Shown: positions 1 through 64,000 of the stretch, piece by piece
Numbering within the stretch: the stretch's first letter is position 1
Layout of the letters: every line of letters begins with the position of its first letter
Made by a program: the position numbers and the translations under genes
Notes under the pieces: model-generated
Seen by the model: the letters and a program-made list of their open reading frames with translations, nothing else
Told to the model about the DNA's origin: nothing
Databases searched by the model: none
Assembly (NCBI GenBank): GCA_009103225.1
Contig: RHPI01001412.1
Coordinates: 101,840 to 165,839, forward strand
Direction of reading: 5' to 3'
Length of the DNA: 64,000 bases
From: Chlorokybus atmophyticus
Lineage: Eukaryota > Plantae > Mesostigma and Chlorokybus algae

Positions 1-215
1 GATAATGTTCAAGCCATAGTTGCCCCTCAGTTTGCTAGCTCAGTACTACTATACTTACCCAGCCCACAACTATATGTGTCCATATTGCATTGGCTTCAGT
101 CAGTCAAAGCTTACTGTGCAAGCTTGTTTTCCTCTGCGTGTGTGCTGTTGTTCTTACTACCTAGCGTGTTCAAAGCCAACTGCTGTTTGACGGCCAGTTA
201 TGGGTGCTTGTGTAG

Positions 216-1248
216 GCGCCTGAGGTCTTGGCCGAGGTGTTTGGGAAGGAGCGTGTCTTTGGAGGCTACTTCAAGGTGGCCTTGCCATGCATGTGTACAC
301 GCTTGTTGCTGCCACACATGTCGGGTGCATTGGCTTATATAAAGTCTTTATACTTGCAAGCAGATATTTGCAAGGATACAGGAGCCTGGCCATATCCTTC
401 ACACGTGCGGCAACCCGGCGATATGGGGGGTGGGGCCGACACCCACAACAAACCCGGATATCGCTGCGGCTTTTATCCCTCGGATGCAGGCAGTTTTTGC
501 AAAGGTACAAACCTAAGCAGATGCGTCCTGAACAGCACAGTGATATCAAACATAGTCTTACGTGTGTTCTATGTGCACCTTTCCATAGGTGCGGGGCCTC
601 AGCCTAGCTGTTGAAAGCGACATCATCAAAGGCATGTGGACGAAACTGGCAGCACTTGTCGCTCATTCTGCTTCGTGTACAGTCACGCGAGCACCCCTCG
701 GCATTGTGCATGAGGTATCTTGAAAGTTGGCGATCTGTTGTCACTTTGCTATCTGCAGCATGACTGCATGGCAATATGCCCAAATCCTGTCTTTGTGATC
801 TTGAAGGTGCCTGAAGCCAAGGCGATACATGATGCGATTCTGCACGAGATTGGTGATGTCGCGCGTGCACATGATGTTGATCTCACTCATGAAGATGAGG
901 GAGAGTTGATGGCACGCAAAGCCCAGCTTGTGCCAACAGTAAGTAATGTATCCTGTACATGTCAGTCAAGTCATGTGTTTTTTGTTACATAGCACTATTT
1001 GTATCTGCGCTAGTGACCAAAGCAGTGGCACATAGCATCAATCGATGCATCGCTTTACACAGGCGTATTATGAGACGCCTTCCATGATGAGAGACGTCCT
1101 TGAGGGGCTGCCATCAGAGCTTGAGGACCAGTTAGGTGTGGTGGTGAAGCTGGCGAAGGAGAAGAGCGTGCCAGTCCCGGTTACCAGCATTATATATGGC
1201 GCGCTGCTGCCACAAGAGTTGAGAGCCAGAGGACAGCTCAAATTCTAG
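216..1248 (+). CDS. panE: 2-dehydropantoate 2-reductase (ketopantoate reductase, PanE/ApbA family), 3' exons; 5' part lies upstream of the window
   Basis: Manually spliced GT-AG exons 216-275, 364-504, 589-714, 807-938 and 1063-1248 join in frame: APEVLAEVFGKERVFGGYFK-IFARIQEPGHILH...-VRGLSLAVESDIIKGMWTKLAAL...TRAPLG-VPEAKAIHDAILHEIGDVARAHDVDL...-TPSMMRDVLEGLPSELEDQLGVVVKLAKEKSVPVP...ALLPQELRARG. These match the KPR C-terminal motifs (WxKL, SMxxD, E). Confidence 0.88.
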
Positions 1249-1816
1249 GTTATTCTAGGTTATAACTACGTGTTATAGACTGCTGTATATGCGCAGCGAA
1301 TGTTGTCAAGTACATAAATATGGTCTGCACAATGGTCGCCCCATTTGTGTGAATGCATAGCTCCACCTTCGACCCCATACACTTTCATCTCTTGCTTTTT
1401 GTCTGTCTCGGTGCGGCAGTCAAGTTTCAAAACGAATATCGACATGTTTGCCAATATCCTTGGCTGGAAAGCTGACAGGCATTGGCTACACGCCAGGATG
1501 CGCGCAGTACAGTATTCACACTCAAGCAACATTGCTTATATAGTGCAACCAATTCCGAAATGCGACCCCCTGCATACCATCAGCAGCAGCTAGCCCGCAC
1601 GTGTGCTGTGAGTCTACTCGTCCATACTTCTGGTTGTGTAACGTTTGACATCAAACAGCACGACATGGCAATGCAGGCATTGTTACCAAGGTGGGCTACG
1701 CAGCGTGGCGCAGAAGAGACGAACGTAAGTTACACATGTTCAAGCAGCGCAAGCATTCTCGGTAGGCCTAGCCGTGTGTCAAACCCAAACATAGACATCA
1801 GTTCAAAGTTTGAACT

Positions 1817-2627
1817 TGTGAGTGCCTAACTAGTGGACTAACCGAGTTAATGGCCCCTCACTGTAGATATCTGACCTACTGCCTATGTAGGTCCCTCAAA
1901 GCCTCTATATCAAGCCGCGCCCCACTGGAAGCGTTGGAGACTTACCCCCTAGGGCTATGCGCCGGGTCTTACCCCCTAGCACACCAGTTAACGGGGAAGA
2001 ATATGGACCTTTTTCCTTATTTGCTCCTTCATGCATTAATGCATTTACTTTTATAGCCACGTTTCCTAGTTATCCTTATTTCTTTCATGCATTGAACAGC
2101 CATTTAGCCTTTTAAGATCAGTGATAGGCATAGTATAGAAGGCAGTCTCATTTCCATTTTATTTGGTGCTGCGAGCAGTTGCTCAAGTTGCACCCCTGCT
2201 AATACAAGTCCTTTGTGACAAGTGTTTTGCTTGTATAGTGCATGCGCGTGTGAGTGACACTGTGCATGTTGTTGTGCTCATTTTGCATAGTTTTATGCAT
2301 ATATTGAGCTGCTTATCAACGTAGGGATGTAGGTTGGACGGTCCATATCTTCTGGACTTTGATCCAACGGCCCCATCCTACACCGCCCAGCCTATCAGGA
2401 GGCTGAATTCGGTAATGCGCGCGAGTTCCGCGCGTTTGTCGGTCCTCGACCGGACTTTGCCGGTCGCGACTGGCGTCCTTTGATCATTTGATCATTTGAG
2501 CTTCATTAACGCTTACTTAGGTAAGTATTTGAGGGATTCTTATCCTCTATTCTCTTAGCTCTTATCCTTACTACCATACCCTAGAGGGTGGGTCCACAGG
2601 GTTTCTGTGGACGGCCCCTCGCTTCCT
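1817..2627 (+). repeat. 5' LTR of Gypsy element 1
   Basis: Starts tgtgagtgcctaactagtgg and aligns with 9906-10723 with many substitutions and small indels; terminal ACA missing at the LTR/PBS junction. Confidence 0.9.
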
Positions 2628-2638
2628 GATATCGGAGC
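2627..2638 (+). promoter_or_regulatory. Degenerate primer-binding site (tRNA-iMet type)
   Basis: tgatatcggagc, one mismatch from the tggtatcggagc PBS of the chromovirus at 16827-16838. Confidence 0.7.
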
Positions 2639-2737
2639 CAGTCTCGCCTACGCCAGTCGGGCGTGAAAACATTCAAAATCCTGTGGGGGGGTTTGTTACA
2701 ATTGTAATAAACCCTTTGGGCCTATCATATCAGTACA

Positions 2738-5700
2738 ATGAGTACTAATAGCAACAGCGGGGATTCCATCAATGACGATCCCAACCGACAAGAAATTAAG
2801 GAGGATACCGACAGTATGCACAGTGTTGCAGTTGCTACTACCGGTATTCCTGCCCCGAGAGCAGCACCTATCGTGCCTAAATCGGCACAAAGAAAGTTTC
2901 CGATGCCAACATTAATGACCTCCTCGGGGAAATCCCATGAAGATGTTGGTCGGTGGATTTTACACTTCAACCGTTTAGCGCGGTTATATCAATGGTCTGA
3001 GGATGAGAAGTTTGTTTTAGCGAACACATACTTGCGCGATGGCGCACAAGAATGGTTCGACCATTCAGATTGTGATACTTGGGGACAATTTGAGAAAGCA
3101 TTACGCGTGCGTGTTGACACTGATGATCCCAACGTGTGGACGACGAAATTAAACAGTCGTAAATAAGAAGTTGGTGAATCAGTGCAAACATGCGCAGATG
3201 GCGTTCAAGTCCTCATAGACAAACTCGGGGGGAAAACCTTCCCCGCAGCGTGGCGCAAGGTACGCTTTATTCAAAGACTTCTCCCTCACTTACATGAAAA
3301 GGTGACTGCACGCATACCCAAAACCTTTGAGGATGCATTACGGGATGCGATATACTTTGAGTCCGTGGCCTCGGTTGAACAGCAAGCAAAGGCCAAAGAT
3401 AAAGACAAGGTTAATGCCGTAGAAGCACGTGATCGAGCGTACAATGCACCCTAACCCTTGAGAAAAAGGTTGATAACCTACTTAGAAGCTTGAGCAATTA
3501 GTGAACTCTCACACCCAAATGGTGAAGCAAACTAAGTACTCCGAGTATAAAAGCGTTGACATATCAAAGTCAAGCTACAATGGTGCTAAGAAAAACTCCA
3601 ACAGAAGCAACCTGCATTGCACATATTATGACAAACCGGGTCACACTGCAGGAGGATGCTTCATCAAAGAGAGGGATGATTTGCGCACGCAAGTGCACAA
3701 CAGTTCCTCACAGCGGCAAGTGCAGACAATAAGTTTGCAAGACTTGGTCACTGAGGACAATGCCTTTGCAATGACAAGTTCTACCTCAAGTGGGAAGGTC
3801 TTTGTACCTCCTAAGGCCGAGGTGAGAGCAAGTGTGTCACAAGTTGACTTTACAGATTTACCGAATGTACAAGTACCTAAAGGTGCTAAGTACAAGTGGA
3901 TTCGAACAGTTGGACAATATGACAGCTGAAATCTCAATCAAGCAATTGTTCGAGGTTAGCCCTGAGTATTATCAACAATTGCTCGATTACTTGCATGGGT
4001 TGGCCAATGAAACTGATCGTATCAAAACCACAGAGTTTCCCAGCCCTATTGCCATGGCAGTGCGCTACAAAATTACAATAGCAATGGTTCACGTTTGTGT
4101 CAGTGGCCCGAGTTGGAGTTGAAGTTGGAAGCTGTCGTAAATTCTGGTGCGGCATGCACGGTAATGGGCATTGCAACTGCTCGCAAGCTTGGGCTTGACA
4201 AAACAATGCAAGCCACAACGCGCATTATGCGCATAGCCAACGGACAGGAATGTTGCTTCCTCGGCACGTTACCACAGCATAACATCACAATTGGCAATGT
4301 GACACGAGCAATGGACATAGAAATAAGTCCATCACTGGACTACAGTCTGTTGATTGGTACCAACTGGCTGCATAAAGCCGGTGCGAAGTTGGATTATTCA
4401 ACCCAACAAATGACATTTGCATGTAAGCCACATGGCAGGAGTGTTGAAGTAGACTTATACTTCATGTATGAGCCTGCATTGACTTGTTTGGTGGCTGCAA
4501 CTTTGCGCGAACAACGCGCACATACCGTTTGTGATATCGCAAACACACAATTTAAAGTGTTGGATACATTGACATCTGATGAACAACAACAGTTGATGGT
4601 ACTGTTGGAATTCAACACAGACAACTTTGCAAAAAAGTGGGAACTTCTCTCTCACACACCTTTGGTCAAGCATGCCATTGACACAGGGGATGCAAAGCCT
4701 ATCAAACAGAGACCTTACCGTTTGTCGTTGATAGAACGCAAGCAGGTCAACGAGGAAGTTGAGAAAATGCTCAATGCAAACATCATTTGCCCTTCCAATA
4801 GTCCGTGGGCTTTACCAGTGGTGATGGTGCCAAAGCCGGATGGAAGTATACGCTTCTGTATTAACTATCGCAAGCTAAACGCTGTGTCAAAGAAAGACGC
4901 GTACCCACTTCCGCGCTGCGATTATGTGTTGGAAAAAGTGGGCAATGCCAAGTTCTTTTCAAGCTTGGACGCTTTGCAAGGACATTGGCAAGTACTTGTC
5001 AAAGAAAATAACAAAGAAAAGATAGCATTTGCCACACATAATGGCTTGTATGAGTGGAATTGTATGCCATTTGGGTTAACCAATGCCCCGGCAACATTTT
5101 AATGCTTGACGAATGAAGTGCTCAAGGACTACATCGGTGACTTTGTCACTGTGTACTTGAATGATATACTCATCTTCTCAAACACTTTATAAAGAGCATC
5201 TTGACATTTGAAACAAGGTGTTTGCTGTATTGCGAAAGGCAGTCATCAAGTTGAATGCACAAAAGTGCTTATTTGCAATGACAGAAGTTAAGCATTTAGG
5301 CCACCATGTGTCTGTGGCAGGCACACTACCCCAACTTGAAAAGGTTGAAGCTATGCGCAATTGGTCCGCACCTAAGAGTGTGACACAAGTCAGGTCTTTT
5401 CTCGGATTGGCCTCATATTACAGATGGTTCATTCCCAACTTTGCACAAATTGCGCAACTATTGCATGACCTCACCAAAAAGGGGTTAGAGTTTAAGTGGG
5501 GGCCGGGACAACAGCAAGCATTTAATGCGCTCAAGCTAAGCCTCACCACAGCGCCTGTGTTTATTAGACCTAACCCAAGCAAACCATTTTGCTTGATGAC
5601 TGATGCCTCAGACTTTGCACTTGGTGCGGTACTAGCACAGTACACAGATGATGGCAAAGAACGAGTCATTGCGTATGCGAGCAGATTGCTCAACTCCGCA

Positions 5701-7534
5701 GAAAAACTACAGTGTCTCTGAAAAGGAGTGCTTGGCCATCGTGTGGGGTGTCTCAATGTGGAGAGTGTACTTACATGGCAACAAGTTTATTGTACTCATA
5801 GACCATCACTCTCTGAAGTGGTTAATGACCACAAAGGAATTCACAGGTCGGCTTGCCCGATGGGCTTTAAAATTGCAGCAATATGACTTTGACATTCAGT
5901 ACCGTCCTGGTGAAAAGAATGGCAATGTGGATGCACTAAGCCGCATGCTTGTCTCAGACCCAAAAATACCGCCACTGATGCCAGTGACAATGGTACTCAT
6001 CGTGGGGGCAGTTGAAGCTCAAGTGAGCTTCGGTCTCACAAGGGAGGAGCTCACTGATAGCTCAGACTCATACTTTCATCTGAGTGATGAAGTTAAGAAA
6101 TGTTTTGCAACTCCAAGTGAGATAGCTTCAAAAGAAGCTCTGACACCCGAGGGAGAGTCATCTCCACCTCACAAGAAATTGCGGTACTCGTATTGCTACA
6201 TACGCAATCAGCATGAGACTAGAAATTGCCCATACAAGTCCACCATCAAGTTCAAAAATGTGCTTGATGATGCACAAGTGATTGATTACCTCACAAGGGG
6301 GAAGGATGCATTAACTGAAAAGCCCCGAGGTATTAGAAGAAAGGTGATCAGCAGAGACAAACGCTATTTTGTAAATGAGCAAGGTTTGTGGCTGAAGTTA
6401 ACCTCTACAGATGAGAAGGACATATTGATCCCTCCACATGAGACCCGTGCTAAGTTCATTGCGGATGCGCATGATAACTTAGGCCATCGTTCCGCCACAG
6501 TGGTGTGCAAATGGCTGAGAAAGCGATGCTTTTGGTACAAAATGGAGGAGGCAGTCAAAAAGTATGTAAAAACATGCACAGAATGCCAAGCTAACGCTTT
6601 CAAAGTGCGTGAATCTGCACCACTCAAGCCAATCAAAGTGAGTGCAGTAGCATTTGAGAGAGTAAGCACTGACCTCATAGGGCCGATTGAGCCACCAACC
6701 CTCCGTGGCAACACATACGTGATCACTGCCATTGATCACCTAACCAAGTGGGCTGAGGCTCGAGCCTTGCCAAACAAAGAGGCAAGAAGTGTCTATCCCT
6801 TCATCATGGAGGACATTATAGGCCGACATGGCCTTCTTAAAATCTTGCAAAGTGATCAGGGAAAGGAGTTTATGCAACAGCAGTTGCTCAACGAGTTGGA
6901 CAGAATGCAGATTGCACATTGTAAAACTGCTTCATACCACCCACAAACCAATGGGTGACTTGAGAGATTCAATCAAACCATCAAATCTGCAATTGCCAAG
7001 TACGCACAGACGTACACAGACAGGTGGGATGATATATTGCCTGCAATGTTTAGATATTGCGCGATGCGCCAGCGCAGCACGACATTCTCCCCTTTTCGCA
7101 TGATGTACAATCGTGAACCACAACTCCCTATCGACAGTGCAATTGATGGAAACAATTTTCAAGTCATGGACTTGGAAGATTTGGACGGAGAATGGTTTAT
7201 TAAACATGGACAGGCATTGTAAAAGTTACATGAACATGCGGCAAAAATTATTGCTAAAGCTCAGGCAAAGCAATCTGCTGAATTCTTATCTCGCAAAACT
7301 CCCATTAACCCTCGCAATGCGTCTTGGTTGAAAAGGAAGCAACGTGTGAAGTTACGCATGCCCCCGCGCACAAATAAAAGCACCGCAAAATGGCTCGTGA
7401 ATTACGAGATCAAACGCATTTGCAACCAAGAAAGAAATCAAGTGGAAGTCAGGCATTTTGACACCGGCACCTACAGAACGGTGCATGTCAACAGGCTTGC
7501 CCCTTATTTTGTGAGGGGTGAGGAAATTAATTAA
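2738..7534 (+). pseudogene. gag-pol of Gypsy element 1 (capsid, degenerate CCHC, protease, RT, RNase H, integrase), disrupted
   Basis: Gag WILHFNRLA...YLRDGAQEWF; knuckle CTYYDKPGHTAGGC; protease VVNSGA (D to N); RT FCINYRKLN...LDALQGHWQV and YLND (YLDD mutated); RNase H TDASDFALGAVL; integrase HHCC, DLIGP and SDQGKEF; several in-frame stops and frameshifts. Confidence 0.93.
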
Positions 7535-8179
7535 TTTCCTTGATTTACCCCAAAAGGGGTATTATGGTCCTTATGGGCCCTCAACTTAGGCGTGGAGCAG
7601 CCGGGTTGAAGTAACGCGCTCAACTTTGGCCCAAATCGGGTCCTGTGGTGAGTTTTTCAGTTGTTGGTCACCACAAACCAACAATTAAACTGCCAGGGCG
7701 GCGACTTTATGGCCGGCCAATCAGAACGCGGCGCCGCCCGCGTGGCAGGCCACGCCGCCCGCGGCCGACTGACGCGCTGTCAGTCAACAACATGGGTCAA
7801 CGCGGCCGCAAACCGCTGACCAACGTGCCCTTAACTGGGTTGGGACGCAATTTTATGGCCGAATTGGCTAAGTATCTAACTGTGACCGCGGTATTTGCGT
7901 CACAGTCAATGAATCTGTGAGTTTCGCCTCTGGCATATAGATAGGCGCCAGCGTCCTCACCGCCAGGGAAATGACTGTGCGGTGACTTTGACGTAGTCGT
8001 TCTACTTGTTGGAGCCGAGGTAAGCTCTGAAATTTGGTGTGTATCTGCCATGGCTCATCCACAATGCATGCCAAGTGTTGCATTCAAGTTTCATGATGTA
8101 AACACGAAGCATTTCATGCATTTGTGGCCATAGGTACATTGTGCACATCTAACACGCGCGTGTGTATGCATAGGTCACA

Positions 8180-9847
8180 ATGCCTCGTGCACGCTTCTTC
8201 CTGGACGTGCGTGAGTACCCAAGTGACCTTCCCAACAACTTGTGGGACAAGATACCACGCCATTACCCGTCCGGGCATCGCGTGCGCGGCGAAGCCAACA
8301 CGGTCTCCCGCGTGAACCATATGAACAAGTGGCGGAAAGCATGCGGCCTCTACAAGCTTCACCCCGGCGGCATGGTTCCCGAACGCGCCGACGAGCCCGA
8401 GTACCCGAAGGTGCCTCACCCGCCACCCTTCGTGTACAAAGGAGGCGATAAAGGGAAGAAGGTAGCGGCGAGCCCTACCTCCACCCCGCCTCGACGTAAG
8501 CTGATGACACCCCTCGTGCTTCTATGGAGGTACGACCTTATGATAGACGAGCACCTAGGGGCAAACGTAGCAAATGCACGCGCAAGCGCAAGCGCGAGCC
8601 CCTATTCGTGTTCGCACGCTTACGTCCACGTGTGTCCTTTCACGATCGTCACCTCATAGGAAGACACTTATGCACATGTGTTTATGTCAAGGTGGTGGAC
8701 AACACCACGGACGAAGACACCACATCCAAGGCCAAAGGGAAGGCTAAAGAGTTCTCCGGGGACGAGGTAGACTATGGACTCGCCGACTCGGCGCCCTCGT
8801 CGCCACCACCCGAATCGGCTAAAGAGGAAGAAGAAATGGTGGACATCATTACCGTGGACTCCCCTCTAGACTCGCAACATGAAGCCACCACTTCTAAGGT
8901 GTGTGCTTGAGAGTATGAGTGTCTTAGGCGTGCAGATGCACCGTGTTTTTCATTTCTCTGCAAGTGCAGTCCACATGAACAACTTGTACGCATTATGTGT
9001 GCTGTGTGGTTTATCTTATGAGCAAAAACTTGGCAGTAATGTTGCACATACTGTGCAATATTTATGTGTCAACTTTCATGCTTTTTGGCCAAGCAATGCA
9101 AAAGTTGGCAATGCCATTGCGCGTGTATGACCTGTTTATCTAAGGCCAGGCAGTCCTTTCATGCTGCATTTTGCCTAATTCTTGCTATGTTTGATAAATT
9201 TGACGAGTTATTAACATGCGATGCTGTTTCGGTAAGCCGCCGCGGCTCCCTCTTCGCCGCCGCCGCCGCCGCCAATAACTGCTGTCACTGCTGATGAAGT
9301 AACGGTAGTGCTGTCAGCACTGGCAAAAATGCATACAGTCGTACGCACGCCGCCGAGGAAGCGGCGCGCTGCCGACCGGACTGACAAGCCGGCGACGCAG
9401 CGGTCTGTCAAGCCAATTGCTTCCATCACCGCCATTACCACTGACAAGCTTGACAAGCATGCAACCGCATTTAATGATGTTTGTGACCAGCTTGCAGACG
9501 CGCCACTGCTGCGCAGTAGGCGTCACGTGAGTGGTGAGCCTGTACCGGTTTCACGCCGCGAACCGGAAGTATCAAACCCGAGAGCAATTCTTAACTCAAC
9601 TTGAGCTGTTCCTGACCCTGGACCTCAAGCCGGGCCTTCGTCAAGTACTACCCCGTTTGGAGGAGGCATGTCCGCGGTTAGGGTATTGTTTCAGTCAAAT
9701 TATCTTGTCATTATACCAGGGATACCGCCACACCAAGTAGCTGGAAAGCAGTTGGTTGGCGACCAAAAAGATTGGGTTCTGAAGTGGCATCCGGCTACCA
9801 ACCCTTGTGGTGTGGAGCTTACTTTGACGCCTCGCGGTCACTTTTGA
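8180..9847 (+). pseudogene. Accessory ORF of unknown function between pol and the 3' LTR, probably spliced and disrupted
   Basis: ATG at 8180 just after an acceptor-like tgcatag; coding-like segments 8180-8659, 8524-8898 (ends at AAG|gtgtgt) and 9308-9847 (one in-frame TGA at 9602-9604). Confidence 0.5.
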
Positions 9848-9905
9848 CCGTACACTTGTAACCGCTCACGTGAGCTTGGTTTAATAGGGGAGGACTTCCT
9901 ACAGC

Positions 9906-10726
9906 TGTAAGTGCCTAACTAGTGAACTAACCGAGTTAATGGCCCCACACTGTAGATATCTGACCTACTGCCCATGTAGGTCCCTCAAAGCCTCCATATC
10001 AAGCCGCGCCCCACTGGAAGCGTTTGAGACTTACCCCCTAGGGCTAGGCGCCGGGTCTGACCCCCCAGCACACCAGTAAACGGGGAAGAATATGGACCTT
10101 TTTCCTTATTTGCTCCTTCATGCATTAATGAATTTACTTTTATAACCATGTTTCCTAGTTATCCTTATTTCTTTCATGCATTAGACAGCCATTTAGCCTT
10201 TTAAGATCAGTGATAGGCATAGTATAAAAGGCAGTCTCATTCCCATTTCATTTGGTGCTTCGAGCAGTTGCTCAAGTTGCACCCCTGCTAATGCAAGTCC
10301 TTTGTGACAAGTGTTTTGCTTGTATATTTGCATGCGCGTGTGAGTGACACTATGCATGTTGTTGTGCTCATTTTGCATATTTTTATGCATATATTTGAGC
10401 TGTTTATCAACGTGGGGATGTAGGTTGGACGGTCCATATCTTCTGGACTTTGATCCAACGGCCCCATTCTTGTCTGCACCGCTCAGCCTATCACAAGGCT
10501 GAATTTGGTAATGCGCGCGAGTTCCGCGCGTTTGTTGGTCATCGACCGGACTTGACCGGTCGCAACCAGCGTCCTTTGATCATTTGATCATTTGAGCTTC
10601 ATCAACGCTTATTTAGGTAAGTGTTTGAGGGATTCTTACCCTCTATTCTCTTAGCTCTTATCCTTACTACCATACCCTAGAGGGTGGGTCCACAGGGTTT
10701 CTGTGGACGGCCCCTCGCTTCCTACA
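9906..10726 (+). repeat. 3' LTR of Gypsy element 1
   Basis: tgtaagtgcc...cttcctaca; purine tract aataggggagga at 9883-9894. Confidence 0.92.
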
Positions 10727-11661
10727 AACTCAAACCCAAAGCAGCATACTCCACCCCGCGTAGGCAAACTAACATACCAGTTGCTAATTGCCGATTGAAG
10801 CATAGTTGACTAACGAGCGTTATCAGTAGCGACGGAAGCAAACGCATGTTGCGCATATCAACGTTGAGTGCCTGCTTGGTAGTGTGGGCGGTGTCGACAA
10901 GGAAAGGATGGCGGCGGCGGTGGCGGGCAAGAAGGCGTAGTGTCTGCTGTTGATTGGAGTTACAATACTTGATTGCACAATTTATGACTGCGTGCTGCTT
11001 GATCCTCGACGGTGGACATCTCCTAACACGGTAAGGTTTGGTCTGGTGTGGTCTGCTATGCAGCCGGCTTGCAGCTTGTGTTTGCTGTGGTTTTGGCGTG
11101 TATACTTGCATTGCAATCATTATTACTTGACCTCTGCATGACAACAAGCGTGTGTTTTGCAGCTTACTTCAAGAACGTCATTGGGGCTGTGCTCCTGTAA
11201 AGCCCTGGCATGTTTGTATGGCGTTTCGTCATGCTGTGGCCAATGCTAAGCACATGGGCAGTGACTGCTTGGAGAGTGAATACGTTTGTGTGCGCTTGCT
11301 TGCTTTGTTCAGGTAAGTGGTATGTGTCTCTGCTCACGTCGCCATGCATGCACAGAACAGATCGGACACAGTTTTTGCATGATTAAGCCTGCACTTTTCA
11401 CTTTATGTGCACAAGTGCGTTTCCGCAAGCTAACATTGCATGACAGTTTTGCAGATAGCGTTGCACAACTGTCATAGCAGCGGGCGTAGTGTGATGCAAG
11501 TTTGGTCCAAGTCATGTTAGCAATGTGTTCAGCAGCTGTTAGACTCAGCTAGGCATTGAGCCGCGAGCACTTTAGTCAAGAAGTGCACGCTTTTTGGGAA
11601 GGACTGGAGTCGCAGTTGGACGCTACATGCATGCATGAAAGCACACTTCTGTTGCATTAAA

Positions 11662-11725
11662 AGTAAATTTGCAAGGCGCCCAGGTATCCTGCTAGCAGGA
11701 TACCTGGGCGCCTTGCAAATTTACT
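11662..11725. repeat. Perfect 64-bp palindrome (32-bp arms, no loop)
   Basis: agtaaatttgcaaggcgcccaggtatcctgct|agcaggatacctgggcgccttgcaaatttact. Confidence 0.97.
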
Positions 11726-11763
11726 CACTCCTGTTGTTGTGCTTGTGTGGTGTAGCAGACAGC

Positions 11764-12657
11764 ATGAAGTGGCAGGGTGCAAATTCTAAGCTCACAGTTC
11801 GGCTGCTGAACCATCACGGCAACGCTTCTGGACCCGGAAGTGACCCACAACAACAAGACATACGTCATCGGGTCACCCGGAGCCAGCTTTGAGATTGAAT
11901 GCTGCGCAGCAGCCTGCAGCTTTTCCAACCCCACCCACGAGCCTGTCATTGTTGCATTGGCTATTGACAGCAAGCGTCTTGCTTACTGCAGCACAAGCCG
12001 TCTAAGCAGACCCGTCATATTTATAGGATGGCTTGCAGCAACAGATTTCTCGGAATACCAGCGCTTCATATTCTCATCTCCTGGTGCTGTTGGCTCAGGT
12101 GAGTCGGATGATACTCAGGCAGGGCTGGTGAACATTAACTGCTCCGTTAGTGGGCTTCACTCCCGGTTGCCCAAGTCATGAATTTGATGAGCTGGGTTCA
12201 AAGAGAGTGGAGAATCTAGCTGGGAAGATGTTTTTTTCAATCGGCCTTGCTCGTTACTGCTGCTGGTGATAAGGTCAGCTGCCCACCAACTGGAATGGTG
12301 TACTATCCTGCTCGAGGGCACAGTCTCGGATCCTTCTCGCTGCGCGTGGAGATAGCAGAAGTGCTCTTGTTGCGAGGCGTGTTGTCGCACGCCAACTATG
12401 AACACGCGAAGCTGCTGCCACCAGCTTCGCAACGGAGCAGTGTTGTTGACAATGCTGCTGGCAATGCTGCTGGCGATGCTGTTGCCCCATGTGCCACTTT
12501 CAACAAACGCATGAAGTTGGAGGCACCTGCGAGGCGGCGTGTCCATACCAAAGATAGAGTGCATGATCTCACCGGCGACAGCAGTGAGGACGATGAAATT
12601 CAGGTGTGGACAATTGCCGAAAAGGCCAAAACAGAGCAAGCTGTGGAAATCTGCTGA
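11764..12657 (+). pseudogene. DUF7918-like family copy 1 (frameshifted)
   Basis: MKWQGANSKLTVRLLNHHGN.., THNNKTYVIGSPGASFEIECC.., ETAEVLLLRGVLS-like and VHDLTGDSSEDDEIQVW segments are spread over three frames; homologous to the intact ORFs at 51513-52373 and 55166-56035. Confidence 0.85.
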
Positions 12658-14622
12658 CAAAGCACCTGTGTATTTGTACATAATCGTTGCCTAGCTCAGG
12701 CTGATATACATAGGTACAGAAGTTAATGCTCATGGGTAGAATAAAGATAGTTGTGTAGCTACGCTACATCGTGCCCTGGTTCCTAACACAATGCTAAGCA
12801 GCATAGTTAGGTTGCGTGCAGCCTGCATGCTATGACTATTTTATGTGCAGCACAAGAGTGCCATGCCTTCAGGTGCTGGTGATGAAAGAGTTGCTGCCCG
12901 CTCTGCTGGGAGAAGAGTCACACTCCTTTTCTCAGATTGCGTCGGTGCTTGGCAATGCCGGTTGAAGCAGCGCAAAGCTGACTATTTGTGACTGCATTTT
13001 GTTCTGCCATAGTTCATGCGCAACCTGTCACAGCACCAAACATGCACCCCGCATGCACTCAATACAGCTGTGTACGATGTAAGAGCACATGCATACATGT
13101 GGCAAGCTTGCGGCCTTTGCAGCTGCACAAGTCAGCATGGAAAATGGTGTCGGGTGTAACGCTACTAGTCAAGCTGAGGTTTGCTCTAGACAACAACTTC
13201 TTACTCGTGCACTCGATGCGGCCAGTTTCGAGAGCTGCACAAGTTGCACGTCGTCGCACAACAGGCAAATGACACCATCGACGCAAGCCAGACTCATATT
13301 AAGTTAGCCCAGCTCCAGCGCCGGTATAGCGCAGCAGACCGCAGCTTCGCCTTGGTTCAAATTACAACGCATGCCAGACGGCAACGCGGAAACCAAATTA
13401 GGCCTGTATAAATGACAACTCCGCCACCAACTCCCCCACCGCCGCCGCCTCCCCCGCCACCGCTTTCCCGCCACAGCTTGGCTAACACAGGCAAAGGCCC
13501 TCTCCCAGTGTCAAACGCCATTCCTCACTCACTCTTGTCATAACTACCGCTGATGTGACACGGATACTTGATCATGTAACGTAGGCTGCCGACCGTCACG
13601 TTATGGGCGAGAGAGCACATAAGTGCTGTGCACCGTGCATGGCAAGCTTGGCAACGAGGCGAAAGAGGAGGAAGCGGCGGAGGTGGAGGCGAAGGCGGAG
13701 GCTGAGAAGGAGCAAGTCGCAAGCAGGAAGAGGGTAAGTGGAAACCTAGCAATTGCAGCAGGCTTCTGTGGGTTGTCAGCTAAAACGGCAGCAGCATTTT
13801 GCTGATGTTGCAGGCTGCGTTTGCGCCAGCTGCCTCGGTAAGCTTGGTCTTGGTCTTGGTCTGGTCTGATTGTGCTGTGCCTGCCAGCTTGCAGCTCGTC
13901 TGTGGCTTGAGCATAAGAGCGTGCTCGCTTGTGTTCCTTATTGAGCGATTGCACTCAGTAACTGCAATGCTGAGAACAAAGCAGCCTGCTTTGTCGTATC
14001 AGCCGTCAGTGCGCTGGCCAGTATGGGATGTAGCCCTTGCCGTCACCATCGATTTCACCGCAGAGCAGCATTGCACAAACAGCACTTGACACAGGGCATC
14101 AAGCGTTGTTTCCATATGCTGTTTGCTCACAGACACTGTTCTGTGCCTTATGGTGTGGTTGCAGGCTTTCAAGCTTTAAATAGTTGAATACTTCACAGCT
14201 TGATACCGTAAACGGTTGCTGTTTATGCATGCGTATAGCTTGGCCGCTAGAGGGTGTCTGCTTGGCTGCTTGAGGGTGTTGTGCGACCTTATGCAAGTCG
14301 ATAGCAGCGTTGTTCTTCACAAGTTCGGTAGCTGAAGCAAGCCACAGCATCATCCCGCTGCTTGTGTCATATCTCCAGCAGAAGCTTGTTTGCAAGTCGT
14401 GCTGTCCATTAGGACAGCGACATGAATGCACTACTGCGTCACATGCACACGCACATGCATCCATGCGAGCGCACGTGCATGCAGACTGCTGCAAGCTTGG
14501 CACAAGCATACCAATCATGCACATGCGCAGCGCAGCAATAAGGTTGCAACTTGATGACATGTGGACAGACAGCACATGCCAGCGGTATAACTTGTGTTGC
14601 TGTCTGTTGTGCCAGCAGACAG

Positions 14623-15586
14623 ATGAAAGGCAGAGCAGTAACTGCGAGCTGACGACTCACCTGCTTGACCTGCACGGCAACGCATACCCAGAGGTCACTC
14701 ACAACAATGACATATACGTCATAAGGTCACCCGGACCCAGCTTAAAGATCACATGCTGCGCAATGGCGTGTGAAATGTTTCAGCCTACGCATGAGCCTGT
14801 TATTGTGAAGATACATATCGACAGCCAGCTGCTGTGTTACTGCCGCAGGAGCCCTCCGAGCGAACCTGAAATATTTGAAGGATGGCTCACAGCAGCAGAT
14901 TTCTTAGAATACAAGCGCCTGTCATCTTCTCAGTGCCTGGTGCTGATGGCTCAGGCAAAGCATGTGACGCGCACACCGGCGAAAGTACAATGCATTGCTA
15001 TGCGGAAATGGGCGCAACTCCTGCTCCTTTGCTCTGCGTGGACACGCTGTGCACAAAGAGTGTGAAGAAGCTGCTTGGTAAGAAGTTCTACGAGTCTACA
15101 TCGCTCATAACAGATGCTGGCGACAAAATGAGCTGCCCACCCCTGACTGTTGTTGTCGCGTGTCAACCCCAAACACGAGAAACTGCTGCCGCCGGCTTTG
15201 CAACCGAGCAATGTTGTTGGCAATGTTGTCCCATGCGCTGCTCCCACCAATCCAGTGAAGTTGAAGGCACCGGTGAGGGGGCATGTCCACACACATGATA
15301 AAGTACATGATCTCACCGTTGACAGTGATGAGGACGATGAGATTCAAGTGAGGACGGTTGCTAAACGAGTTAATACAGAGCAACCTGCCACATCCTGCCT
15401 GTTGAGCAGTATTGTTGGCAATGTTGCCCCATGGGCTGCTCCCACCAATCCAGTGAAGTTGGAGGCACCGTTGCGGGGGTATGTCCACACACATGATAAA
15501 GTACATGATGTCCGGTGACAATGATGAGGACGATGAGATTCAAGTGTGGACGGTTGCTAAACGAGCAAAAATAGAGCAACCTGCCA
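14623..15586 (+). pseudogene. DUF7918-like family copy 2 (frameshifted, with an internal duplication of about 180 bp of the C-terminal coding region)
   Basis: CELTTHLLDLHGNAYPEVTHNNDIYVIRSPG...; duplicated blocks at about 15212-15390 and 15411-15586. Confidence 0.85.
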
Positions 15587-15590
15587 CTCT

Positions 15591-16060
15591 CCGGGAGAAC
15601 TAATACGCAACTATACGCCCTCTCAATTAAGTGATAGGGACCCAGCGCTTAAGTGGTGCATAATCAACCTTGCAGGCCCCCGTGAGCACCGTCAGCCGCA
15701 ATTACTGCATTTAGGCCCGCCTCGGGTTGGCAAGAGTGACTTTCTGCATACGCTAGGTGAGTTTTTAAATATCTATCAAGTGCCGTTGAGAAAAGATGAC
15801 TTTTAGCGGGCGACCCTGTCTTGTGACATGTGTGTAGTGGATGAGTTACACGGGATAGGTTCAGTTCTCCGGTGTTGAACTTGCTATTGGACGGTCAAAG
15901 GGTGCGATTGGACGCAAAGTATAGTCGGGTTTTTTTTAAGGATCGTAATCTTCCAATAGTGTTAAGAACTCATAATTATCCAGATATGGGTGACAGGATG
16001 CGCCAAGAGGCTTTTGATACCCGAGTAACCTCTGTAACGCTTTCGTCTGTTAAGCATTTA
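15591..16060 (+). pseudogene. SF3 helicase fragment resembling the C-terminal domain of a CRESS-DNA virus/plasmid Rep (endogenous viral element)
   Basis: WCIINLAGPREHRQPQLLHLGPPRVGKS (Walker A 15714-15737), CVVDE (Walker B 15834-15845), LNLLLDGQRVRLDAKY, IVLRTHNYP (motif C-like), EAFDTRV (Arg-finger-like); in-frame TAG at 15804-15806 and one frameshift. Confidence 0.72.
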
Positions 16061-16486
16061 AGTGGCCCTGCTTACTTGACTTCTCACAGGTGCACTGTAT
16101 GCGGCCGGGGTTTTGGCGCAAGTTGCACATTGCCAGTAACATGTTGTCAGAGGCAAACGACACCAACACGCAAGCCAGATTCATCTCATATTAACTCAGT
16201 TCAGCTCAGCTCAGCGCAGCGCAGCGCAGATTATTAGCTCCAATCCCGGTTCAGCGCAACAGACTGCAGCTGCGCCTCGGTTGAAACACAACGCATGTTA
16301 GACAGCCAACGCGAGAAACCAAATGTACCAATGACAGCTCCGCCACCAGCTCCCCCACCGCCTCCCTCGCCATCGCCCTCTCCATCAACACCGCCACCCT
16401 CGGCAAACACAGGCACCCGCGCAATGCAATCATTCATTCATTCAACACATGCATTGCCTTTAAACTGTAAAGGTTTGTACTGTGCG

Positions 16487-16825
16487 TGTAACGGTGTGCT
16501 ACCTCCATAGAGGTTCCCCGCCCTTATTTAGGATTAAATAAGGGTCCCAACGGGATTATACAGCCTATTAAGCCTTATTAGGGCCGTTAACCTAGTGTTA
16601 AGGCCCTAATGTAGTGTTACTTAACTATAACACTGATATCGACATGAGACATGAGTCTCATGTTGATATCAGCTGCATGGCGGCGCTGCTAACGCAGCGG
16701 CCGCCATAGCCAGAGCATCTTTTGCTCTGGCAACTGCCCCGGCAGTGGCGGCGGCGGCGGCGAGGCTGGTGGTGGTGTTGGGGTAGGGGATTAAAGGGAG
16801 GAGGGGCACACCCTCTCTCCTGACA
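16487..16825 (+). repeat. 5' LTR of chromovirus copy A (hairpin-rich)
   Basis: Direct repeat of 22983-23321. Confidence 0.97.
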
Positions 16826-17634
16826 TTGGTATCGGAGCACGGGCGGCAAGGGGCCTGTGGGAGGGGCGGCGGCAGGCGGCAGGCACTGCAGGGGCGGCGG
16901 CAGGCACTGCGTCGGCAGGCGGCACTGCGGCGGCAAACTAGCGGTAGTTAAAAGTTTTGTTTGGTTTAACTGTTGTAGTTAAACGCTGCTGCTGGTGCCT
17001 AGCCTAGCCTAGCCTAGCCTATGCATGCCATGCCATGCCATGCCTAACTTGTCCTAGTTTAGTTGTTATTGTGTGAAGGGGGGCGGCCATCCAGGCCCCT
17101 CCCTGAAGCATTGCATCCAAGCACATAACATAGTAATCATATATTGTTTACTATAATCTTTGTGTGCTAACCACCACGTGGATTCGTGGTGGTGAAGGGC
17201 TTTTTATCTATTTTTTTGGATAAATTCCCTTGGGGGCAGTTCGGTGGCAACATCGACTGTCTCGGTACCGCCAGTCAGTGCGGTGAGGCCGCCAGAATTT
17301 TTCTGTGCGGTCGATATCAAACTCACAACTCACAACTTGTCGATATCGGCCTGTAGGGCTGATTCAACGAGATTTTGGCACTTTGGGTGTCAATTGTGAT
17401 TGTAAGTTGAGCTGGGTTGTACAAAGTGAAAACTTTGAGCAGCCATAGCTCGTGAGCCGTCGCGTGCATTCGCGTGCGGTTTGTTGCACAGTGATTGTCT
17501 AGTTGAGAGGTGTGTGGAGAGCTCTTGTTTGGGCTGAATACTCCACGTTTACCCCTCCAAACTTGACAGGACAAAATCACTAGTATTCGACGTTTTCATA
17601 GTGCACAACTTTCCGTGTTTGTGCACTATTTGAA

Positions 17635-19089
17635 GGAGAGGGAGGTGAAAAGTACTTCACCGTCCCTGATTCATCATCCTCATATGAGCCATCCAGTGAT
17701 GACAAAGTGAGGGACTCGGACACGAGTGAGAGCTATAAGCTCACTGACAGTGACAAGGAAGAAGAGGCTAAGCAAGATAGCGAAGCTTCCCCCGACCTGT
17801 CTACCCACAGTGAGCCAGCTGTAATGGACACACCGAGTGTCATTGGCGGAGCCATTGAAAAGTATGCGCGCGAGCGCAAGACTTTACTTGACGCCCACCC
17901 GCAGCTTCGTCAAGAAGTGTGGGATGCATGGGCGCAGAAGGTTCGTAATGGCTATGAAACAGATTTTGCCACTCTCCCTCGCACTAGTAAGGAGATGGTG
18001 ATCCGCATGATTGAGCACGAGTTGACGAACAATGTTCCGCCACTCGTGCGTGGTGATCCAAAAGTGGCTGCTCTGATGGCCGTCTACGATAGGCCGCTCC
18101 CATACGAAGGGAAGCGGATGGCGTTTGAGGCCTTAGCCAACTTGATGGTTGAAACGCAGCAGCGTTGCAAGGATGTGTTCTGGTACTTGGGACCTAACTT
18201 GGAAAATAAGTTGGCTGGCCGAGTGAAGTTGGAGGCACGCCTCGATGCGATGCAATCTGAGTTGATGGCGCTGCGTCAGCAAGTAGCGGGTGCTGCTTCA
18301 TCAGTTGGCGCATCAGTGGGGCTGCCGGTTACGGCATTGAACAAACCTGAAAAGTTCAAGCCTAACGGTAGTGTAAGTATCCATGATTGGGTGGTGACTG
18401 TCGAACATTACCTGACAGCGCTAAAGCGCCCGGTGGGTGAGCACGTTGCCGTTGCTGAGTTGCTTATGCCATCTGATGCTCTCGCCGAATGGGCACGACA
18501 AACAGAGCATGGCGCTGTGAAGACAGTACCAGCACTGTTTCAGTTTCTGATGGAGCGCTATGGTGGCATGGATCCGGCTACTCAGGCTCGTAACAAACTT
18601 AGCAAGTTGCGACAGAATGGTCGAGCAGCATCAGTGTATCTGCAGGAGTTCCAAGCATTAGTTGGTCGTGCCAATAGCGGCCTGATGCCTATGGACAAAG
18701 CTGAGCAGTTCGAGTTGTACAAGCGTGGCTTGGATGCGCGTGTTCGCGATCAGCTGCAGTACAACACTGCAACGGGGCTTCCTTGGGTTCCTGATGACTT
18801 GGCCAAGCTGCAAAAGCTAAGTGTTTACCTGTACAATGATGACACGGTCGTGCAGGAAAAGTCGAACGTGACAGCTATGGCCAAGCCGCAAGGGGGGGGA
18901 ATAAAGCGCTATCCTCCGCCGAGTGTACATGTGGCGAAGAAAGCGAAGACATTCGCTCCTCGAATTGGTGGTACGTCTGCTGGTAATGCACCTACTGCAG
19001 CTCGCACCTGTTTCATCTGCCATCAGCCGGGTCACGTTGCAAAGGCCTGTCCTACGAAGGCGAAGGGCAAAGCCAAGAAGGTTGAATAG
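17635..19089 (+). pseudogene. gag of chromovirus copy A, start codon lost
   Basis: Matches the copy B gag except for a 31-bp deletion after 17634 that removes the ATG of MSDQGEG; CCHC knuckle CFICHQPGHVAKAC. Confidence 0.85.
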
Positions 19090-22000
19090 GATTACGCTGT
19101 GGCTGATGTAGCAAAGGTTGATAGTCAGTTGCTTGAGATACAAGCAGTTAACTGGTTTGATAATCTGTCTCAAATGCATGTAATGACGCATGCATGGCAA
19201 ACACATCACAAGTTACCACTGTTTGATGTTGCAACAGTGGAAGCAAATACTTGTGTACTGGTACATGTGAAATTTAACATGCTTACCGACGTGTTGCACA
19301 CATTGAGTGAATTGCAATGTAAACACAGATCCCTGAGTGTGGTAGCAATGGTGCCAAAATATCATGGCCCATGGTTGAAGTATACTCGAGGGGGTACTGT
19401 TTTAAAACAATTCACCAAGCGCGAGACTGGGACAATTCGATTATCAGCAATATTAATCAACCCCCGCATTAGTCACGGATTCTTGGCTACCTTTCAAGGA
19501 CGAGTGGTACCTTTGTTGTGGACATTCAGTGGCACAATGCAAGGTGTGAATAGCTCGTTTTTGATTGACACTGGTGCGACACACAACTTCGTGGACGAGC
19601 AATGGGTTGCGCGCAATAAAATCATGCGCAAACCCTCAGCATTTTCGGCTGCCGGTGCTGGGGGTACATTGCCAGTGACGGGAGAAGTAAAATTGAAGGT
19701 TAAAATTGGTAATTATTATGCCAATCTTGCCTTTATAGTAGTAGCAATCAACATATCTGGTGTTGATGTGGTACTAGGCCAAGAATGGCAAAATAATGTC
19801 ACAATGACATTGGATACGGGTGCACGCTTGTGCACAGTAAAGAAAGGCGGTAAGCGGATTACATTGTCTGTGAAAGGGTCGCATAGCTTGGAATTCAAGC
19901 AACCCGACCCTGCGTTACTCACGGCACTACAGGTGAAACGTGCGTTGCGCAAAAACACACCGGCTTTTCTGGTACATTTGTCTTCATCAGATGACATTGC
20001 GCCGGGTAGTACTGAAGGTGTGGCAGACCTCATTGAGGAATATCAAGATGTGTTCTCAGATGAGTTGCCGGGCTTGCCTCCTGACCGAGGTGTCGGACAC
20101 ACTATACCATTAATTCCTGATAGTGATCCTCCTTTTCGGCCAATATATAGGCTAAGCCCTAGAGAAAGGGGGGAAATGGAAACACAAATCAAGGAGTTAT
20201 TGGAAAAAGGATTGATTGAACCAAGTTCTTCACCCTTTGGCGCACCCATCCTATTTGTGATGAAAAAGAATGGAAAATTGCGCATGTGTGTGGACTATCG
20301 TGCTTTAAACAAAATCACGGTGAAAAATCGATACCCGTTGCCACGGATTGATGACGTGTTTGATAAACTATCAGGTAATGCATACTTCAGTACATTAGAC
20401 CTGACAAGTGGATATCATCAGATCCGAATTCATTCCGCTGATGTCTATAAGACAGCTTTCAGAACACCTTCGGGCCATTATCAATACAAAGTGCTACCCT
20501 TTGGATTGACGAATGCGCCTGCTGTGTTTCAGAAGGAAATGAATAAAATTTTCGGTAATATACTTGGCAAGTATGTTATGGTTTACTTGGATGACATTAT
20601 TGTCTTTAGTAAAACCAAAGAGGAACATAAGCAACACTTAGAAGCGGTGTTTACTTTGTTGCGGAAGCATCATTTATTTGCCAGCCTTGCAAAATGTGAC
20701 TTTTGCAAATCGGAGTTACCATTCTTGGGACATGTTGTGAGTGGTGCGGGTGTAAAGCCTGACCCTCGCAAGGTGCAAGTTGTCAAGAATTGGCCTCAAC
20801 CCAAAAATATTCATCAACTGAGATCATTTTTGGGATTGGCAAATTATTTTCGCAAATTTATGATGGGTTATTCTACAGTTGTAATGCCCTTGACTAAATT
20901 GTTGCGAAAGGACGCGCCATTTTCTTGGACGTCAGACCAAGAAGCTGCTATGCAACAAGTGAAGTTAGCATTAACTTCAGCTCCAGTATTGGCATTGCCA
21001 AATTGGGATAAACATTTCACTGTGGTCAGTGATGCTTCCACCCTTGGGTGTGGTGCAGTACTACTGCAAGACGGCAGACCATGTGCTTATGAAAGTAGGA
21101 AGTTTATCCCAGCGGAGGTAAACTACACTACTACTGAGCAAGAGTTGCTTGGTGTCGTACATGCTCTCGAAACTTGGCGATGTTACTTAGAGGGAGTTCA
21201 GTTCACAGTGGTGACTGATCACAACCCATTAGTATACTTCTCAACGCAGCTGACCTTGTCACGTAGGCAAGCTCGCTGGAATGAGTTTCTGTCGCGATTT
21301 ACTTTTGAATGGGTATATCGGCCTGGCAGAACTAATGTGGCAGATCCTTTAAGTCGCTGTCCGTCATTATTGGCAGTTATGCGTGCGCAATTGCTTGCGA
21401 CGCAAGTTACATTGCCCGCTAATGATGCATTTGTGCAATCTGTTTTGCATGGGTATTCCTTAGACCCATGGTTCTCACGGCAAGAGAATATACAACAGCT
21501 TGAAGCACGAGACAACTTGTATTATATGGGTGCTAGCTTGGTGATACCTGACCATGCTGGGCTACGCATGCAATGCATAGCTGATGTACACGACCCACCG
21601 TACGCTGGGCACTTTGGAAATCGCAAGACTACCAAGGCAGCGCAACAGCTGTACTGGTGGCCATCGTTGCCTGTTGACGTAAAGCGTTATGTTGACACCT
21701 GTGACAAATGTCAGCGTGACAAGCCGTTACGTCAGAAACCCGCTGGGTTGCTGCGACCTTTGCCTGTTCCTGATGGCAAATGGGAAAGTGTGAGTATGGA
21801 CTTAATTACTGAGCTCCCAGAGACAGCATTAGGTCACACTGCGGTTGCAGTTTTCGTGGATCGTTTAACAAAAATGGTCCACATTGTCCCTTGTCGCACG
21901 GAGATAGGCTCCCGTGAGTTGGCGATGGTTTTTGTCGCGTCTGTGTTCAAGTTGCATGGCTTGCCCCGCAACTTCGTGTCAGATCGCGATCCGCGATTTG

Positions 22001-22860
22001 TGGCTCAGTTTTGGAAGTCGCTATGCAGCTTCTTACACATTCAGCAGAACATGAGCACTGCTTACCATCCACAGACGGATGGTCAAACAGAACGCGCCAA
22101 TCAAGTGATTGAGGAAACCATCCGGCATTATGTGAGCCCGAATCAGAGTGATTGGGATATTTATCTCCCAATGGCTGAATTTGCGATCAATAATGCATGG
22201 CAAGAGAGTGTGCAGGAGACTCCGTTCTTCTTGAATTACGGCGTGCATCCACTGAGTCCTGCGAATTTAAAATTGCCCGCAACCGATATAACTCGCGTAC
22301 CTGCAGCGCGCGAGATGGCTTCGGCCATGCAGGATAGGTTAGCGTTGGCAAAAGACTGTCTGCGCGCAGCGCAAGACAGACAAAAAGCCCAAGCTGATGC
22401 GCATCGTAGAGAGGCCACCTACGATGTGGGCTGTTCGGTGCTTTTAAGTACCAAAAACGTATCCATCAAAAGAGTGGGTACCCGCAAGTTTTTCCCTCGC
22501 TGGATAGGCCCTTTCAAAGTGATTGATCGGGTCGGCACTCACGCGTATCGTTTGGATTTACCAATGTCGATACGAATTCACAATGTGTTTCATGTGAGTG
22601 TACTGAAACCGTACCGATCAGACGGTCGGGTTCAACCTCCTCCACCCCCAGTCGCAGTGGATGGTGACAATACATTTGAGTATGAGGTGGAAGCAATCCT
22701 AAGTCACCGTAAGCCTCGACGCGGACGCGCGCCGTCCTACTTGGTGAAATGGAAAGGGTATGGTGTTGAACACAATACATGGGAGCCCGAAAGGAATCTT
22801 ACCAACTGCCAAGAGGTTCTTCGGGGGTACTGGAGTACTGTGTCCACACGCGAACGGTAA
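19090..22860 (+). CDS. pol of chromovirus copy A (N-terminal extra domain, protease, RT, RNase H, integrase, chromodomain)
   Basis: Uninterrupted frame: LIDTGATHNF, YLDD, DASTLGCGAVL, HHCC, SDRDPRF, GPF, YEVEAILSHR...YLVKWKGY...NTWEP. Confidence 0.96.
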   Translation, partial: DYAVADVAKVDSQLLEIQAVNWFDNLSQMHVMTHAWQTHHKLPLFDVATVEANTCVLVHVKFNMLTDVLHTLSELQCKHRSLSVVAMVPKYHGPWLKYTRGGTVLKQFTKRETGTIRLSAILINPRISHGFLATFQGRVVPLLWTFSGTMQGVNSSFLIDTGATHNFVDEQWVARNKIMRKPSAFSAAGAGGTLPVTGEVKLKVKIGNYYANLAFIVVAINISGVDVVLGQEWQNNVTMTLDTGARLCTVKKGGKRITLSVKGSHSLEFKQPDPALLTALQVKRALRKNTPAFLVHLSSSDDIAPGSTEGVADLIEEYQDVFSDELPGLPPDRGVGHTIPLIPDSDPPFRPIYRLSPRERGEMETQIKELLEKGLIEPSSSPFGAPILFVMKKNGKLRMCVDYRALNKITVKNRYPLPRIDDVFDKLSGNAYFSTLDLTSGYHQIRIHSADVYKTAFRTPSGHYQYKVLPFGLTNAPAVFQKEMNKIFGNILGKYVMVYLDDIIVFSKTKEEHKQHLEAVFTLLRKHHLFASLAKCDFCKSELPFLGHVVSGAGVKPDPRKVQVVKNWPQPKNIHQLRSFLGLANYFRKFMMGYSTVVMPLTKLLRKDAPFSWTSDQEAAMQQVKLALTSAPVLALPNWDKHFTVVSDASTLGCGAVLLQDGRPCAYESRKFIPAEVNYTTTEQELLGVVHALETWRCYLEGVQFTVVTDHNPLVYFSTQLTLSRRQARWNEFLSRFTFEWVYRPGRTNVADPLSRCPSLLAVMRAQLLATQVTLPANDAFVQSVLHGYSLDPWFSRQENIQQLEARDNLYYMGASLVIPDHAGLRMQCIADVHDPPYAGHFGNRKTTKAAQQLYWWPSLPVDVKRYVDTCDKCQRDKPLRQKPAGLLRPLPVPDGKWESVSMDLITELPETALGHTAVAVFVDRLTKMVHIVPCRTEIGSRELAMVFVASVFKLHGLPRNFVSDRDPRFVAQFWKSLCSFLHIQQNMSTAYHPQTDGQTERANQVIEETIRHYVSPNQSDWDIYLPMAEFAINNAWQESVQETPFFLNYGVHPLSPANLKLPATDITRVPAAREMASAMQDRLALAKDCLRAAQDRQKAQADAHRREATYDVGCSVLLSTKNVSIKRVGTRKFFPRWIGPFKVIDRVGTHAYRLDLPMSIRIHNVFHVSVLKPYRSDGRVQPPPPPVAVDGDNTFEYEVEAILSHRKPRRGRAPSYLVKWKGYGVEHNTWEPERNLTNCQEVLRGYWSTVSTRER

Positions 22861-22982
22861 AAGGGTGCTGGTAGACATCTTTACCGCTTCGGCCCTGGTT
22901 CTCTCATTGCTTTCGTTTTGTGACTCGTGATGGGGCTTTGCTAACCCTTCAATGAGGACATTGAAACCTAAGTGGGGGGGAA

Positions 22983-23321
22983 TGTAACGGTGTGCTACCT
23001 CCATAGAGGTTCCCCGCCCTTATTTAGGATTAAATAAGGGTCCCAACGGGATTATACAGCCTATTAAGCCTTATTAGGGCCGTTAACCTAGTGTTAAGGC
23101 CCTAATGTAGTGTTACTTAACTATAACACTGATATCGACATGAGACATGAGTCTCATGTGGATATCAGCTGCATGGCGGCGCTGCTAACGCAGCGGCCGC
23201 CATAGCCAGAGCATCTTGTGCTCTGGCAACTGCCCCGGCAGTGGCGGCGGCGGCGGCGAGGCTGGTGGTGGTGTTGGGGTAGGGGATTAAAGGGAGGAGG
23301 GGCACACCCTCTCTCCTGACA
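22983..23321 (+). repeat. 3' LTR of chromovirus copy A
   Basis: Direct repeat of 16487-16825, followed by TSD GTGCG. Confidence 0.97.
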
Positions 23322-23444
23322 GTGCGAGTAGCTTGTAGCTGGGTAGAGGCGGCGGCGGCGGTGTTCGTGGCGTCGTAGGTGAGCAGCACAAAAGCACGGT
23401 TGATTATGTGAAGGAGTGCCAGCAGAGGAGAAGGTGTGTCGCAC

Positions 23445-23471
23445 GATCCGGGGGGACAACTCGTGGACGGA
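23445..23471 (+). repeat. Left terminal inverted repeat
   Basis: gatccggggggacaactcgtggacgga. Confidence 0.93.
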
Positions 23472-23905
23472 AATGTTGTTGACACATCGCATGTTATTCT
23501 TGTTTCTTGACAACAGGTACCACCTTGTTGGAAAACGTTTGACAACAGTTGCGCAAACATGTTGCAGAAACTTTGCCAACTGCTGCACATAAAGGTTACA
23601 ATTGCACATGTCTAACAAGGGTTGTGTGAAACGTGAAGTTGGAATTATCTTGCCAACTAATGCACATAAAGGGTGCAATTTCTTATGTTCAAGGAGGGTT
23701 GTGTGAGTAGTGATGTTGTATAAGTTTTGCCAACATCATGCCTCATATGTTTTGAAAGGCATGTCTTACGCGGAAGTGGCAACATGCACTCGCTGCCGTA
23801 GTTGGCCACGATTGGCCAACAGTGTGGAGGTCACAATGAACAAACACACAAATCTAGTCAACTGTTCGACTGTGCTGTTGACACTGTGTGTGATCATGTA
23901 AGCTA

Positions 23906-26810
23906 TTACAGCACATCTAAAATCATCTCATGATACTTGTCGGGAATTACAAAGACAGACTCCTTAATCTTTTTCCATGTCATTCTGGACGAGTTGCATC
24001 TCTCTTGCTTCTGCTTTCGGCTCTCTCGTTCCATCGGAAAACGTGCTACGCACCTCAACAGGCTAACCGATAATCTGGCAGGCTTTTGTGGCTGAGGCGG
24101 TAGGAAACATAGGTACCTCCTGGAATATTCTGCCGCTGTCACAATCGAGTCATCAACTCTGCGGAAGTAGACTCCTGTGACGTATAGTGTGTCTGCAGGT
24201 ATGATGACTCCATAAGCGTCGGGCCGCATAGCCGTGGATTTACTCGTGGCGACTTGTTTAGTCAATTGCAAAACCCAATAAGGTGCAGAGGCCTCATATT
24301 CATCGGAGCTCTTATCCGCAGCCACCACAAATGTGTCTCCGACGCTCAAGGAAAGCGCCAGCGCCTCCTGGTTTAAGTATAGCAACTGCACATAGCACAA
24401 GTTAGATAACGATGCTCAACCCAACGCATAAGCCTAGCACTCACATCTTGCTCAATCTCTTCTCCGTCTTCCTCGCTTGCAATCAGCTTTTGTCGTAGCC
24501 ATCTAGGAACGTGAGACTTGTTCAGGCAATGGCTGTAATCTTCGTCTAGGCAGCTGCTGAAGAAGCATGAAAACCTTCGCGAGATAAATCGGTCAACTTC
24601 TCCGGTTCCTTTTATGCATTGAAATTGTTGAGTGCCTGGTACTAAGCGATAGGAGCGCCCTGTCTTGTCATGATCTACTTCATGGAGCTCAACAAGATGC
24701 ACAAACCGCTTCTGAGCTTTGGCTTGCTCTTCACGGGCTGCGTATGATGACTCGGCTCCTCGGCTAAGCACCTGTTGCGCGTACTGAACTATAGTTGCAG
24801 CATCCACTATTTCGGCACTTTGCTCGCTGGCCCTATCCAGGTGCCGTTTCAGTGTCCCTCCTTGACCGTCATGTTCACCCTTGCCATGTTGCGGGCAAGG
24901 ATAATGCCATTCCATATGAACGGTGTTGAGCTCGTTTGCTTCTGTATGCATGGATGTCATATAAGCAGCCGGAGCGCTATATTGAGCAACTTGCGCAAAA
25001 TGGTTGGCACACTTATACTGGACTGCACAGTTGTCACTCCAGCTGATGACCTTTTGCATGTCTATCCCTCTCTCTCTGTAGTCTCTGAGAAGCCGTTTCA
25101 AGCAATGGTGAACAAAGAAGGAGTCTTTTGAAGATCATCCGATATCCAAAAATGAACATGCAATGTAAAATCCGGTAAGCCGCTGATGATCTTGTTGATC
25201 TGTTGGTAAAACTATGCCAACTTGGCATAGTTTGTCTGCTTGTTGAACAAGCAGGCTTATGAGCGTACCTCTTTGACGCGTATCGGCTGGTCGTCTGTCG
25301 ATGTCTCACCATCTACATGCTCTTCAGCGTGACGGTAGATGAGTTGCACCAAGCTCACCACGGAGCGGTTTGCGAAATGCTGCTGCATGAGCTCGTTGTT
25401 TGGCTTGAAAGCGTAATTTTCGGAGAAATCACTGATGCTGACGATCGTGCCTTGACAGAAGGTCTGTAAGCACTGCCTTTGCTGCTCCGCTTACCACTGC
25501 GACAAGAACGAATGGAGCTTGAAGTCCTTCAGCTGCTTCTGCAGGCGGCTGATAAAGTCAACAAAGGTCATGGGCTGCTTGAGAAAGTCTACTCTTGCGT
25601 ACTCGGTGGCGGCTTCACCGTTCTCCGCTTTGCCTGGTTGCATGCGCTTTACGTAGAGCCTAGGCTGTAGCAACTGATGCTTTTCTGATCGCTCTAATGG
25701 ACATGTCGGGAACTTAATCCATCCGCAGTGAGGGCAGTCTCCAGTGATGCAGAGGTGGTTGTAGTAAGCGCTGTCCGTTTCCTTAGTGCAAGAAGTACAG
25801 TCACGCAGGCCGGTGACCGATGAACCCGACAGTGGTGAGTCCAGCAAACGGCACTTGGTGTAAAGTTGACATCTGCAGCGGTGTCGGCAAGTGCAGTCTT
25901 TTTTGACCTACATGCACGGCTGTTACCAGATGCATAGCTTTGATTTACACAAGCTCTTACCGTAACATTCATACCTGACACGCATCGCATGGGCATTTAC
26001 AATGCGCGTGCTTTCTCTGCCGGAACTGAGACAAAGCCATCACAAGCTCTTTCATCTCAGTATGCTGCGAACATACGCACACATGTCGAACGTCGCGTCC
26101 TCCTACATAGTATGGCTTGACCTTCTAAAAAACTCGTTGATGCACGTCGATAAGTGGGTTCTCAGCTCGGAACTTCAAGTAAAGTGCCGTTTGTGTCGTG
26201 CCTTCTAAAAAACGCTTGGTGACATACTCGCCAGCTAATCGTTTACCAGTGGACATACGCAACAACATCTTATCACGCTTGCATGCAGACTCTCTGGTGT
26301 TGAGGATCCAAAAGTCCTCGATCTGTTGAAAAATCTGCGGTGTCACCTTGTCTTTGCGTGCACGACGCCCTTGAGTGCTCCAGTCGTCCAGGTACGTTAC
26401 TTCTTGATAAAACCTTTGACGACGTATCTTGAGCACTGAAGCAACCTCCAAAATTCGCACCGACCTGCTGTCGCCAATTGCTGATCTTGCCGCTTTCATC
26501 AGAACATTCCTTGCCGTTCTATGCGCATTGGAGCGGGAGCTCTTGATGCTGTTGTATGCCGACTTGAACATGTTAGATATCGTTCTGTAGGCAGGAGCTC
26601 TTTTGACGACTTCCAAATAGCTATCTTGAGCGACGGCTGCTGCATTCTTGGGTGCTTTCAGCAGGGATCTCAAAATGTCTGCTTTGATGGTGTCATCTCC
26701 TTGACAGGTCTGTTCTAGTACCTCCTGCATGGCGGCAACTGACTGCTTGACCTGGTATTCCTTTGCTCTTTGTCGTCCGCGTTGAGACTGGGATCCATTA
26801 TTTGCGGACC
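23906..26810 (-). pseudogene. Sola2-like DDD transposase, spliced, disrupted
   Basis: KVKPYYV...CVCSQH; CITGDCPHCG; DFSENY (25413-25430); ISDD; WSDNCAVQYK (WSDNC 25027-25041); HGKGEHDGQGGTLKR (HGKGEHDG 24865-24888); RRFSCF..CL...C.N..HV. In-frame stops (F*KVKP at 26125-26127, QW*AEQ near 25491) and at least two frameshifts. Confidence 0.82.
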
Positions 26811-27859
26811 TGCCAGGAGATGGCAAAACTTTACCAACAACACAGGCTGTGCTGGTTTGACCGCCAAAATAGCTGACCTAACTTGAGGCTAGATTTATCC
26901 AACTACACGGGCAGTGCGGGCAAGAGGAGATGTTGTATTGTGCGCTGATGCAGGTATCATCGCAGTTGTTGGCAAACCTTATCCAACAACAACAAAGGCT
27001 ATGCCATGCTATCGACCCCAAACAAGGCGGGGTCACCGTCTTGCGGCACGCTCTATCAAAGCCTTAAGCTCAAGTCCGCGAAGTTAGTACATTTGCCAGT
27101 AGGCCAAAACGCTAGTTGGCAAATTTTGCCAACTAGCGTTTTGATGACGCTGACGTGCACAGAGCATATGGCACAACCCTTGTTTGCAGCATGCGTTATG
27201 ACCCATTTTGCCAACTTTGAAACCTTCAAGTGCATATATGGACACAGACAGCATGCAATGCACATTGCAAAAGACTGGTGGTGCCATACCTCTGGCTTTG
27301 ACTATGCACCATAGCCAGCCGCCATGCGGCCGTAGTTGAACGATAGCCTACTCCGCTGCTTGTTGTCGCACCCTTCGAAATCACAAATGTAGACGCAACA
27401 ACTGCGCACACAGCAATGCGTCACTACAGCACTGCATGTAGCGGCACCACTTGCAATTGCGTTCAACAAAGCCTACACACACATAGCAAAAACACATGCC
27501 TACCTCACACCTACCTTGCTTTCAATTGGCAACAAACAAACAGCGGACCTGCCTGGACCTGCCTAAGCGCAGCAGCATAATATGACTGCACAAGCAACGG
27601 ACGTGTACAGCAGCTGAACATCTTGACATATGGTTCGTATGTGGATGCTAGCATTCACGTTGCTCACCAGCTCTCACACACAGCTGGACCTGCCTTCGTG
27701 CAGCATAAAACGCACCTGATCCATGCAGTTCTCACCAGCCCTGCGCCAGCTCTCTCAACCGCCTAGCCAGCAGCCAGCATTGTGGCGCCACCGCCTACAT
27801 TGTGACTAAGCAAAGGAGAAGCGCACTACTCTAGCCTGGCAAAGACGACCCAGCTGACC

Positions 27860-28533
27860 CGCCGCCCTCGCCGCCGCCCCCGCCGCCACGCCCGCCGTCG
27901 CCGTAGTCGCAGTGTAAGCTAGCATGCAAGCAGAAGCTCAGCTAGCTCCGAAGCTGCTGGTAGCATGCTTAGGGTTCCTCCCCACTCCCCAACTCGCTGT
28001 TGCACACCGTGTATGCCAAGCCACCCCTCCCACACCATCAACCCAAGGCTCAACACCTCTGGCAGCAACACGCACTAGTACACATGCATTGCTCAGCTCA
28101 CAGCACACGTTGCAACTTTGCATGCCTGCCTCACGCAACTTGGGCACCACACAAGTAGGCACCCAATTTTGGCTTGCGCGTAACACCCGTAGGGTAGGAT
28201 ATAAAACTCTTGCACATGAGTTCCAATTAACATAACACTTGGCACATAAAGTCTTTATTGCAGCTGGAGCACGTTGCAAAAAAACTCATGCAGAATAATC
28301 AACCGATGCAATTGTTATTACGAACAAAAGTTTGGGGTTATTTAGCGAAGGTCATTACGTAGCACCCTGGTATGTCACATGCAGCTTGTGCAAATGATGT
28401 TAATATAACATGAAATGAGAAATAGACTCTTCATTGCATCAGAAATACGGTGCTGTGGTCGGTGACAACGGCGGCGACGGCGGCGTGGGCGACGGCGGCG
28501 TGGGCGACGGGGGCGAGGTGCGGGCGGTGAGCA
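27860..28533. promoter_or_regulatory. Putative bidirectional promoter/leader region between the divergent transposase and cargo genes
   Basis: Mirror-image GC-rich GGCGGCGAC/GGCGTGG tracts: minus strand about 27860-27905, plus strand about 28467-28528, the latter just before the cargo ATG at 28534. Confidence 0.45.
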
Positions 28534-29641
28534 ATGATGGGGCGACCCAAGCAAAAAGCTGCGAAGGACAGCCAAAAGGAGGCCAGTCAAGCCACCGAGG
28601 AAACGACGATAATAAGGTGAGTTGTTAAGCTGTTTAGCTTTGTTGCGTAGCAGCTTGGTTGTTAGCTGTTGTAGCTTTAGACAGCAGAAGTTGCTATGCA
28701 CAACTGTTCCAAAGCATCAGCTACTACTAACGTCTTCTAGCAGAGTTGCCAGCAGCACAAACATGCATGTCCGTGCTACTGGCAACTCTGCGGCAACATG
28801 CATGTCCGTTGCTGCTTGACAACTTGTTCAATGCAGCAGAGTTGTCAAGTAGCAATGCCTGGGTTTGTAATTGGTTTGTAATTGAACCCTTCTGCTGTTC
28901 ACTGCTGCTCACAACTTGTTGTATTAATTGCAGCAGAGTTGCCAGCAGCACGGACATGCATGTTGCTGCTAACAACATGCCTGTTCGCTGCTGCTTGACA
29001 ACTTGACAAATTCAGATTGGTGTATGCTTTGTACATGTTGTCGCAAGCACGCAGCACGCATATGTTTTGCTAGACAGAGCTGCATACAGCTGCTGGTGCA
29101 TGTGGTGCAGCCGAATTGCCAACATCACAGCATGGACACGCGGTGCTGCTGGCAATTCCGCAACATGTGTGCAACAGTTGAATGTGTGCATGTCAGGAGA
29201 GAGGGTGTGCCCCTCCTCCCTTTAATCCCCTACCCCAACACCACCACCAGCCTCGCCGCCGCCGCCGCCACTGCCGGGGCAGTTGCCAGAGCAAAAGATG
29301 CTCTGGCTATGGCGGCCGCTGCGTTAGCAGCGCCGCCATGCAGCTGATATCTCATGTCTCATGTCGATATCAGTGTTATAGTTAAGTAACACTACATTAG
29401 GGCCTTAACACTAGGTTAACGGCCCTAATAAGGCTTAATAGGCTGTATAATCCCGTTGGGACCCTTATTTAATCCTAAATAAGGGCGGGGAACCTCTATG
29501 GAGGTAGCACACCGTTACATTCCCCCCCACTTAGGTTTCAATGTCCTCATTGAAGGGTTAGCAAAGCCCCATCACGAGTCACAAAACGAAAGCAGTGAGA
29601 GAACCAGGGCCGAAGCGGTAAAGATGTCTGCCAGCACCCTT

Positions 29642-32600
29642 TTACCGTTCGCGTGTGGACACAGTACTCCAGTACCCCCGAAGAACCTCTTGGCAGTTGG
29701 TAAGATTCCTTTCGGGCTCCCATGTATTGTGTTCAACACCATACCCTTTCCATTTCACCAAGTAGGACGGCGCGCGTCCGCGTCGAGGCTTACGGTGACT
29801 TAGGATTGCTTCCACCTCATACTCAAATGTATTGTCACCATCCACTGCGACTGGGGGTGGAGGAGGTTGAACCCGACCGTCTGATCGGTACGGTTTCAGT
29901 ACACTCACATGAAACACATTGTGAATTCGTATCGACATTGGTAAATCCAAACGATACGCGTGAGTGCCGACCCGATCAATCACTTTGAAAGGGCCTATCC
30001 AGCGAGGGAAAAACTTGCGGGTACCCACTCCCTTGATGGATACGTTTTTGGTACTTAAAAGCACCGAACAGCCCACATCGTAGGTGGCCTCTCTACGATG
30101 CGCATCAGCTTGGGCTTTTTGTCTGTCTTGCGCTGCGCGCAGACAGTCTTTTGCCAACGCTAACCTATCCTGCATGGCCGAAGCCATCTCGCGCGCTGCA
30201 GGTACGCGAGTTATATCGGTTGCGGGCAATTTTAAATTCGCAGGACTCAGTGGATGCACGCCGTAATTCAAGAAGAACGGAGTCTCCTGCACACTCTCTT
30301 GCCATGCATTATTGATCGCAAATTCAGCCATTGGGAGATAAATATCCCAATCACTCTGATTCGGGCTCACATAATGCCGGATGGTTTCCTCAATCACTTG
30401 ATTGGCGCGTTCTGTTTGACCATCCGTCTGTGGATGGTAAGCAGTGCTCATGTTCTGCTGAATGTGTAAGAAGCTGCATAGCGACTTCCAAAACTGAGCC
30501 ACAAATCGCGGATCGCGATCTGACACGAAGTTGCGGGGCAAGCCATGCAACTTGAACACAGACGCGACAAAAACCATCGCCAACTCACGGGAGCCTATCT
30601 CCGTGCGACAAGGGACAATGTGGACCATTTTTGTTAAACGATCCACGAAAACTGCAACCGCAGTGTGACCTAATGCTGTCTCTGGGAGCTCAGTAATTAA
30701 GTCCATACTCACACTTTCCCATTTGCCATCAGGAACAGGCAAAGGTCGCAGCAACCCAGCGGGTTTCTGACGTAACGGCTTGTCACGCTGACATTTGTCA
30801 CAGGTGTCAACATAACGCTTTACGTCAACAGGCAACGATGGCCACCAGTACAGCTGTTGCGCTGCCTTGGTAGTCTTGCGATTTCCAAAGTGCCCAGCGT
30901 ACGGTGGGTCGTGTACATCAGCTATGCATTGCATGCGTAGCCCAGCATGGTCAGGTATCACCAAGCTAGCACCCATATAATACAAGTTGTCTCGTGCTTC
31001 AAGCTGTTGTATATTCTCTTGCCGTGAGAACCATGGGTCTAAGGAATACCCATGCAAAACAGATTGCACAAATGCATCATTAGCGGGCAATGTAACTTGC
31101 GTCGCAAGCAATTGCGCACGCATAACTGCCAATAATGACGGACAGCGACTTAAAGGATCTGCCACATTAGTTCTGCCAGGCCGATATACCCATTCAAAAG
31201 TAAATCGCGACAGAAACTCATTCCAGCGAGCTTGCCTACGTGACAAGGTCAGCTGCGTTGAGAAGTATACTAATGGGTTGTGATCAGTCACCACTGTGAA
31301 CTGAACTCCCTCTAAGTAACATCGCCAAGTTTCGAGAGCATGTACGACACCAAGCAACTCTTGCTCAGTAGTAGTGTAGTTTACCTCCGCTGGGATAAAC
31401 TTCCTACTTTCATAAGCACATGGTCTGCCGTCTTGCAGTAGTACTGCACCACACCCAAGGGTGGAAGCATCACTGACCACAGTGAAATGTTTATCCCAAT
31501 TTGGCAATGCCAATACTGGAGCTGAAGTTAATGCTAACTTCACTTGTTGCATAGCAGCTTCTTGGTCTGACGTCCAAGAAAATGGCGCGTCCTTTCGCAA
31601 CAATTTAGTCAAGGGCATTACAACTGTAGAATAACCCATCATAAATTTGCGAAAATAATTTGCCAATCCCAAAAATGATCTCAGTTGATGAATATTTTTG
31701 GGTTGAGGCCAATTCTTGACAACTTGCACCTTGCGAGGGTCAGGCTTTACACCCGCACCACTCACAACATGTCCCAAGAATGGTAACTCCGATTTGCAAA
31801 AGTCACATTTTGCAAGGCTGGCAAATAAATGATGCTTCCGCAACAAAGTAAACACCGCTTCTAAGTGTTGCTTATGTTCCTCTTTGGTTTTACTAAAGAC
31901 AATAATGTCATCCAAGTAAACCATAACATACTTGCCAAGTATATTACCGAAAATTTTATTCATTTCCTTCTGAAACACAGCAGGCGCATTCGTCAATCCA
32001 AAGGGTAGCACTTTGTATTGATAATGGCCCGAAGGTGTTCTGAAAGCTGTCTTATAGACATCAGCGGAATGAATTCGGATCTGATGATATCCACTTGTCA
32101 GGTCTAATGTACTGAAGTATGCATTACCTGATAGTTTATCAAACACGTCATCAATCCGTGGCAACGGGTATCGATTTTTCACCGTGATTTTGTTTAAAGC
32201 ACGATAGTCCACACACATGCGCAATTTTCCATTCTTTTTCATCACAAATAGGATGGGTGCGCCAAAGGGTGAAGAACTTGGTTCAATCAATCCTTTTTCC
32301 AATAACTCCTTGATTTGTGTTTCCATTTCCCCCCTTTCTCTAGGGCTTAGCCTATATATTGGCCGAAAAGGAGGATCACTATCAGGAATTAATGGTATAG
32401 TGTGTCCGACACCTCGGTCAGGAGGCAAGCCCGGCAACTCATCTGAGAACACATCTTGATATTCCTCAATGAGGTCTGCCACACCTTCAGTACTACCCGG
32501 CGCAATGTCATCTGATGAAGACAAATGTACCAGAAAAGCCGGTGTGTTTTTGCGCAACGCACGTTTCACCTGTAGTGCCGTGAGTAACGCAGGGTCGGGT

Positions 32601-33412
32601 TGCTTGAATTCCAAGCTATGCGACCCTTTCACAGACAATGTAATCCGCTTACCGCCTTTCTTTACTGTGCACAAGCGTGCACCCGTATCCAATGTCATTG
32701 TGACATTATTTTGCCATTCTTGGCCTAGTACCACATCAACACCAGATATGTTGATTGCTACTACTATAAAGGCAAGATTGGCATAATAATTACCAATTTT
32801 AACCTTCAATTTTACTTCTCCCGTCACTGGCAATGTACCCCCAGCACCGGCAGCCGAAAATGCTGAGGGTTTGCGCATGATTTTATTGCGCGCAACCCAT
32901 TGCTCGTCCACGAAGTTGTGTGTCGCACCAGTGTCAATCAAAAACGAGCTATTCACACCTTGCATTGTGCCACTGAATGTCCACAACAAAGGTACCACTC
33001 GTCCTTGAAAGGTAGCCAAGAATCCGTGACTAATGCGGGGGTTGATTAATATTGCTGATAATCGAATTGTCCCAGTCTCGCGCTTGGTGAATTGTTTTAA
33101 AACAGTACCCCCTCGAGTATACTTCAACCATGGGCCATGATATTTTGGCACCATTGCTACCACACTCAGGGATCTGTGTTTACATTGCAATTCACTCAAT
33201 GTGTGCAACACGTCGGTAAGCATGTTAAATTTCACATGTACCAGTACACAAGTATTTGCTTCCACTGTTGCAACATCAAACAGTGGTAACTTGTGATGTG
33301 TTTGCCATGCATGCGTCATTACATGCATTTGAGACAGATTATCAAACCAGTTAACTGCTTGTATCTCAAGCAACTGACTATCAACCTTTGCTACATCAGC
33401 CACAGCGTAATC
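29642..33412 (-). CDS. pol of chromovirus copy B
   Basis: Open frame identical to the copy A Pol except R/G in SIK[R/G]VGTRK. Confidence 0.96.
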   Translation of the reverse strand, partial: DYAVADVAKVDSQLLEIQAVNWFDNLSQMHVMTHAWQTHHKLPLFDVATVEANTCVLVHVKFNMLTDVLHTLSELQCKHRSLSVVAMVPKYHGPWLKYTRGGTVLKQFTKRETGTIRLSAILINPRISHGFLATFQGRVVPLLWTFSGTMQGVNSSFLIDTGATHNFVDEQWVARNKIMRKPSAFSAAGAGGTLPVTGEVKLKVKIGNYYANLAFIVVAINISGVDVVLGQEWQNNVTMTLDTGARLCTVKKGGKRITLSVKGSHSLEFKQPDPALLTALQVKRALRKNTPAFLVHLSSSDDIAPGSTEGVADLIEEYQDVFSDELPGLPPDRGVGHTIPLIPDSDPPFRPIYRLSPRERGEMETQIKELLEKGLIEPSSSPFGAPILFVMKKNGKLRMCVDYRALNKITVKNRYPLPRIDDVFDKLSGNAYFSTLDLTSGYHQIRIHSADVYKTAFRTPSGHYQYKVLPFGLTNAPAVFQKEMNKIFGNILGKYVMVYLDDIIVFSKTKEEHKQHLEAVFTLLRKHHLFASLAKCDFCKSELPFLGHVVSGAGVKPDPRKVQVVKNWPQPKNIHQLRSFLGLANYFRKFMMGYSTVVMPLTKLLRKDAPFSWTSDQEAAMQQVKLALTSAPVLALPNWDKHFTVVSDASTLGCGAVLLQDGRPCAYESRKFIPAEVNYTTTEQELLGVVHALETWRCYLEGVQFTVVTDHNPLVYFSTQLTLSRRQARWNEFLSRFTFEWVYRPGRTNVADPLSRCPSLLAVMRAQLLATQVTLPANDAFVQSVLHGYSLDPWFSRQENIQQLEARDNLYYMGASLVIPDHAGLRMQCIADVHDPPYAGHFGNRKTTKAAQQLYWWPSLPVDVKRYVDTCDKCQRDKPLRQKPAGLLRPLPVPDGKWESVSMDLITELPETALGHTAVAVFVDRLTKMVHIVPCRTEIGSRELAMVFVASVFKLHGLPRNFVSDRDPRFVAQFWKSLCSFLHIQQNMSTAYHPQTDGQTERANQVIEETIRHYVSPNQSDWDIYLPMAEFAINNAWQESVQETPFFLNYGVHPLSPANLKLPATDITRVPAAREMASAMQDRLALAKDCLRAAQDRQKAQADAHRREATYDVGCSVLLSTKNVSIKGVGTRKFFPRWIGPFKVIDRVGTHAYRLDLPMSIRIHNVFHVSVLKPYRSDGRVQPPPPPVAVDGDNTFEYEVEAILSHRKPRRGRAPSYLVKWKGYGVEHNTWEPERNLTNCQEVLRGYWSTVSTRER

Positions 33413-34879
33413 CTATTCAACCTTCTTGGCTTTGCCCTTCGCCTTCGTAGGACAGGCCTTTGCAACGTGACCCGGCTGATGGCAGATGAAACAGGTGCGA
33501 GCTGCAGTAGGTGCATTACCAGCAGACGTACCACCAATTCGAGGAGCGAATGTCTTCGCTTTCTTCGCCACATGTACACTCGGCGGAGGATAGCGCTTTA
33601 TTCCCCCCCCTTGCGGCTTGGCCATAGCTGTCACGTTCGACTTTTCCTGCACGACCGTGTCATCATTGTACAGGTAAACACTTAGCTTTTGCAGCTTGGC
33701 CAAGTCATCAGGAACCCAAGGAAGCCCCGTTGCAGTGTTGTACTGCAGCTGATCGCGAACACGCGCATCCAAGCCACGCTTGTACAACTCGAACTGCTCA
33801 GCTTTGTCCATAGGCATCAGGCCGCTATTGGCACGACCAACTAATGCTTGGAACTCCTGCAGATACACTGATGCTGCTCGACCATTCTGTCGCAACTTGC
33901 TAAGTTTGTTACGAGCCTGAGTAGCCGGATCCATGCCACCATAGCGCTCCATCAGAAACTGAAACAGTGCTGGTACTGTCTTCACAGCGCCATGCTCTGT
34001 TTGTCGTGCCCACTCGGCGAGAGCATCAGATGGCATAAGCAACTCAGCAACGGCAACGTGCTCACCCACCGGGCGCTTTAGCGCTGTCAGGTAATGTTCG
34101 ACAGTCACCACCCAATCATGGATACTTACACTACCGTTAGGCTTGAACTTTTCAGGTTTGTTCAATGCCGTAACCGGCAGCCCCACTGATGCGCCAACTG
34201 ATGAAGCAGCACCCGCTACTTGCTGACGCAGCGCCATCAACTCAGATTGCATCGCATCGAGGCGTGCCTCCAACTTCACTCGGCCAGCCAACTTATTTTC
34301 CAAGTTAGGTCCCAAGTACCAGAACACATCCTTGCAACGCTGCTGCGTTTCAACCATCAAGTTGGCTAAGGCCTCAAACGCCATCCGCTTCCCTTCGTAT
34401 GGGAGCGGCCTATCGTAGACGGCCATCAGAGCAGCCACTTTTGGATCACCACGCACGAGTGGCGGAACATTGTTCGTCAACTCGTGCTCAATCATGCGGA
34501 TCACCATCTCCTTACTAGTGCGAGGGAGAGTGGCAAAATCTGTTTCATAGCCATTACGAACCTTCTGCGCCCATGCATCCCACACTTCTTGACGAAGCTG
34601 CGGGTGGGCGTCAAGTAAAGTCTTGCGCTCGCGCGCATACTTTTCAATGGCTCCGCCAATGACACTCGGTGTGTCCATTACAGCTGGCTCACTGTGGGTA
34701 GACAGGTCGGGGGAAGCTTCGCTATCTTGCTTAGCCTCTTCTTCCTTGTCACTGTCAGTGAGCTTATAGCTCTCACTCGTGTCCGAGTCCCTCACTTTGT
34801 CATCACTGGATGGCTCATATGAGGATGATGAATCAGGGACGGTGAAGTACTTTTCACCTCCCTCTCCTTGGTCAGACAT
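33413..34879 (-). CDS. gag of chromovirus copy B (from MSDQGEG)
   Basis: ATG present; capsid-like WVVTVEHYL..., CCHC knuckle; ends in a TAG in frame with pol. Confidence 0.92.
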   Translation of the reverse strand: MSDQGEGGEKYFTVPDSSSSYEPSSDDKVRDSDTSESYKLTDSDKEEEAKQDSEASPDLSTHSEPAVMDTPSVIGGAIEKYARERKTLLDAHPQLRQEVWDAWAQKVRNGYETDFATLPRTSKEMVIRMIEHELTNNVPPLVRGDPKVAALMAVYDRPLPYEGKRMAFEALANLMVETQQRCKDVFWYLGPNLENKLAGRVKLEARLDAMQSELMALRQQVAGAASSVGASVGLPVTALNKPEKFKPNGSVSIHDWVVTVEHYLTALKRPVGEHVAVAELLMPSDALAEWARQTEHGAVKTVPALFQFLMERYGGMDPATQARNKLSKLRQNGRAASVYLQEFQALVGRANSGLMPMDKAEQFELYKRGLDARVRDQLQYNTATGLPWVPDDLAKLQKLSVYLYNDDTVVQEKSNVTAMAKPQGGGIKRYPPPSVHVAKKAKTFAPRIGGTSAGNAPTAARTCFICHQPGHVAKACPTKAKGKAKKVE

Positions 34880-36404
34880 CTGCCCAAGGATAACACTGTT
34901 CAAATAGTGCACAAACACGGAAAGTTGTGCACTATGAAAACGTCGAATACTAGTGATTTTGTCCTGTCAAGTTTGGAGGGGTAAACGTGGAGTATTCAGC
35001 CCAAACAAGAGCTCTCCACACACCTCTCAACTAGACAATCACTGTGCAACAAACCGCACGCGAATGCACGCGACGGCTCACGAGCTATGGCTGCTCAAAG
35101 TTTTCACTTTGTACAACCCAGCTCAACTTACAATCACAATTGACACCCAAAGTGCCAAAATCTCGTTGAATCAGCCCTACAGGCCGATATCGACAAGTTG
35201 TGAGTTGTGAGTTTGATATCGACCGCACAGAAAAATTCTGGCGGCCTCACCGCACTGACTGGCGGTACCGAGACAGTCGATGTTGCCACCGAACTGCCCC
35301 CAAGGGAATTTATCCAAAAAAATAGATAAAAAGCCCTTCACCACCACGAATCCACGTGGTGGTTAGCACACAAAGATTATAGTAAACAATATATGATTAC
35401 TATGTTATGTGCTTGGATGCAATGCTTCAGGGAGGGGCCTGGATGGCCGCCCCCCTTCACACAATAACAACTAAACTAGGACAAGTTAGGCATGGCATGG
35501 CATGGCATGCATAGGCTAGGCTAGGCTAGGCTAGGCACCAGCAGCAGCGTTTAACTACAACAGTTAAACCAAACAAAACTTTTAACTACCGCTAGTTTGC
35601 CGCCGCAGTGCCGCCTGCCGACGCAGTGCCTGCCGCCGCCCCTGCAGTGCCTGCCGCCTGCCGCCGCCCCTCCCACAGGCCCCTTGCCGCCCGTGCTCCG
35701 ATACCAATGTCAGAAGAGAGGGTGTGCCCCTCCTCCCTTTAATCCCCTACCCCAACACCACCACCAGCCTCGCCGCCGCCGTCGCCACTGCCGGGGCAGT
35801 TGCCAGAGCAAAAGATGCTCTGGCTATGGCGGCCGCTGCGTTAGCAGCGCCGCCATGCAGCTGATATCCACATGAGACTCATGTCTCATGTCGATATCAG
35901 TGTTATAGTTAAGTAACACTACATTAGGGCCTTAACACTAGGTTAACGGCCCTAATAAGGCTTAATAGGCTGTATAATCCCGTTGGGACCCTTATTTAAT
36001 CCTAAATAAGGGCGGGGAACCTCTATGGAGGTAGCACACCGTTACAGTGCACGAGTTAGTGTTGGGGTCTTCATGCATTGCGCTATGCTTTCGCGTTGTT
36101 AATGGTTGTTGCAGCTGAAGTAGACAATTACTAACATTTTGTGGCTCTGCAGAAACACAAGGGCGAGCGGCATCAAACGCAAAGCGGAGGCCAGCAGCAG
36201 CCGTGCCAAGGAGGCAAAGAAGAAGCGGGCAGGGTTTATGTAAGTATGCTGATCAGTTGCATTGCTGCTTGCTGCATTGCTGCTGCATTGCTGCTGGGCT
36301 ACCGCTGGTCTACAAACTTGTTACAAGAATCTACCGTATCAAGGCCAGCGCTGTGTATAGAATATTCTTATATTGAGAGGGGCTCGCTGTTCTCTGATGG
36401 AGCC

Positions 36405-36592
36405 GCCAGCAGGGCTGTTGGTCTGCCTGCTCTTGCGTGTTGGCCAAATTTTGCCAACAAGCAAAAGCAACCAGCATATAGCTGTTGGTTTTCCTGCTCT
36501 TGCATGTTGGCCAAATTTTGCCAACGAGCAAGAGCAGCTAGCAGGGCTGTTAGTCTGCCTGCTCTTTTGTGTTGGCCAAATTTTGCCAACTG
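36405..36592. repeat. Three tandem copies of about 65 bp in intron 2 of the cargo gene, each containing GTTGGCCAAATTTTGCCAAC
   Basis: Visible units ending in tgttggccaaattttgccaac near 36438, 36505 and 36570. Confidence 0.85.
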
Positions 36593-39500
36593 GTCTCAGG
36601 CTTTGCTGCCAAATTTACTTACTGAAACAATTGTTCTATACCTCTTGCTATTGCAGTGATCCCCTCAAAGATAAGTTGCGAGCCCCTCAAAGAGAAGTCT
36701 CCGATAACGATGACGACGATGACAGTGTACCTGAGACGGACGACAAACAGAGCAATCCCGATCTTAACTCTGGCGATGAGTTAGATCAATATGACGAGCT
36801 TAACGCCGAAAACAAAGCTCTGGAAAAAGGAGACTACCACTGTAACTTTGTTGACGGACTTCCTGCTATAGTTGTAGCAGAACTTTTAGTAACAATACAT
36901 GTAACTGCAGGGAACACGATCCATGTCAGGCATGGCTCCTTCTGGAAGAAGTTCGAAGAGCTTGAAGATCTACGCGAGCTGTTCAAAGGAGCTGCTCGAA
37001 AAATACACAATCTCGCCAAGTGGGAGGCTGCAAAAGAAAAAAATGAGACCAAAGATAAGCAGAAGACTGTGCGTTACTATCTGACAGTCACAAAAGAGGT
37101 CAGTCATGTCGTCTGTTAACGCTGGTTATTGACTATTCTCAAAGGTAATTGATCAATTCCTTGTTTGTTGCTGAACGATCATTGGTCCGAGTATCGTCTC
37201 ATGTATGCATGGTCTTTCTCACCAAAGGAAGTCCGAGTGCTTGTCATCCCATCGAGCGTGCCAGACCCAGATGACGAGTTTCTTACCGATCGCAAGACCT
37301 TCCTGTTTGATTTGCCGGTAAACAAAGCCCATTGGACACCCACCGGGAAAAAGCTGGTCAGTCTAGAGAACGGCAAGGATCTTTCTGACATGATGATCAA
37401 GGACGTCACCAAGGCTAATAATCCACCATTGCTTGTCAATCTGTACGAGTCTCTGCAAGGTACGTTCACTATGTGCTGTACTTCCCACCAAACCCCGCTC
37501 CAAAACATCCTGACGATTTATCAATTGCTGCAGCAATGACAGCAAAGACGCTCAACTTGAGTGCTGATCCCTCTCAGCTGCCGTCGCCAAACAAAAGAGG
37601 CAAGGGCAAAGCACCAAAGACTAAACCGGTCATCCCTACAGACACGGAGGGTGCAGCAGGTACGCAGTGTCTTCAGAACACAATGCCTCACTGCATGTAC
37701 AAGTTGACAAAACTTTACCAACTGTGCAGGCGATGCTCTGCCACCCATTATACTGCCGCCCCTGTTCTCCAATGTCGATACACATACGTACAAAATCAGC
37801 CTGTCAAGAATGCGTTCAGCAGAGGGGGCACATCAAGCGCGCAAAATTGAAAAATCCAGGCTGGTCTATCTGGAACAGGCTATGAGGAGCGGCTACAATA
37901 AAGGGCACAAGCCATGGCTTCTGCTGGCTTACAGAAATGACAAAGGACGAGAGATGCCTGTCAAGGAGGAGTATTTCAATAAATACCACATCGACCGCGC
38001 AAAAGACTTTACCTATGAGGTGCTCGGCGGCAATCATTCGTTCATCGTCGCATCCAAGCTAGCCAAGGAGCAACCAAATAATGACTGGCTACAGTTTGAG
38101 TGGTGTGAGGTATGCTAGCTTATAGCACTTGTTGCATTGCAAAAATTGAACAAAAAAAAGCAAGCTGAATCTGTTCCCTGCACAGGTAGTGTCCGGGCTA
38201 ACCGACGAGCAGGCCCATCTGTACGCTAGACAGCACAACGAGCAAGATGACCACAAAAAGCCATCCACATTTGTGACCAAGGTGGCCACATTTCGTGACA
38301 AGTACTTCACGCGCGGAAAACCCGCCAAGCCAGTAGTTGGGCCAGGCTCAGACAAGTATTCAGCTGGCTGGAAGGCTTGCTTGTTGGATCTGGCCTTGCT
38401 CATGGACAATGAAATTTAGTGGAAAGGCAGAAACTATCAGCTGATTTCGAGAGAATACAGAAGTGAAATCGCGTAAGTTTTGTTTGCGTACATTATGACT
38501 CTGCAGAATGTTGTGTTGTTCTCGCAATCGTCATCAACCTATGCAGGCTGGCGGTCAAACTGCCACTGACTGAGGAGCAGTACGAACGCTTTTTTCAAGT
38601 CCTTGATGATGTTGATGACATCGACAAGCCATTGCCTCGTCACACCTTGGAGCTGTTCACTCATCTATCAGGAGAGCAGATCATGAAGGTGTTGGATGAC
38701 ATCGAAGCTGGCACCATCGATGTCAGCGTGCATTGTGAGTTCAAGCCTTACCACCTAAATGAGCAACGCAAAGGACGCTTTGTGTCTTTTTTGGCATGTA
38801 AAGTGATACCAGGCGAGGTCTTTGAAACATCTGGGTAAGCTAGCACATGCAAAGTTATGTCTGTTCATTGCAGGTATGTATAGCAGTAACCATTATCAAC
38901 AAAGTCATCACTGTCATCAGGTGTGAAAGTCGTTTGGCGGATCAGGCGCCAGAGTTGTATGCAGCCAGAAACCAGCTGTTTGAGGTCCTTCTCAAGGGAG
39001 GTCATAACCTCTTCTTCAAGCAGCTCACAAGCGTCAAAGCTGATTTAGAGTCGAAGCACTCAGTCAAGCATCTGAATATCCCATTCGCCATCATGGACAA
39101 AGTCTGCCAGCTTGGCAAGATACCGCTTTCAGAGCCCCGTCAGGTCGGCGACGTCCCCGGCGCCGTGGTTATGCCCTTGTAAGTATGGAGCTGTGTTGTC
39201 CAAATTTTACCAACAGGTGCTCAATGCAGCCATACTATATCTCTATGCTTGTTACGCAGGCGTTTTCCTGTGCACGCTAGTGGCGATCGCCCCCAGGAGT
39301 TCCATGCGGTCAAACAGAGATGCGTACCGCGCTTTGAAACTGTGCAAAAATTTGTTCGAGAGCTGCAAGTCAAGGAGTACCCTTCCTTCCCGCTTGTCTT
39401 CTTTGATGTTCCTTTCCACAAGAACGATGACCGCGACAAGGCCTTCACCATCGAAGACTTCCAGGAAATGACTGATGCATTGTGCCGCCAAAACAGCGAA

Positions 39501-41976
39501 CTGAAGTGGTGGACGCTTGTAGCCTTTGTACCTTTGCATCACGTGAGTGCGGTCAAGGGAATCCTGCAAAACTCCGATGCATATATCGTCGAGTTTACTA
39601 CATATACGCACGCCGCTACAAGTAAGTTGTGTCTGTGCAGTTACTGCCTTCGGTATTACAGCTACATTACTGAAAATTGTTATGTTGCGCAGAGCTGCAA
39701 GTGTTCCCTGGCTTATACAAGAGCCAAGACCGGACTGAGCCAGTCCTCATTGCACTTTACAAGCAAGTCGACGACTCTCTAAAGGTCACCAATCTCAAGA
39801 CCTGGTTCAAGCTGCGCGAGCAGGATGACTTTGTCTGGCATGATCCCTCGCATCCTAAGTTCTGCCAGCTGGGACCATACGAGGAAGAGTCGCCAAACGT
39901 GGAGGAGCTGAAGTCTTCTTCACACGGAGCAGAGGAAGATAACGAGATGAATGAGGGCGAAACTGAAGATGAATTGTTGGCTGTCGTTGCTGCAACACCC
40001 TCTGAGATTGACTTTTCAGAAGGCATGACAAAGGCAGCCACAGGAGCTGTGAAGCGCTGGTGGCTCAGCAAGTTCTTCAATGTTGAAGGTCATCCACCTA
40101 TCTGCTGGCAACAACGACTGTGCAGCACCCTGGCCGGAGATTTTCTACCCGCCAGAAAAAGCAACAGCGAAATATGGGTTCTCGACCTCGGTGCTGGAGC
40201 TGGTGGTCTGAGCGACGATGCACTCAAGTTGGGCTACAGCATTTTTGCAGTAGACAACGATTCCACCAGCATGTGCCAGCTCGAGGACCGCTTCTACGGC
40301 TACTGCAGCGAACTCAAGCACTACGTAAGCCAGTGAGTGTTGGTATAATTTTGCCAACAGCGTCATGCTATCTGGAGGTACTTAAATCACTCACTTTACT
40401 GCAACACCTTTTGTTGCAGCAAGAGAAGCATAGCTCACTGCGCTCAGCTGCTGCTAAAGATAACGCCGCTGCCCTGCCACGGATCAAGAGCAAGGACGAG
40501 GTCGTGCAAGATCGCCTGCTGAAATTTTTTCCTAGCATGAACTTCGGCGATGTCAAGCACATGGCGTTTCTTCTGCGCTGGGTTGCTCAACCAGGCACAG
40601 CTGCAATCCTAAAAGACGAGGAAGACACGCTGAAGGACATCAGGGACTACTGTGATAAACGCCGCGCTGACATCCAAAGCAGTAAGCGCAGTGTGTTGTA
40701 TATGTTTGTAGCACACATATGTTCGCTGACTTGATCATGTGCGCAGTGGACAAGTTTACCGAAGTGAGGGGCGATATTATCGGTGCGAATTACCTGAAGC
40801 TTGAAGCGGAATTGCAGTCGACTCCAGATCCGCTAGCAGGGAAGCTCACTCAGCTGGATGTCAACCCAGACTCGGCATCGCGGGTGGTTGCACTCATCAC
40901 GGATGATCAGGGAGCCAGCGACAAAGCTAGAGAACCTGCGCACAATGTTGAGATAACAGCCCAAAAAGATGCAGAGCCGGTGTCGCAGGCGACGCCAGAG
41001 AAGCCAGCGCCAAAGCCAGTGCAAGTGCCAGTGGCAGACACACATCCGCACTGCGCCAGTCCGCTTTGCGACATGCCAATCAGTTTTGACGATCCGACCC
41101 CAACGGTGTGTCGCAATGAAGGCTGTCTCCGCCGCTTATATCATCTCTGCTTCACAGCCTACTCGGGGACTAAGGATGGCAGCAACGCCCGGTGCCCAGA
41201 TCATTGGGTTGAGGCCAACAAGGACAACAAGCTGAAGCAAAGCTGGGTGAACAAGGTTCGCAAGGCTGGTAAGACTGAGGGCGCGCTGAATGTTTGGGGC
41301 TGTGACAAATGCAAGGACTACCGCGGCTGCAGAAAGTGTTTTGGTCCTTTGGCGGTAATGGCCAGCCAGGAGACGCCTAGCCAGGGAGAACTCATGGAGT
41401 GAAAGAGATGTACCCCCATCGCAAAAAAAAAAACGTGTTGTGATGTGCGTGTAGTGGTTGGAATAGTGCCCTGATACAAAGGCATTTGCCCTGTATATAC
41501 AGCCTTGACCCTTGGAGTAGTTTGTACCCTGCCTTGTGACCTTGTTACAAAGATAAATGTTTTGTGCAAATTCTGATCTGCTTGTACAAGCAGCTGTTGG
41601 CAGAACTTTGCCAACACACACATGAGTGCATGCTCATTATCATCACAGTGTAGGCCTAGTTGTATGAATTGTGGTTGGCTTTACTTGACCAACAATGGTG
41701 AAGCTACACTCCTGAAAGCTTACAAGTAGCTGCAAAGAGGCACTAGCTTCATGCATAGTAGTTGACATTATTTTGCCAACAACAGAGAGAGGCTTACACT
41801 CCTGAAGGCATTCAATAGCTGCAAAGAGACACAACAACATCCAAGAGACAAAGCTACATGCATTGCTGATTGCCTGCTTGCATGCTGGTATTGCATGCAA
41901 TTGCTGATGTCAAGCGGCCAGCAAAGTGTTTTAGTTGTCTGCAGATTGCTATCACATCACATGATATGGGAACAAC

Positions 41977-42003
41977 TCCGTCCACGAGTTGTCCCCCCGG
42001 ATC
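41977..42003 (-). repeat. Right terminal inverted repeat
   Basis: tccgtccacgagttgtccccccggatc is the exact reverse complement of 23445-23471. Confidence 0.93.
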
Positions 42004-42379
42004 GCACGACACGCCAGAAGCGTTGCCGAGGCAATGCCAAGGAGCCAGGCAGCAGCAGCAGCAGGAGGAGTGTTGACGCAGAGCCTGGTGGTGTCGGCTA
42101 GCCAGCAAGCCACATGACGCCAGCAGCAAGGGTAGGATAGCAAGCATGATTCACTGTGTGCCGGTGTGTTGCACAATGCTAGTGAAGTTTCTGAGTATGA
42201 GTATGAGTATTAGCAGCCCTGTGCCAAGGCGTTGCCAAGGCAGGAACAGCAGCATAAAGCGCAGGAGGAGGAGGACTAGGTAAGGATGGTGTGCTGCGCA
42301 AGCTTTGCTAATGAGGTACATAACCGTACAACGGCATGTCTTGATGGTTACATAATTGCAACAACAGTGCCGGGACAAT

Positions 42380-43960
42380 TGTGCTGAATCTTTCCTCGCA
42401 CGAGCTCAATGAGATTGAAGAACGTGGCTTGCTGAGCCTGAATGTGAAGCCCACACCTTTTGCCAACCGCAATGTGTTGCTGTTTGCTGCCTACACTGTG
42501 GGTCCATCGAGGTTCTGTAAGCGTTGAGTGCTTGGTCAAGGGCCGCATCTCACGGTTTGCAGTATCCACCGCAAACGCTGTGGTTGGGGACGAATCCGTT
42601 ATGTTGGAAAATGTCTGGTGCAAGGTATGTACTTGTTGCAACGCGCATGATGCATATATGCTACTGGTAAAACTGCGATCGAGCTGACTCTGTCTGAGGG
42701 CAATTGCAGGTTTACATTTCACATAGCATGGGTGGTATCCACTTTGATGAAGATGAGAACCTTTCTGCGCAGTTACAGTAATATTGTCATTACCTTGCGT
42801 AGCGTTCTAGCATGCTTGCAAAGACTTGCCCAACACCTCCACACCTTTGCTGTTTGTTCCAGTTGGTAAAGGTGCCAACGACATTGATTATGGATGGGTT
42901 GGAAACACGTCCGGTGACCCCCCCAGCCCTGCAAGTTAGTCATGAGCATTGATGAGATGGTTGCCCTTCTGCCTTCATAGTGCATGCTTCCAACAACATA
43001 ATGTACTTCTATACAGGTGTTTTATTGACGCCGCCCACCGCTGAAAGTGGCGCCGTGCGAGCTCGGCATTTCATGACCTCGCGGACACCTTGGAAAATCT
43101 CGTACATTTGCACCATCATATTCGACCCTCTCACCGGCGACGCTGCCTCTACCAACCCTACTTTGAGCAGGTAAAGTGTTCCATTTTTTCATGCACATGG
43201 TAGTACTATTGGTTTGCTGTGATTGCCAGCATGGGCTACCATATAGTGCATGTGCACAGTGGTAGTGACAAAGGGTCGCATTCTAACATACGGCTTGCGC
43301 AACCCGTTTCGCGGTGCCATACGCCCAGTCAGCAACGAGGTTTGGTGGGGAAGTGTGCTTTGGTGGACTTGAGAGAGCATATACCGCATCCAACACAGTT
43401 CAAACACCATTTCAAACTTCGGGTGGCCGTGTTATGAGGGCCCTGAAGTACAACTATCCTATCAGTTAAGAGCGCTCGACATGCTAGTCACTCTTTGGTA
43501 ATATTTCCCTTGCACATAGATATTTGCTATTGCACCCGACATTCCCAACTTTGCAGATTGTGAACCTGAACCTCTGCAATCAAATATACTCCACCAACTC
43601 TGTATCACTACCTTTCTACGCATACATGCATACCTGTCCTCCCAATCCTGGTGGCAAGTGCGCGAGGGCAACAGGAGTGAATGGTGCTTCGGTGACTGGT
43701 CTGGCTTTCAATTCGGGTTTAGTATTTGGTGCTAGTTACTGCGGAGTACTGTTCTTTGGTGATTACACTATTGATTGGCATATGGGCGATGCCGTTTGGT
43801 TCAGACGGGCAACCGGACCATAATCACATGCAAGTGGTTGTGGAAGGTGTCGGTGTTGTGGACATCAAAAAAGCAGCAAATGGATCGCTGTTGAATGCAG
43901 ACTTCAGCAATGCCCAGGTGTTTCGCCTCGTCGGGCTTGGCAGTGGGGTCACGAGTGCTG
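42380..43960 (+). pseudogene. PQQ-dependent glucose/sorbosone dehydrogenase (GSDH beta-propeller) family, bacterial-like, intron-containing, decayed
   Basis: ERGLLSL; GRISRF...ESVMLENVWCK; SHSMGGIHF; LTPPTAESGAVRA; DPLTGDA..TNP; YGLRNPFR (43289-43312); NFGWPCYEG (43415-43441); SVTGLAFNSG..FGASY.GVLFFGDY; IWAMPFGSDGQPD. Stops, frameshifts and a mutated donor (ttaag). Confidence 0.85.
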
Positions 43961-44849
43961 TCATGACAGCATTATCAAGCTCTGGAGTAGCACCCTTGTC
44001 TGTGAACTTGGACAGCACACATCCCGTGCCACACCCTCCTATCAGCTACGCTTGGGACCTCAAGGCTAGCTTGTGGTGTCAAGCAAAGCACAGCATATGC
44101 TTTAGTCACATTTTAACATTTACTAACAGCTATAAGGCATAATATGTTGGCATCGCACATGAGTTTGATGTTTGACATACTTATCAATGTCATATACATA
44201 AGGTTTTAAAGAACTGAATCACAAGAGGGAGGGGAGCAACAAGAATGTCAAAGCAAGAGCAAGGGCACAAAAGCGAAGCAGCATTCATAGTGTATTTCAA
44301 GGCATGTGGCAATGAGTCGTTCACGTCATGTTAAAGTACACATCTTGTACAACTCAGCATTACCTTATTTCTTCAAAGTCTTTATAATTTACGCTAATCA
44401 AGAAGCTGATGTTTATTGTTAACCCTGCCAACCAATATAATCCAGTCATAATCTACTCATGCATATGATTTGCCGCCGAACATGTAACATGAAAAGTCTA
44501 ATATAATGCTCGGTTAGAATTTTGCAAAAATCAGCTGCAGCACTACATTGCACTATGATTGATAATCGTTGCTAACATGTCAACACATTGCTTGCACTTG
44601 TCACCAGTGCAAGCTATGTGTGGTGGCTGATAGCTGGAACACAAATGCCTCGTACATCTTTCTCACGCACGCATCAGCACACTGCATTGCTGGGTGGTCA
44701 TTTACTGGCATTGCGCAGCCATATTTGCCAGAAGTGCCAGTAGCGGTAGCGCTGACCGACCTTACTGGCACTGCTCAGCAGTGCCAGAAACAAGCATCTG
44801 TGCCATAAACAACCACTGGACTCAAGCTCAATGCAGCTGCGGCGCTGAG

Positions 44850-47800
44850 ATGGCGGCGACAGCGGCGTCGGCGTCCGTCTCCGGGGCGCCATGGGCGCAT
44901 GCGACTCTGCCCTCAGAGCTCAGAAAGCCACGTGGTGTTGTTTCTCAAAAGAGCACCCCCGCAGCAGCGCAAGCATGCTGCTGCGCACCTGCCAGGAGGC
45001 GCCTCCGGCTCCGCCGACGCCGCGGCCGGCAAGCGGGCTGCGACGCAACTGCTGGCGATCATGACAGCGGTGAGTGCAACTCCTTAACATGCAGGTATTC
45101 TTGCTTGCATGCTCACTACGTTCGTTGCTGACAGCTATGCTGCCAACCAGCCAACTAGCATGCAGCTTGATCTGGAGGTTGCAATAAACCAGCCAGCATG
45201 CTTCATGCGCATTGTGAGTTCAGGCTGACAGATTGGGTTTGGCGCATTGTGACACTCAACATGCTGTCAAACTCTTGCAAGAATACGGTGCTTCATTCTT
45301 GCCGAACTCCCTTAGGACGACATGCATTCGCAGCATTCTTCCCCACACACATTATGGACAGTTGTTAAGGACAAATTTACATTGCCTGTCCTATTGCGAG
45401 TCTTAAAGCTCTGCATGACATGTCTGTAACTGAGAGGATGAGTGCACACCTGCACTTGGCACTTGAATGCATTGCATGATGCAGGCGCTGAAGCTAGCAC
45501 CAGTCAGGCCTCCGACAAAGAGAGCTGGGACCGATGGAACAGCAGCGCCTATGAAGAAAACGAAGGCAATGAGGTAACGAGGTGACAGTACAACACTACA
45601 TCGCGCATGTATTGAAGGAAAACCGCGCTGGACGACATCACTGGTGACATATGCATTTGCATTACGTCTGCCCATCACCACCAAGTAGCGTGGTAGAACA
45701 GTTCATCATCTCGATGTTGGCGCGCGCACTCGTGCGCAACTACACACAGCGCATGCACGGACCCGACTCCAATGCACCTTCAAGGACTTAAAGAAGCAGC
45801 ATGCATCTCGTCATTGATTATTTCACGTTGGCTCCTGAAACTACCGGATAATCCATCTGTTTACTTTTGTTTTGACATCCTTCAGGATGATCAGATTGGA
45901 CCTTTTGGTCTCGTGGATCATGAGCATGCCGCGGTGGATTACCTTGGAGAGTCGACGGAAGGCAATCTACACATGCGCGACTTCCAAGATTATAACAATG
46001 AAGGTGCGTGCCAAGCCGGCAGCAACTTTTTCTGTGTACATGACAACAAGTGTACCCTGTCTCACCAGTTGTAGACAACAAGCGAACACAAGTGACGACA
46101 CCTACAAACACTTGCACTACTGTACATATGCCCTCACGTGCGCATGCGCGTATAAATACATGCGTACAAGCGTGCAAACATTGGGTGGGTACATGCGCAC
46201 TCAGCCCAACTACATGCGTATACATCTGGTTATTCATATGCACGGATACATGTGAGTTGTATCATAAACGTGTGCGCACGTGGTTCTTGTGATTCTGTCC
46301 AAAGCTTGAGGTCTGCGTTTCTCAAGTATACAGGTTGGATACGTTGTTAAGTCACCGACAGATCTACTGGGACCCTCCTAGATGTGCCTACACTGACATG
46401 CTTGTGTGCAGAACCACAGTCCTTGGACAGCGTGCAGCAGGAACTCGATGATGCCATCGACTTGCTGCGGCAGATTGATCTGAATGTACGCTTTGCACAT
46501 GAGGATCACAATCACAGCACTGTTATATACACATTTTTTTGCTTGTCGTAACAAGTTGTAGTTCTTACAATGCGACTCTCAACAGACTCCAGTATCGCTG
46601 GAAGAGGTCGGCTCCCGGGGCATTTTCTGCAGCAGGACGCTGAATCTGCGGTCAATATCCACAATCGGTTATGATATGGACTACACCCTTGTGCACTACT
46701 ACGTGGAGGTGAGCTCAATTGTGACAATCAGTTCACTAGAAAAAACATTACATGCTGCATTGTTGCAACAGTACTACTGCAGCGCAGTAAGCAAGCAGTA
46801 GCAAACATAGTGCTGGCATATCTTTGTTCAACGTTTGTATACGACATCACAATACGATGCGAGCAAGAGCTAATGGTATCAAAACAAAGGGACTCTCATC
46901 TTGATTGTTGCCATTACTGGCACTACAAAACGAACAACCCCATGATGGACATATTTGGACACTTGATAGACTGCTGTGTGTGCACAACAGTCTATTGAGT
47001 CACAATACACGGCTTCTTCAGGACTTATGTGTGATTCATAAATGACAGCATGCAACGCGCTGTCGAAGACAGCAACATATTGAATGCAGCACCTCTGCCG
47101 CCAATCGGTCACAATAATGGTTACAACTACACGCACGCCCACATGCATATGATCATGCACACATGTATACACCTGCACCCCAGGCATGGGAGGGGCGCGC
47201 GTACGACTACGGCATGCAGATGCTGCGAGAGATGGGTTGTCGCACTGATGGCCTCGCGTTTGATCCAGGCCTTGTCATCCGCGGCCTGGTCATGGACACC
47301 GAGCTCGGCAACCTGGTCAAGGCTGACCGCTTTGGATACGTGAAGAGGGCCATGCACGGCACCCACATGCTTAGCCACCGCTCCATCAGGTACGCATAGC
47401 GTTTGAAAGGTGGTGTGCTTTGGTTTAATTATTGACTATGCGTTGGTTATCGTGGCCTGGTTGGCTTAGACACTGAACCCATAGAGACAATGTGAGATGT
47501 AGCTGCCCAACTACATGTTGTACACATGTAATGTGCGTGCGTGTGTGTTGTGTTGTGTGTGTGTGGTGGTGGGGAGGAAGCGGNNNNNNNNNNNNNNNNN
47601 NNNNNNNNNNNNNNNNNNNNNNNNNNNNNNNNNNNNNNNNNNNNNNNNNNNNNNNNNNNNNNNNNNNNNNNNNNNNNNNNNNNNNNNNNNNNNNNNNNNN
47701 NNNNNNNNNNNNNNNNNNNNNNNNNNNNNNNNNNNNNNNNNNNNNGGCGGCGCGGGGTAGCACTCAGCATGTAGCATTCATAGCAGCTTCGAGTCACCCA

Positions 47801-50800
47801 TGCTTTGATTTAATGCCTTGACAGCGAGGTGTACGGTCGTGAGCTGGTGGACCTGAGGAACGAGGGCAGGTGGCTCTTCCTCAACACGCTGTTCAGCGTG
47901 AGCGAGGCCGTAATGTACATGCAGATGGTGGAGAGGCTAGATGAAGGCGCGCTGCCGTCAGGTAAGGGAGCAAGCAGCCTGTTTGAATCATATGCTGTTT
48001 GACAGACAATAGGATATTGCCAAATGCTCCTGGTGTTGGTCAATGCACAAGGAATAGATGCCATCTGGGGTTGTTATGTTCCATTCTTCTTGATGTGCAC
48101 TACTTCTTGGTCGTCTTTTTGTTCTTGTCTTGTCTTGTAACTTAGTCCACGTACTAATCTTATGGTGTGCCCTTGCCGCAGTTGCCAACTAGCGTGTTGC
48201 TCGTGTCAGTTGCTTGTGTCTTTGTATGTTTGCGTCGTTGTTGTGTCCAATCACACTGTTCCATTGTTGTACTCAGTTGTCCGATCATGCAAGCGCATCT
48301 GCAAGTGATCATGCAGGTTGTATTGAGGCTCTTCACAACCGTAGTGTGCTGCAGATATTGCTTCCCTCTCCTACAAGGGTCTGTACAATCTAGTTGCAAA
48401 GGCGCTGTTCCGCGCGCATGTGGAGGGCAACCTGAAAGCGGAGATCATGGCGGACCCAGGCAGGTTTGTCGACGCGGACCCGGACGCCCCGCTGGCCCTC
48501 CTCGACCAGAAGCGTGCCGGGAAGCGCCTCGTGCTCATCACCAACAGCGACTACGAGTACACTGACCGCATGATGACATATGCATACACTAGGTAAGAGG
48601 CGTGCGTCTGTGCGCGCTGGCACGCGGATGTGCGCATGTGTGCACCTGTCCGCACATATCTGCAGATGGAGCATGTGCGGGCGCGCACGCATGCACGCGG
48701 CCTCGTGTGTATGTGTTTGCGTGTGCACGTGCATACGTGCGTGTGCTCCGTTTGTGCGTGTGAACACGCGCGCAGACATGGGCATGGACACGCGTGCGTG
48801 CGTGCGTGCGTGTTTGTTGTGCAACGCACTTGTGCATGATGTTGTCTACATTGTGTGTATTCTGTAACAGTGGTGTAGCACTGACATGATGTTGTACTAC
48901 TGCAAGGTACCTGCCCGACGGTATGACTTGGAGGAGCCTGTTTGACATGGTGATCGTGTCCGCGAGAAAGCCCGAGTTCTTCACCAGCAGCAACATGCCC
49001 TTGTATGAGGTCGTCACTGAGGATGGCCTCATGCGGCCTTGCTACCGCGCCAAGCCGGGTACATGTCGTCGCAATGTTATGCAATGCGCCCATAACGGTC
49101 TAATGCGCTTGCAGTGCATCAAAAGTTCTTCTGCATTGCACGCCCCTGTAGGACTGTCTGCAGGGCTTTGTTGCGTTTGTAAGTGGAACGTGGACTACGT
49201 CATACAACGTACAAATCAATGACCCCTTTGTATCATTGCCGTGTAGCTTACTCACATGCATGCATGCAATGCTAGTTGTTGGAGGTAGCTGGCATGGAAG
49301 TTTCAGGAACTGGGGCGCCTATGCAGGTGGTCTGTACAATGGAGGTTGCGCTGCACAGGTGGAGCGCGCGCTGGATATAAGTGGGGATGAAACCATGTAT
49401 GTGGGTGATCACATCTATACAGGTGCGTTGCTGTTGCTTGCATGCATCCCAGCCAGCTCATGGTATAAGTGCAGCGCAGTGTCCAAACTTAGAGCATACT
49501 TACAGCACACTGACTTGACTTGCTGCAGATGTGAACTCGGCTAAGACGCACTTGCGATGGCGGACGGCTTTGATCTGCCGGGAGCTTGAGCATGAAGTAC
49601 AGGTCTGATGGTGTTGAGCTTTGTGTTGAACACGAGCTGTGCTTGAGGCGCCAATGGATCAAACCCCTGTTCGTTGATGGTGCCTTTAGCCTCAGTCTGA
49701 CTGGCTTTTTGTGCAGGCGCTCACGCAGGGACGGTATCATCGCGAAGAGCTGCAGCGGCTGATGCTGCAGAAGGCAGCATTTGGGGATGCTTTCAACCAG
49801 GTACTTGTTGCAAGCTTTTGTTGTTGATTTGAATGTTGTTGGCCCGGTGGTGTGCTGTTCACGCAGGAATGATGACTTAATTGAGCAGCGTATGCTCAGT
49901 CAATGAACATGTATGCGAGCAATCAACAAGTCGAGCAGTTAACCATTCCAGTAGTCATTTGGCACGGCTGGCTCAATGATGGATTGCTAAACCTTGCTTA
50001 TTAACTGCTTAAAAACGATGTAGCAACGGATCAACAACTCAAACAGTGAAGTAATCAAGGGCTGGAGGACTTGGTGTTGGTTGTTGGCTTGATGGTTTGT
50101 TCGACTAATTGATGCTGTTGGGCAGTTTCGGCTGCTGCTGCAGCGTGCGCAAGCCACGGGCGAGGAGCATCCGTGGGCGGAGCAGGTGACGTCGCAGATG
50201 TCCAGGCTGCTCCTTGTCATGGACGAGCTCGACGAGCGCATAGCGCCAATGCTCGAGGAGGACGGATGGCACTTCAACCAGCGATGGGGCTACCTGTCAA
50301 GGTGGTTTTTTCTTGTTGACTTGTGAAGTTGTGTGTCACTGCTGCTGTGATGAAGTTTGATGCGTGTGTGCATGCACGGGTGTTAGGTTGTGTGTGCGCA
50401 AGCATGTGCGTGTGCAATTAGTACTGAACTATCACACAGGTCAGGGCTCAATGACAAGAGTCACCTTACGAGGCAGATCGAAAAGTACGCCGACATATAC
50501 ACCTCAAGAGTCTCCAACTTCTTGCGATACACTCCGTTCATGTACTTCCGATCACCCAGCCAGGTGAGTGATGGTTTGGCATGCCATGTGGAATTGAAAC
50601 CATTGTCGAGCTATACAGCATGTGGATGTATGTGCATGTGTATGAGTGTGTCCGGGCATGCCTGTGTGCGTGAGTGCTGGCTTGCTTGCAAGTGCTTCTC
50701 CTGACCATAGCAAGTGTGCTAACCAACCCCATTGCTGGCAGTCCCTTGCACATGATCCCTACTCAACAGAAGACTATCAGTCAGACACTGAGGGCTATGA

Positions 50801-50888
50801 ACCGGTTATGCTGGAGTCGTCGCTTCAGACGAATGGTAAGGGCAAGTGTGTACGTGCTTACTGTAAACAATGGTACTTCATGTATTGA
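44850..50888 (+). CDS. HAD-superfamily IG 5'-nucleotidase (cytosolic purine 5'-nucleotidase-like), multi-exon, possibly organelle-targeted
   Basis: Spliced exons give IFCSRTLNLRSISTIGYDMDYTLVHY (motif I), GLVMDTELGNLVKADRFGYV, LNTLFSVSE, LITNSDYEYT, RKPEFF, YVGDHIYTD, WRTALICRELE, RQIEKYADIYTSRVSNFL, SLAHD. The N-terminal exon is Ala/Ser/Arg-rich. The last exon boundary is uncertain. Confidence 0.9.
47584..47745. other. Assembly gap (N run) inside an intron
   Basis: 162 consecutive N. Confidence 1.
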
Positions 50889-51512
50889 CTCCTGCAGGAA
50901 CATCACATGCATCTTCTCATGAGTCGGAGGAAAACATACCCAAGGAAGAGATGAAGCACGCAGCGTCTGCCAAATATGAGTTGAAACAGACACTGCAATG
51001 ATGTCAATGCAACCGAGTAGCAATGAAACTCTGGGTTTGTGCGACTTGTTGAAGTGGTCTCTGCATCCGGTGCCATACCTTGCATGCGTTCTGAGCGCAC
51101 TAACTCAATGAGTAGTACAGCCTGGTTGTGACTAACACATATATCCGTGCTAGGTGTGTCTTGGTTCACCCGCATCGGCTTGCCACTGTCATATAGCTTC
51201 CCACTTTCTCGCGATTGTACTGCCAAAATGAAACTCTTGCAGCGCTGCCTCAGCCTGTCAGTAGTAAAGCCGTTGGTATGTGCACAGGGCTACAACATTC
51301 CTGCCTAGCTCGCAACCTGCCTTGCCACCCTGCTGCACATTCATGTGAAGGACTGCTATTCATAGTAAATGCCGAATCACACATGGTTATGAGCACACAG
51401 GGTTTTAGGTAGAAGATATTTAGGTTTAAATACATGTATAAACAAATAAAGCAGAAAAGCCGCGCATGCTAGCTGATAGCTAGTCACATGTACTTATGGG
51501 GTCTCTGCCGTA

Positions 51513-52373
51513 CTACTTATCAACAATTTCAACAGCTTGTTCCGTCTTCACTCGCTTGGCAACTGTCCAAACCTGGATCTCATCATCCTCATCGCTGTCA
51601 CCTGTGAGATCATATACCCTATTGTCGTCACCATGAACACGCCTCCTCGCAGGCGTGTCCACTTTCACCCGGTTGACGGGAGCTGCAGCAACAACATTGC
51701 CTTCTTGCAAAGCAGCTGGCAGCAGCTTTGCATGTTGCGGGTTGGTTCGAGACAACACGCCACGCAACAACAACACCTCCGCTGTTTCAAGATGAAGCAC
51801 ATATGACCCGAGACTCCGCCCACATATGGAACTGTGACTTTGTCGCTTGGGAGGATTGATGATTTTGTCACCCGCAGCAGTAACAAGCGAAGTCGCTTGA
51901 AAGAATTTCTTTCCGTTGGGTTTCTCCACGCTCGTCATCGAAGCAGGCGTGTCCACATAGCCAGTGACGGGTCTGAGGAATTGGCCTGTCTCCACACAAC
52001 ATGTAATTTTGATCACGCCTGCGTGCGTGTCGCTCGCTTCACCGAACCCAGCAGCCTTCGGTGAAGCAAAGATGAACTGTTGATAATCTGAATGATCCGC
52101 TGCTGTGCGCCAGCCTTTGAACTTCACCGGTTGGCTGTGATAACTGGTATAATAGGTAGAAAGTGGCTTGCCGTCGATGTGGACCTTCACAACAACCGGC
52201 TCGTCCGTGTGTAAAGAGTTGCGACACGCCGTCGGGCAGCAGTGAATCTTGAAGCTGCCTCCTGGGGACCCGATGACGTATGTCTTGTCGGCATGCGTGA
52301 CCTCCGGATAAGCGTTGCCGTGCGGGTCAAGCAGTTGAACTGTCAACTCGCAATCTTCGTTCTGCCACTTCAT
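51513..52373 (-). CDS. DUF7918-like uncharacterised protein, intact copy (286 aa)
   Basis: MKWQNEDCELTVQLLD...VVKVHIDGK...FKGW...FIF...AGVIKI...SLGSYVLHLETAEVLLLRGVL...VYDLTGDSDEDDE...VKTE; ATG directly after an acceptor-like gtgtgacag. Confidence 0.8.
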   Translation of the reverse strand: MKWQNEDCELTVQLLDPHGNAYPEVTHADKTYVIGSPGGSFKIHCCPTACRNSLHTDEPVVVKVHIDGKPLSTYYTSYHSQPVKFKGWRTAADHSDYQQFIFASPKAAGFGEASDTHAGVIKITCCVETGQFLRPVTGYVDTPASMTSVEKPNGKKFFQATSLVTAAGDKIINPPKRQSHSSICGRSLGSYVLHLETAEVLLLRGVLSRTNPQHAKLLPAALQEGNVVAAAPVNRVKVDTPARRRVHGDDNRVYDLTGDSDEDDEIQVWTVAKRVKTEQAVEIVDK

Positions 52374-54559
52374 CTCTCTGCTGTCACACACGCAAACACA
52401 CATCAGTAGGAAATTGCTATCTAAGAATGGAATACGCATGCATCTACTGCTTCTGCGCCACGCAACCATCTACTTGGTTGTTTGCTTGTGCAGCTCTCTC
52501 GATTGTTGTCAGCTATAGCATAGTTGCAAGCGTTGACAGCTGAAAGCGCAAGTTGTACGCTGATTGCAGGACACGCAAACCCGCATGCATTTGCTGTGTA
52601 TATGATGTTGCACGATGTCATGTCCTGCAATGACACCAACCCGCAAGCATGGCAAACGACTTTCAGCATGACAACAACGCTGCTAACCAGCTTGCACAAG
52701 CAGCTGCACAACTTGTGTCAAACAAGACACAGTTTGGTACACAACTTGTAGCTGTAGCTGGAGGCTGGTGTATAGGCTGATGATGATGCTAATGCCAGGG
52801 GACAAAACGCGCGTACACGCATCACGCACGCACGCACGCACGCACGCACGCAGACCCAAGACATCAAGAACGTCCCACAGTTCAACTTTAACGTTCAGTA
52901 TTAGAATCTCGTAAGTGACTCAGACCGCGACAAGAGTTGCAAGCAGCTTTGTCTTAGAATCAAGACTACTTGAACAGTCTAGAAGGAAAGCAAAGCTGTG
53001 CACTGAATGTTTCACTGGTGACTACTGCATATGGTGTTTTGTGTTTGCTGGCAAATGCCAACACGCATGCAAGCGTGCGCGAAACATTGACAGTGACGAC
53101 AAATGCATGCCGTGAACGGCGGCCTAGAGAATGCACACAGTAGGCAGTCCAAACAAGCAATCAAGCATCATGCCGAAGCCTCAGAAACGCCTTGCAAGCT
53201 GCACCGCACACAGACGAGGCCAGACCTTACCTAGAGAGGCAGCAGGCTCAAGGGCCGCCCACGCCTCACTAGAACCCCCATGCGTTCGTTGCTTGGCAAC
53301 CCAGCATTCTACACTTCTTATTGTTTAAAAGGCTCCTACGCTTCGTATACCTCCGCCTCCTCCTCTTTCTCCTCCGCCACCTCCGCCGCCGCCGCCGCCG
53401 CCGCCGTCACGTTGCCAGGCACGTGGTAACGCATACCGACAAGACAGCAGCTGCGTTTTCGCGACTCCTAACGCTGCAGACATTGCCAATAACGTAAGCC
53501 AGCTGCTCGGACTCACGGCAGTTACGCCTGTCATGTTAGGATCGCAGCGTTCAAACCTTGGCGGGAAAGAAGCTACGCTGCTTGCCTCTGTCGTTGACGT
53601 TGGCGATGATGGCGGCGGCGGCGGCGGCGGCCAGGAGATTGTTTGCAGGTGAGAGCTAAAAGTGACTGACTGCTTCGTGTGTGCGCGTGCGCTCGTGTGC
53701 GTGCGTCCCCAGACGTGCATGTCTGCGTGTCCCGGCTACCGTCCATACCCTCAGCCAAGTACTGACGCAGTAGTCAACGTGCAGTATGCACTACTGCGGG
53801 CATGTACCATATCTTCATTGCGCAAAGCCCTTGATCCAATGTTGCGCACCACAGCACGCATGCATGCCAACGGCAGGGCATGAGCTGCGGGTGCACAAAG
53901 TCAAGGCTGTGCTGAAGAGTCAGCACTGGCGAGTGTACGAACACAGGCTGTGTTACGACGATGTTGTTACATGTATATGCATGCGTGCGCGAGGGAATAT
54001 GTGTTGCTACTTTTTGTATTAGAGGGTGCACGCTGTATATGCCCGTGTACAGATGTATATAGATGCGTACGCTCTCTTCTACTGAAGGGTATGGCACATT
54101 CAGCCTGTGTACATCAAGCAAAGTCACACCGGGGCACGTGCGCTTGCATGCCTGCTTAAATGCATCACTCACAGGTAAGCGATTGGAGACCGACTGCAAC
54201 ACTTGTATTGCAGAATGTTGTGGTTGTGTGCGGGCGGGCGGTCGGGCAGAACGAGTAGTACCTGCGTGGTAACAATAGAACACAGGCTGTAACAACTGCA
54301 TGCCGTGCTCGCAATGTGCCTCAACTGAGGACCACGCGCTGCAGTACAGTCACAGCCAAGCATACTCCATTTCTGTTGAGTTGTGTATAAGTGATTGGGT
54401 CATGACCCAACGATGAGGTATGCAAGCCTGGTTGTGACATACTCACAATGGTAATGCACAAGGATGGCACACATATACGGTTACCCTTCATCACTACAGT
54501 CACTACAATGCCAATTTCTAGGGGACTTACATACACTTGTACACAGCTGCACTGTTATC

Positions 54560-54835
54560 AAAGCTCGACAACTTGATTTTCCATTCTTACTCGCTCACCA
54601 ACAGTCCACACCTGTATGTCATCCTCCTCGACGCTGTCACCGGTGAGGTCATGTACTCAGTCATGGTAGACACGCCACCTTCGCGGGCGCCTCCACCGTG
54701 ACCCGGTTGATGGCTGCCGCAGCGCATTGGGAGGCAACAACGACAGCCTTGCCATCAACATTGCCAATCCGCAAGGCAAGTGGCAGCAGCTGCGTGTGTG
54801 CAAAGTTGGCACGCAACAAGACGCCTCGCAACATA
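54560..54835 (-). pseudogene. DUF7918-like family C-terminal fragment
   Basis: RGVLLRANFAHTQLLPLAL...DLTGDSVEEDDIQVW homology. Confidence 0.75.
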
Positions 54836-55165
54836 ACCACGTCATATTGCTTGCCACCTTTGTGGCTGTGCTAGCATAAACTGATAAACTTGCAACATTG
54901 TCTCAACCTGTTAGCGAAGCCATTGCAACGCGCACAGGGCTACAGCCTTGTAGCCTAGCTGGCAACATGCCTTGCCGCCACCCTGATGCTCGTTCATATC
55001 AAGGTGACCACAACTTATGCTGAATGCTACATTACACAGGGTTGTGAGCAAAACGGGTTGAGGTAGAAAGAACTCTGATATATGTACAATGTATACATAT
55101 AAAGCAAATAAGCTACGCAATGCCAGCTGACAGCTAGTCACAGGTTCTATGGGGTCCCTGCCATA

Positions 55166-56035
55166 CTAGTTGTCCACAACTTCCACAACTTGTTCCATCT
55201 TCACTCGCTTGGCCACCGTCCAAACCGCCTGGATCTCATCATCCTCATCGCTGTCACCTGTGAGATCATATTCCCTACTATTGTCATGAACACGCCTCCT
55301 TGCAGGCCTGTCCACCTTTATTCGGTTGATGGGAGCTGCACATGGGGCTGCAGCAACAACATTGCCTTCACGCAAAGCAGCTGGCAGCAGCTTCGCGTGT
55401 TGCGGGTTGGTTCGCGACAACACGCCACGCAACAACAACACCTCCGCTGTTTCAAGGTGAAGCACGTATGACCCGAGACTCCGCCCACGTATGGAACTGT
55501 AAATCTGTCGCTTGGGAGGATAACTTATTTTGTCACCCGCAGCGGTTACCAGTGACGTTCCCTGGAAGAATTTCTTTCCGTTGGGTTTATCCACGCTTGT
55601 TGTTGAAGCAGGCGTGTCCACACTGCTGCCCATGCTGGGATATTTACCTGTCTCAACACAACATGTGATTTTTATCACGCCGGCATGTGCGTCGCTGGCT
55701 TCACCCAACCCAGCAGCCGTAGGTAAAGCAAAGATGAACCTTTGATACTCTGAAAAATCCGCTGCTGTGCGCCAGCCCTCGAACTTGACCGGTTGGCTGA
55801 GACGACTGGTAAAAGTGTAAGCAAGCTTCTTGCCATCAATTTGGACATCAACAACGACTGGCTCGGCCGTCTGTAAAGAGTTGCGACGCGCCGTCGGGCA
55901 GCATTCGATGACAAAGCTGGCTCCGGGGGACCCGATGACATACGTCTTATTGTTGTGCGTGACCTCCGGATATGCGTTGCCGTGCGTGTCAAGCAGCTGA
56001 ACTGTCAGCTCGCAATCTGCGCTCTGCCACTTCAT
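55166..56035 (-). CDS. DUF7918-like uncharacterised protein, intact copy (289 aa)
   Basis: MKWQSADCELTVQLLDTHGNAYPEVTHNNKTYVIGSPG...EYDLTGDSDEDDE...VKME; tandem paralog of 51513-52373 with conserved flanks (about 3.65-kb period). Confidence 0.8.
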   Translation of the reverse strand: MKWQSADCELTVQLLDTHGNAYPEVTHNNKTYVIGSPGASFVIECCPTARRNSLQTAEPVVVDVQIDGKKLAYTFTSRLSQPVKFEGWRTAADFSEYQRFIFALPTAAGLGEASDAHAGVIKITCCVETGKYPSMGSSVDTPASTTSVDKPNGKKFFQGTSLVTAAGDKISYPPKRQIYSSIRGRSLGSYVLHLETAEVLLLRGVLSRTNPQHAKLLPAALREGNVVAAAPCAAPINRIKVDRPARRRVHDNSREYDLTGDSDEDDEIQAVWTVAKRVKMEQVVEVVDN

Positions 56036-57945
56036 CGCTCTGCTGCTGTTACACACGCAAACACACATCAGTAGGAGCCTGCTATCTGAGAATAAGAATA
56101 CGCATGTATCTACCGCAACTTCTGCAACACGCAACCATCTGCTTGGTTATTTGCTTGGGCAGCTCCTTGAATTGTTGTCAGCTATAGCATTGTTGCAAAA
56201 GTTAACAACTGGAAGCGCGAGTTGTATGCTGATGATAGGACACGAACAAACCCGCATGCATTTGCTGTGTGTATGTTGCGTGACGACTGCCAGCACGACA
56301 ACAGCGCTGCTAACCAGCTTGCACAAGCAGCGGGTACAACGTGCCCCAAACAAGACAACTTGGTACACTACTTGTAGCTGTGGCTGGAAGCTGGCGCATA
56401 GGCTGATGATGCTAATGCCAGTGGACAGAACTGCGTACAAACACTCAAACGCATCACGTACGCACGCAGACCCAAGATATAAAGAACTTCCCACAGTTGA
56501 ACTTCAACATCAAGTATTAGAATCTTGTAAGTGACTCAGACCTCTACAAGAGTTGCAAGCAGCTTTGTCGTAGGAACCAAGACTACTTCAACAGCCCAGA
56601 AGGCGTCGCTGAACGCTTAAATACAAAAGCAAAGCTGTGCACTAATTGTTTGACTGGTGACCAATGCATATGGTGCTTAGTTATTTGCTGGCAAATGACT
56701 GCGTGCATGCAAGCGTGCGCAAAACATAGACAGTGACGGCAAATGCATGCATGCCGTGAACGGCGGCCTAGTGAATGCATACAGCAGGCAGTCCAAACAG
56801 GCAAGCACGCACTTTGCGGAAGCCTCAGAAACGCCTTGCAAGCTGCACTGCACACAGACCAGGCCAAACCTTACCTAGAAAGGCATCAAGCTCAAGGGCT
56901 GCCCACGCACTTAGGAACAGCCCCTTGCGTCCGATGATTGCCCAGCATTATCCTGGAATGCCTCCTGCGCTTCCTCCAACTCCGCCTCGTATTCCAGTCC
57001 ACCGCCGCCGCCGCCGCCACCACGTTGCCAGGCACGTGGAAGCGCATGTCACCCCGACAGCAACTGCGCTTCATACTCCTAACGTTGTAGTTTTGGCCTG
57101 ACGTAAGCCATCTTTTATCGTACGGCAGTTATTGCATTTTCACGTTAGAACAGCAGCGTTCAAAACTTGGCGGGAAAGCTGTGCTGCTTGCCTCTGTCGC
57201 TGATGGTGGCAATGATGGTGGCGGCCAGGGAGATGTTTGCCGGTGACCTGTGCCTTGTTGAATGCTTTGTTTGTGTGTGTCAGCGCGTATAAACGCGCGC
57301 ATGTGTGCCAACGATAAAGCTGAGCTGCGCATGTGCACAAAGCAATGGCCTAAGAGTCAGCGCTGGCATGTGTACACATAGAGGCTGTGTTGCAACGTTG
57401 TTGTTACACGTATACGAGTATAGGTATGCTTGTGGGAGTATGTGTTGCTTACTATATTTACCAGAGGGTATGGTATCTTCAGCCTGTCTATAACAAGCAA
57501 AGTGGCAGCTGGGCGCGTGCGCTTGCATGCATGCATACTTAAGTGCACGACTCACAGGCAAGAATTGGAAACTAGCTGCACTACTTATAGTGGTTGAGAA
57601 TGCCACATGCAAGCGGATTAGCATAACCTGCGTGGTAGCAATGCAATAAGCCGCTTATGCATGTCAAGGCTTGACAACTTGCCTTGAGTGATCACCACGC
57701 ACTGCAGCAGAGTCACCACGACAGTCATACGCACGTGATCCATTTTTGTTGATGTCATCAGTACATGTGGTATGCAAGCTGGTTGTGCCACAAGCGCAAT
57801 GGTAGTGCACAAGGACTACACACATATATAGTTATCCTTACTTAAGAGGAGATAAACTCTACAAGGAGGCATATATAACTGCGATGTGGTCACTGCAATA
57901 CTTTTAAGAGACTCATATATACAGTCATACATGGCTGCACTGTTG

Positions 57946-58745
57946 TCAAAGCTCGACAACTTGCTTCTGTTTATGCTCGCTTACCATCAGTCTACACCTG
58001 TATCTCATCATCCTCGTCACCATCACCGGTGAGGTCATGTACTCTGTCATGATGGACACCGCTTTGCGGGCGCCTCGACTTTCACACAGTTTAAGGGAGT
58101 AGCAGCGCTGGGAGGCAATAACATCAATTGTGCCAACTTGCAAAGCTGATGGCAGCAGTTGCGCGTGTGCAGGGTTGGCCCGCGACAAGATGCCTCGCAA
58201 CAGCAACACTTCCGCTGTTTCAACGCGCAGCGAGAAGGACCCCAATTCACGTCCATGCATCACCCGATAGGACGTTCTTGGTGGGTAGCTGATTCTGTCA
58301 CCGGCATCAGTGAATGAGGCCGCGTGGAAGAATTTCTTACCAGTCAGTTTTTCGATGCTCTTTGTGGTCAGCATGTCCACACGGGGCGAAGGAGAAGGAG
58401 TGAAACCCAAGTGTACATAGCACGTTATATCGTAATGCCGCCGTGCGTGTCGCTCGCTTTGACTGACTCAGCAGCATCCGGCAAAGAGAAAACAAAGCGC
58501 TTAAATTCAGAAAAGTCTGCAACAGTGCGCCAAGCCTGGAACCCGACTGCTTTGCCTTGAAGGCTCATGGGAGTGTACGAGAGCTGTGTGCCATCAATGG
58601 TAACTTTGAAATCAACTGCCTCATGCGTGTGTTGAGACATTTTGCAGGCCATTGCACCGCACTAAATCTCAAGCTGGCTCTAGGTGACCCGATGACGTAC
58701 GTCTTGTTGTTATGCGTCACCTCCGGGTGCGCATTGCCTTTGCCT
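57946..58745 (-). pseudogene. DUF7918-like family copy (frameshifted, 5' deleted)
   Basis: GNAHPEVTHNNKTYVIGSP; VTIDGTQL; GKKFFHAASFTDAGDRI; ELGSFSLRVETAEVLLLRGILSRANP. Confidence 0.85.
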
Positions 58746-60479
58746 GTGTTTGGCAGCGTGGTTGCAAGGCACTAGCGGTGTTGTCGAGGAGGGCGGTGGT
58801 GGATCTTTCTTCTTCAAAAAACTGCTTTGGTGTCTACCATTGGCTGGCAACCATGCATTGTAATCCAACCAAGCTGCGGCTGCCGGGCGTCGCTACAACG
58901 GGGCTTGAGCTGGTAGCGGAGAGCTGAGCTGAGCTGAGCTGAGCTTAGCTGAGCAGAATCTGAGTTGATGGTATTATTTGCCTATGACAATGTCCAATCA
59001 TCTTGTGCAGCAGGTCAAACTTACAGCAGTCAATGCACCAGTAAGAAGTTGAGAATGCATTGCTGCACCCCCGGACCGTGTCTCGACAGTAGCGTTACAC
59101 CTGGCGCACGTTTGCATGCTGAACTTGAAGTGTGCAGCCGCTAGGCTCGTACGCTTGCTACCTGTATAGCGTATAGAGAGCATGGCACTCTGGTGATGGC
59201 GTAAAACCAAACTTGTATGCATGAATGCTTAATTCATGCACACTTCTTATGCAGGGTTGCATAAGTTGTTACAGTGTAACAACTTGTGCACGGCTTGTGG
59301 GTCAACAATGCCGAAATGGGCAGTCACGCGTGCCACTCACTACACAAGTAGTCTGCTTTGTATGGCTTGCCAAGGTCCCTACAGTGGTAATCAGGCCATG
59401 CCATGCAAAGGGACCATCATGTAGTACTCCGGGAGTATGGTCCGCCTTTACAGCAGAGATGGCAGCAACTTGTTCAGCGGCAGGACCAGCTGGTTGTGTA
59501 ACCTTGTGCTGTGCGAAGACTTACCATGTTGCATGCATGCTGCATGCAGTTAGCTAGTTGTGGTCAGTGAAATAAATGAGTGGGAGTTGGTGTGTCTCGC
59601 GCGTGTGCAGGTATGCTGCATGCTATACTTTAGGTGCTTTGCGCGTGGGTATGTGCACGCATGCTATGATGTACAAAAGATGCGACATGCATAGCGTGCA
59701 TGCCGCAGTCAAACCACATGTATACGTTAGGTAAGCATGCGCATACCAACATCAGCCATGCACACTCACCATAACCGTGCCTATACACAAGACCCTAGCG
59801 CTCTGCAACACTACTTTTGTCATAACTACTACCACTTGCAACACTCAGTGGTGGTTGAACCACCGACCCCGTTAGTCATGCATGCACGTAAGTACACCTA
59901 TTACCTGCACGCAGTGAATTGGCCGGCGGTTAATGTCAACAGTGGTCCACGATAGCAGCAGTTGCACGCAGGCAAACACAGTCGGTGGTAATGCTCCCAC
60001 TCCCCCTCTCTTGCTCTCCCCACCCTGTCTCTCCTCCCTCCCTGTCTCCCTCCCCTCCGCTGTCGCACAGTCTCGCTGCCACCTACGCACTGCAGCATGC
60101 TGTCGTCGCTGCACCCGCTCCGACCCTCAATGCCGCAAGGTCCCTGGTGTCCGCACTCTGCCTGGTGCGCACGCAGTCGGGGTCCCTTTGCGTTCCCGGC
60201 TCACTTGTCAGTGATGCAATGCCATGCACGGTACCGTGCAGTCACTACTAGCTACACGGTGTAGCTAAACAATACTGCTCAGCTGTATGCATAGGCCACA
60301 CATTAGCAAAACTGAGAATTTGCAATACTGATAGAGTCCTTACTCATACATGAGAGATGAAATATATATGAGCTTAATCTTGGGTAGGGGACCAATATGT
60401 ACATGCGTGCTTAGCAGCTGAGTCAGGCTATACAGTTACACAGTTTGTTATTGATTCCCCAGCTATGCTCTGCTTTAAC

Positions 60480-61080
60480 TCATTTCGCAGCCGTCCACAC
60501 CTAAATCTTGTCATCCTCACTGTCGACTTTGAGATTGTATAATCCATGACGTGTGCACACGCCGCCTCGCAGGTGCCTCCAAAATTCGCGAGGTTGACAA
60601 GAGTGGCGCACAGGGTAACAACCTTGCCCTCAACCTTGCCGACAATCTTGTTTTCTTGCAAAGCCCGGCAGCAGCTTCGCAAGCTTGAGGTTGGCACGCA
60701 ACAAGGCACCTCGCAAAGCCAACACTTCAGCTGTTTCCGCTCGCAGCGGGAACGACCCCAGACACCGTCACAATGTAGTAATAACGACACAAACAGCGCT
60801 GCTCATTACGCGGCCTTCTAATCACGCATGCACTACTCTCTGCACAACCGTGCCAAAGCTGAGGTAGCCTGCCCTGTTGAACTGGCTTAAGCTGCTTGAG
60901 TCATTGTGTCCTAGCAAATGAACCGACATCAGGGGCCAAGAACGCATTGTTTGATGTGTAGCAAGCAGTACAAGCACTGACTGTAAGATCCTACTGCGGT
61001 ATGAATGCAACAAGCGAAGTACATCTTGAAACAATACAACTCTGAAGTGTGTAGACTGTACTGCTGTCACGTGAACCTTG
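60480..61080 (-). pseudogene. DUF7918-like family copy (highly decayed, 5' end missing)
   Basis: LGSFPLRAETAEVLALRGALLRANLKLAKLLPG and downstream acidic/VWT homology. Confidence 0.65.
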
Positions 61081-61126
61081 ACAGCAGTGGCAAGCATGCC
61101 AAGAGGCAACTCACCGCTAACATGCC

Positions 61127-61675
61127 CTACGCACCGCCCTGCTCTGCAAACTGGGAGAGTGCGTAGTTGCCCGGCGCGTGGCCGAAAGGCACCGTCTCCC
61201 CATTCAAAAAAATCAGGCCCCTCCCACTGATGCTCATGTCGCAGTCGGCAAGGAAGTCGTTGCCGAGCACGATGGAAAAAATCTGGGTGTTGACAACGGC
61301 GAAGGTGAAGGTGACTGCTCTGTTGATGTTTCCGGAATCGTCACCCAGGGGCAGGTTCAGGGTGGCGGTGACCACCCTGTTCACCTCCTCCCTGTTGGGG
61401 CCCCGGACGAGGATAATCGGGCGGGGGGGCGGCCTCACCTCCAGGCCCAGGTCCCTGACAATGTTGGAGGCGATGGTGGAGATGTTGGAGCCCGTCGACA
61501 CGGGGCACACCACCGGTGAGCCCGCTATTCTCGCCCGCACAACTGGTATCCCCGGCTCCCTGGCCTCTTCCCTATCCCCACCAACAACCCCACTACTCCC
61601 AGCGCTCCCGCTCGTCCTCGCCGTCTGCACGAGTGGCCCGCCGCCCCTCCTCGCCGACTGCGGCCGAGGAGGCAT
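61127..61675 (-). CDS. Retropepsin-like (A2/Ddi1-type) aspartic protease-fold protein with catalytic DTG replaced by STG (182 aa)
   Basis: IPVVRARIAGSPVVCPVSTGSNISTIASNIVRDLGL ... FAVVNTQIFSIVLGNDFL; intact ORF, GC-rich codons, ATG after an acceptor-like gtgcttacag. Confidence 0.7.
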   Translation of the reverse strand: MPPRPQSARRGGGPLVQTARTSGSAGSSGVVGGDREEAREPGIPVVRARIAGSPVVCPVSTGSNISTIASNIVRDLGLEVRPPPRPIILVRGPNREEVNRVVTATLNLPLGDDSGNINRAVTFTFAVVNTQIFSIVLGNDFLADCDMSISGRGLIFLNGETVPFGHAPGNYALSQFAEQGGA

Positions 61676-62399
61676 GGCTGGTGGCTGTAAGCACACTCTA
61701 CTTCACTTCACTTCACTCGGTAATTGAAGTTGAGCATGTCGCTGCGTTTGTAGTGCGTAAACATGAGCGTGCACATATGCGTACACGGAATCAAATCTAG
61801 TTGTAATGCTGGTTCGGCTACCGTGAACATATACAACTAATAGCGACAATACCTGCAAACAAAGGTCCATGCTTGACTGCACTCCACCAAAATACCACAG
61901 TGCTTGAGCCACTGCTTGTACTGTGGCTCCCAGCTATGGCATTCACGCGTATCAGACTGAAGATATCAAACGACTCAATTGCAGTCAACGACTTCTACTG
62001 GATGACGAAGTAATGTGGTTGTGCAAGTAACGTAGTCTGAACAAAACTAGACAATGCTGAAGGGCTACCCATGGGTTGGGCTGCATACAGCATTTTTGCA
62101 AACAGCACTCCACCTTAAGCTGACAGAGACAGAGAATGCGACTCAGCTGGTCTGGGATTGGCCATGTATACAAGCTGAGCAAGGCTTGTAGTGTGGGCTA
62201 ATGAGCGTATGTTGTTTATGGGGTGTGGGGGGCGAGTATGTCCGTGTACCGTAATCGAGAGACTCGTTGATCAAGCACAGAACCATAGTCACACTCAACC
62301 CAACAGGCCTTTATATCAAGCTCAATACCAACAAGTGACAGCTACGTGTGGGCCTGCAATCACATCACAAAGCAGCAAGACAATGTCTGGTCGCAAACA

Positions 62400-63500
62400 G
62401 CACTCGGACAGATTTCGCATAAGCGCTCAATGCGCAATGCTGCGTTGGCCACCACAGTGACGGACCAGGCTACATCCCACACTGGCTGGCACAATGACAG
62501 CTGACTGATGAAACGACGACGACGCGGAAGCTGCTTCCTTGGCATGTCCAAGCATTCAAACGATCGCTTATGAGTACGGCTACAACCAAGCATGTCGTCA
62601 TCCCAAATCCGCAGAGATGATCTGCAAGCTGGCTAGCACAGCACCAGACCAGACCGAGCCCAAGCTTACCAAGCCAGCAGGCGCAAACGCAGCACGCCAG
62701 CAAAGTGCTGCTGCCGCTTTGGCTGAAAACCCACAGCAACCACTACCCGTGTTGAGCGTCCACTTGATCTCCTCCTGACTCCTCCTCCTGCTCTGCCTCC
62801 ACCTCCACCTCCACCTCCTCCTCCGTCTCCGCCTCCGCGACGTTGCCAAGCTTGCCGTACACAGCAGCTTGAGCTCTCGCCACTAACGTTAACGGTAGAC
62901 AGTACGCGGGCACCAGTTCGGTCATCAGCGGAAGTTATGACACAGGAGCACGTTCAGATTGGCGCTCACTGGGGCCTGTCTTCAAACAGTGTGTGCGACG
63001 CAGTGGCGGTGCTGTTGGGGAGCTGGTGGCGTGTTTGTCTGCGCAGGGTGTTGAGTCAGTGTCAACCATGGCGTTTCAGCCATGCATTGTACTTCAAGTA
63101 AGCGAGCTGCAACTGCCGTCCGTCACGCTTGACTCGGTGACGCCAAGCTGAGCTGAGCTAAGCTGAGCTGAGCTGAATGCAGTCGAGCCGAGTCTGTCCT
63201 GGGTTGCTGGTGTTTCTTGCATGTGACAATGTCCAACTTGCGCAGCAGTTTTCAGCCTGTCCGCATCCAGTGCGCTAGTAAGGAGTCGAGATAAAGCGTT
63301 GCACTGTTTGCACCGTGTCCCAGCTCGACAGGAGCGTTGCACTACACGACCAGCCATGCTGAACCTTTGTGCAGCCGCAAAGGTCGCAAACTTGCTACTT
63401 GCATGCACGTATACTTGCATGTGCACAGCTGCCTTTCGTGCTGGCAGCAATGCATGTCAAGTGCTGTGCCAACGCATGCTTCAGCGTGAGAGCGGACCAG
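62400..63500 (-). repeat. Segmental repeat module, inverted homolog of about 13000-14100; its (CTCAG)n-containing part also recurs at about 16070-16430 (+) and 58760-59250 (-)
   Basis: Shared GCAAGCTTGGCAAC/Glu-rich tract, gcggcctttgcagctgcacaa-like block and cagctcagctcag microsatellite. Confidence 0.8.
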
Positions 63501-64000
63501 ACACCGTCCCTTCAGCATCAACGTAACTTCAGTACCGTAATGCCCGTGACAAACAGCGTATCCATCCCAGACTGGTCACCTGAGCAGCAGACAGACAGGC
63601 ACCATGCACGCTGCGTTCTGCTATGGTACTTGTCTCAATGACATGCAACTGCGCTTCTCCTTACTTGATCATTGCAAGTGATGCTCTGACTGATTGTCTC
63701 TCGATTCATGTGAGTCATCAGTCCAGCCTGGAGCCTGCATATGCGCGTGCATGCCAGTGCTTTCAACGTTCTCACGTGCACCCGAGGCGCCTGCATGTCT
63801 TTGGGTTGCCAACTTTTGATTTTCTTGCTCGTGCTTGTATTTTCAGGACACATGCGTGCACTCGCGCATAAGCACCCACACACTTCATGCACACGACTGC
63901 ACTGTCCAGCATGCTTTGATGAGGCATACACCGCATTACATGCGTGCGTGCGCACAGTGCGTGTGGCACACGCAGATATGACCCATGCACATGCATCCCC

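Follow-up and report, generated by a model that had tools for sequence, protein, structure and literature searches.

Taken as a whole, the region from 23433 to 42015 of the window (the entire stretch of 64,000 nucleotides of Chlorokybus atmophyticus DNA that was analysed) is likely to be one decayed copy, among several, of a cut-and-paste transposon of the Sola2 type that carries a cargo gene. The present copy is not autonomous, contrary to the original prediction: its transposase gene contains two nonsense codons, its cargo gene contains one, and an LTR element lies between the two genes.

Element ends and the nested retrotransposon

The perfect 27-bp inverted repeat that had been predicted is indeed present, with the arms at 23445-23471 and 41977-42003 matching exactly, while none is expected from shuffled sequences. 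In its full extent, the repeat is imperfect and 45 bp long, with 40 of 45 positions (89%) in agreement between the left arm (23433-23477, plus strand) and the right arm (41971-42015, minus strand). Two exact direct repeats can be seen at these ends: GCAC (23441-23444 and 42004-42007) flanks the 27-bp core, and AGAA (23429-23432 and 42016-42019) flanks the 45-bp arms.

The size of the predicted 18.6-kb segment after removal of the nested LTR element, around 11.7 kb, was confirmed as well. The nested element, which lies inside the inverted repeats as predicted (29191-36046, minus strand), is a Ty3/gypsy chromovirus. It has LTRs of 329 and 339 bp with TG..CA ends, its own 5-bp duplication GTGCA (29186-29190 and 36047-36051), and intact frames for gag and for PR-RT-RNaseH-INT-chromodomain in this order. 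Before the gypsy retrotransposon inserted into the intergenic region at its centre, the element would have measured about 11.7 kb. The left part of this divergent intergenic region (26878-29190) contains tandem repeats of about 180 bp (28739-29148) and, at 26968 and 28983, copies of the palindrome described below.

The transposase gene and its superfamily

The predicted minus-strand transposase can be located at 23909-26877, as a gene of about 880 codons with at least four exons (about 26877-25975, 25907-25269, about 25134-24445 and 24367-23909), delimited using motifs, phmmer, tblastn and introns. The blocks DFSENY (25413-25430), WSDNC (25027-25041; in full, WSDNCAVQYK) and HGKGEHDG (24865-24888) form a DDD pattern. 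Using phmmer we found 427 relatives, in which the D, D, HGK and D columns are invariant; a word-index search with a profile of 27 transposase sequences returned 7 relatives. Two in-frame TAA stops interrupt the gene, at 26125-26127 and 25491-25493. The protein P0001 aligns across both of them in tblastn and has E and Q at these places. Since the two nonsense codons kill its own transposase, movement of the present copy would need transposase from intact copies.

We were not able to match the transposase to any Pfam family; Sola2 transposases have likewise been reported without one (PMC5751038). Across the transposase family the blocks are separated by 81-94 and 31-43 residues. In Sola2_DFa-2, we counted about 86 and 38 residues by eye from the published sequence, between the blocks MDFKEN, WSDGAKHFK and HGKSDVD. 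More generally, the dictyostelid Sola2 elements (DFa-1/2/3 and PPa-1/4/5; PMC3627910) share with the Chlorokybus element the blocks DF-x-EN, WSD-x-x-x-x-F/Y-K and HGK-x-x-x-D with the same spacing, a transposase of about 880-890 residues, 4-bp duplications starting with A, a size of 10-15 kb and a second large gene. On the other hand, their inverted repeats are shorter (12-22 bp), and their cargo is Fanzor1 (TnpB-like) rather than a methyltransferase-like protein. Compared by motif and by eye, then, the blocks and their spacing match those of published Sola2 transposases, in keeping with the predicted Sola2 identity; the features of this superfamily seen here are a 4-bp duplication, terminal inverted repeats and the DDD block pattern with its spacing, the latter judged by eye.

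Both the target site and the superfamily could be read differently. The original prediction took GCAC as the target site duplication, with 27-bp terminal repeats; on this reading the element would insert into a palindromic target GTGTC-NNNN-GACAC. This is attractive in that the exact GCAC repeat directly adjoins the perfect 27-bp repeat and that palindromic targets are common among transposases acting as dimers. We nevertheless consider it unlikely, as AGAA is repeated just as exactly, and in direct orientation, on the outer side of the 45-bp arms, and as the ends of other copies, which the original prediction had proposed to look for, speak against it. Such copies are evidenced in public contigs at their right end only. 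Two contigs from a public run, representing other insertion sites, have 12 bases past 42003 in common and diverge only at 42016. In a third contig the match starts at 41971, the very position at which the 45-bp repeat ends on its inner side, and a contig from a second public run ends at 42014. Because the other-copy contigs match past 42003 and diverge at 42016, GCAC most likely lies within the terminal repeat and the duplication is probably AGAA; its predicted length of 4 bp holds under both readings. A transposase from another superfamily than Sola2, for example Sola1 or the KDZ/Zisupton-like group, seems very improbable to us. It is true that the Sola2 match was assessed from motifs and spacing rather than with an alignment statistic, and that an Ectocarpus element with the same cargo belongs to Sola1. 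However, the agreement with Sola2_DFa-2 and Sola2_PPa-1 holds block by block and in spacing, the 4-bp duplication begins with A as in these two elements, and KDZ/Zisupton elements make duplications of 8 bp.

The cargo gene is part of the element

The second gene (36657-41402, plus strand) lies inside the element ends and is divergent to the transposase gene. A divergent multi-exon gene had been predicted, and this part stands; instead of the predicted 13 exons, our in-frame splicing model contains 11, which is a minimum, giving a conceptual product of 1,307 codons. The introns are 65-129 nt long, all with GT-AG borders, and the spliced model has a single in-frame stop (TAG, 38417-38419). We could find neither the first exon and the start codon of this gene nor any RNA evidence. 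Just upstream there are three tandem repeats of 65-67 bp (36414-36608), each with one perfect copy of the palindrome, GTTGGCCAAATTTTGCCAAC.

The 20-bp palindrome GTTGGC-N8-GCCAAC is strongly enriched in the non-coding parts of the element: 18 of its 23 matches in the window fall into the 11.7 kb of element DNA, compared to about 0.85 expected. The sites are found in the subtermini, in the intergenic region and in introns of both genes, and all intragenic copies are intronic.

The N-terminal module of the cargo protein comprises a ParB/Srx-like region of two exons (37730-38472, plus strand), identified by reading its motifs, GGNHS (38026-38040) and LTDEQA (38198). As the ParB box reads GGNHS, it is without the arginine of GxxR. 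The neighbours of the ParB-like exon in the ESM Atlas are DUF3723 (0.94, with 176-179 shared features) and ParB_N sets (29 matches of at least 0.90). However, profile searches with either exon against Pfam, NCBIfam and PHROGs gave no match to a ParB family even at E values up to 10, so that the predicted label ParB finds no confirmation there; nor does the Pfam model of DUF3723 match the exon. The AlphaFold model of the single exon was unusable (pLDDT 34). Motif order and language-model neighbours thus lend weak support to the ParB-like reading, and a ParB/Srx-like DNA-binding fold seems somewhat more probable than its absence.

Downstream follows a methyltransferase-like region, also of two exons (39260-40324, plus strand), in which a strand-4-like DVPF (39405-39416) precedes both the SAM-binding motif I VLDLGAGAGG (40178-40207) and an acidic FAVDND (40244-40261). 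As expected of a generic class I SAM-binding domain, a GxGxG motif I is followed by an acidic end of strand 2 about 20 residues on. In the canonical permuted order, motif IV, (D/N/S)PP(Y/F/W), comes after a strand and upstream of motif I, FxGxG. This order can be seen here: in the model, LVFF-DVPF stands at residue 720 and VLDLGAGAGG at 954, and motif IV has V in place of P; LVFF, directly before DVPF, is predicted as a strand with low confidence. In the Atlas, the exon with DVPF has N6_N4_Mtase (0.85-0.87), MT-A70 and N6_Mtase as its neighbours, with overall values of 0.84-0.87, which we take as no more than a lead. Profile searches give weak signals: Methyltransf_25 with E values of 0.019-0.02, and PrmA, Erm and KsgA with E values of 0.01-0.2, all of them on VLDLGAGAGG...FAVDND and below the curated cut-offs. 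None of the cargo exons matched N6_N4_Mtase, MT-A70 or PHD in Pfam, NCBIfam or PHROGs. A local beta-class HMM (E. coli YhdJ and 10 phage enzymes) gave 0.6 bits on the spliced domain, less than many of 500 shuffles, and a tblastn search against 50,697 phages returned nothing. The other single-exon AlphaFold model, with a pLDDT of 46, was likewise unusable.

The C-terminal region (41043-41339, plus strand) is, in translation, rich in Cys and His and zinc-finger-like, with an irregularly spaced pattern C-x4-C ... C-x4-C-x5-H-x-C ... C-x2-H followed by C-x2-C-x5-C-x2-C. Its sole Pfam signal is ZZ (E = 0.04, on CDKCKDYRGCRKC), and there is no Pfam match to the C4HC3 profile of the PHD finger. The predicted labels DNA amino-methyltransferase and PHD are therefore not confirmed by any profile search, the former being backed by no more specific a profile than that of motif I, at E values around 0.02.

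Is the second gene a component of the transposon, and if so, what does it encode? It might be a host gene, either captured (Pack-type) or simply enclosed by two ends, that plays no part in the life of the element. Among giant algal transposons, genes of unknown function are frequent passengers (PMC12477816), and the present copy is broken. However, one palindrome family occupies the introns of both genes, their shared intergenic region and both subtermini, and in brown and red algae the same combination of domains is again found opposite transposases, which belong to unrelated superfamilies. We therefore regard a host gene as improbable; the predicted cargo protein, some 1,300 residues long, belongs to the element rather than lying beside it by chance. 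Its SAM-binding domain is harder to place. That it is a circularly permuted N6A/N4C amino-methyltransferase, with DVPF as motif IV before motif I, has in our judgement slightly less than an even chance, and motif order together with language-model neighbours supports it weakly. There is a considerable chance, though a little smaller still, that the domain is instead an unpermuted class I enzyme acting on protein, RNA or a small molecule, or a catalytically dead SAM-binding module, with DVPF a chance tetrapeptide. Both the generic motif I, common to Erm, KsgA, PrmA and Methyltransf_25, as the only profile signal and the silence of the beta-class HMM fit with this, and the stretch RLLKFF ... RWVAQPGT that follows motif I would also make sense as strand 4, a helix and a PGG-like turn. 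On the other hand, the exon after motif I has no Pfam match either, there is no hydrophobic candidate for strand 3 after FAVDND, all language-model neighbours of the DVPF exon are DNA amino-methylases, and published accessory proteins of like architecture have domains of the N4C/N6A type (PMC12477816).

Possible function and related elements

We suggest that the ParB/Srx-like module would bind the palindromes spread through the element, and that the C-terminal, putatively zinc-binding region would contact chromatin or DNA. It is conceivable, if doubtful, that the cargo protein would mark the element's own DNA, favouring its expression or timing its transposition.

The assumption that no Sola element with a methyltransferase had been described was wrong. 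Sola1-1_Ec32 of Ectocarpus (Dinatale et al. 2025, Genome Biol; PMC12477816) is a giant element with terminal inverted repeats and, opposite its transposase, an accessory gene combining ParB with an N4C/N6A methyltransferase; the authors cite similar cases in green and red algae, and propose that the accessory protein binds its own element and marks it epigenetically. There, however, the transposase is of the Sola1 type, whereas it looks like Sola2 here, and the host is a brown alga and not one of the green lineage. Its methyltransferase is recognisable as N4C/N6A type, whereas the domain found here matches no such profile and has DVPF as motif IV, and the Chlorokybus protein, unlike that of Sola1-1_Ec32, has a C-terminal Cys/His region.

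Giant Plavaka elements (CACTA/EnSpm-type) of red algae, described in a Bostrychia preprint (Petroll et al. 2025, bioRxiv 10.1101/2025.02.11.637652), have PAG2 and PAG3 as accessory genes and also encode ParB-like and N6-adenine methylase-like proteins, and tandem inverted-repeat arrays next to the ParB-domain gene are read as self-binding sites. In contrast to the Chlorokybus element, the transposase superfamily is another one, and two separate genes encode a fusion of ParB with a 2OG oxygenase and one of the methylase with SET. Furthermore, Sola2 elements with Fanzor1 and Mariner elements with methyltransferases have been reported (Bao and Jurka 2013, PMC3627910). Fungal KDZ transposons with TET/JBP dioxygenases (Iyer et al. 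2014, as cited in PMC12477816; PMC12730594) are likewise cut-and-paste elements carrying a DNA-modification enzyme, but belong to another superfamily, and their enzyme is an eraser or oxidiser, not a putative writer.

DUF3723, the nearest language-model neighbour of the ParB-like exon, is a conserved accessory gene of the fungal Starships, giant transposons mobilised by a tyrosine recombinase (Gluck-Thaler et al. 2022, PMC9156397). We treat this likeness as a lead only. It would be a long shot to propose that the ParB/Srx-like module forms one family with DUF3723 and cnidarian proteins, that modules of one type, which bind the element's own DNA, were recruited again and again by the unrelated Starships, Sola1, Sola2 and Plavaka elements, and that the module here reads the palindromes in introns and ends and guides an amino-methyltransferase, divergent and permuted, so that the element is marked.

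As cargo transposons of this sort were known before from other algae, the Chlorokybus element is a new example and not a new kind: a large, Sola2-type transposon with a methyltransferase-like cargo in Chlorokybus atmophyticus would be a further member of a group known from algae.

Ends of the element and neighbouring repeats

The original prediction bounded the element by a perfect 27-bp inverted repeat and a GCAC duplication. This repeat lies exactly where it had been placed (23445-23471 and 41977-42003), shuffled sequence contains no such match, and GCAC adjoins it at both sides. A repeat finder, however, gives inverted-repeat arms of 45 nt (23433-23477 and 41971-42015, 89% complementarity), immediately outside of which AGAA is found on both sides (23429-23432 and 42016-42019). 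Low-depth contigs from public sequencing runs contain junctions from other copies of the element. In run X1, two records follow the right end to 42016 and then pass into unrelated, mutually different sequence; one X1 record starts to match only at 41971, the inner limit of the 45-bp arm. In a second run, X2, which comes from an organism or sample coded differently, one contig terminates at 42014, and one public-run record has an additional base in the C-run at 41998. Since these junctions share the 12 bases that were earlier read as duplication plus target, the element is placed at 23433-42015 (18,583 bp), with imperfect 45-bp ends and an AGAA duplication. A duplication length of 4 bp holds under either reading, but GCAC falls inside the ends and the contigs favour AGAA. 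The element is bounded by terminal inverted repeats (TIRs), and its family occupies several insertion sites.

We were not able to find, in the pre-insertion locus rebuilt under both boundary readings, a host reading frame that could discriminate between them, and an exact TIR scan of metagenome contigs gave 0 matches. X2 also carries the element's right end (41721-42014) and the right flank of the window (42012-42176) at an identity of at least 99%. The same insertion may therefore be present in X2, where the contigs break at the junction and do not span the join itself.

The central part of the element is interrupted by an LTR retrotransposon (29191-36046) with TG..CA ends and a 5-bp duplication, GTGCA. 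Its LTRs of 329 and 339 bp differ by two mismatches and one 10-bp indel. The content and order of its intact frames (gag, protease, reverse transcriptase, RNase H, integrase, chromodomain) identify it as a Ty3/gypsy chromovirus; without it the element measures about 11.7 kb, as predicted. A second, inverted chromovirus copy with its own duplication, GTGCG, is found at 16487-23321. The two copies are 100% identical across 5,519 nt, which suggests that retrotransposition was very recent, or else that gene conversion or an assembly effect has made them alike, and one of them ends only about 110 bp from the left end of the transposon.

Other repeats are present in the window. Just left of the LTR insertion, the intergenic region of the element has tandemly repeated units of about 180-190 bp that contain palindromes (28739-29148; AGCAGAGTTGCCAGCAGCAC...). 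A stretch of about 2 kb (51495-53460) is repeated about 3.65 kb downstream (55148-57070) with 81-90% identity, with shorter relatives at 54.6, 58.0 and 60.7 kb; inverted matches, diverged in sequence, lie at 11.8-12.5 kb. This set is either a further repeat family or an array of tandem genes. At 1817-2627 and 9906-10723, two directly repeated copies of about 0.8 kb (94-97% identity, 8.09 kb apart) probably represent the LTRs of an older, third retrotransposon.

A decayed Sola2-like transposase

The three motifs on which a Sola2-like transposase had been proposed are present on the minus strand at the expected positions, in a gene of about 880 codons whose four exons are joined by three GT-AG introns (67 to about 134 nt). 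With the core exon as query, an exhaustive phmmer search found 427 representatives, the best with 37% identity, from sources that include sea urchin, hagfish and a Klebsormidium transcriptome. No Pfam family is assigned to any of these relatives, which fits the published statement that Sola2 has no Pfam model (PMC5751038). In an alignment of 27 full-length relatives the columns D, N, D, Q, H-G-K and D are invariant; the three blocks are separated by 81-94 and 31-43 residues. The word-index searches, restricted by a length window and shared 5-mers, gave no homologues for the transposase core exon or the motif-I exon of the accessory gene, and only 7 unnamed matches for the 27-sequence transposase profile.

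Two element-borne Sola2 transposases are printed in the supplement of Bao and Jurka 2013 (PMC3627910), with the blocks MDFKEN / CDFKEN, WSDGAKHFK / WCDNARHFK and YHGKSDVD / YHGKSECD. The transposase in the window has the same blocks and, by our own count from the printed text, the same spacing; it also shares the upstream patterns F-x-K-x-x-P...D-x-C-x-x-C and H-x-x-F...Q (helix). Judged by motif and by this count, the Sola2-like assignment is supported. The Sola2 elements of these authors make 4-bp duplications starting with A (PMC3627910).

In a one-frame tblastn alignment with the relative P0001, which runs through the stops, a TAA at 25491-25493 stands where P0001 has the Q of a conserved WQ, and another at 26125-26127 where it has E. 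Judging from these codons, the transposase gene of the window copy is dead. Reading the first stop as the start (GTAAGC) of a 64-nt intron was rejected, as this would delete the strand preceding the catalytic D and the P0001 alignment runs straight through the stop; a variant genetic code was rejected in view of the unbroken frames of 1,252 and 500 codons in the nested LTR element.

Another relative, P0025, has a C-terminal SET domain (PF00856, E 4e-15). A third, P0166 (1,279 aa), adjoins a 2,682-aa ORF and a SET-domain ORF on the 35-kb metagenome contig L001 (L001:22900-23430), on which neither ParB nor a methyltransferase was found as a neighbour. Elsewhere too, this transposase family seems to be accompanied by chromatin-modifier domains.

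The accessory gene and a repeated palindrome

The accessory gene has eleven plus-strand exons (36657-41402) joined by ten GT-AG introns of 65-129 nt, giving a frame of 1,307 codons with a single internal stop, TAG at 38417-38419. That so many junctions keep the frame shows that the gene is real and was functional until recently. No start codon was found in the plus-strand model; the first exon might be located at a more upstream site, or past the LTR insertion. The element had been taken to be autonomous, but three nonsense codons and one nested insertion have inactivated the window copy.

The predicted series of ParB-like, methyltransferase and PHD domains is plausible in part: motif order, language-model neighbours and precedent favour the first two, while profile searches recognise only a generic motif and no PHD finger. 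With single exons as queries, the sole feature recognised by Pfam, NCBIfam and PHROGs was the SAM-binding motif I (VLDLGAGAGG...FAVDND, E about 0.01-0.2), a match common to many unrelated methyltransferases. The DVPF exon had no match in a PDB sequence search at E up to 10, and both methyltransferase exons found nothing in phages with tblastn. A local HMM built on 11 beta-class methylases, one from E. coli (YhdJ) and ten from phages, gave the spliced domain 0.6 bits, below many of 500 shuffles and hence no signal. AlphaFold models of single exons without alignments were unusable (pLDDT 46 for the DVPF exon, 34 for the ParB-like exon). Pfam did not recognise a PHD in the C-terminal Cys/His region, which is zinc-finger-like.

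Against the predicted domains, motif IV and the ParB box are both non-canonical, and the residues following motif I would also fit an unpermuted class I enzyme of the ordinary type. On the other hand, a predicted strand LVFF followed by DVPF at residue 720 stands before motif I (residue 954; a GHPP segment is at 924), and the language-model neighbours of the DVPF exon consist entirely of DNA amino-methylases (N6_N4_Mtase at 0.85-0.87). A DNA amino-methyltransferase is plausible but unproven. For the GGNHS exon (37732-38109, plus strand) the nearest ESM Atlas neighbours are fragments of DUF3723, at 0.94 with 176-179 features in common; next come an unnamed cnidarian cluster (0.93) and sets of ParB_N (0.90). 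DUF3723 is a conserved accessory gene, with no function assigned, of the fungal Starship giant transposons (Gluck-Thaler et al. 2022, PMC9156397); the literature searched held no joint mention of it with ParB. Altogether, the domain calls are much weaker than was implied originally.

A 20-bp palindrome, GTTGGC-N8-GCCAAC, occurs 23 times in the window (up to 2 mismatches) against 4.6 expected. Of these copies, 18 belong to the 11.7 kb of the element itself, and the nested LTR element has none. The left end has five nearby and the right end three, and tandem 65-67-bp repeats directly upstream of the accessory gene hold three perfect ones. All intragenic copies are intronic (37703, 39195 and 40339 in the accessory gene, 25202 in the transposase). 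By this distribution the two genes and the two ends are tied together as a single unit; the candidates for binding the palindrome are the ParB-like module and the transposase.

Precedents and significance

The anatomy, with its ends corrected, is real. Contrary to the view that such an element had not been described, the literature already contains the concept. Sola1-1_Ec32 of Ectocarpus (21.5 kb) encodes, opposite its transposase, a 1,104-residue protein with a ParB-like and an N4C/N6A methyltransferase domain (Dinatale et al. 2025, PMC12477816). Plavaka elements of red algae have one accessory gene in which an N6A-methylase is paired with SET and a second in which ParB is paired with a 2OG oxygenase; inverted-repeat arrays adjoin the ParB gene (Petroll et al. 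2025, bioRxiv 10.1101/2025.02.11.637652). Fanzor1 cargo in Sola2 elements and methyltransferases in viral Mariner elements were reported by Bao and Jurka 2013 (PMC3627910), and ParB-linked adenine methylases in chlorophytes, as well as permuted clades with unusual strand-4 motifs, by Iyer et al. 2016 (PMC4738411). The window element differs from these cases in its Sola2-like transposase group, host lineage, divergent motifs and an extra, putative zinc-binding tail.

Intact copies would provide the DDD transposase, which would cleave at the 45-bp ends and insert the element with a 4-bp stagger, and the accessory protein would bind the palindromes. If the SAM domain is a permuted amino-methyltransferase, this protein might also mark the element's DNA, a DNA-writing step to which we give less than an even chance. 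Because the copy is broken and the enzyme call weak, it is of use as a single member in the analysis of the whole family, not as a stand-alone discovery. The palindrome, which has been retained in introns, in the subtermini and in the shared promoter region, is a concrete and directly testable candidate binding site. Transposons that combine a possible DNA-marking enzyme with a binding module for their own repeats could steer their own chromatin state. The window copy adds a Sola2-type case from the green lineage to the brown-algal Sola1 and the red-algal Plavaka, and this comparison suggests that unrelated transposases have gained such accessory proteins repeatedly.

What the first reader, a model, noticed from the sequence alone, without database searches (positions are those of the whole stretch)
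37730..41402. ParB/Srx + beta-class 6mA/4mC methyltransferase + PHD-like reader in one protein
Seen after manual splicing, in order: a ParB-like core (ISLSRMR..ARKIEKSRLVYLEQAM...YEVLGGNH...GLTDEQAHLYARQHN); motif IV-like LVFFDVPF; EPVLIALYK; an acidic variable insert; GHPP..WQQRL; motif I VLDLGAGAG and IFAVDND; a Cys/His finger; and a CxxC-x5-CxxC tail. Known: the motif IV-before-motif I order defines beta-class amino-MTases (D/N/S-P-P-Y/F). Bdelloid N4CMT is a eukaryotic beta-class MTase joined to a chromatin reader. Inference: a chromatin-guided 6mA or 4mC writer. The DVPF variant (Pro to Val) could be active or degenerate, while the SAM-binding motif looks intact.
Basis: partly seen in the sequence, partly recalled or inferred. 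Interest (0 to 1): 0.88.

Follow-up and report, generated by a model that had tools for sequence, protein, structure and literature searches.

The report
Transposon-borne ParB-like methyltransferase cargo gene
A 13-exon gene inside an 18.6-kb cut-and-paste transposon encodes a protein of about 1,366 residues that joins a ParB-like part, a rearranged DNA-methylase-like part and zinc fingers. Such transposon cargo is already published for algae, this copy has a stop codon, and the enzyme call rests on weak similarity.

Summary
The only break is a TAG at 38417-38419.

The gene is the cargo of a transposon at 23433-42015 with terminal inverted repeats (TIRs) and a 4-bp target-site duplication (TSD), AGAA. 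It runs divergently from the transposase gene and has a gypsy element nested in its first intron.

No sequence search found a relative, and AlphaFold2 models of single exons were too poor to use. Weak lines of evidence agree on a circularly permuted (beta-type) amino-methyltransferase:
- Protein-language-model neighbours of the DVPF exon are N6_N4_Mtase and MT-A70 fragments.
- Each half aligns with the correct half of a beta-class profile (P 0.02 and 0.009).
- No motif IV lies downstream of motif I.

ParB-like is supported by language-model neighbours only. PHD is not supported.

I also found 18 copies of a 20-bp palindrome, all confined to the non-coding parts of the element.

The kind is published: Ectocarpus Sola1-1 carries ParB plus an N4C/N6A methylase, and red-algal PAG2/PAG3 are comparable. 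This scan has already reported sister copies elsewhere in the same genome. It is a new, very divergent member of a known kind.

The parts
23433..23477 (.). Left terminal inverted repeat of the host transposon; the flanking 4-bp target-site duplication AGAA is at 23429-23432
   Evidence: 45-nt arms, 89% complementary to 41971-42015. Alignment and AGAA on both flanks.
41971..42015 (.). Right terminal inverted repeat; AGAA target-site duplication at 42016-42019
23909..26877 (-). Exons of the presumed transposase gene, divergent from the cargo gene. Other notes of this scan call it Sola2-like; I did not test that.
   Evidence: Long stop-free stretches on the minus strand. No Pfam hit and no homologue.
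28537..28616 (+). Proposed exon 1 of the cargo gene (MGRPKQKAAKDSQKE..., basic), with a GTGAGT donor
   Evidence: It is the only ATG-started stretch with a strong donor and the phase that exon 2 needs. Inferred.
29191..36046 (-). Nested Ty3/gypsy LTR retrotransposon inside cargo intron 1; 5-bp target-site duplication GTGCA
   Evidence: LTR pairs, gag and pol ORFs, TG..CA ends and GTGCA on both flanks.
36153..37659 (+). Cargo exons 2-5 (36153-36239, 36657-37098, 37228-37459, 37534-37659): basic NLS-like stretch, acidic run and an uncharacterised region
   Evidence: Splice sites and phases. No family hits.
37730..38472 (+). Cargo exons 6-7 (37730-38109, 38186-38472): ParB-like core (YEVLGGNH; GLTDEQAHLYARQHN)
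   Evidence: Language-model neighbours are an unnamed eukaryote cluster (0.95), DUF3723, ParB_N and DUF6551. HMM searches and hhalign are not significant.
38417..38419 (+). In-frame TAG, the only break in the 1,366-codon frame
   Evidence: The contigs of run X1 show no other letter there.
38547..39178 (+). Cargo exons 8-9 (38547-38834, 38921-39178): helical linker; a possible ParB-type HTH (LSGEQIMKVLDDIEAGTIDVS)
   Evidence: hhalign places it on the HTH of phage ParB proteins, but P = 0.12. Inconclusive.
39260..39621 (+). Cargo exon 10: catalytic-half candidate (helix, LVFFDVPF strand and loop, helix, WWTLVAFV strand, helix, YIVEFT strand)
   Evidence: Atlas neighbours N6_N4_Mtase 42/100 and MT-A70 11/100. 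hhalign to beta-class columns 8-130, P 0.021. AF2 order of secondary-structure elements at pLDDT 46.
39693..40324 (+). Cargo exon 11: EPVLIALYK strand, ~100-aa acidic insert at the position of a target-recognition domain, GHPP..WQQRL (motif X-like), VLDLGAGAG (motif I), IFAVDND (motif II)
   Evidence: Methyltransf_25 E 0.02. The best PDB hits are SAM methyltransferases, E 0.3-1.3. hhalign to beta-class columns 202-289, P 0.009, reached by 0 of 80 shuffles.
40420..41402 (+). Cargo exons 12-13 (40420-40690, 40747-41402): linker that looks helical by eye (not tested), low-complexity stretch, Cys/His cross-brace-like finger (41049-41207) and a C-x2-C-x5-C-x2-C knuckle (41298-41339); stop at 41400-41402
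   Evidence: Only ZZ at E 0.04. No PDB hit.
36400..36590 (.). 67-bp tandem repeat x2.9 in cargo intron 2; each unit carries the exact palindrome GTTGGCCAAATTTTGCCAAC
23527..23820 (.). Left subterminal cluster of five copies of the 20-bp palindrome. Further copies start at 25202, 26819, 26968, 27115, 37703, 39195 and 40339.
41596..41780 (.). Right subterminal cluster of three copies of the palindrome

Best explanation
This is the accessory (cargo) gene of a TIR-bounded cut-and-paste transposon, transcribed divergently from the transposase gene.

Shown:
- The 13-exon structure.
- The element's ends and its target-site duplication.
- The single stop codon.
- The palindrome array confined to the element.

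Inferred, with moderate support: the product is a nuclear protein in three parts.
1. A ParB-like N-terminal DNA-binding module that lacks the arginines of the ParB GxxRxxA box.
2. A circularly permuted (beta-type, N6_N4_Mtase-like) amino-methyltransferase. The catalytic half (strand 4 ending in D-V-P-F) precedes an insert, which is followed by the SAM-binding half (HP.., VLDLGAGAG, IFAVDND).
3. C-terminal zinc-binding modules.

Inferred, weaker: intact copies write 6mA or 4mC on DNA. The ParB-like module may direct them to the 20-bp palindrome TGTTGGCnAAAnTTTGCCAACA that is seeded through the element's subterminal regions and introns. The transposon would then mark its own DNA.

This particular copy is probably not functional. 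It has a TAG at codon 527 and a 6.9-kb gypsy element in intron 1.
For: Gene model:
- 12 GT..AG introns with consistent phases give one 4,101-nt frame.

Transposon context:
- 45-nt TIRs and an AGAA target-site duplication.
- Transposase-like exons on the other strand.

Methyltransferase:
- Every named language-model neighbour of the DVPF exon is an amino-methyltransferase: N6_N4_Mtase 42, MT-A70 11, mixed 4 of 100.
- The C-terminal half has generic SAM-methyltransferase neighbours and hits.
- hhalign against 18 beta-class methylases, six of them confirmed as PF01555, is collinear: P 0.024, reached by 3 of 120 shuffles.
- Each half maps to the matching half of that profile: P 0.021 (2 of 80 shuffles) and P 0.009 (0 of 80). 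Two other parts of the same protein served as controls, with P 0.43 and 0.08.
- The only GxGxG is at residue 1014, and no (D/N/S)xP(Y/F/W) motif lies after it.
- The AF2 model of the exon gives helix, strand, loop, helix, strand, helix, strand, with DVPF at the end of a strand.

ParB:
- Neighbours score 0.90-0.95 and include ParB_N.

Palindrome:
- 18 sites, all inside the element, none in the nested gypsy, none in exons, none in the other ~45 kb. Shuffles give about 0.3.

Published parallels:
- Ectocarpus Sola1-1_Ec32, with ParB plus an N4C/N6A methylase encoded opposite the transposase (PMC12477816).
- Bostrychia PAG2 (PF01555+SET) and PAG3 (ParB-like+2OG), with inverted-repeat arrays beside the gene.

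From general knowledge: Erm/KsgA N6-adenine methyltransferases use N-(I/L)-P-Y, so a non-proline at the second position need not kill catalysis.
Against: - No HMM is significant. Pfam and PHROGs gave nothing on the exons, and my own beta-class HMM scored -0.3 bits.
- HH-suite gave a probability under 2%.
- The AF2 models are of low confidence, pLDDT 46 and 31. Foldseek on the first returned only generic alpha/beta folds.
- An exhaustive phmmer search of 1.84 billion representatives with exon 11 found only spurious repeat matches.
- Word-index and contig searches found no relative.
- ParB is not supported by hhalign: P 0.12, reached by 14 of 100 shuffles.
- D-V-P-F is not the canonical motif.
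- There is no RNA evidence.
- Another agent of this scan read a sister copy as an ordinary class I methyltransferase.
- Subterminal palindromes could equally be transposase-binding sites.
Confidence: 0.55

Rival explanations
1. The methyltransferase-like region is a degenerate pseudoenzyme. The fold or its remnants are kept as a scaffold or SAM/DNA-binding module, and the protein acts only as a DNA-binding accessory factor of the transposon, for example in tethering, segregation or transposition control through the palindromes.
For: - D-V-P-F replaces DPPY.
- The ParB box lacks its arginines (LGGNHS).
- No HMM recognises the domain.
- This copy carries a stop codon, and a sister copy is also noted as stop-broken.
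Against: - Motif I and the acidic motif II look intact.
- Only one stop occurs in 1,366 codons, so decay is recent.
- Erm/KsgA-type N-(I/L)-P-Y enzymes are active (general knowledge).
Confidence: 0.22
2. It is an ordinary, unpermuted class I SAM methyltransferase acting on a protein, RNA or small molecule. The domain would begin at VLDLGAGAG, and the upstream DVPF would be a chance look-alike.
For: - The only near-significant family hits are generic: Methyltransf_25 at E 0.02 and PDB class I enzymes at E 0.3-1.3, all on motifs I-II.
- The atlas neighbours of exon 11 are generic methyltransferases.
- An earlier agent reached this reading on a sister copy.
Against: - Downstream of motif II there is only a ~90-aa linker that looks helical by eye, then low-complexity sequence and zinc fingers. 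That leaves no room for strands 3-7 and no motif IV.
- The upstream exon independently has N6_N4_Mtase and MT-A70 neighbours.
- The upstream exon aligns to the catalytic half of the beta-class profile.
Confidence: 0.1
3. The palindromes are transposase-binding subterminal repeats with no relation to the cargo protein. The cargo protein would then find its targets in some other way, or have none.
For: Eight of the 18 sites cluster within about 420 bp of the two TIRs, spaced roughly 34-87 bp apart. This is typical of subterminal transposase-binding sites.
Against: - Ten sites lie deep inside the element, in introns of both genes, including a 3-copy tandem array.
- ParB proteins bind palindromes of similar size (general knowledge).
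- Published Plavaka elements have inverted-repeat arrays next to their ParB-like gene.
Confidence: 0.4

Closest known systems
Ectocarpus Sola1-1_Ec32 accessory protein (1104 aa; ParB-like + N4C/N6A DNA methyltransferase; Genome Biol 2025, PMC12477816)
   Same: - A large intron-bearing gene on the strand opposite the transposase in a giant Sola-superfamily DNA transposon.
- ParB-like plus PF01555-type methylase.
- Its authors already propose that it binds and modifies its own transposon.
   Different: - That element is Sola1 in a brown alga, and its methylase domain is recognisable by standard tools.
- Here the element is called Sola2-like (untested) and no HMM sees either domain.
- The motif here is DVPF, and the protein is longer and ends in zinc fingers.
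- I could not fetch the Ectocarpus protein for a direct comparison.
Red-algal Plavaka accessory genes PAG2 (PF01555 + SET) and PAG3 (ParB-like + 2OG oxygenase), Bostrychia moritziana (bioRxiv 10.1101/2025.02.11.637652)
   Same: - Transposon-borne ParB-like and beta-class methylase modules.
- Arrays of inverted repeats beside the ParB-like gene.
- The same idea of self-modification.
   Different: - There the two modules sit on separate proteins with other partner domains (SET, 2OG).
- The host elements are Plavaka, Zisupton or Mutator.
- Here the palindrome is dispersed through introns and both subterminal regions, not only placed next to the gene.
'Chlorophyte-type Dam' family 2 with N-terminal ParB-type HTH (Iyer, Zhang, Aravind 2016, PMC4738411)
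   Same: A ParB-type module fused N-terminally to an adenine-methylase-type domain in chlorophytes.
   Different: - That clade is Dam-like (group 2). Dam-type enzymes have motif I before motif IV (general knowledge).
- Here the only GxGxG follows the only plausible motif IV.
- I made no direct comparison.
Bacterial and phage PF01555 (beta-class) methylases, including those of ParB-terminase loci
   Same: - Motif order IV...VIII, insert, X, I, II.
- An HP.. motif about 30 residues before VLDxxxGxG.
- Collinear hhalign alignment.
   Different: - Similarity is below every family threshold.
- DVPF replaces (D/S)PP(Y/F).
- The gene is eukaryotic, spliced and has 13 exons, with a 100-aa acidic insert.
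Bdelloid rotifer N4CMT (bacterial-type N4C methylase fused to a chromodomain)
   Different: - N4CMT is a host gene that silences transposons and has a recognisable methylase domain and chromodomain.
- Here the gene is carried by the transposon itself, and no chromatin-reader domain is demonstrable.
DUF3723, an accessory gene of fungal Starship giant transposons
   Same: - It is the best named language-model neighbour of the ParB-like exon (0.94, 179 shared features).
- Both are accessory genes of giant eukaryotic transposons.
   Different: - This is a lead only. Pfam DUF3723 does not hit the exon.
- No held paper links DUF3723 with ParB.

Membership tests
Beta-class amino-methyltransferase (Pfam PF01555 N6_N4_Mtase) | Circular permutation: the catalytic motif IV lies N-terminal to SAM motif I, with a variable insert between them | tested here: met
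   DVPF is at residues 776-779 and the only GxGxG at residue 1014. No (D/N/S)xP(Y/F/W) follows it in the model, and no (D/N/S)PP(Y/F/W) occurs in any + frame down to the stop.
Beta-class amino-methyltransferase (Pfam PF01555 N6_N4_Mtase) | Canonical (D/N/S)-P-P-(Y/F/W) at the end of strand 4 | tested here: not met
   The motif is D-V-P-F (39405-39416), with the first proline replaced by valine.
Beta-class amino-methyltransferase (Pfam PF01555 N6_N4_Mtase) | Family HMM above threshold | tested here: not met
   No PF01555 hit at E <= 1 on any exon. PHROGs gave none. My own HMM of 18 members scored -0.3 bits on the spliced protein.
Beta-class amino-methyltransferase (Pfam PF01555 N6_N4_Mtase) | Profile-level collinear similarity of both halves | tested here: inconclusive
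   hhalign P 0.024 for the whole region, 0.021 for the catalytic half and 0.009 for the SAM half, each on the matching half of the profile. Atlas neighbours of the catalytic exon are PF01555 and MT-A70 at 0.85-0.87, which counts as a lead only.
Beta-class amino-methyltransferase (Pfam PF01555 N6_N4_Mtase) | Rossmann-type seven-strand fold in a structure model | tested here: inconclusive
   Only single exons could be folded, and without an alignment. They gave pLDDT 46 and 31. Foldseek returned only generic alpha/beta folds with E > 0.03.
Beta-class amino-methyltransferase (Pfam PF01555 N6_N4_Mtase) | Methyl transfer to N6-A or N4-C of DNA | not testable with these tools
   This needs expression of an intact copy with LC-MS, or SMRT/nanopore methylation calls.
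ParB/Srx N-terminal domain (PF02195) | Family HMM or profile similarity | tested here: inconclusive
   No Pfam, PHROGs or PDB hit. hhalign against 8 phage ParB proteins gave P 0.12. Atlas neighbours at 0.90-0.95 include ParB_N, DUF6551 and DUF3723.
ParB/Srx N-terminal domain (PF02195) | Arginine-rich GxxRxxA box (CTP binding in canonical ParB) | tested here: not met
   The aligned stretch reads LGGNHSFIVA, with no arginine. The alignment of this motif was made by eye.
PHD finger | C4HC3 with spacing C-x2-C-x(8-21)-C-x(2-4)-C-x(4-5)-H-x2-C-x(12-46)-C-x2-C, and a family hit | tested here: not met
   The pattern found is C-x4-C-x13-C-x4-C-x5-H-x1-C-x14-C-x2-H. There is no PHD hit; only ZZ at E 0.04 on the last knuckle. 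There is no PDB hit.
ParB-methylase accessory genes of giant algal DNA transposons | The gene lies between the TIRs of a DNA transposon that has a target-site duplication, on the strand opposite the transposase | tested here: met
   TIRs at 23433-23477 and 41971-42015, AGAA duplication, transposase-like exons on the minus strand.
Sola2 superfamily element | Sola2-type DDE transposase | tested here: inconclusive
   No Pfam hit and no homologue was found for the transposase exons. The 4-bp duplication is compatible with Sola2 (PMC3627910). The name comes from other notes of this scan.

The most novel reading that the evidence does not exclude
The transposon carries its own address system. The ParB-like domain would read an element-specific 20-bp palindrome, kept out of exons but seeded through introns and both subterminal regions. 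It would thereby deliver a permuted amino-methyltransferase to the element's own DNA. Other notes of this scan report sister families in the same genome, each with a different palindrome. If that holds, reader and site co-diversify, as ParB and parS do or as restriction-modification specificities do.
Probability: 0.3. Interest if true: 0.7.

Novelty: new member of a known kind. Interest (0 to 1): 0.4.

Why it matters
Transposon-encoded writers of 6mA or 4mC would be a way for mobile DNA to set its own epigenetic state in eukaryotes. The published cases (Ectocarpus Sola1-1, red-algal PAG2/PAG3) are all untested predictions.

This element adds three things:
- A member so divergent that standard domain tools miss it.
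- A non-canonical D-V-P-F motif that tests what the active site tolerates.
- A well-defined 20-bp palindrome array, which gives a concrete and cheap binding and methylation assay.

It is not a new kind of system, and this copy is broken.

Tried and rejected
- **Pfam and PHROGs** on every exon gave nothing significant.
- **Exhaustive phmmer** of exon 11 against 1.84 billion representatives gave two hits. Both are artefacts of 'QDD(L/I)(I/V)WH' in GBS_Bsp-like repeats.
- **Word-index searches** with the ParB exon and a transposase exon found nothing. A third search, with E. coli YhdJ, returned only close YhdJ kin of 68% identity or more, too narrow for a profile.
- **Contig scans** of viral and metagenome collections with three exons found no relative.
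- **PDB sequence searches** gave only generic motif I matches, and nothing for the ParB exon or the finger.
- **AF2** could be given single exons only, because spliced sequences cannot be passed by reference. Both models were poor, and Foldseek on the better one was uninformative.
- **RNA evidence:** the only run holding the stretch looks like low-depth DNA, with no joints.
- **hhalign of the ParB region** against phage ParB proteins was not significant.
- **Other candidates for motif IV**, NIPF at residue 693 and NNPPL at residue 268, were considered and set aside. They lack a preceding hydrophobic strand, and hhalign did not choose them.
- **An alternative donor** at 38383 (CTT|GTTGGA) would skip the TAG and stay in phase. 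It is weak, and nothing supports it.

Full report
**What is there**

The + strand between 28.5 and 41.4 kb holds a series of stop-free stretches in changing frames. They join through canonical introns (GTAAGT, GTACG, GTATG, GTGAG or GTCAG donors; CAG or AAG acceptors). Eleven introns are 56-417 nt. Every phase fits, which gives 13 exons and a 4,101-nt frame of 1,366 codons.

All the quoted motifs are at the stated places.

The frame has one defect, a TAG at 38417-38419 (codon 527) inside exon 7. The strong donor GTAAGT at 38473 and the phase of the next exon show that the exon runs through it.

Exon 1 (28537-28616) is inferred from phase and donor strength only.

No transcript evidence could be had. 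The single public run that holds the stretch gives low-depth contigs that cover the introns as well, with no joints.

**Context**

The gene lies inside an element bounded by 45-nt inverted repeats at 23433-23477 and 41971-42015. AGAA flanks the element on both sides. On the minus strand at 23.9-26.9 kb are the exons of a large protein with no Pfam hit and no detectable relative. Other notes of this scan call it a Sola2 transposase. I could not test that.

A gypsy retrotransposon (29191-36046, 5-bp duplication GTGCA) sits in cargo intron 1. Without it the element is about 11.7 kb, the size that other notes give for sister copies.

**Searches for relatives**

Nothing in public protein or contig collections resembles any exon:
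- Exhaustive phmmer of exon 11 gave only repeat artefacts.
- Word-index searches were blank.
- Viral and metagenome scans were blank.
- Pfam, PHROGs and PDB sequence searches gave no significant hit.

**Is it a beta-class amino-methyltransferase?**

The evidence comes from several weak lines that agree.

1. Exon 11 carries a standard motif I/II (VLDLGAGAG...IFAVDND). It gives the only near-hits, all to SAM methyltransferases: Methyltransf_25 at E 0.02 and PDB entries at E 0.3-1.3.
2. Downstream of it there is no room for the rest of a Rossmann fold and no motif IV.
3. Upstream, exon 10 has protein-language-model neighbours that, where named, are all amino-methyltransferases: N6_N4_Mtase 42, MT-A70 11 and mixed 4 of 100, at scores of 0.84-0.87. 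The tool rates such scores as leads.
4. I built a profile from 18 beta-class methylases: E. coli YhdJ, 14 phage enzymes and 3 YhdJ kin. Six of them were checked as PF01555. A plain HMM scores -0.3 bits on the spliced protein.
5. hhalign gives a collinear alignment that puts LVFFDVPF on (D/S)PPY, GHPP on HPxxKP and VLDLGAGAG on VLDPFxGSG. P is 0.024, reached by 3 of 120 shuffles.
6. Taken apart, the catalytic half aligns to profile columns 8-130 (P 0.021, 2 of 80 shuffles). The SAM half aligns to columns 202-289 (P 0.009, 0 of 80 shuffles). Two control regions give P 0.43 and 0.08.
7. AF2 on exon 10 alone (pLDDT 46) gives helix, strand, loop, helix, strand, helix, strand, with DVPF at the end of a strand. 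The model is too poor for a fold search, and the model of exon 11 is useless.

I put the permuted amino-methyltransferase reading at roughly 0.65-0.7 and actual DNA-methylating activity of intact copies at about 0.4.

D-V-P-F is non-canonical. Erm/KsgA enzymes work with N-(I/L)-P-Y (general knowledge), so the motif does not decide the matter.

**ParB and PHD**

The ParB-like exon has language-model neighbours at 0.90-0.95. These are an unnamed eukaryote cluster, DUF3723, ParB_N and DUF6551. No HMM supports it, and hhalign is not significant (P 0.12). The box that carries arginines in ParB reads LGGNHS here.

The finger has eight Cys/His residues in a cross-brace-like order, but its spacing is not that of a PHD finger and it has no family hit. 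The tail is a plain four-cysteine knuckle.

**A further feature**

A 20-bp palindrome, TGTTGGCnAAAnTTTGCCAACA, occurs 18 times (5 mismatches or fewer).
- All copies are within the element.
- None are in the nested gypsy, in any cargo exon or in the remaining ~45 kb of the window.
- Shuffled sequence gives about 0.3 copies.
- Five lie near the left end and three near the right end.
- Three exact copies form a 67-bp tandem array in intron 2.
- The other seven lie in introns or non-coding DNA around both genes.

They are candidate sites for the ParB-like module or for the transposase.

**What is known**

The Ectocarpus transposon study describes a 1104-aa protein with ParB-like and N4C/N6A methylase domains. 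It is encoded opposite the transposase of the 21.5-kb Sola1-1_Ec32 element. [quoted passage not shown]

In Bostrychia, Plavaka elements carry PAG2 (PF01555+SET) and PAG3 (ParB-like+2OG), with inverted-repeat arrays next to PAG3.

Iyer et al. list a chlorophyte Dam-type family with an N-terminal ParB-HTH.

This scan has also reported sister copies in the same genome. They come with conflicting readings of the methylase class and with other element-specific palindromes.

**Verdict**

This is a real, nearly intact cargo gene of a known kind. It is very divergent, and its enzyme assignment is plausible but unproven. The palindrome array is the most testable addition.

Noticed in passing
window 23527-41780 (18 sites; exact copies at 36439, 36506, 36571): A 20-bp palindrome, TGTTGGCnAAAnTTTGCCAACA, is confined to the non-coding parts of the transposon. 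It is absent from the nested gypsy, from the cargo exons and from the other ~45 kb of the window. Shuffles give about 0.3 sites.
   Followed up: yes
window 29191-36046 and 20000-23324: A gypsy LTR retrotransposon with a 5-bp duplication GTGCA is nested in cargo intron 1. At least 3,152 nt of it are 100% identical, in inverted orientation, to a second copy that ends about 110 bp before the left TIR. This points to very recent activity or a duplication.
   Followed up: partly
window 37732-38109: The best named language-model neighbour of the ParB-like exon is DUF3723 (0.94, 179 shared features), an accessory gene of fungal Starship giant transposons. No held paper links DUF3723 with ParB. This is a lead towards a shared ParB-like accessory module in giant eukaryotic transposons.
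   Followed up: partly
window 36657-37659 (cargo exons 3-5, residues ~57-323): About 270 residues N-terminal to the ParB-like part match no family. They comprise an acidic run, then a region rich in hydrophobic and charged residues. They include an NNPPL motif at residue 268, which I did not pursue.
   Followed up: no
window 38383 and 38417-38419: A weak donor (CTT|GTTGGA) 34 nt before the TAG has the same phase as the main donor. If used, it would skip the stop and remove 30 residues. There is no evidence that it is used.
   Followed up: no
window 39830-39900 (EQDDFVWHD): This short stretch of exon 11 produced misleading multi-stretch phmmer hits to bacterial GBS_Bsp-like repeat proteins, which contain 'GQDDLIWH'. 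The hits are a chance match, not homology.
   Followed up: yes
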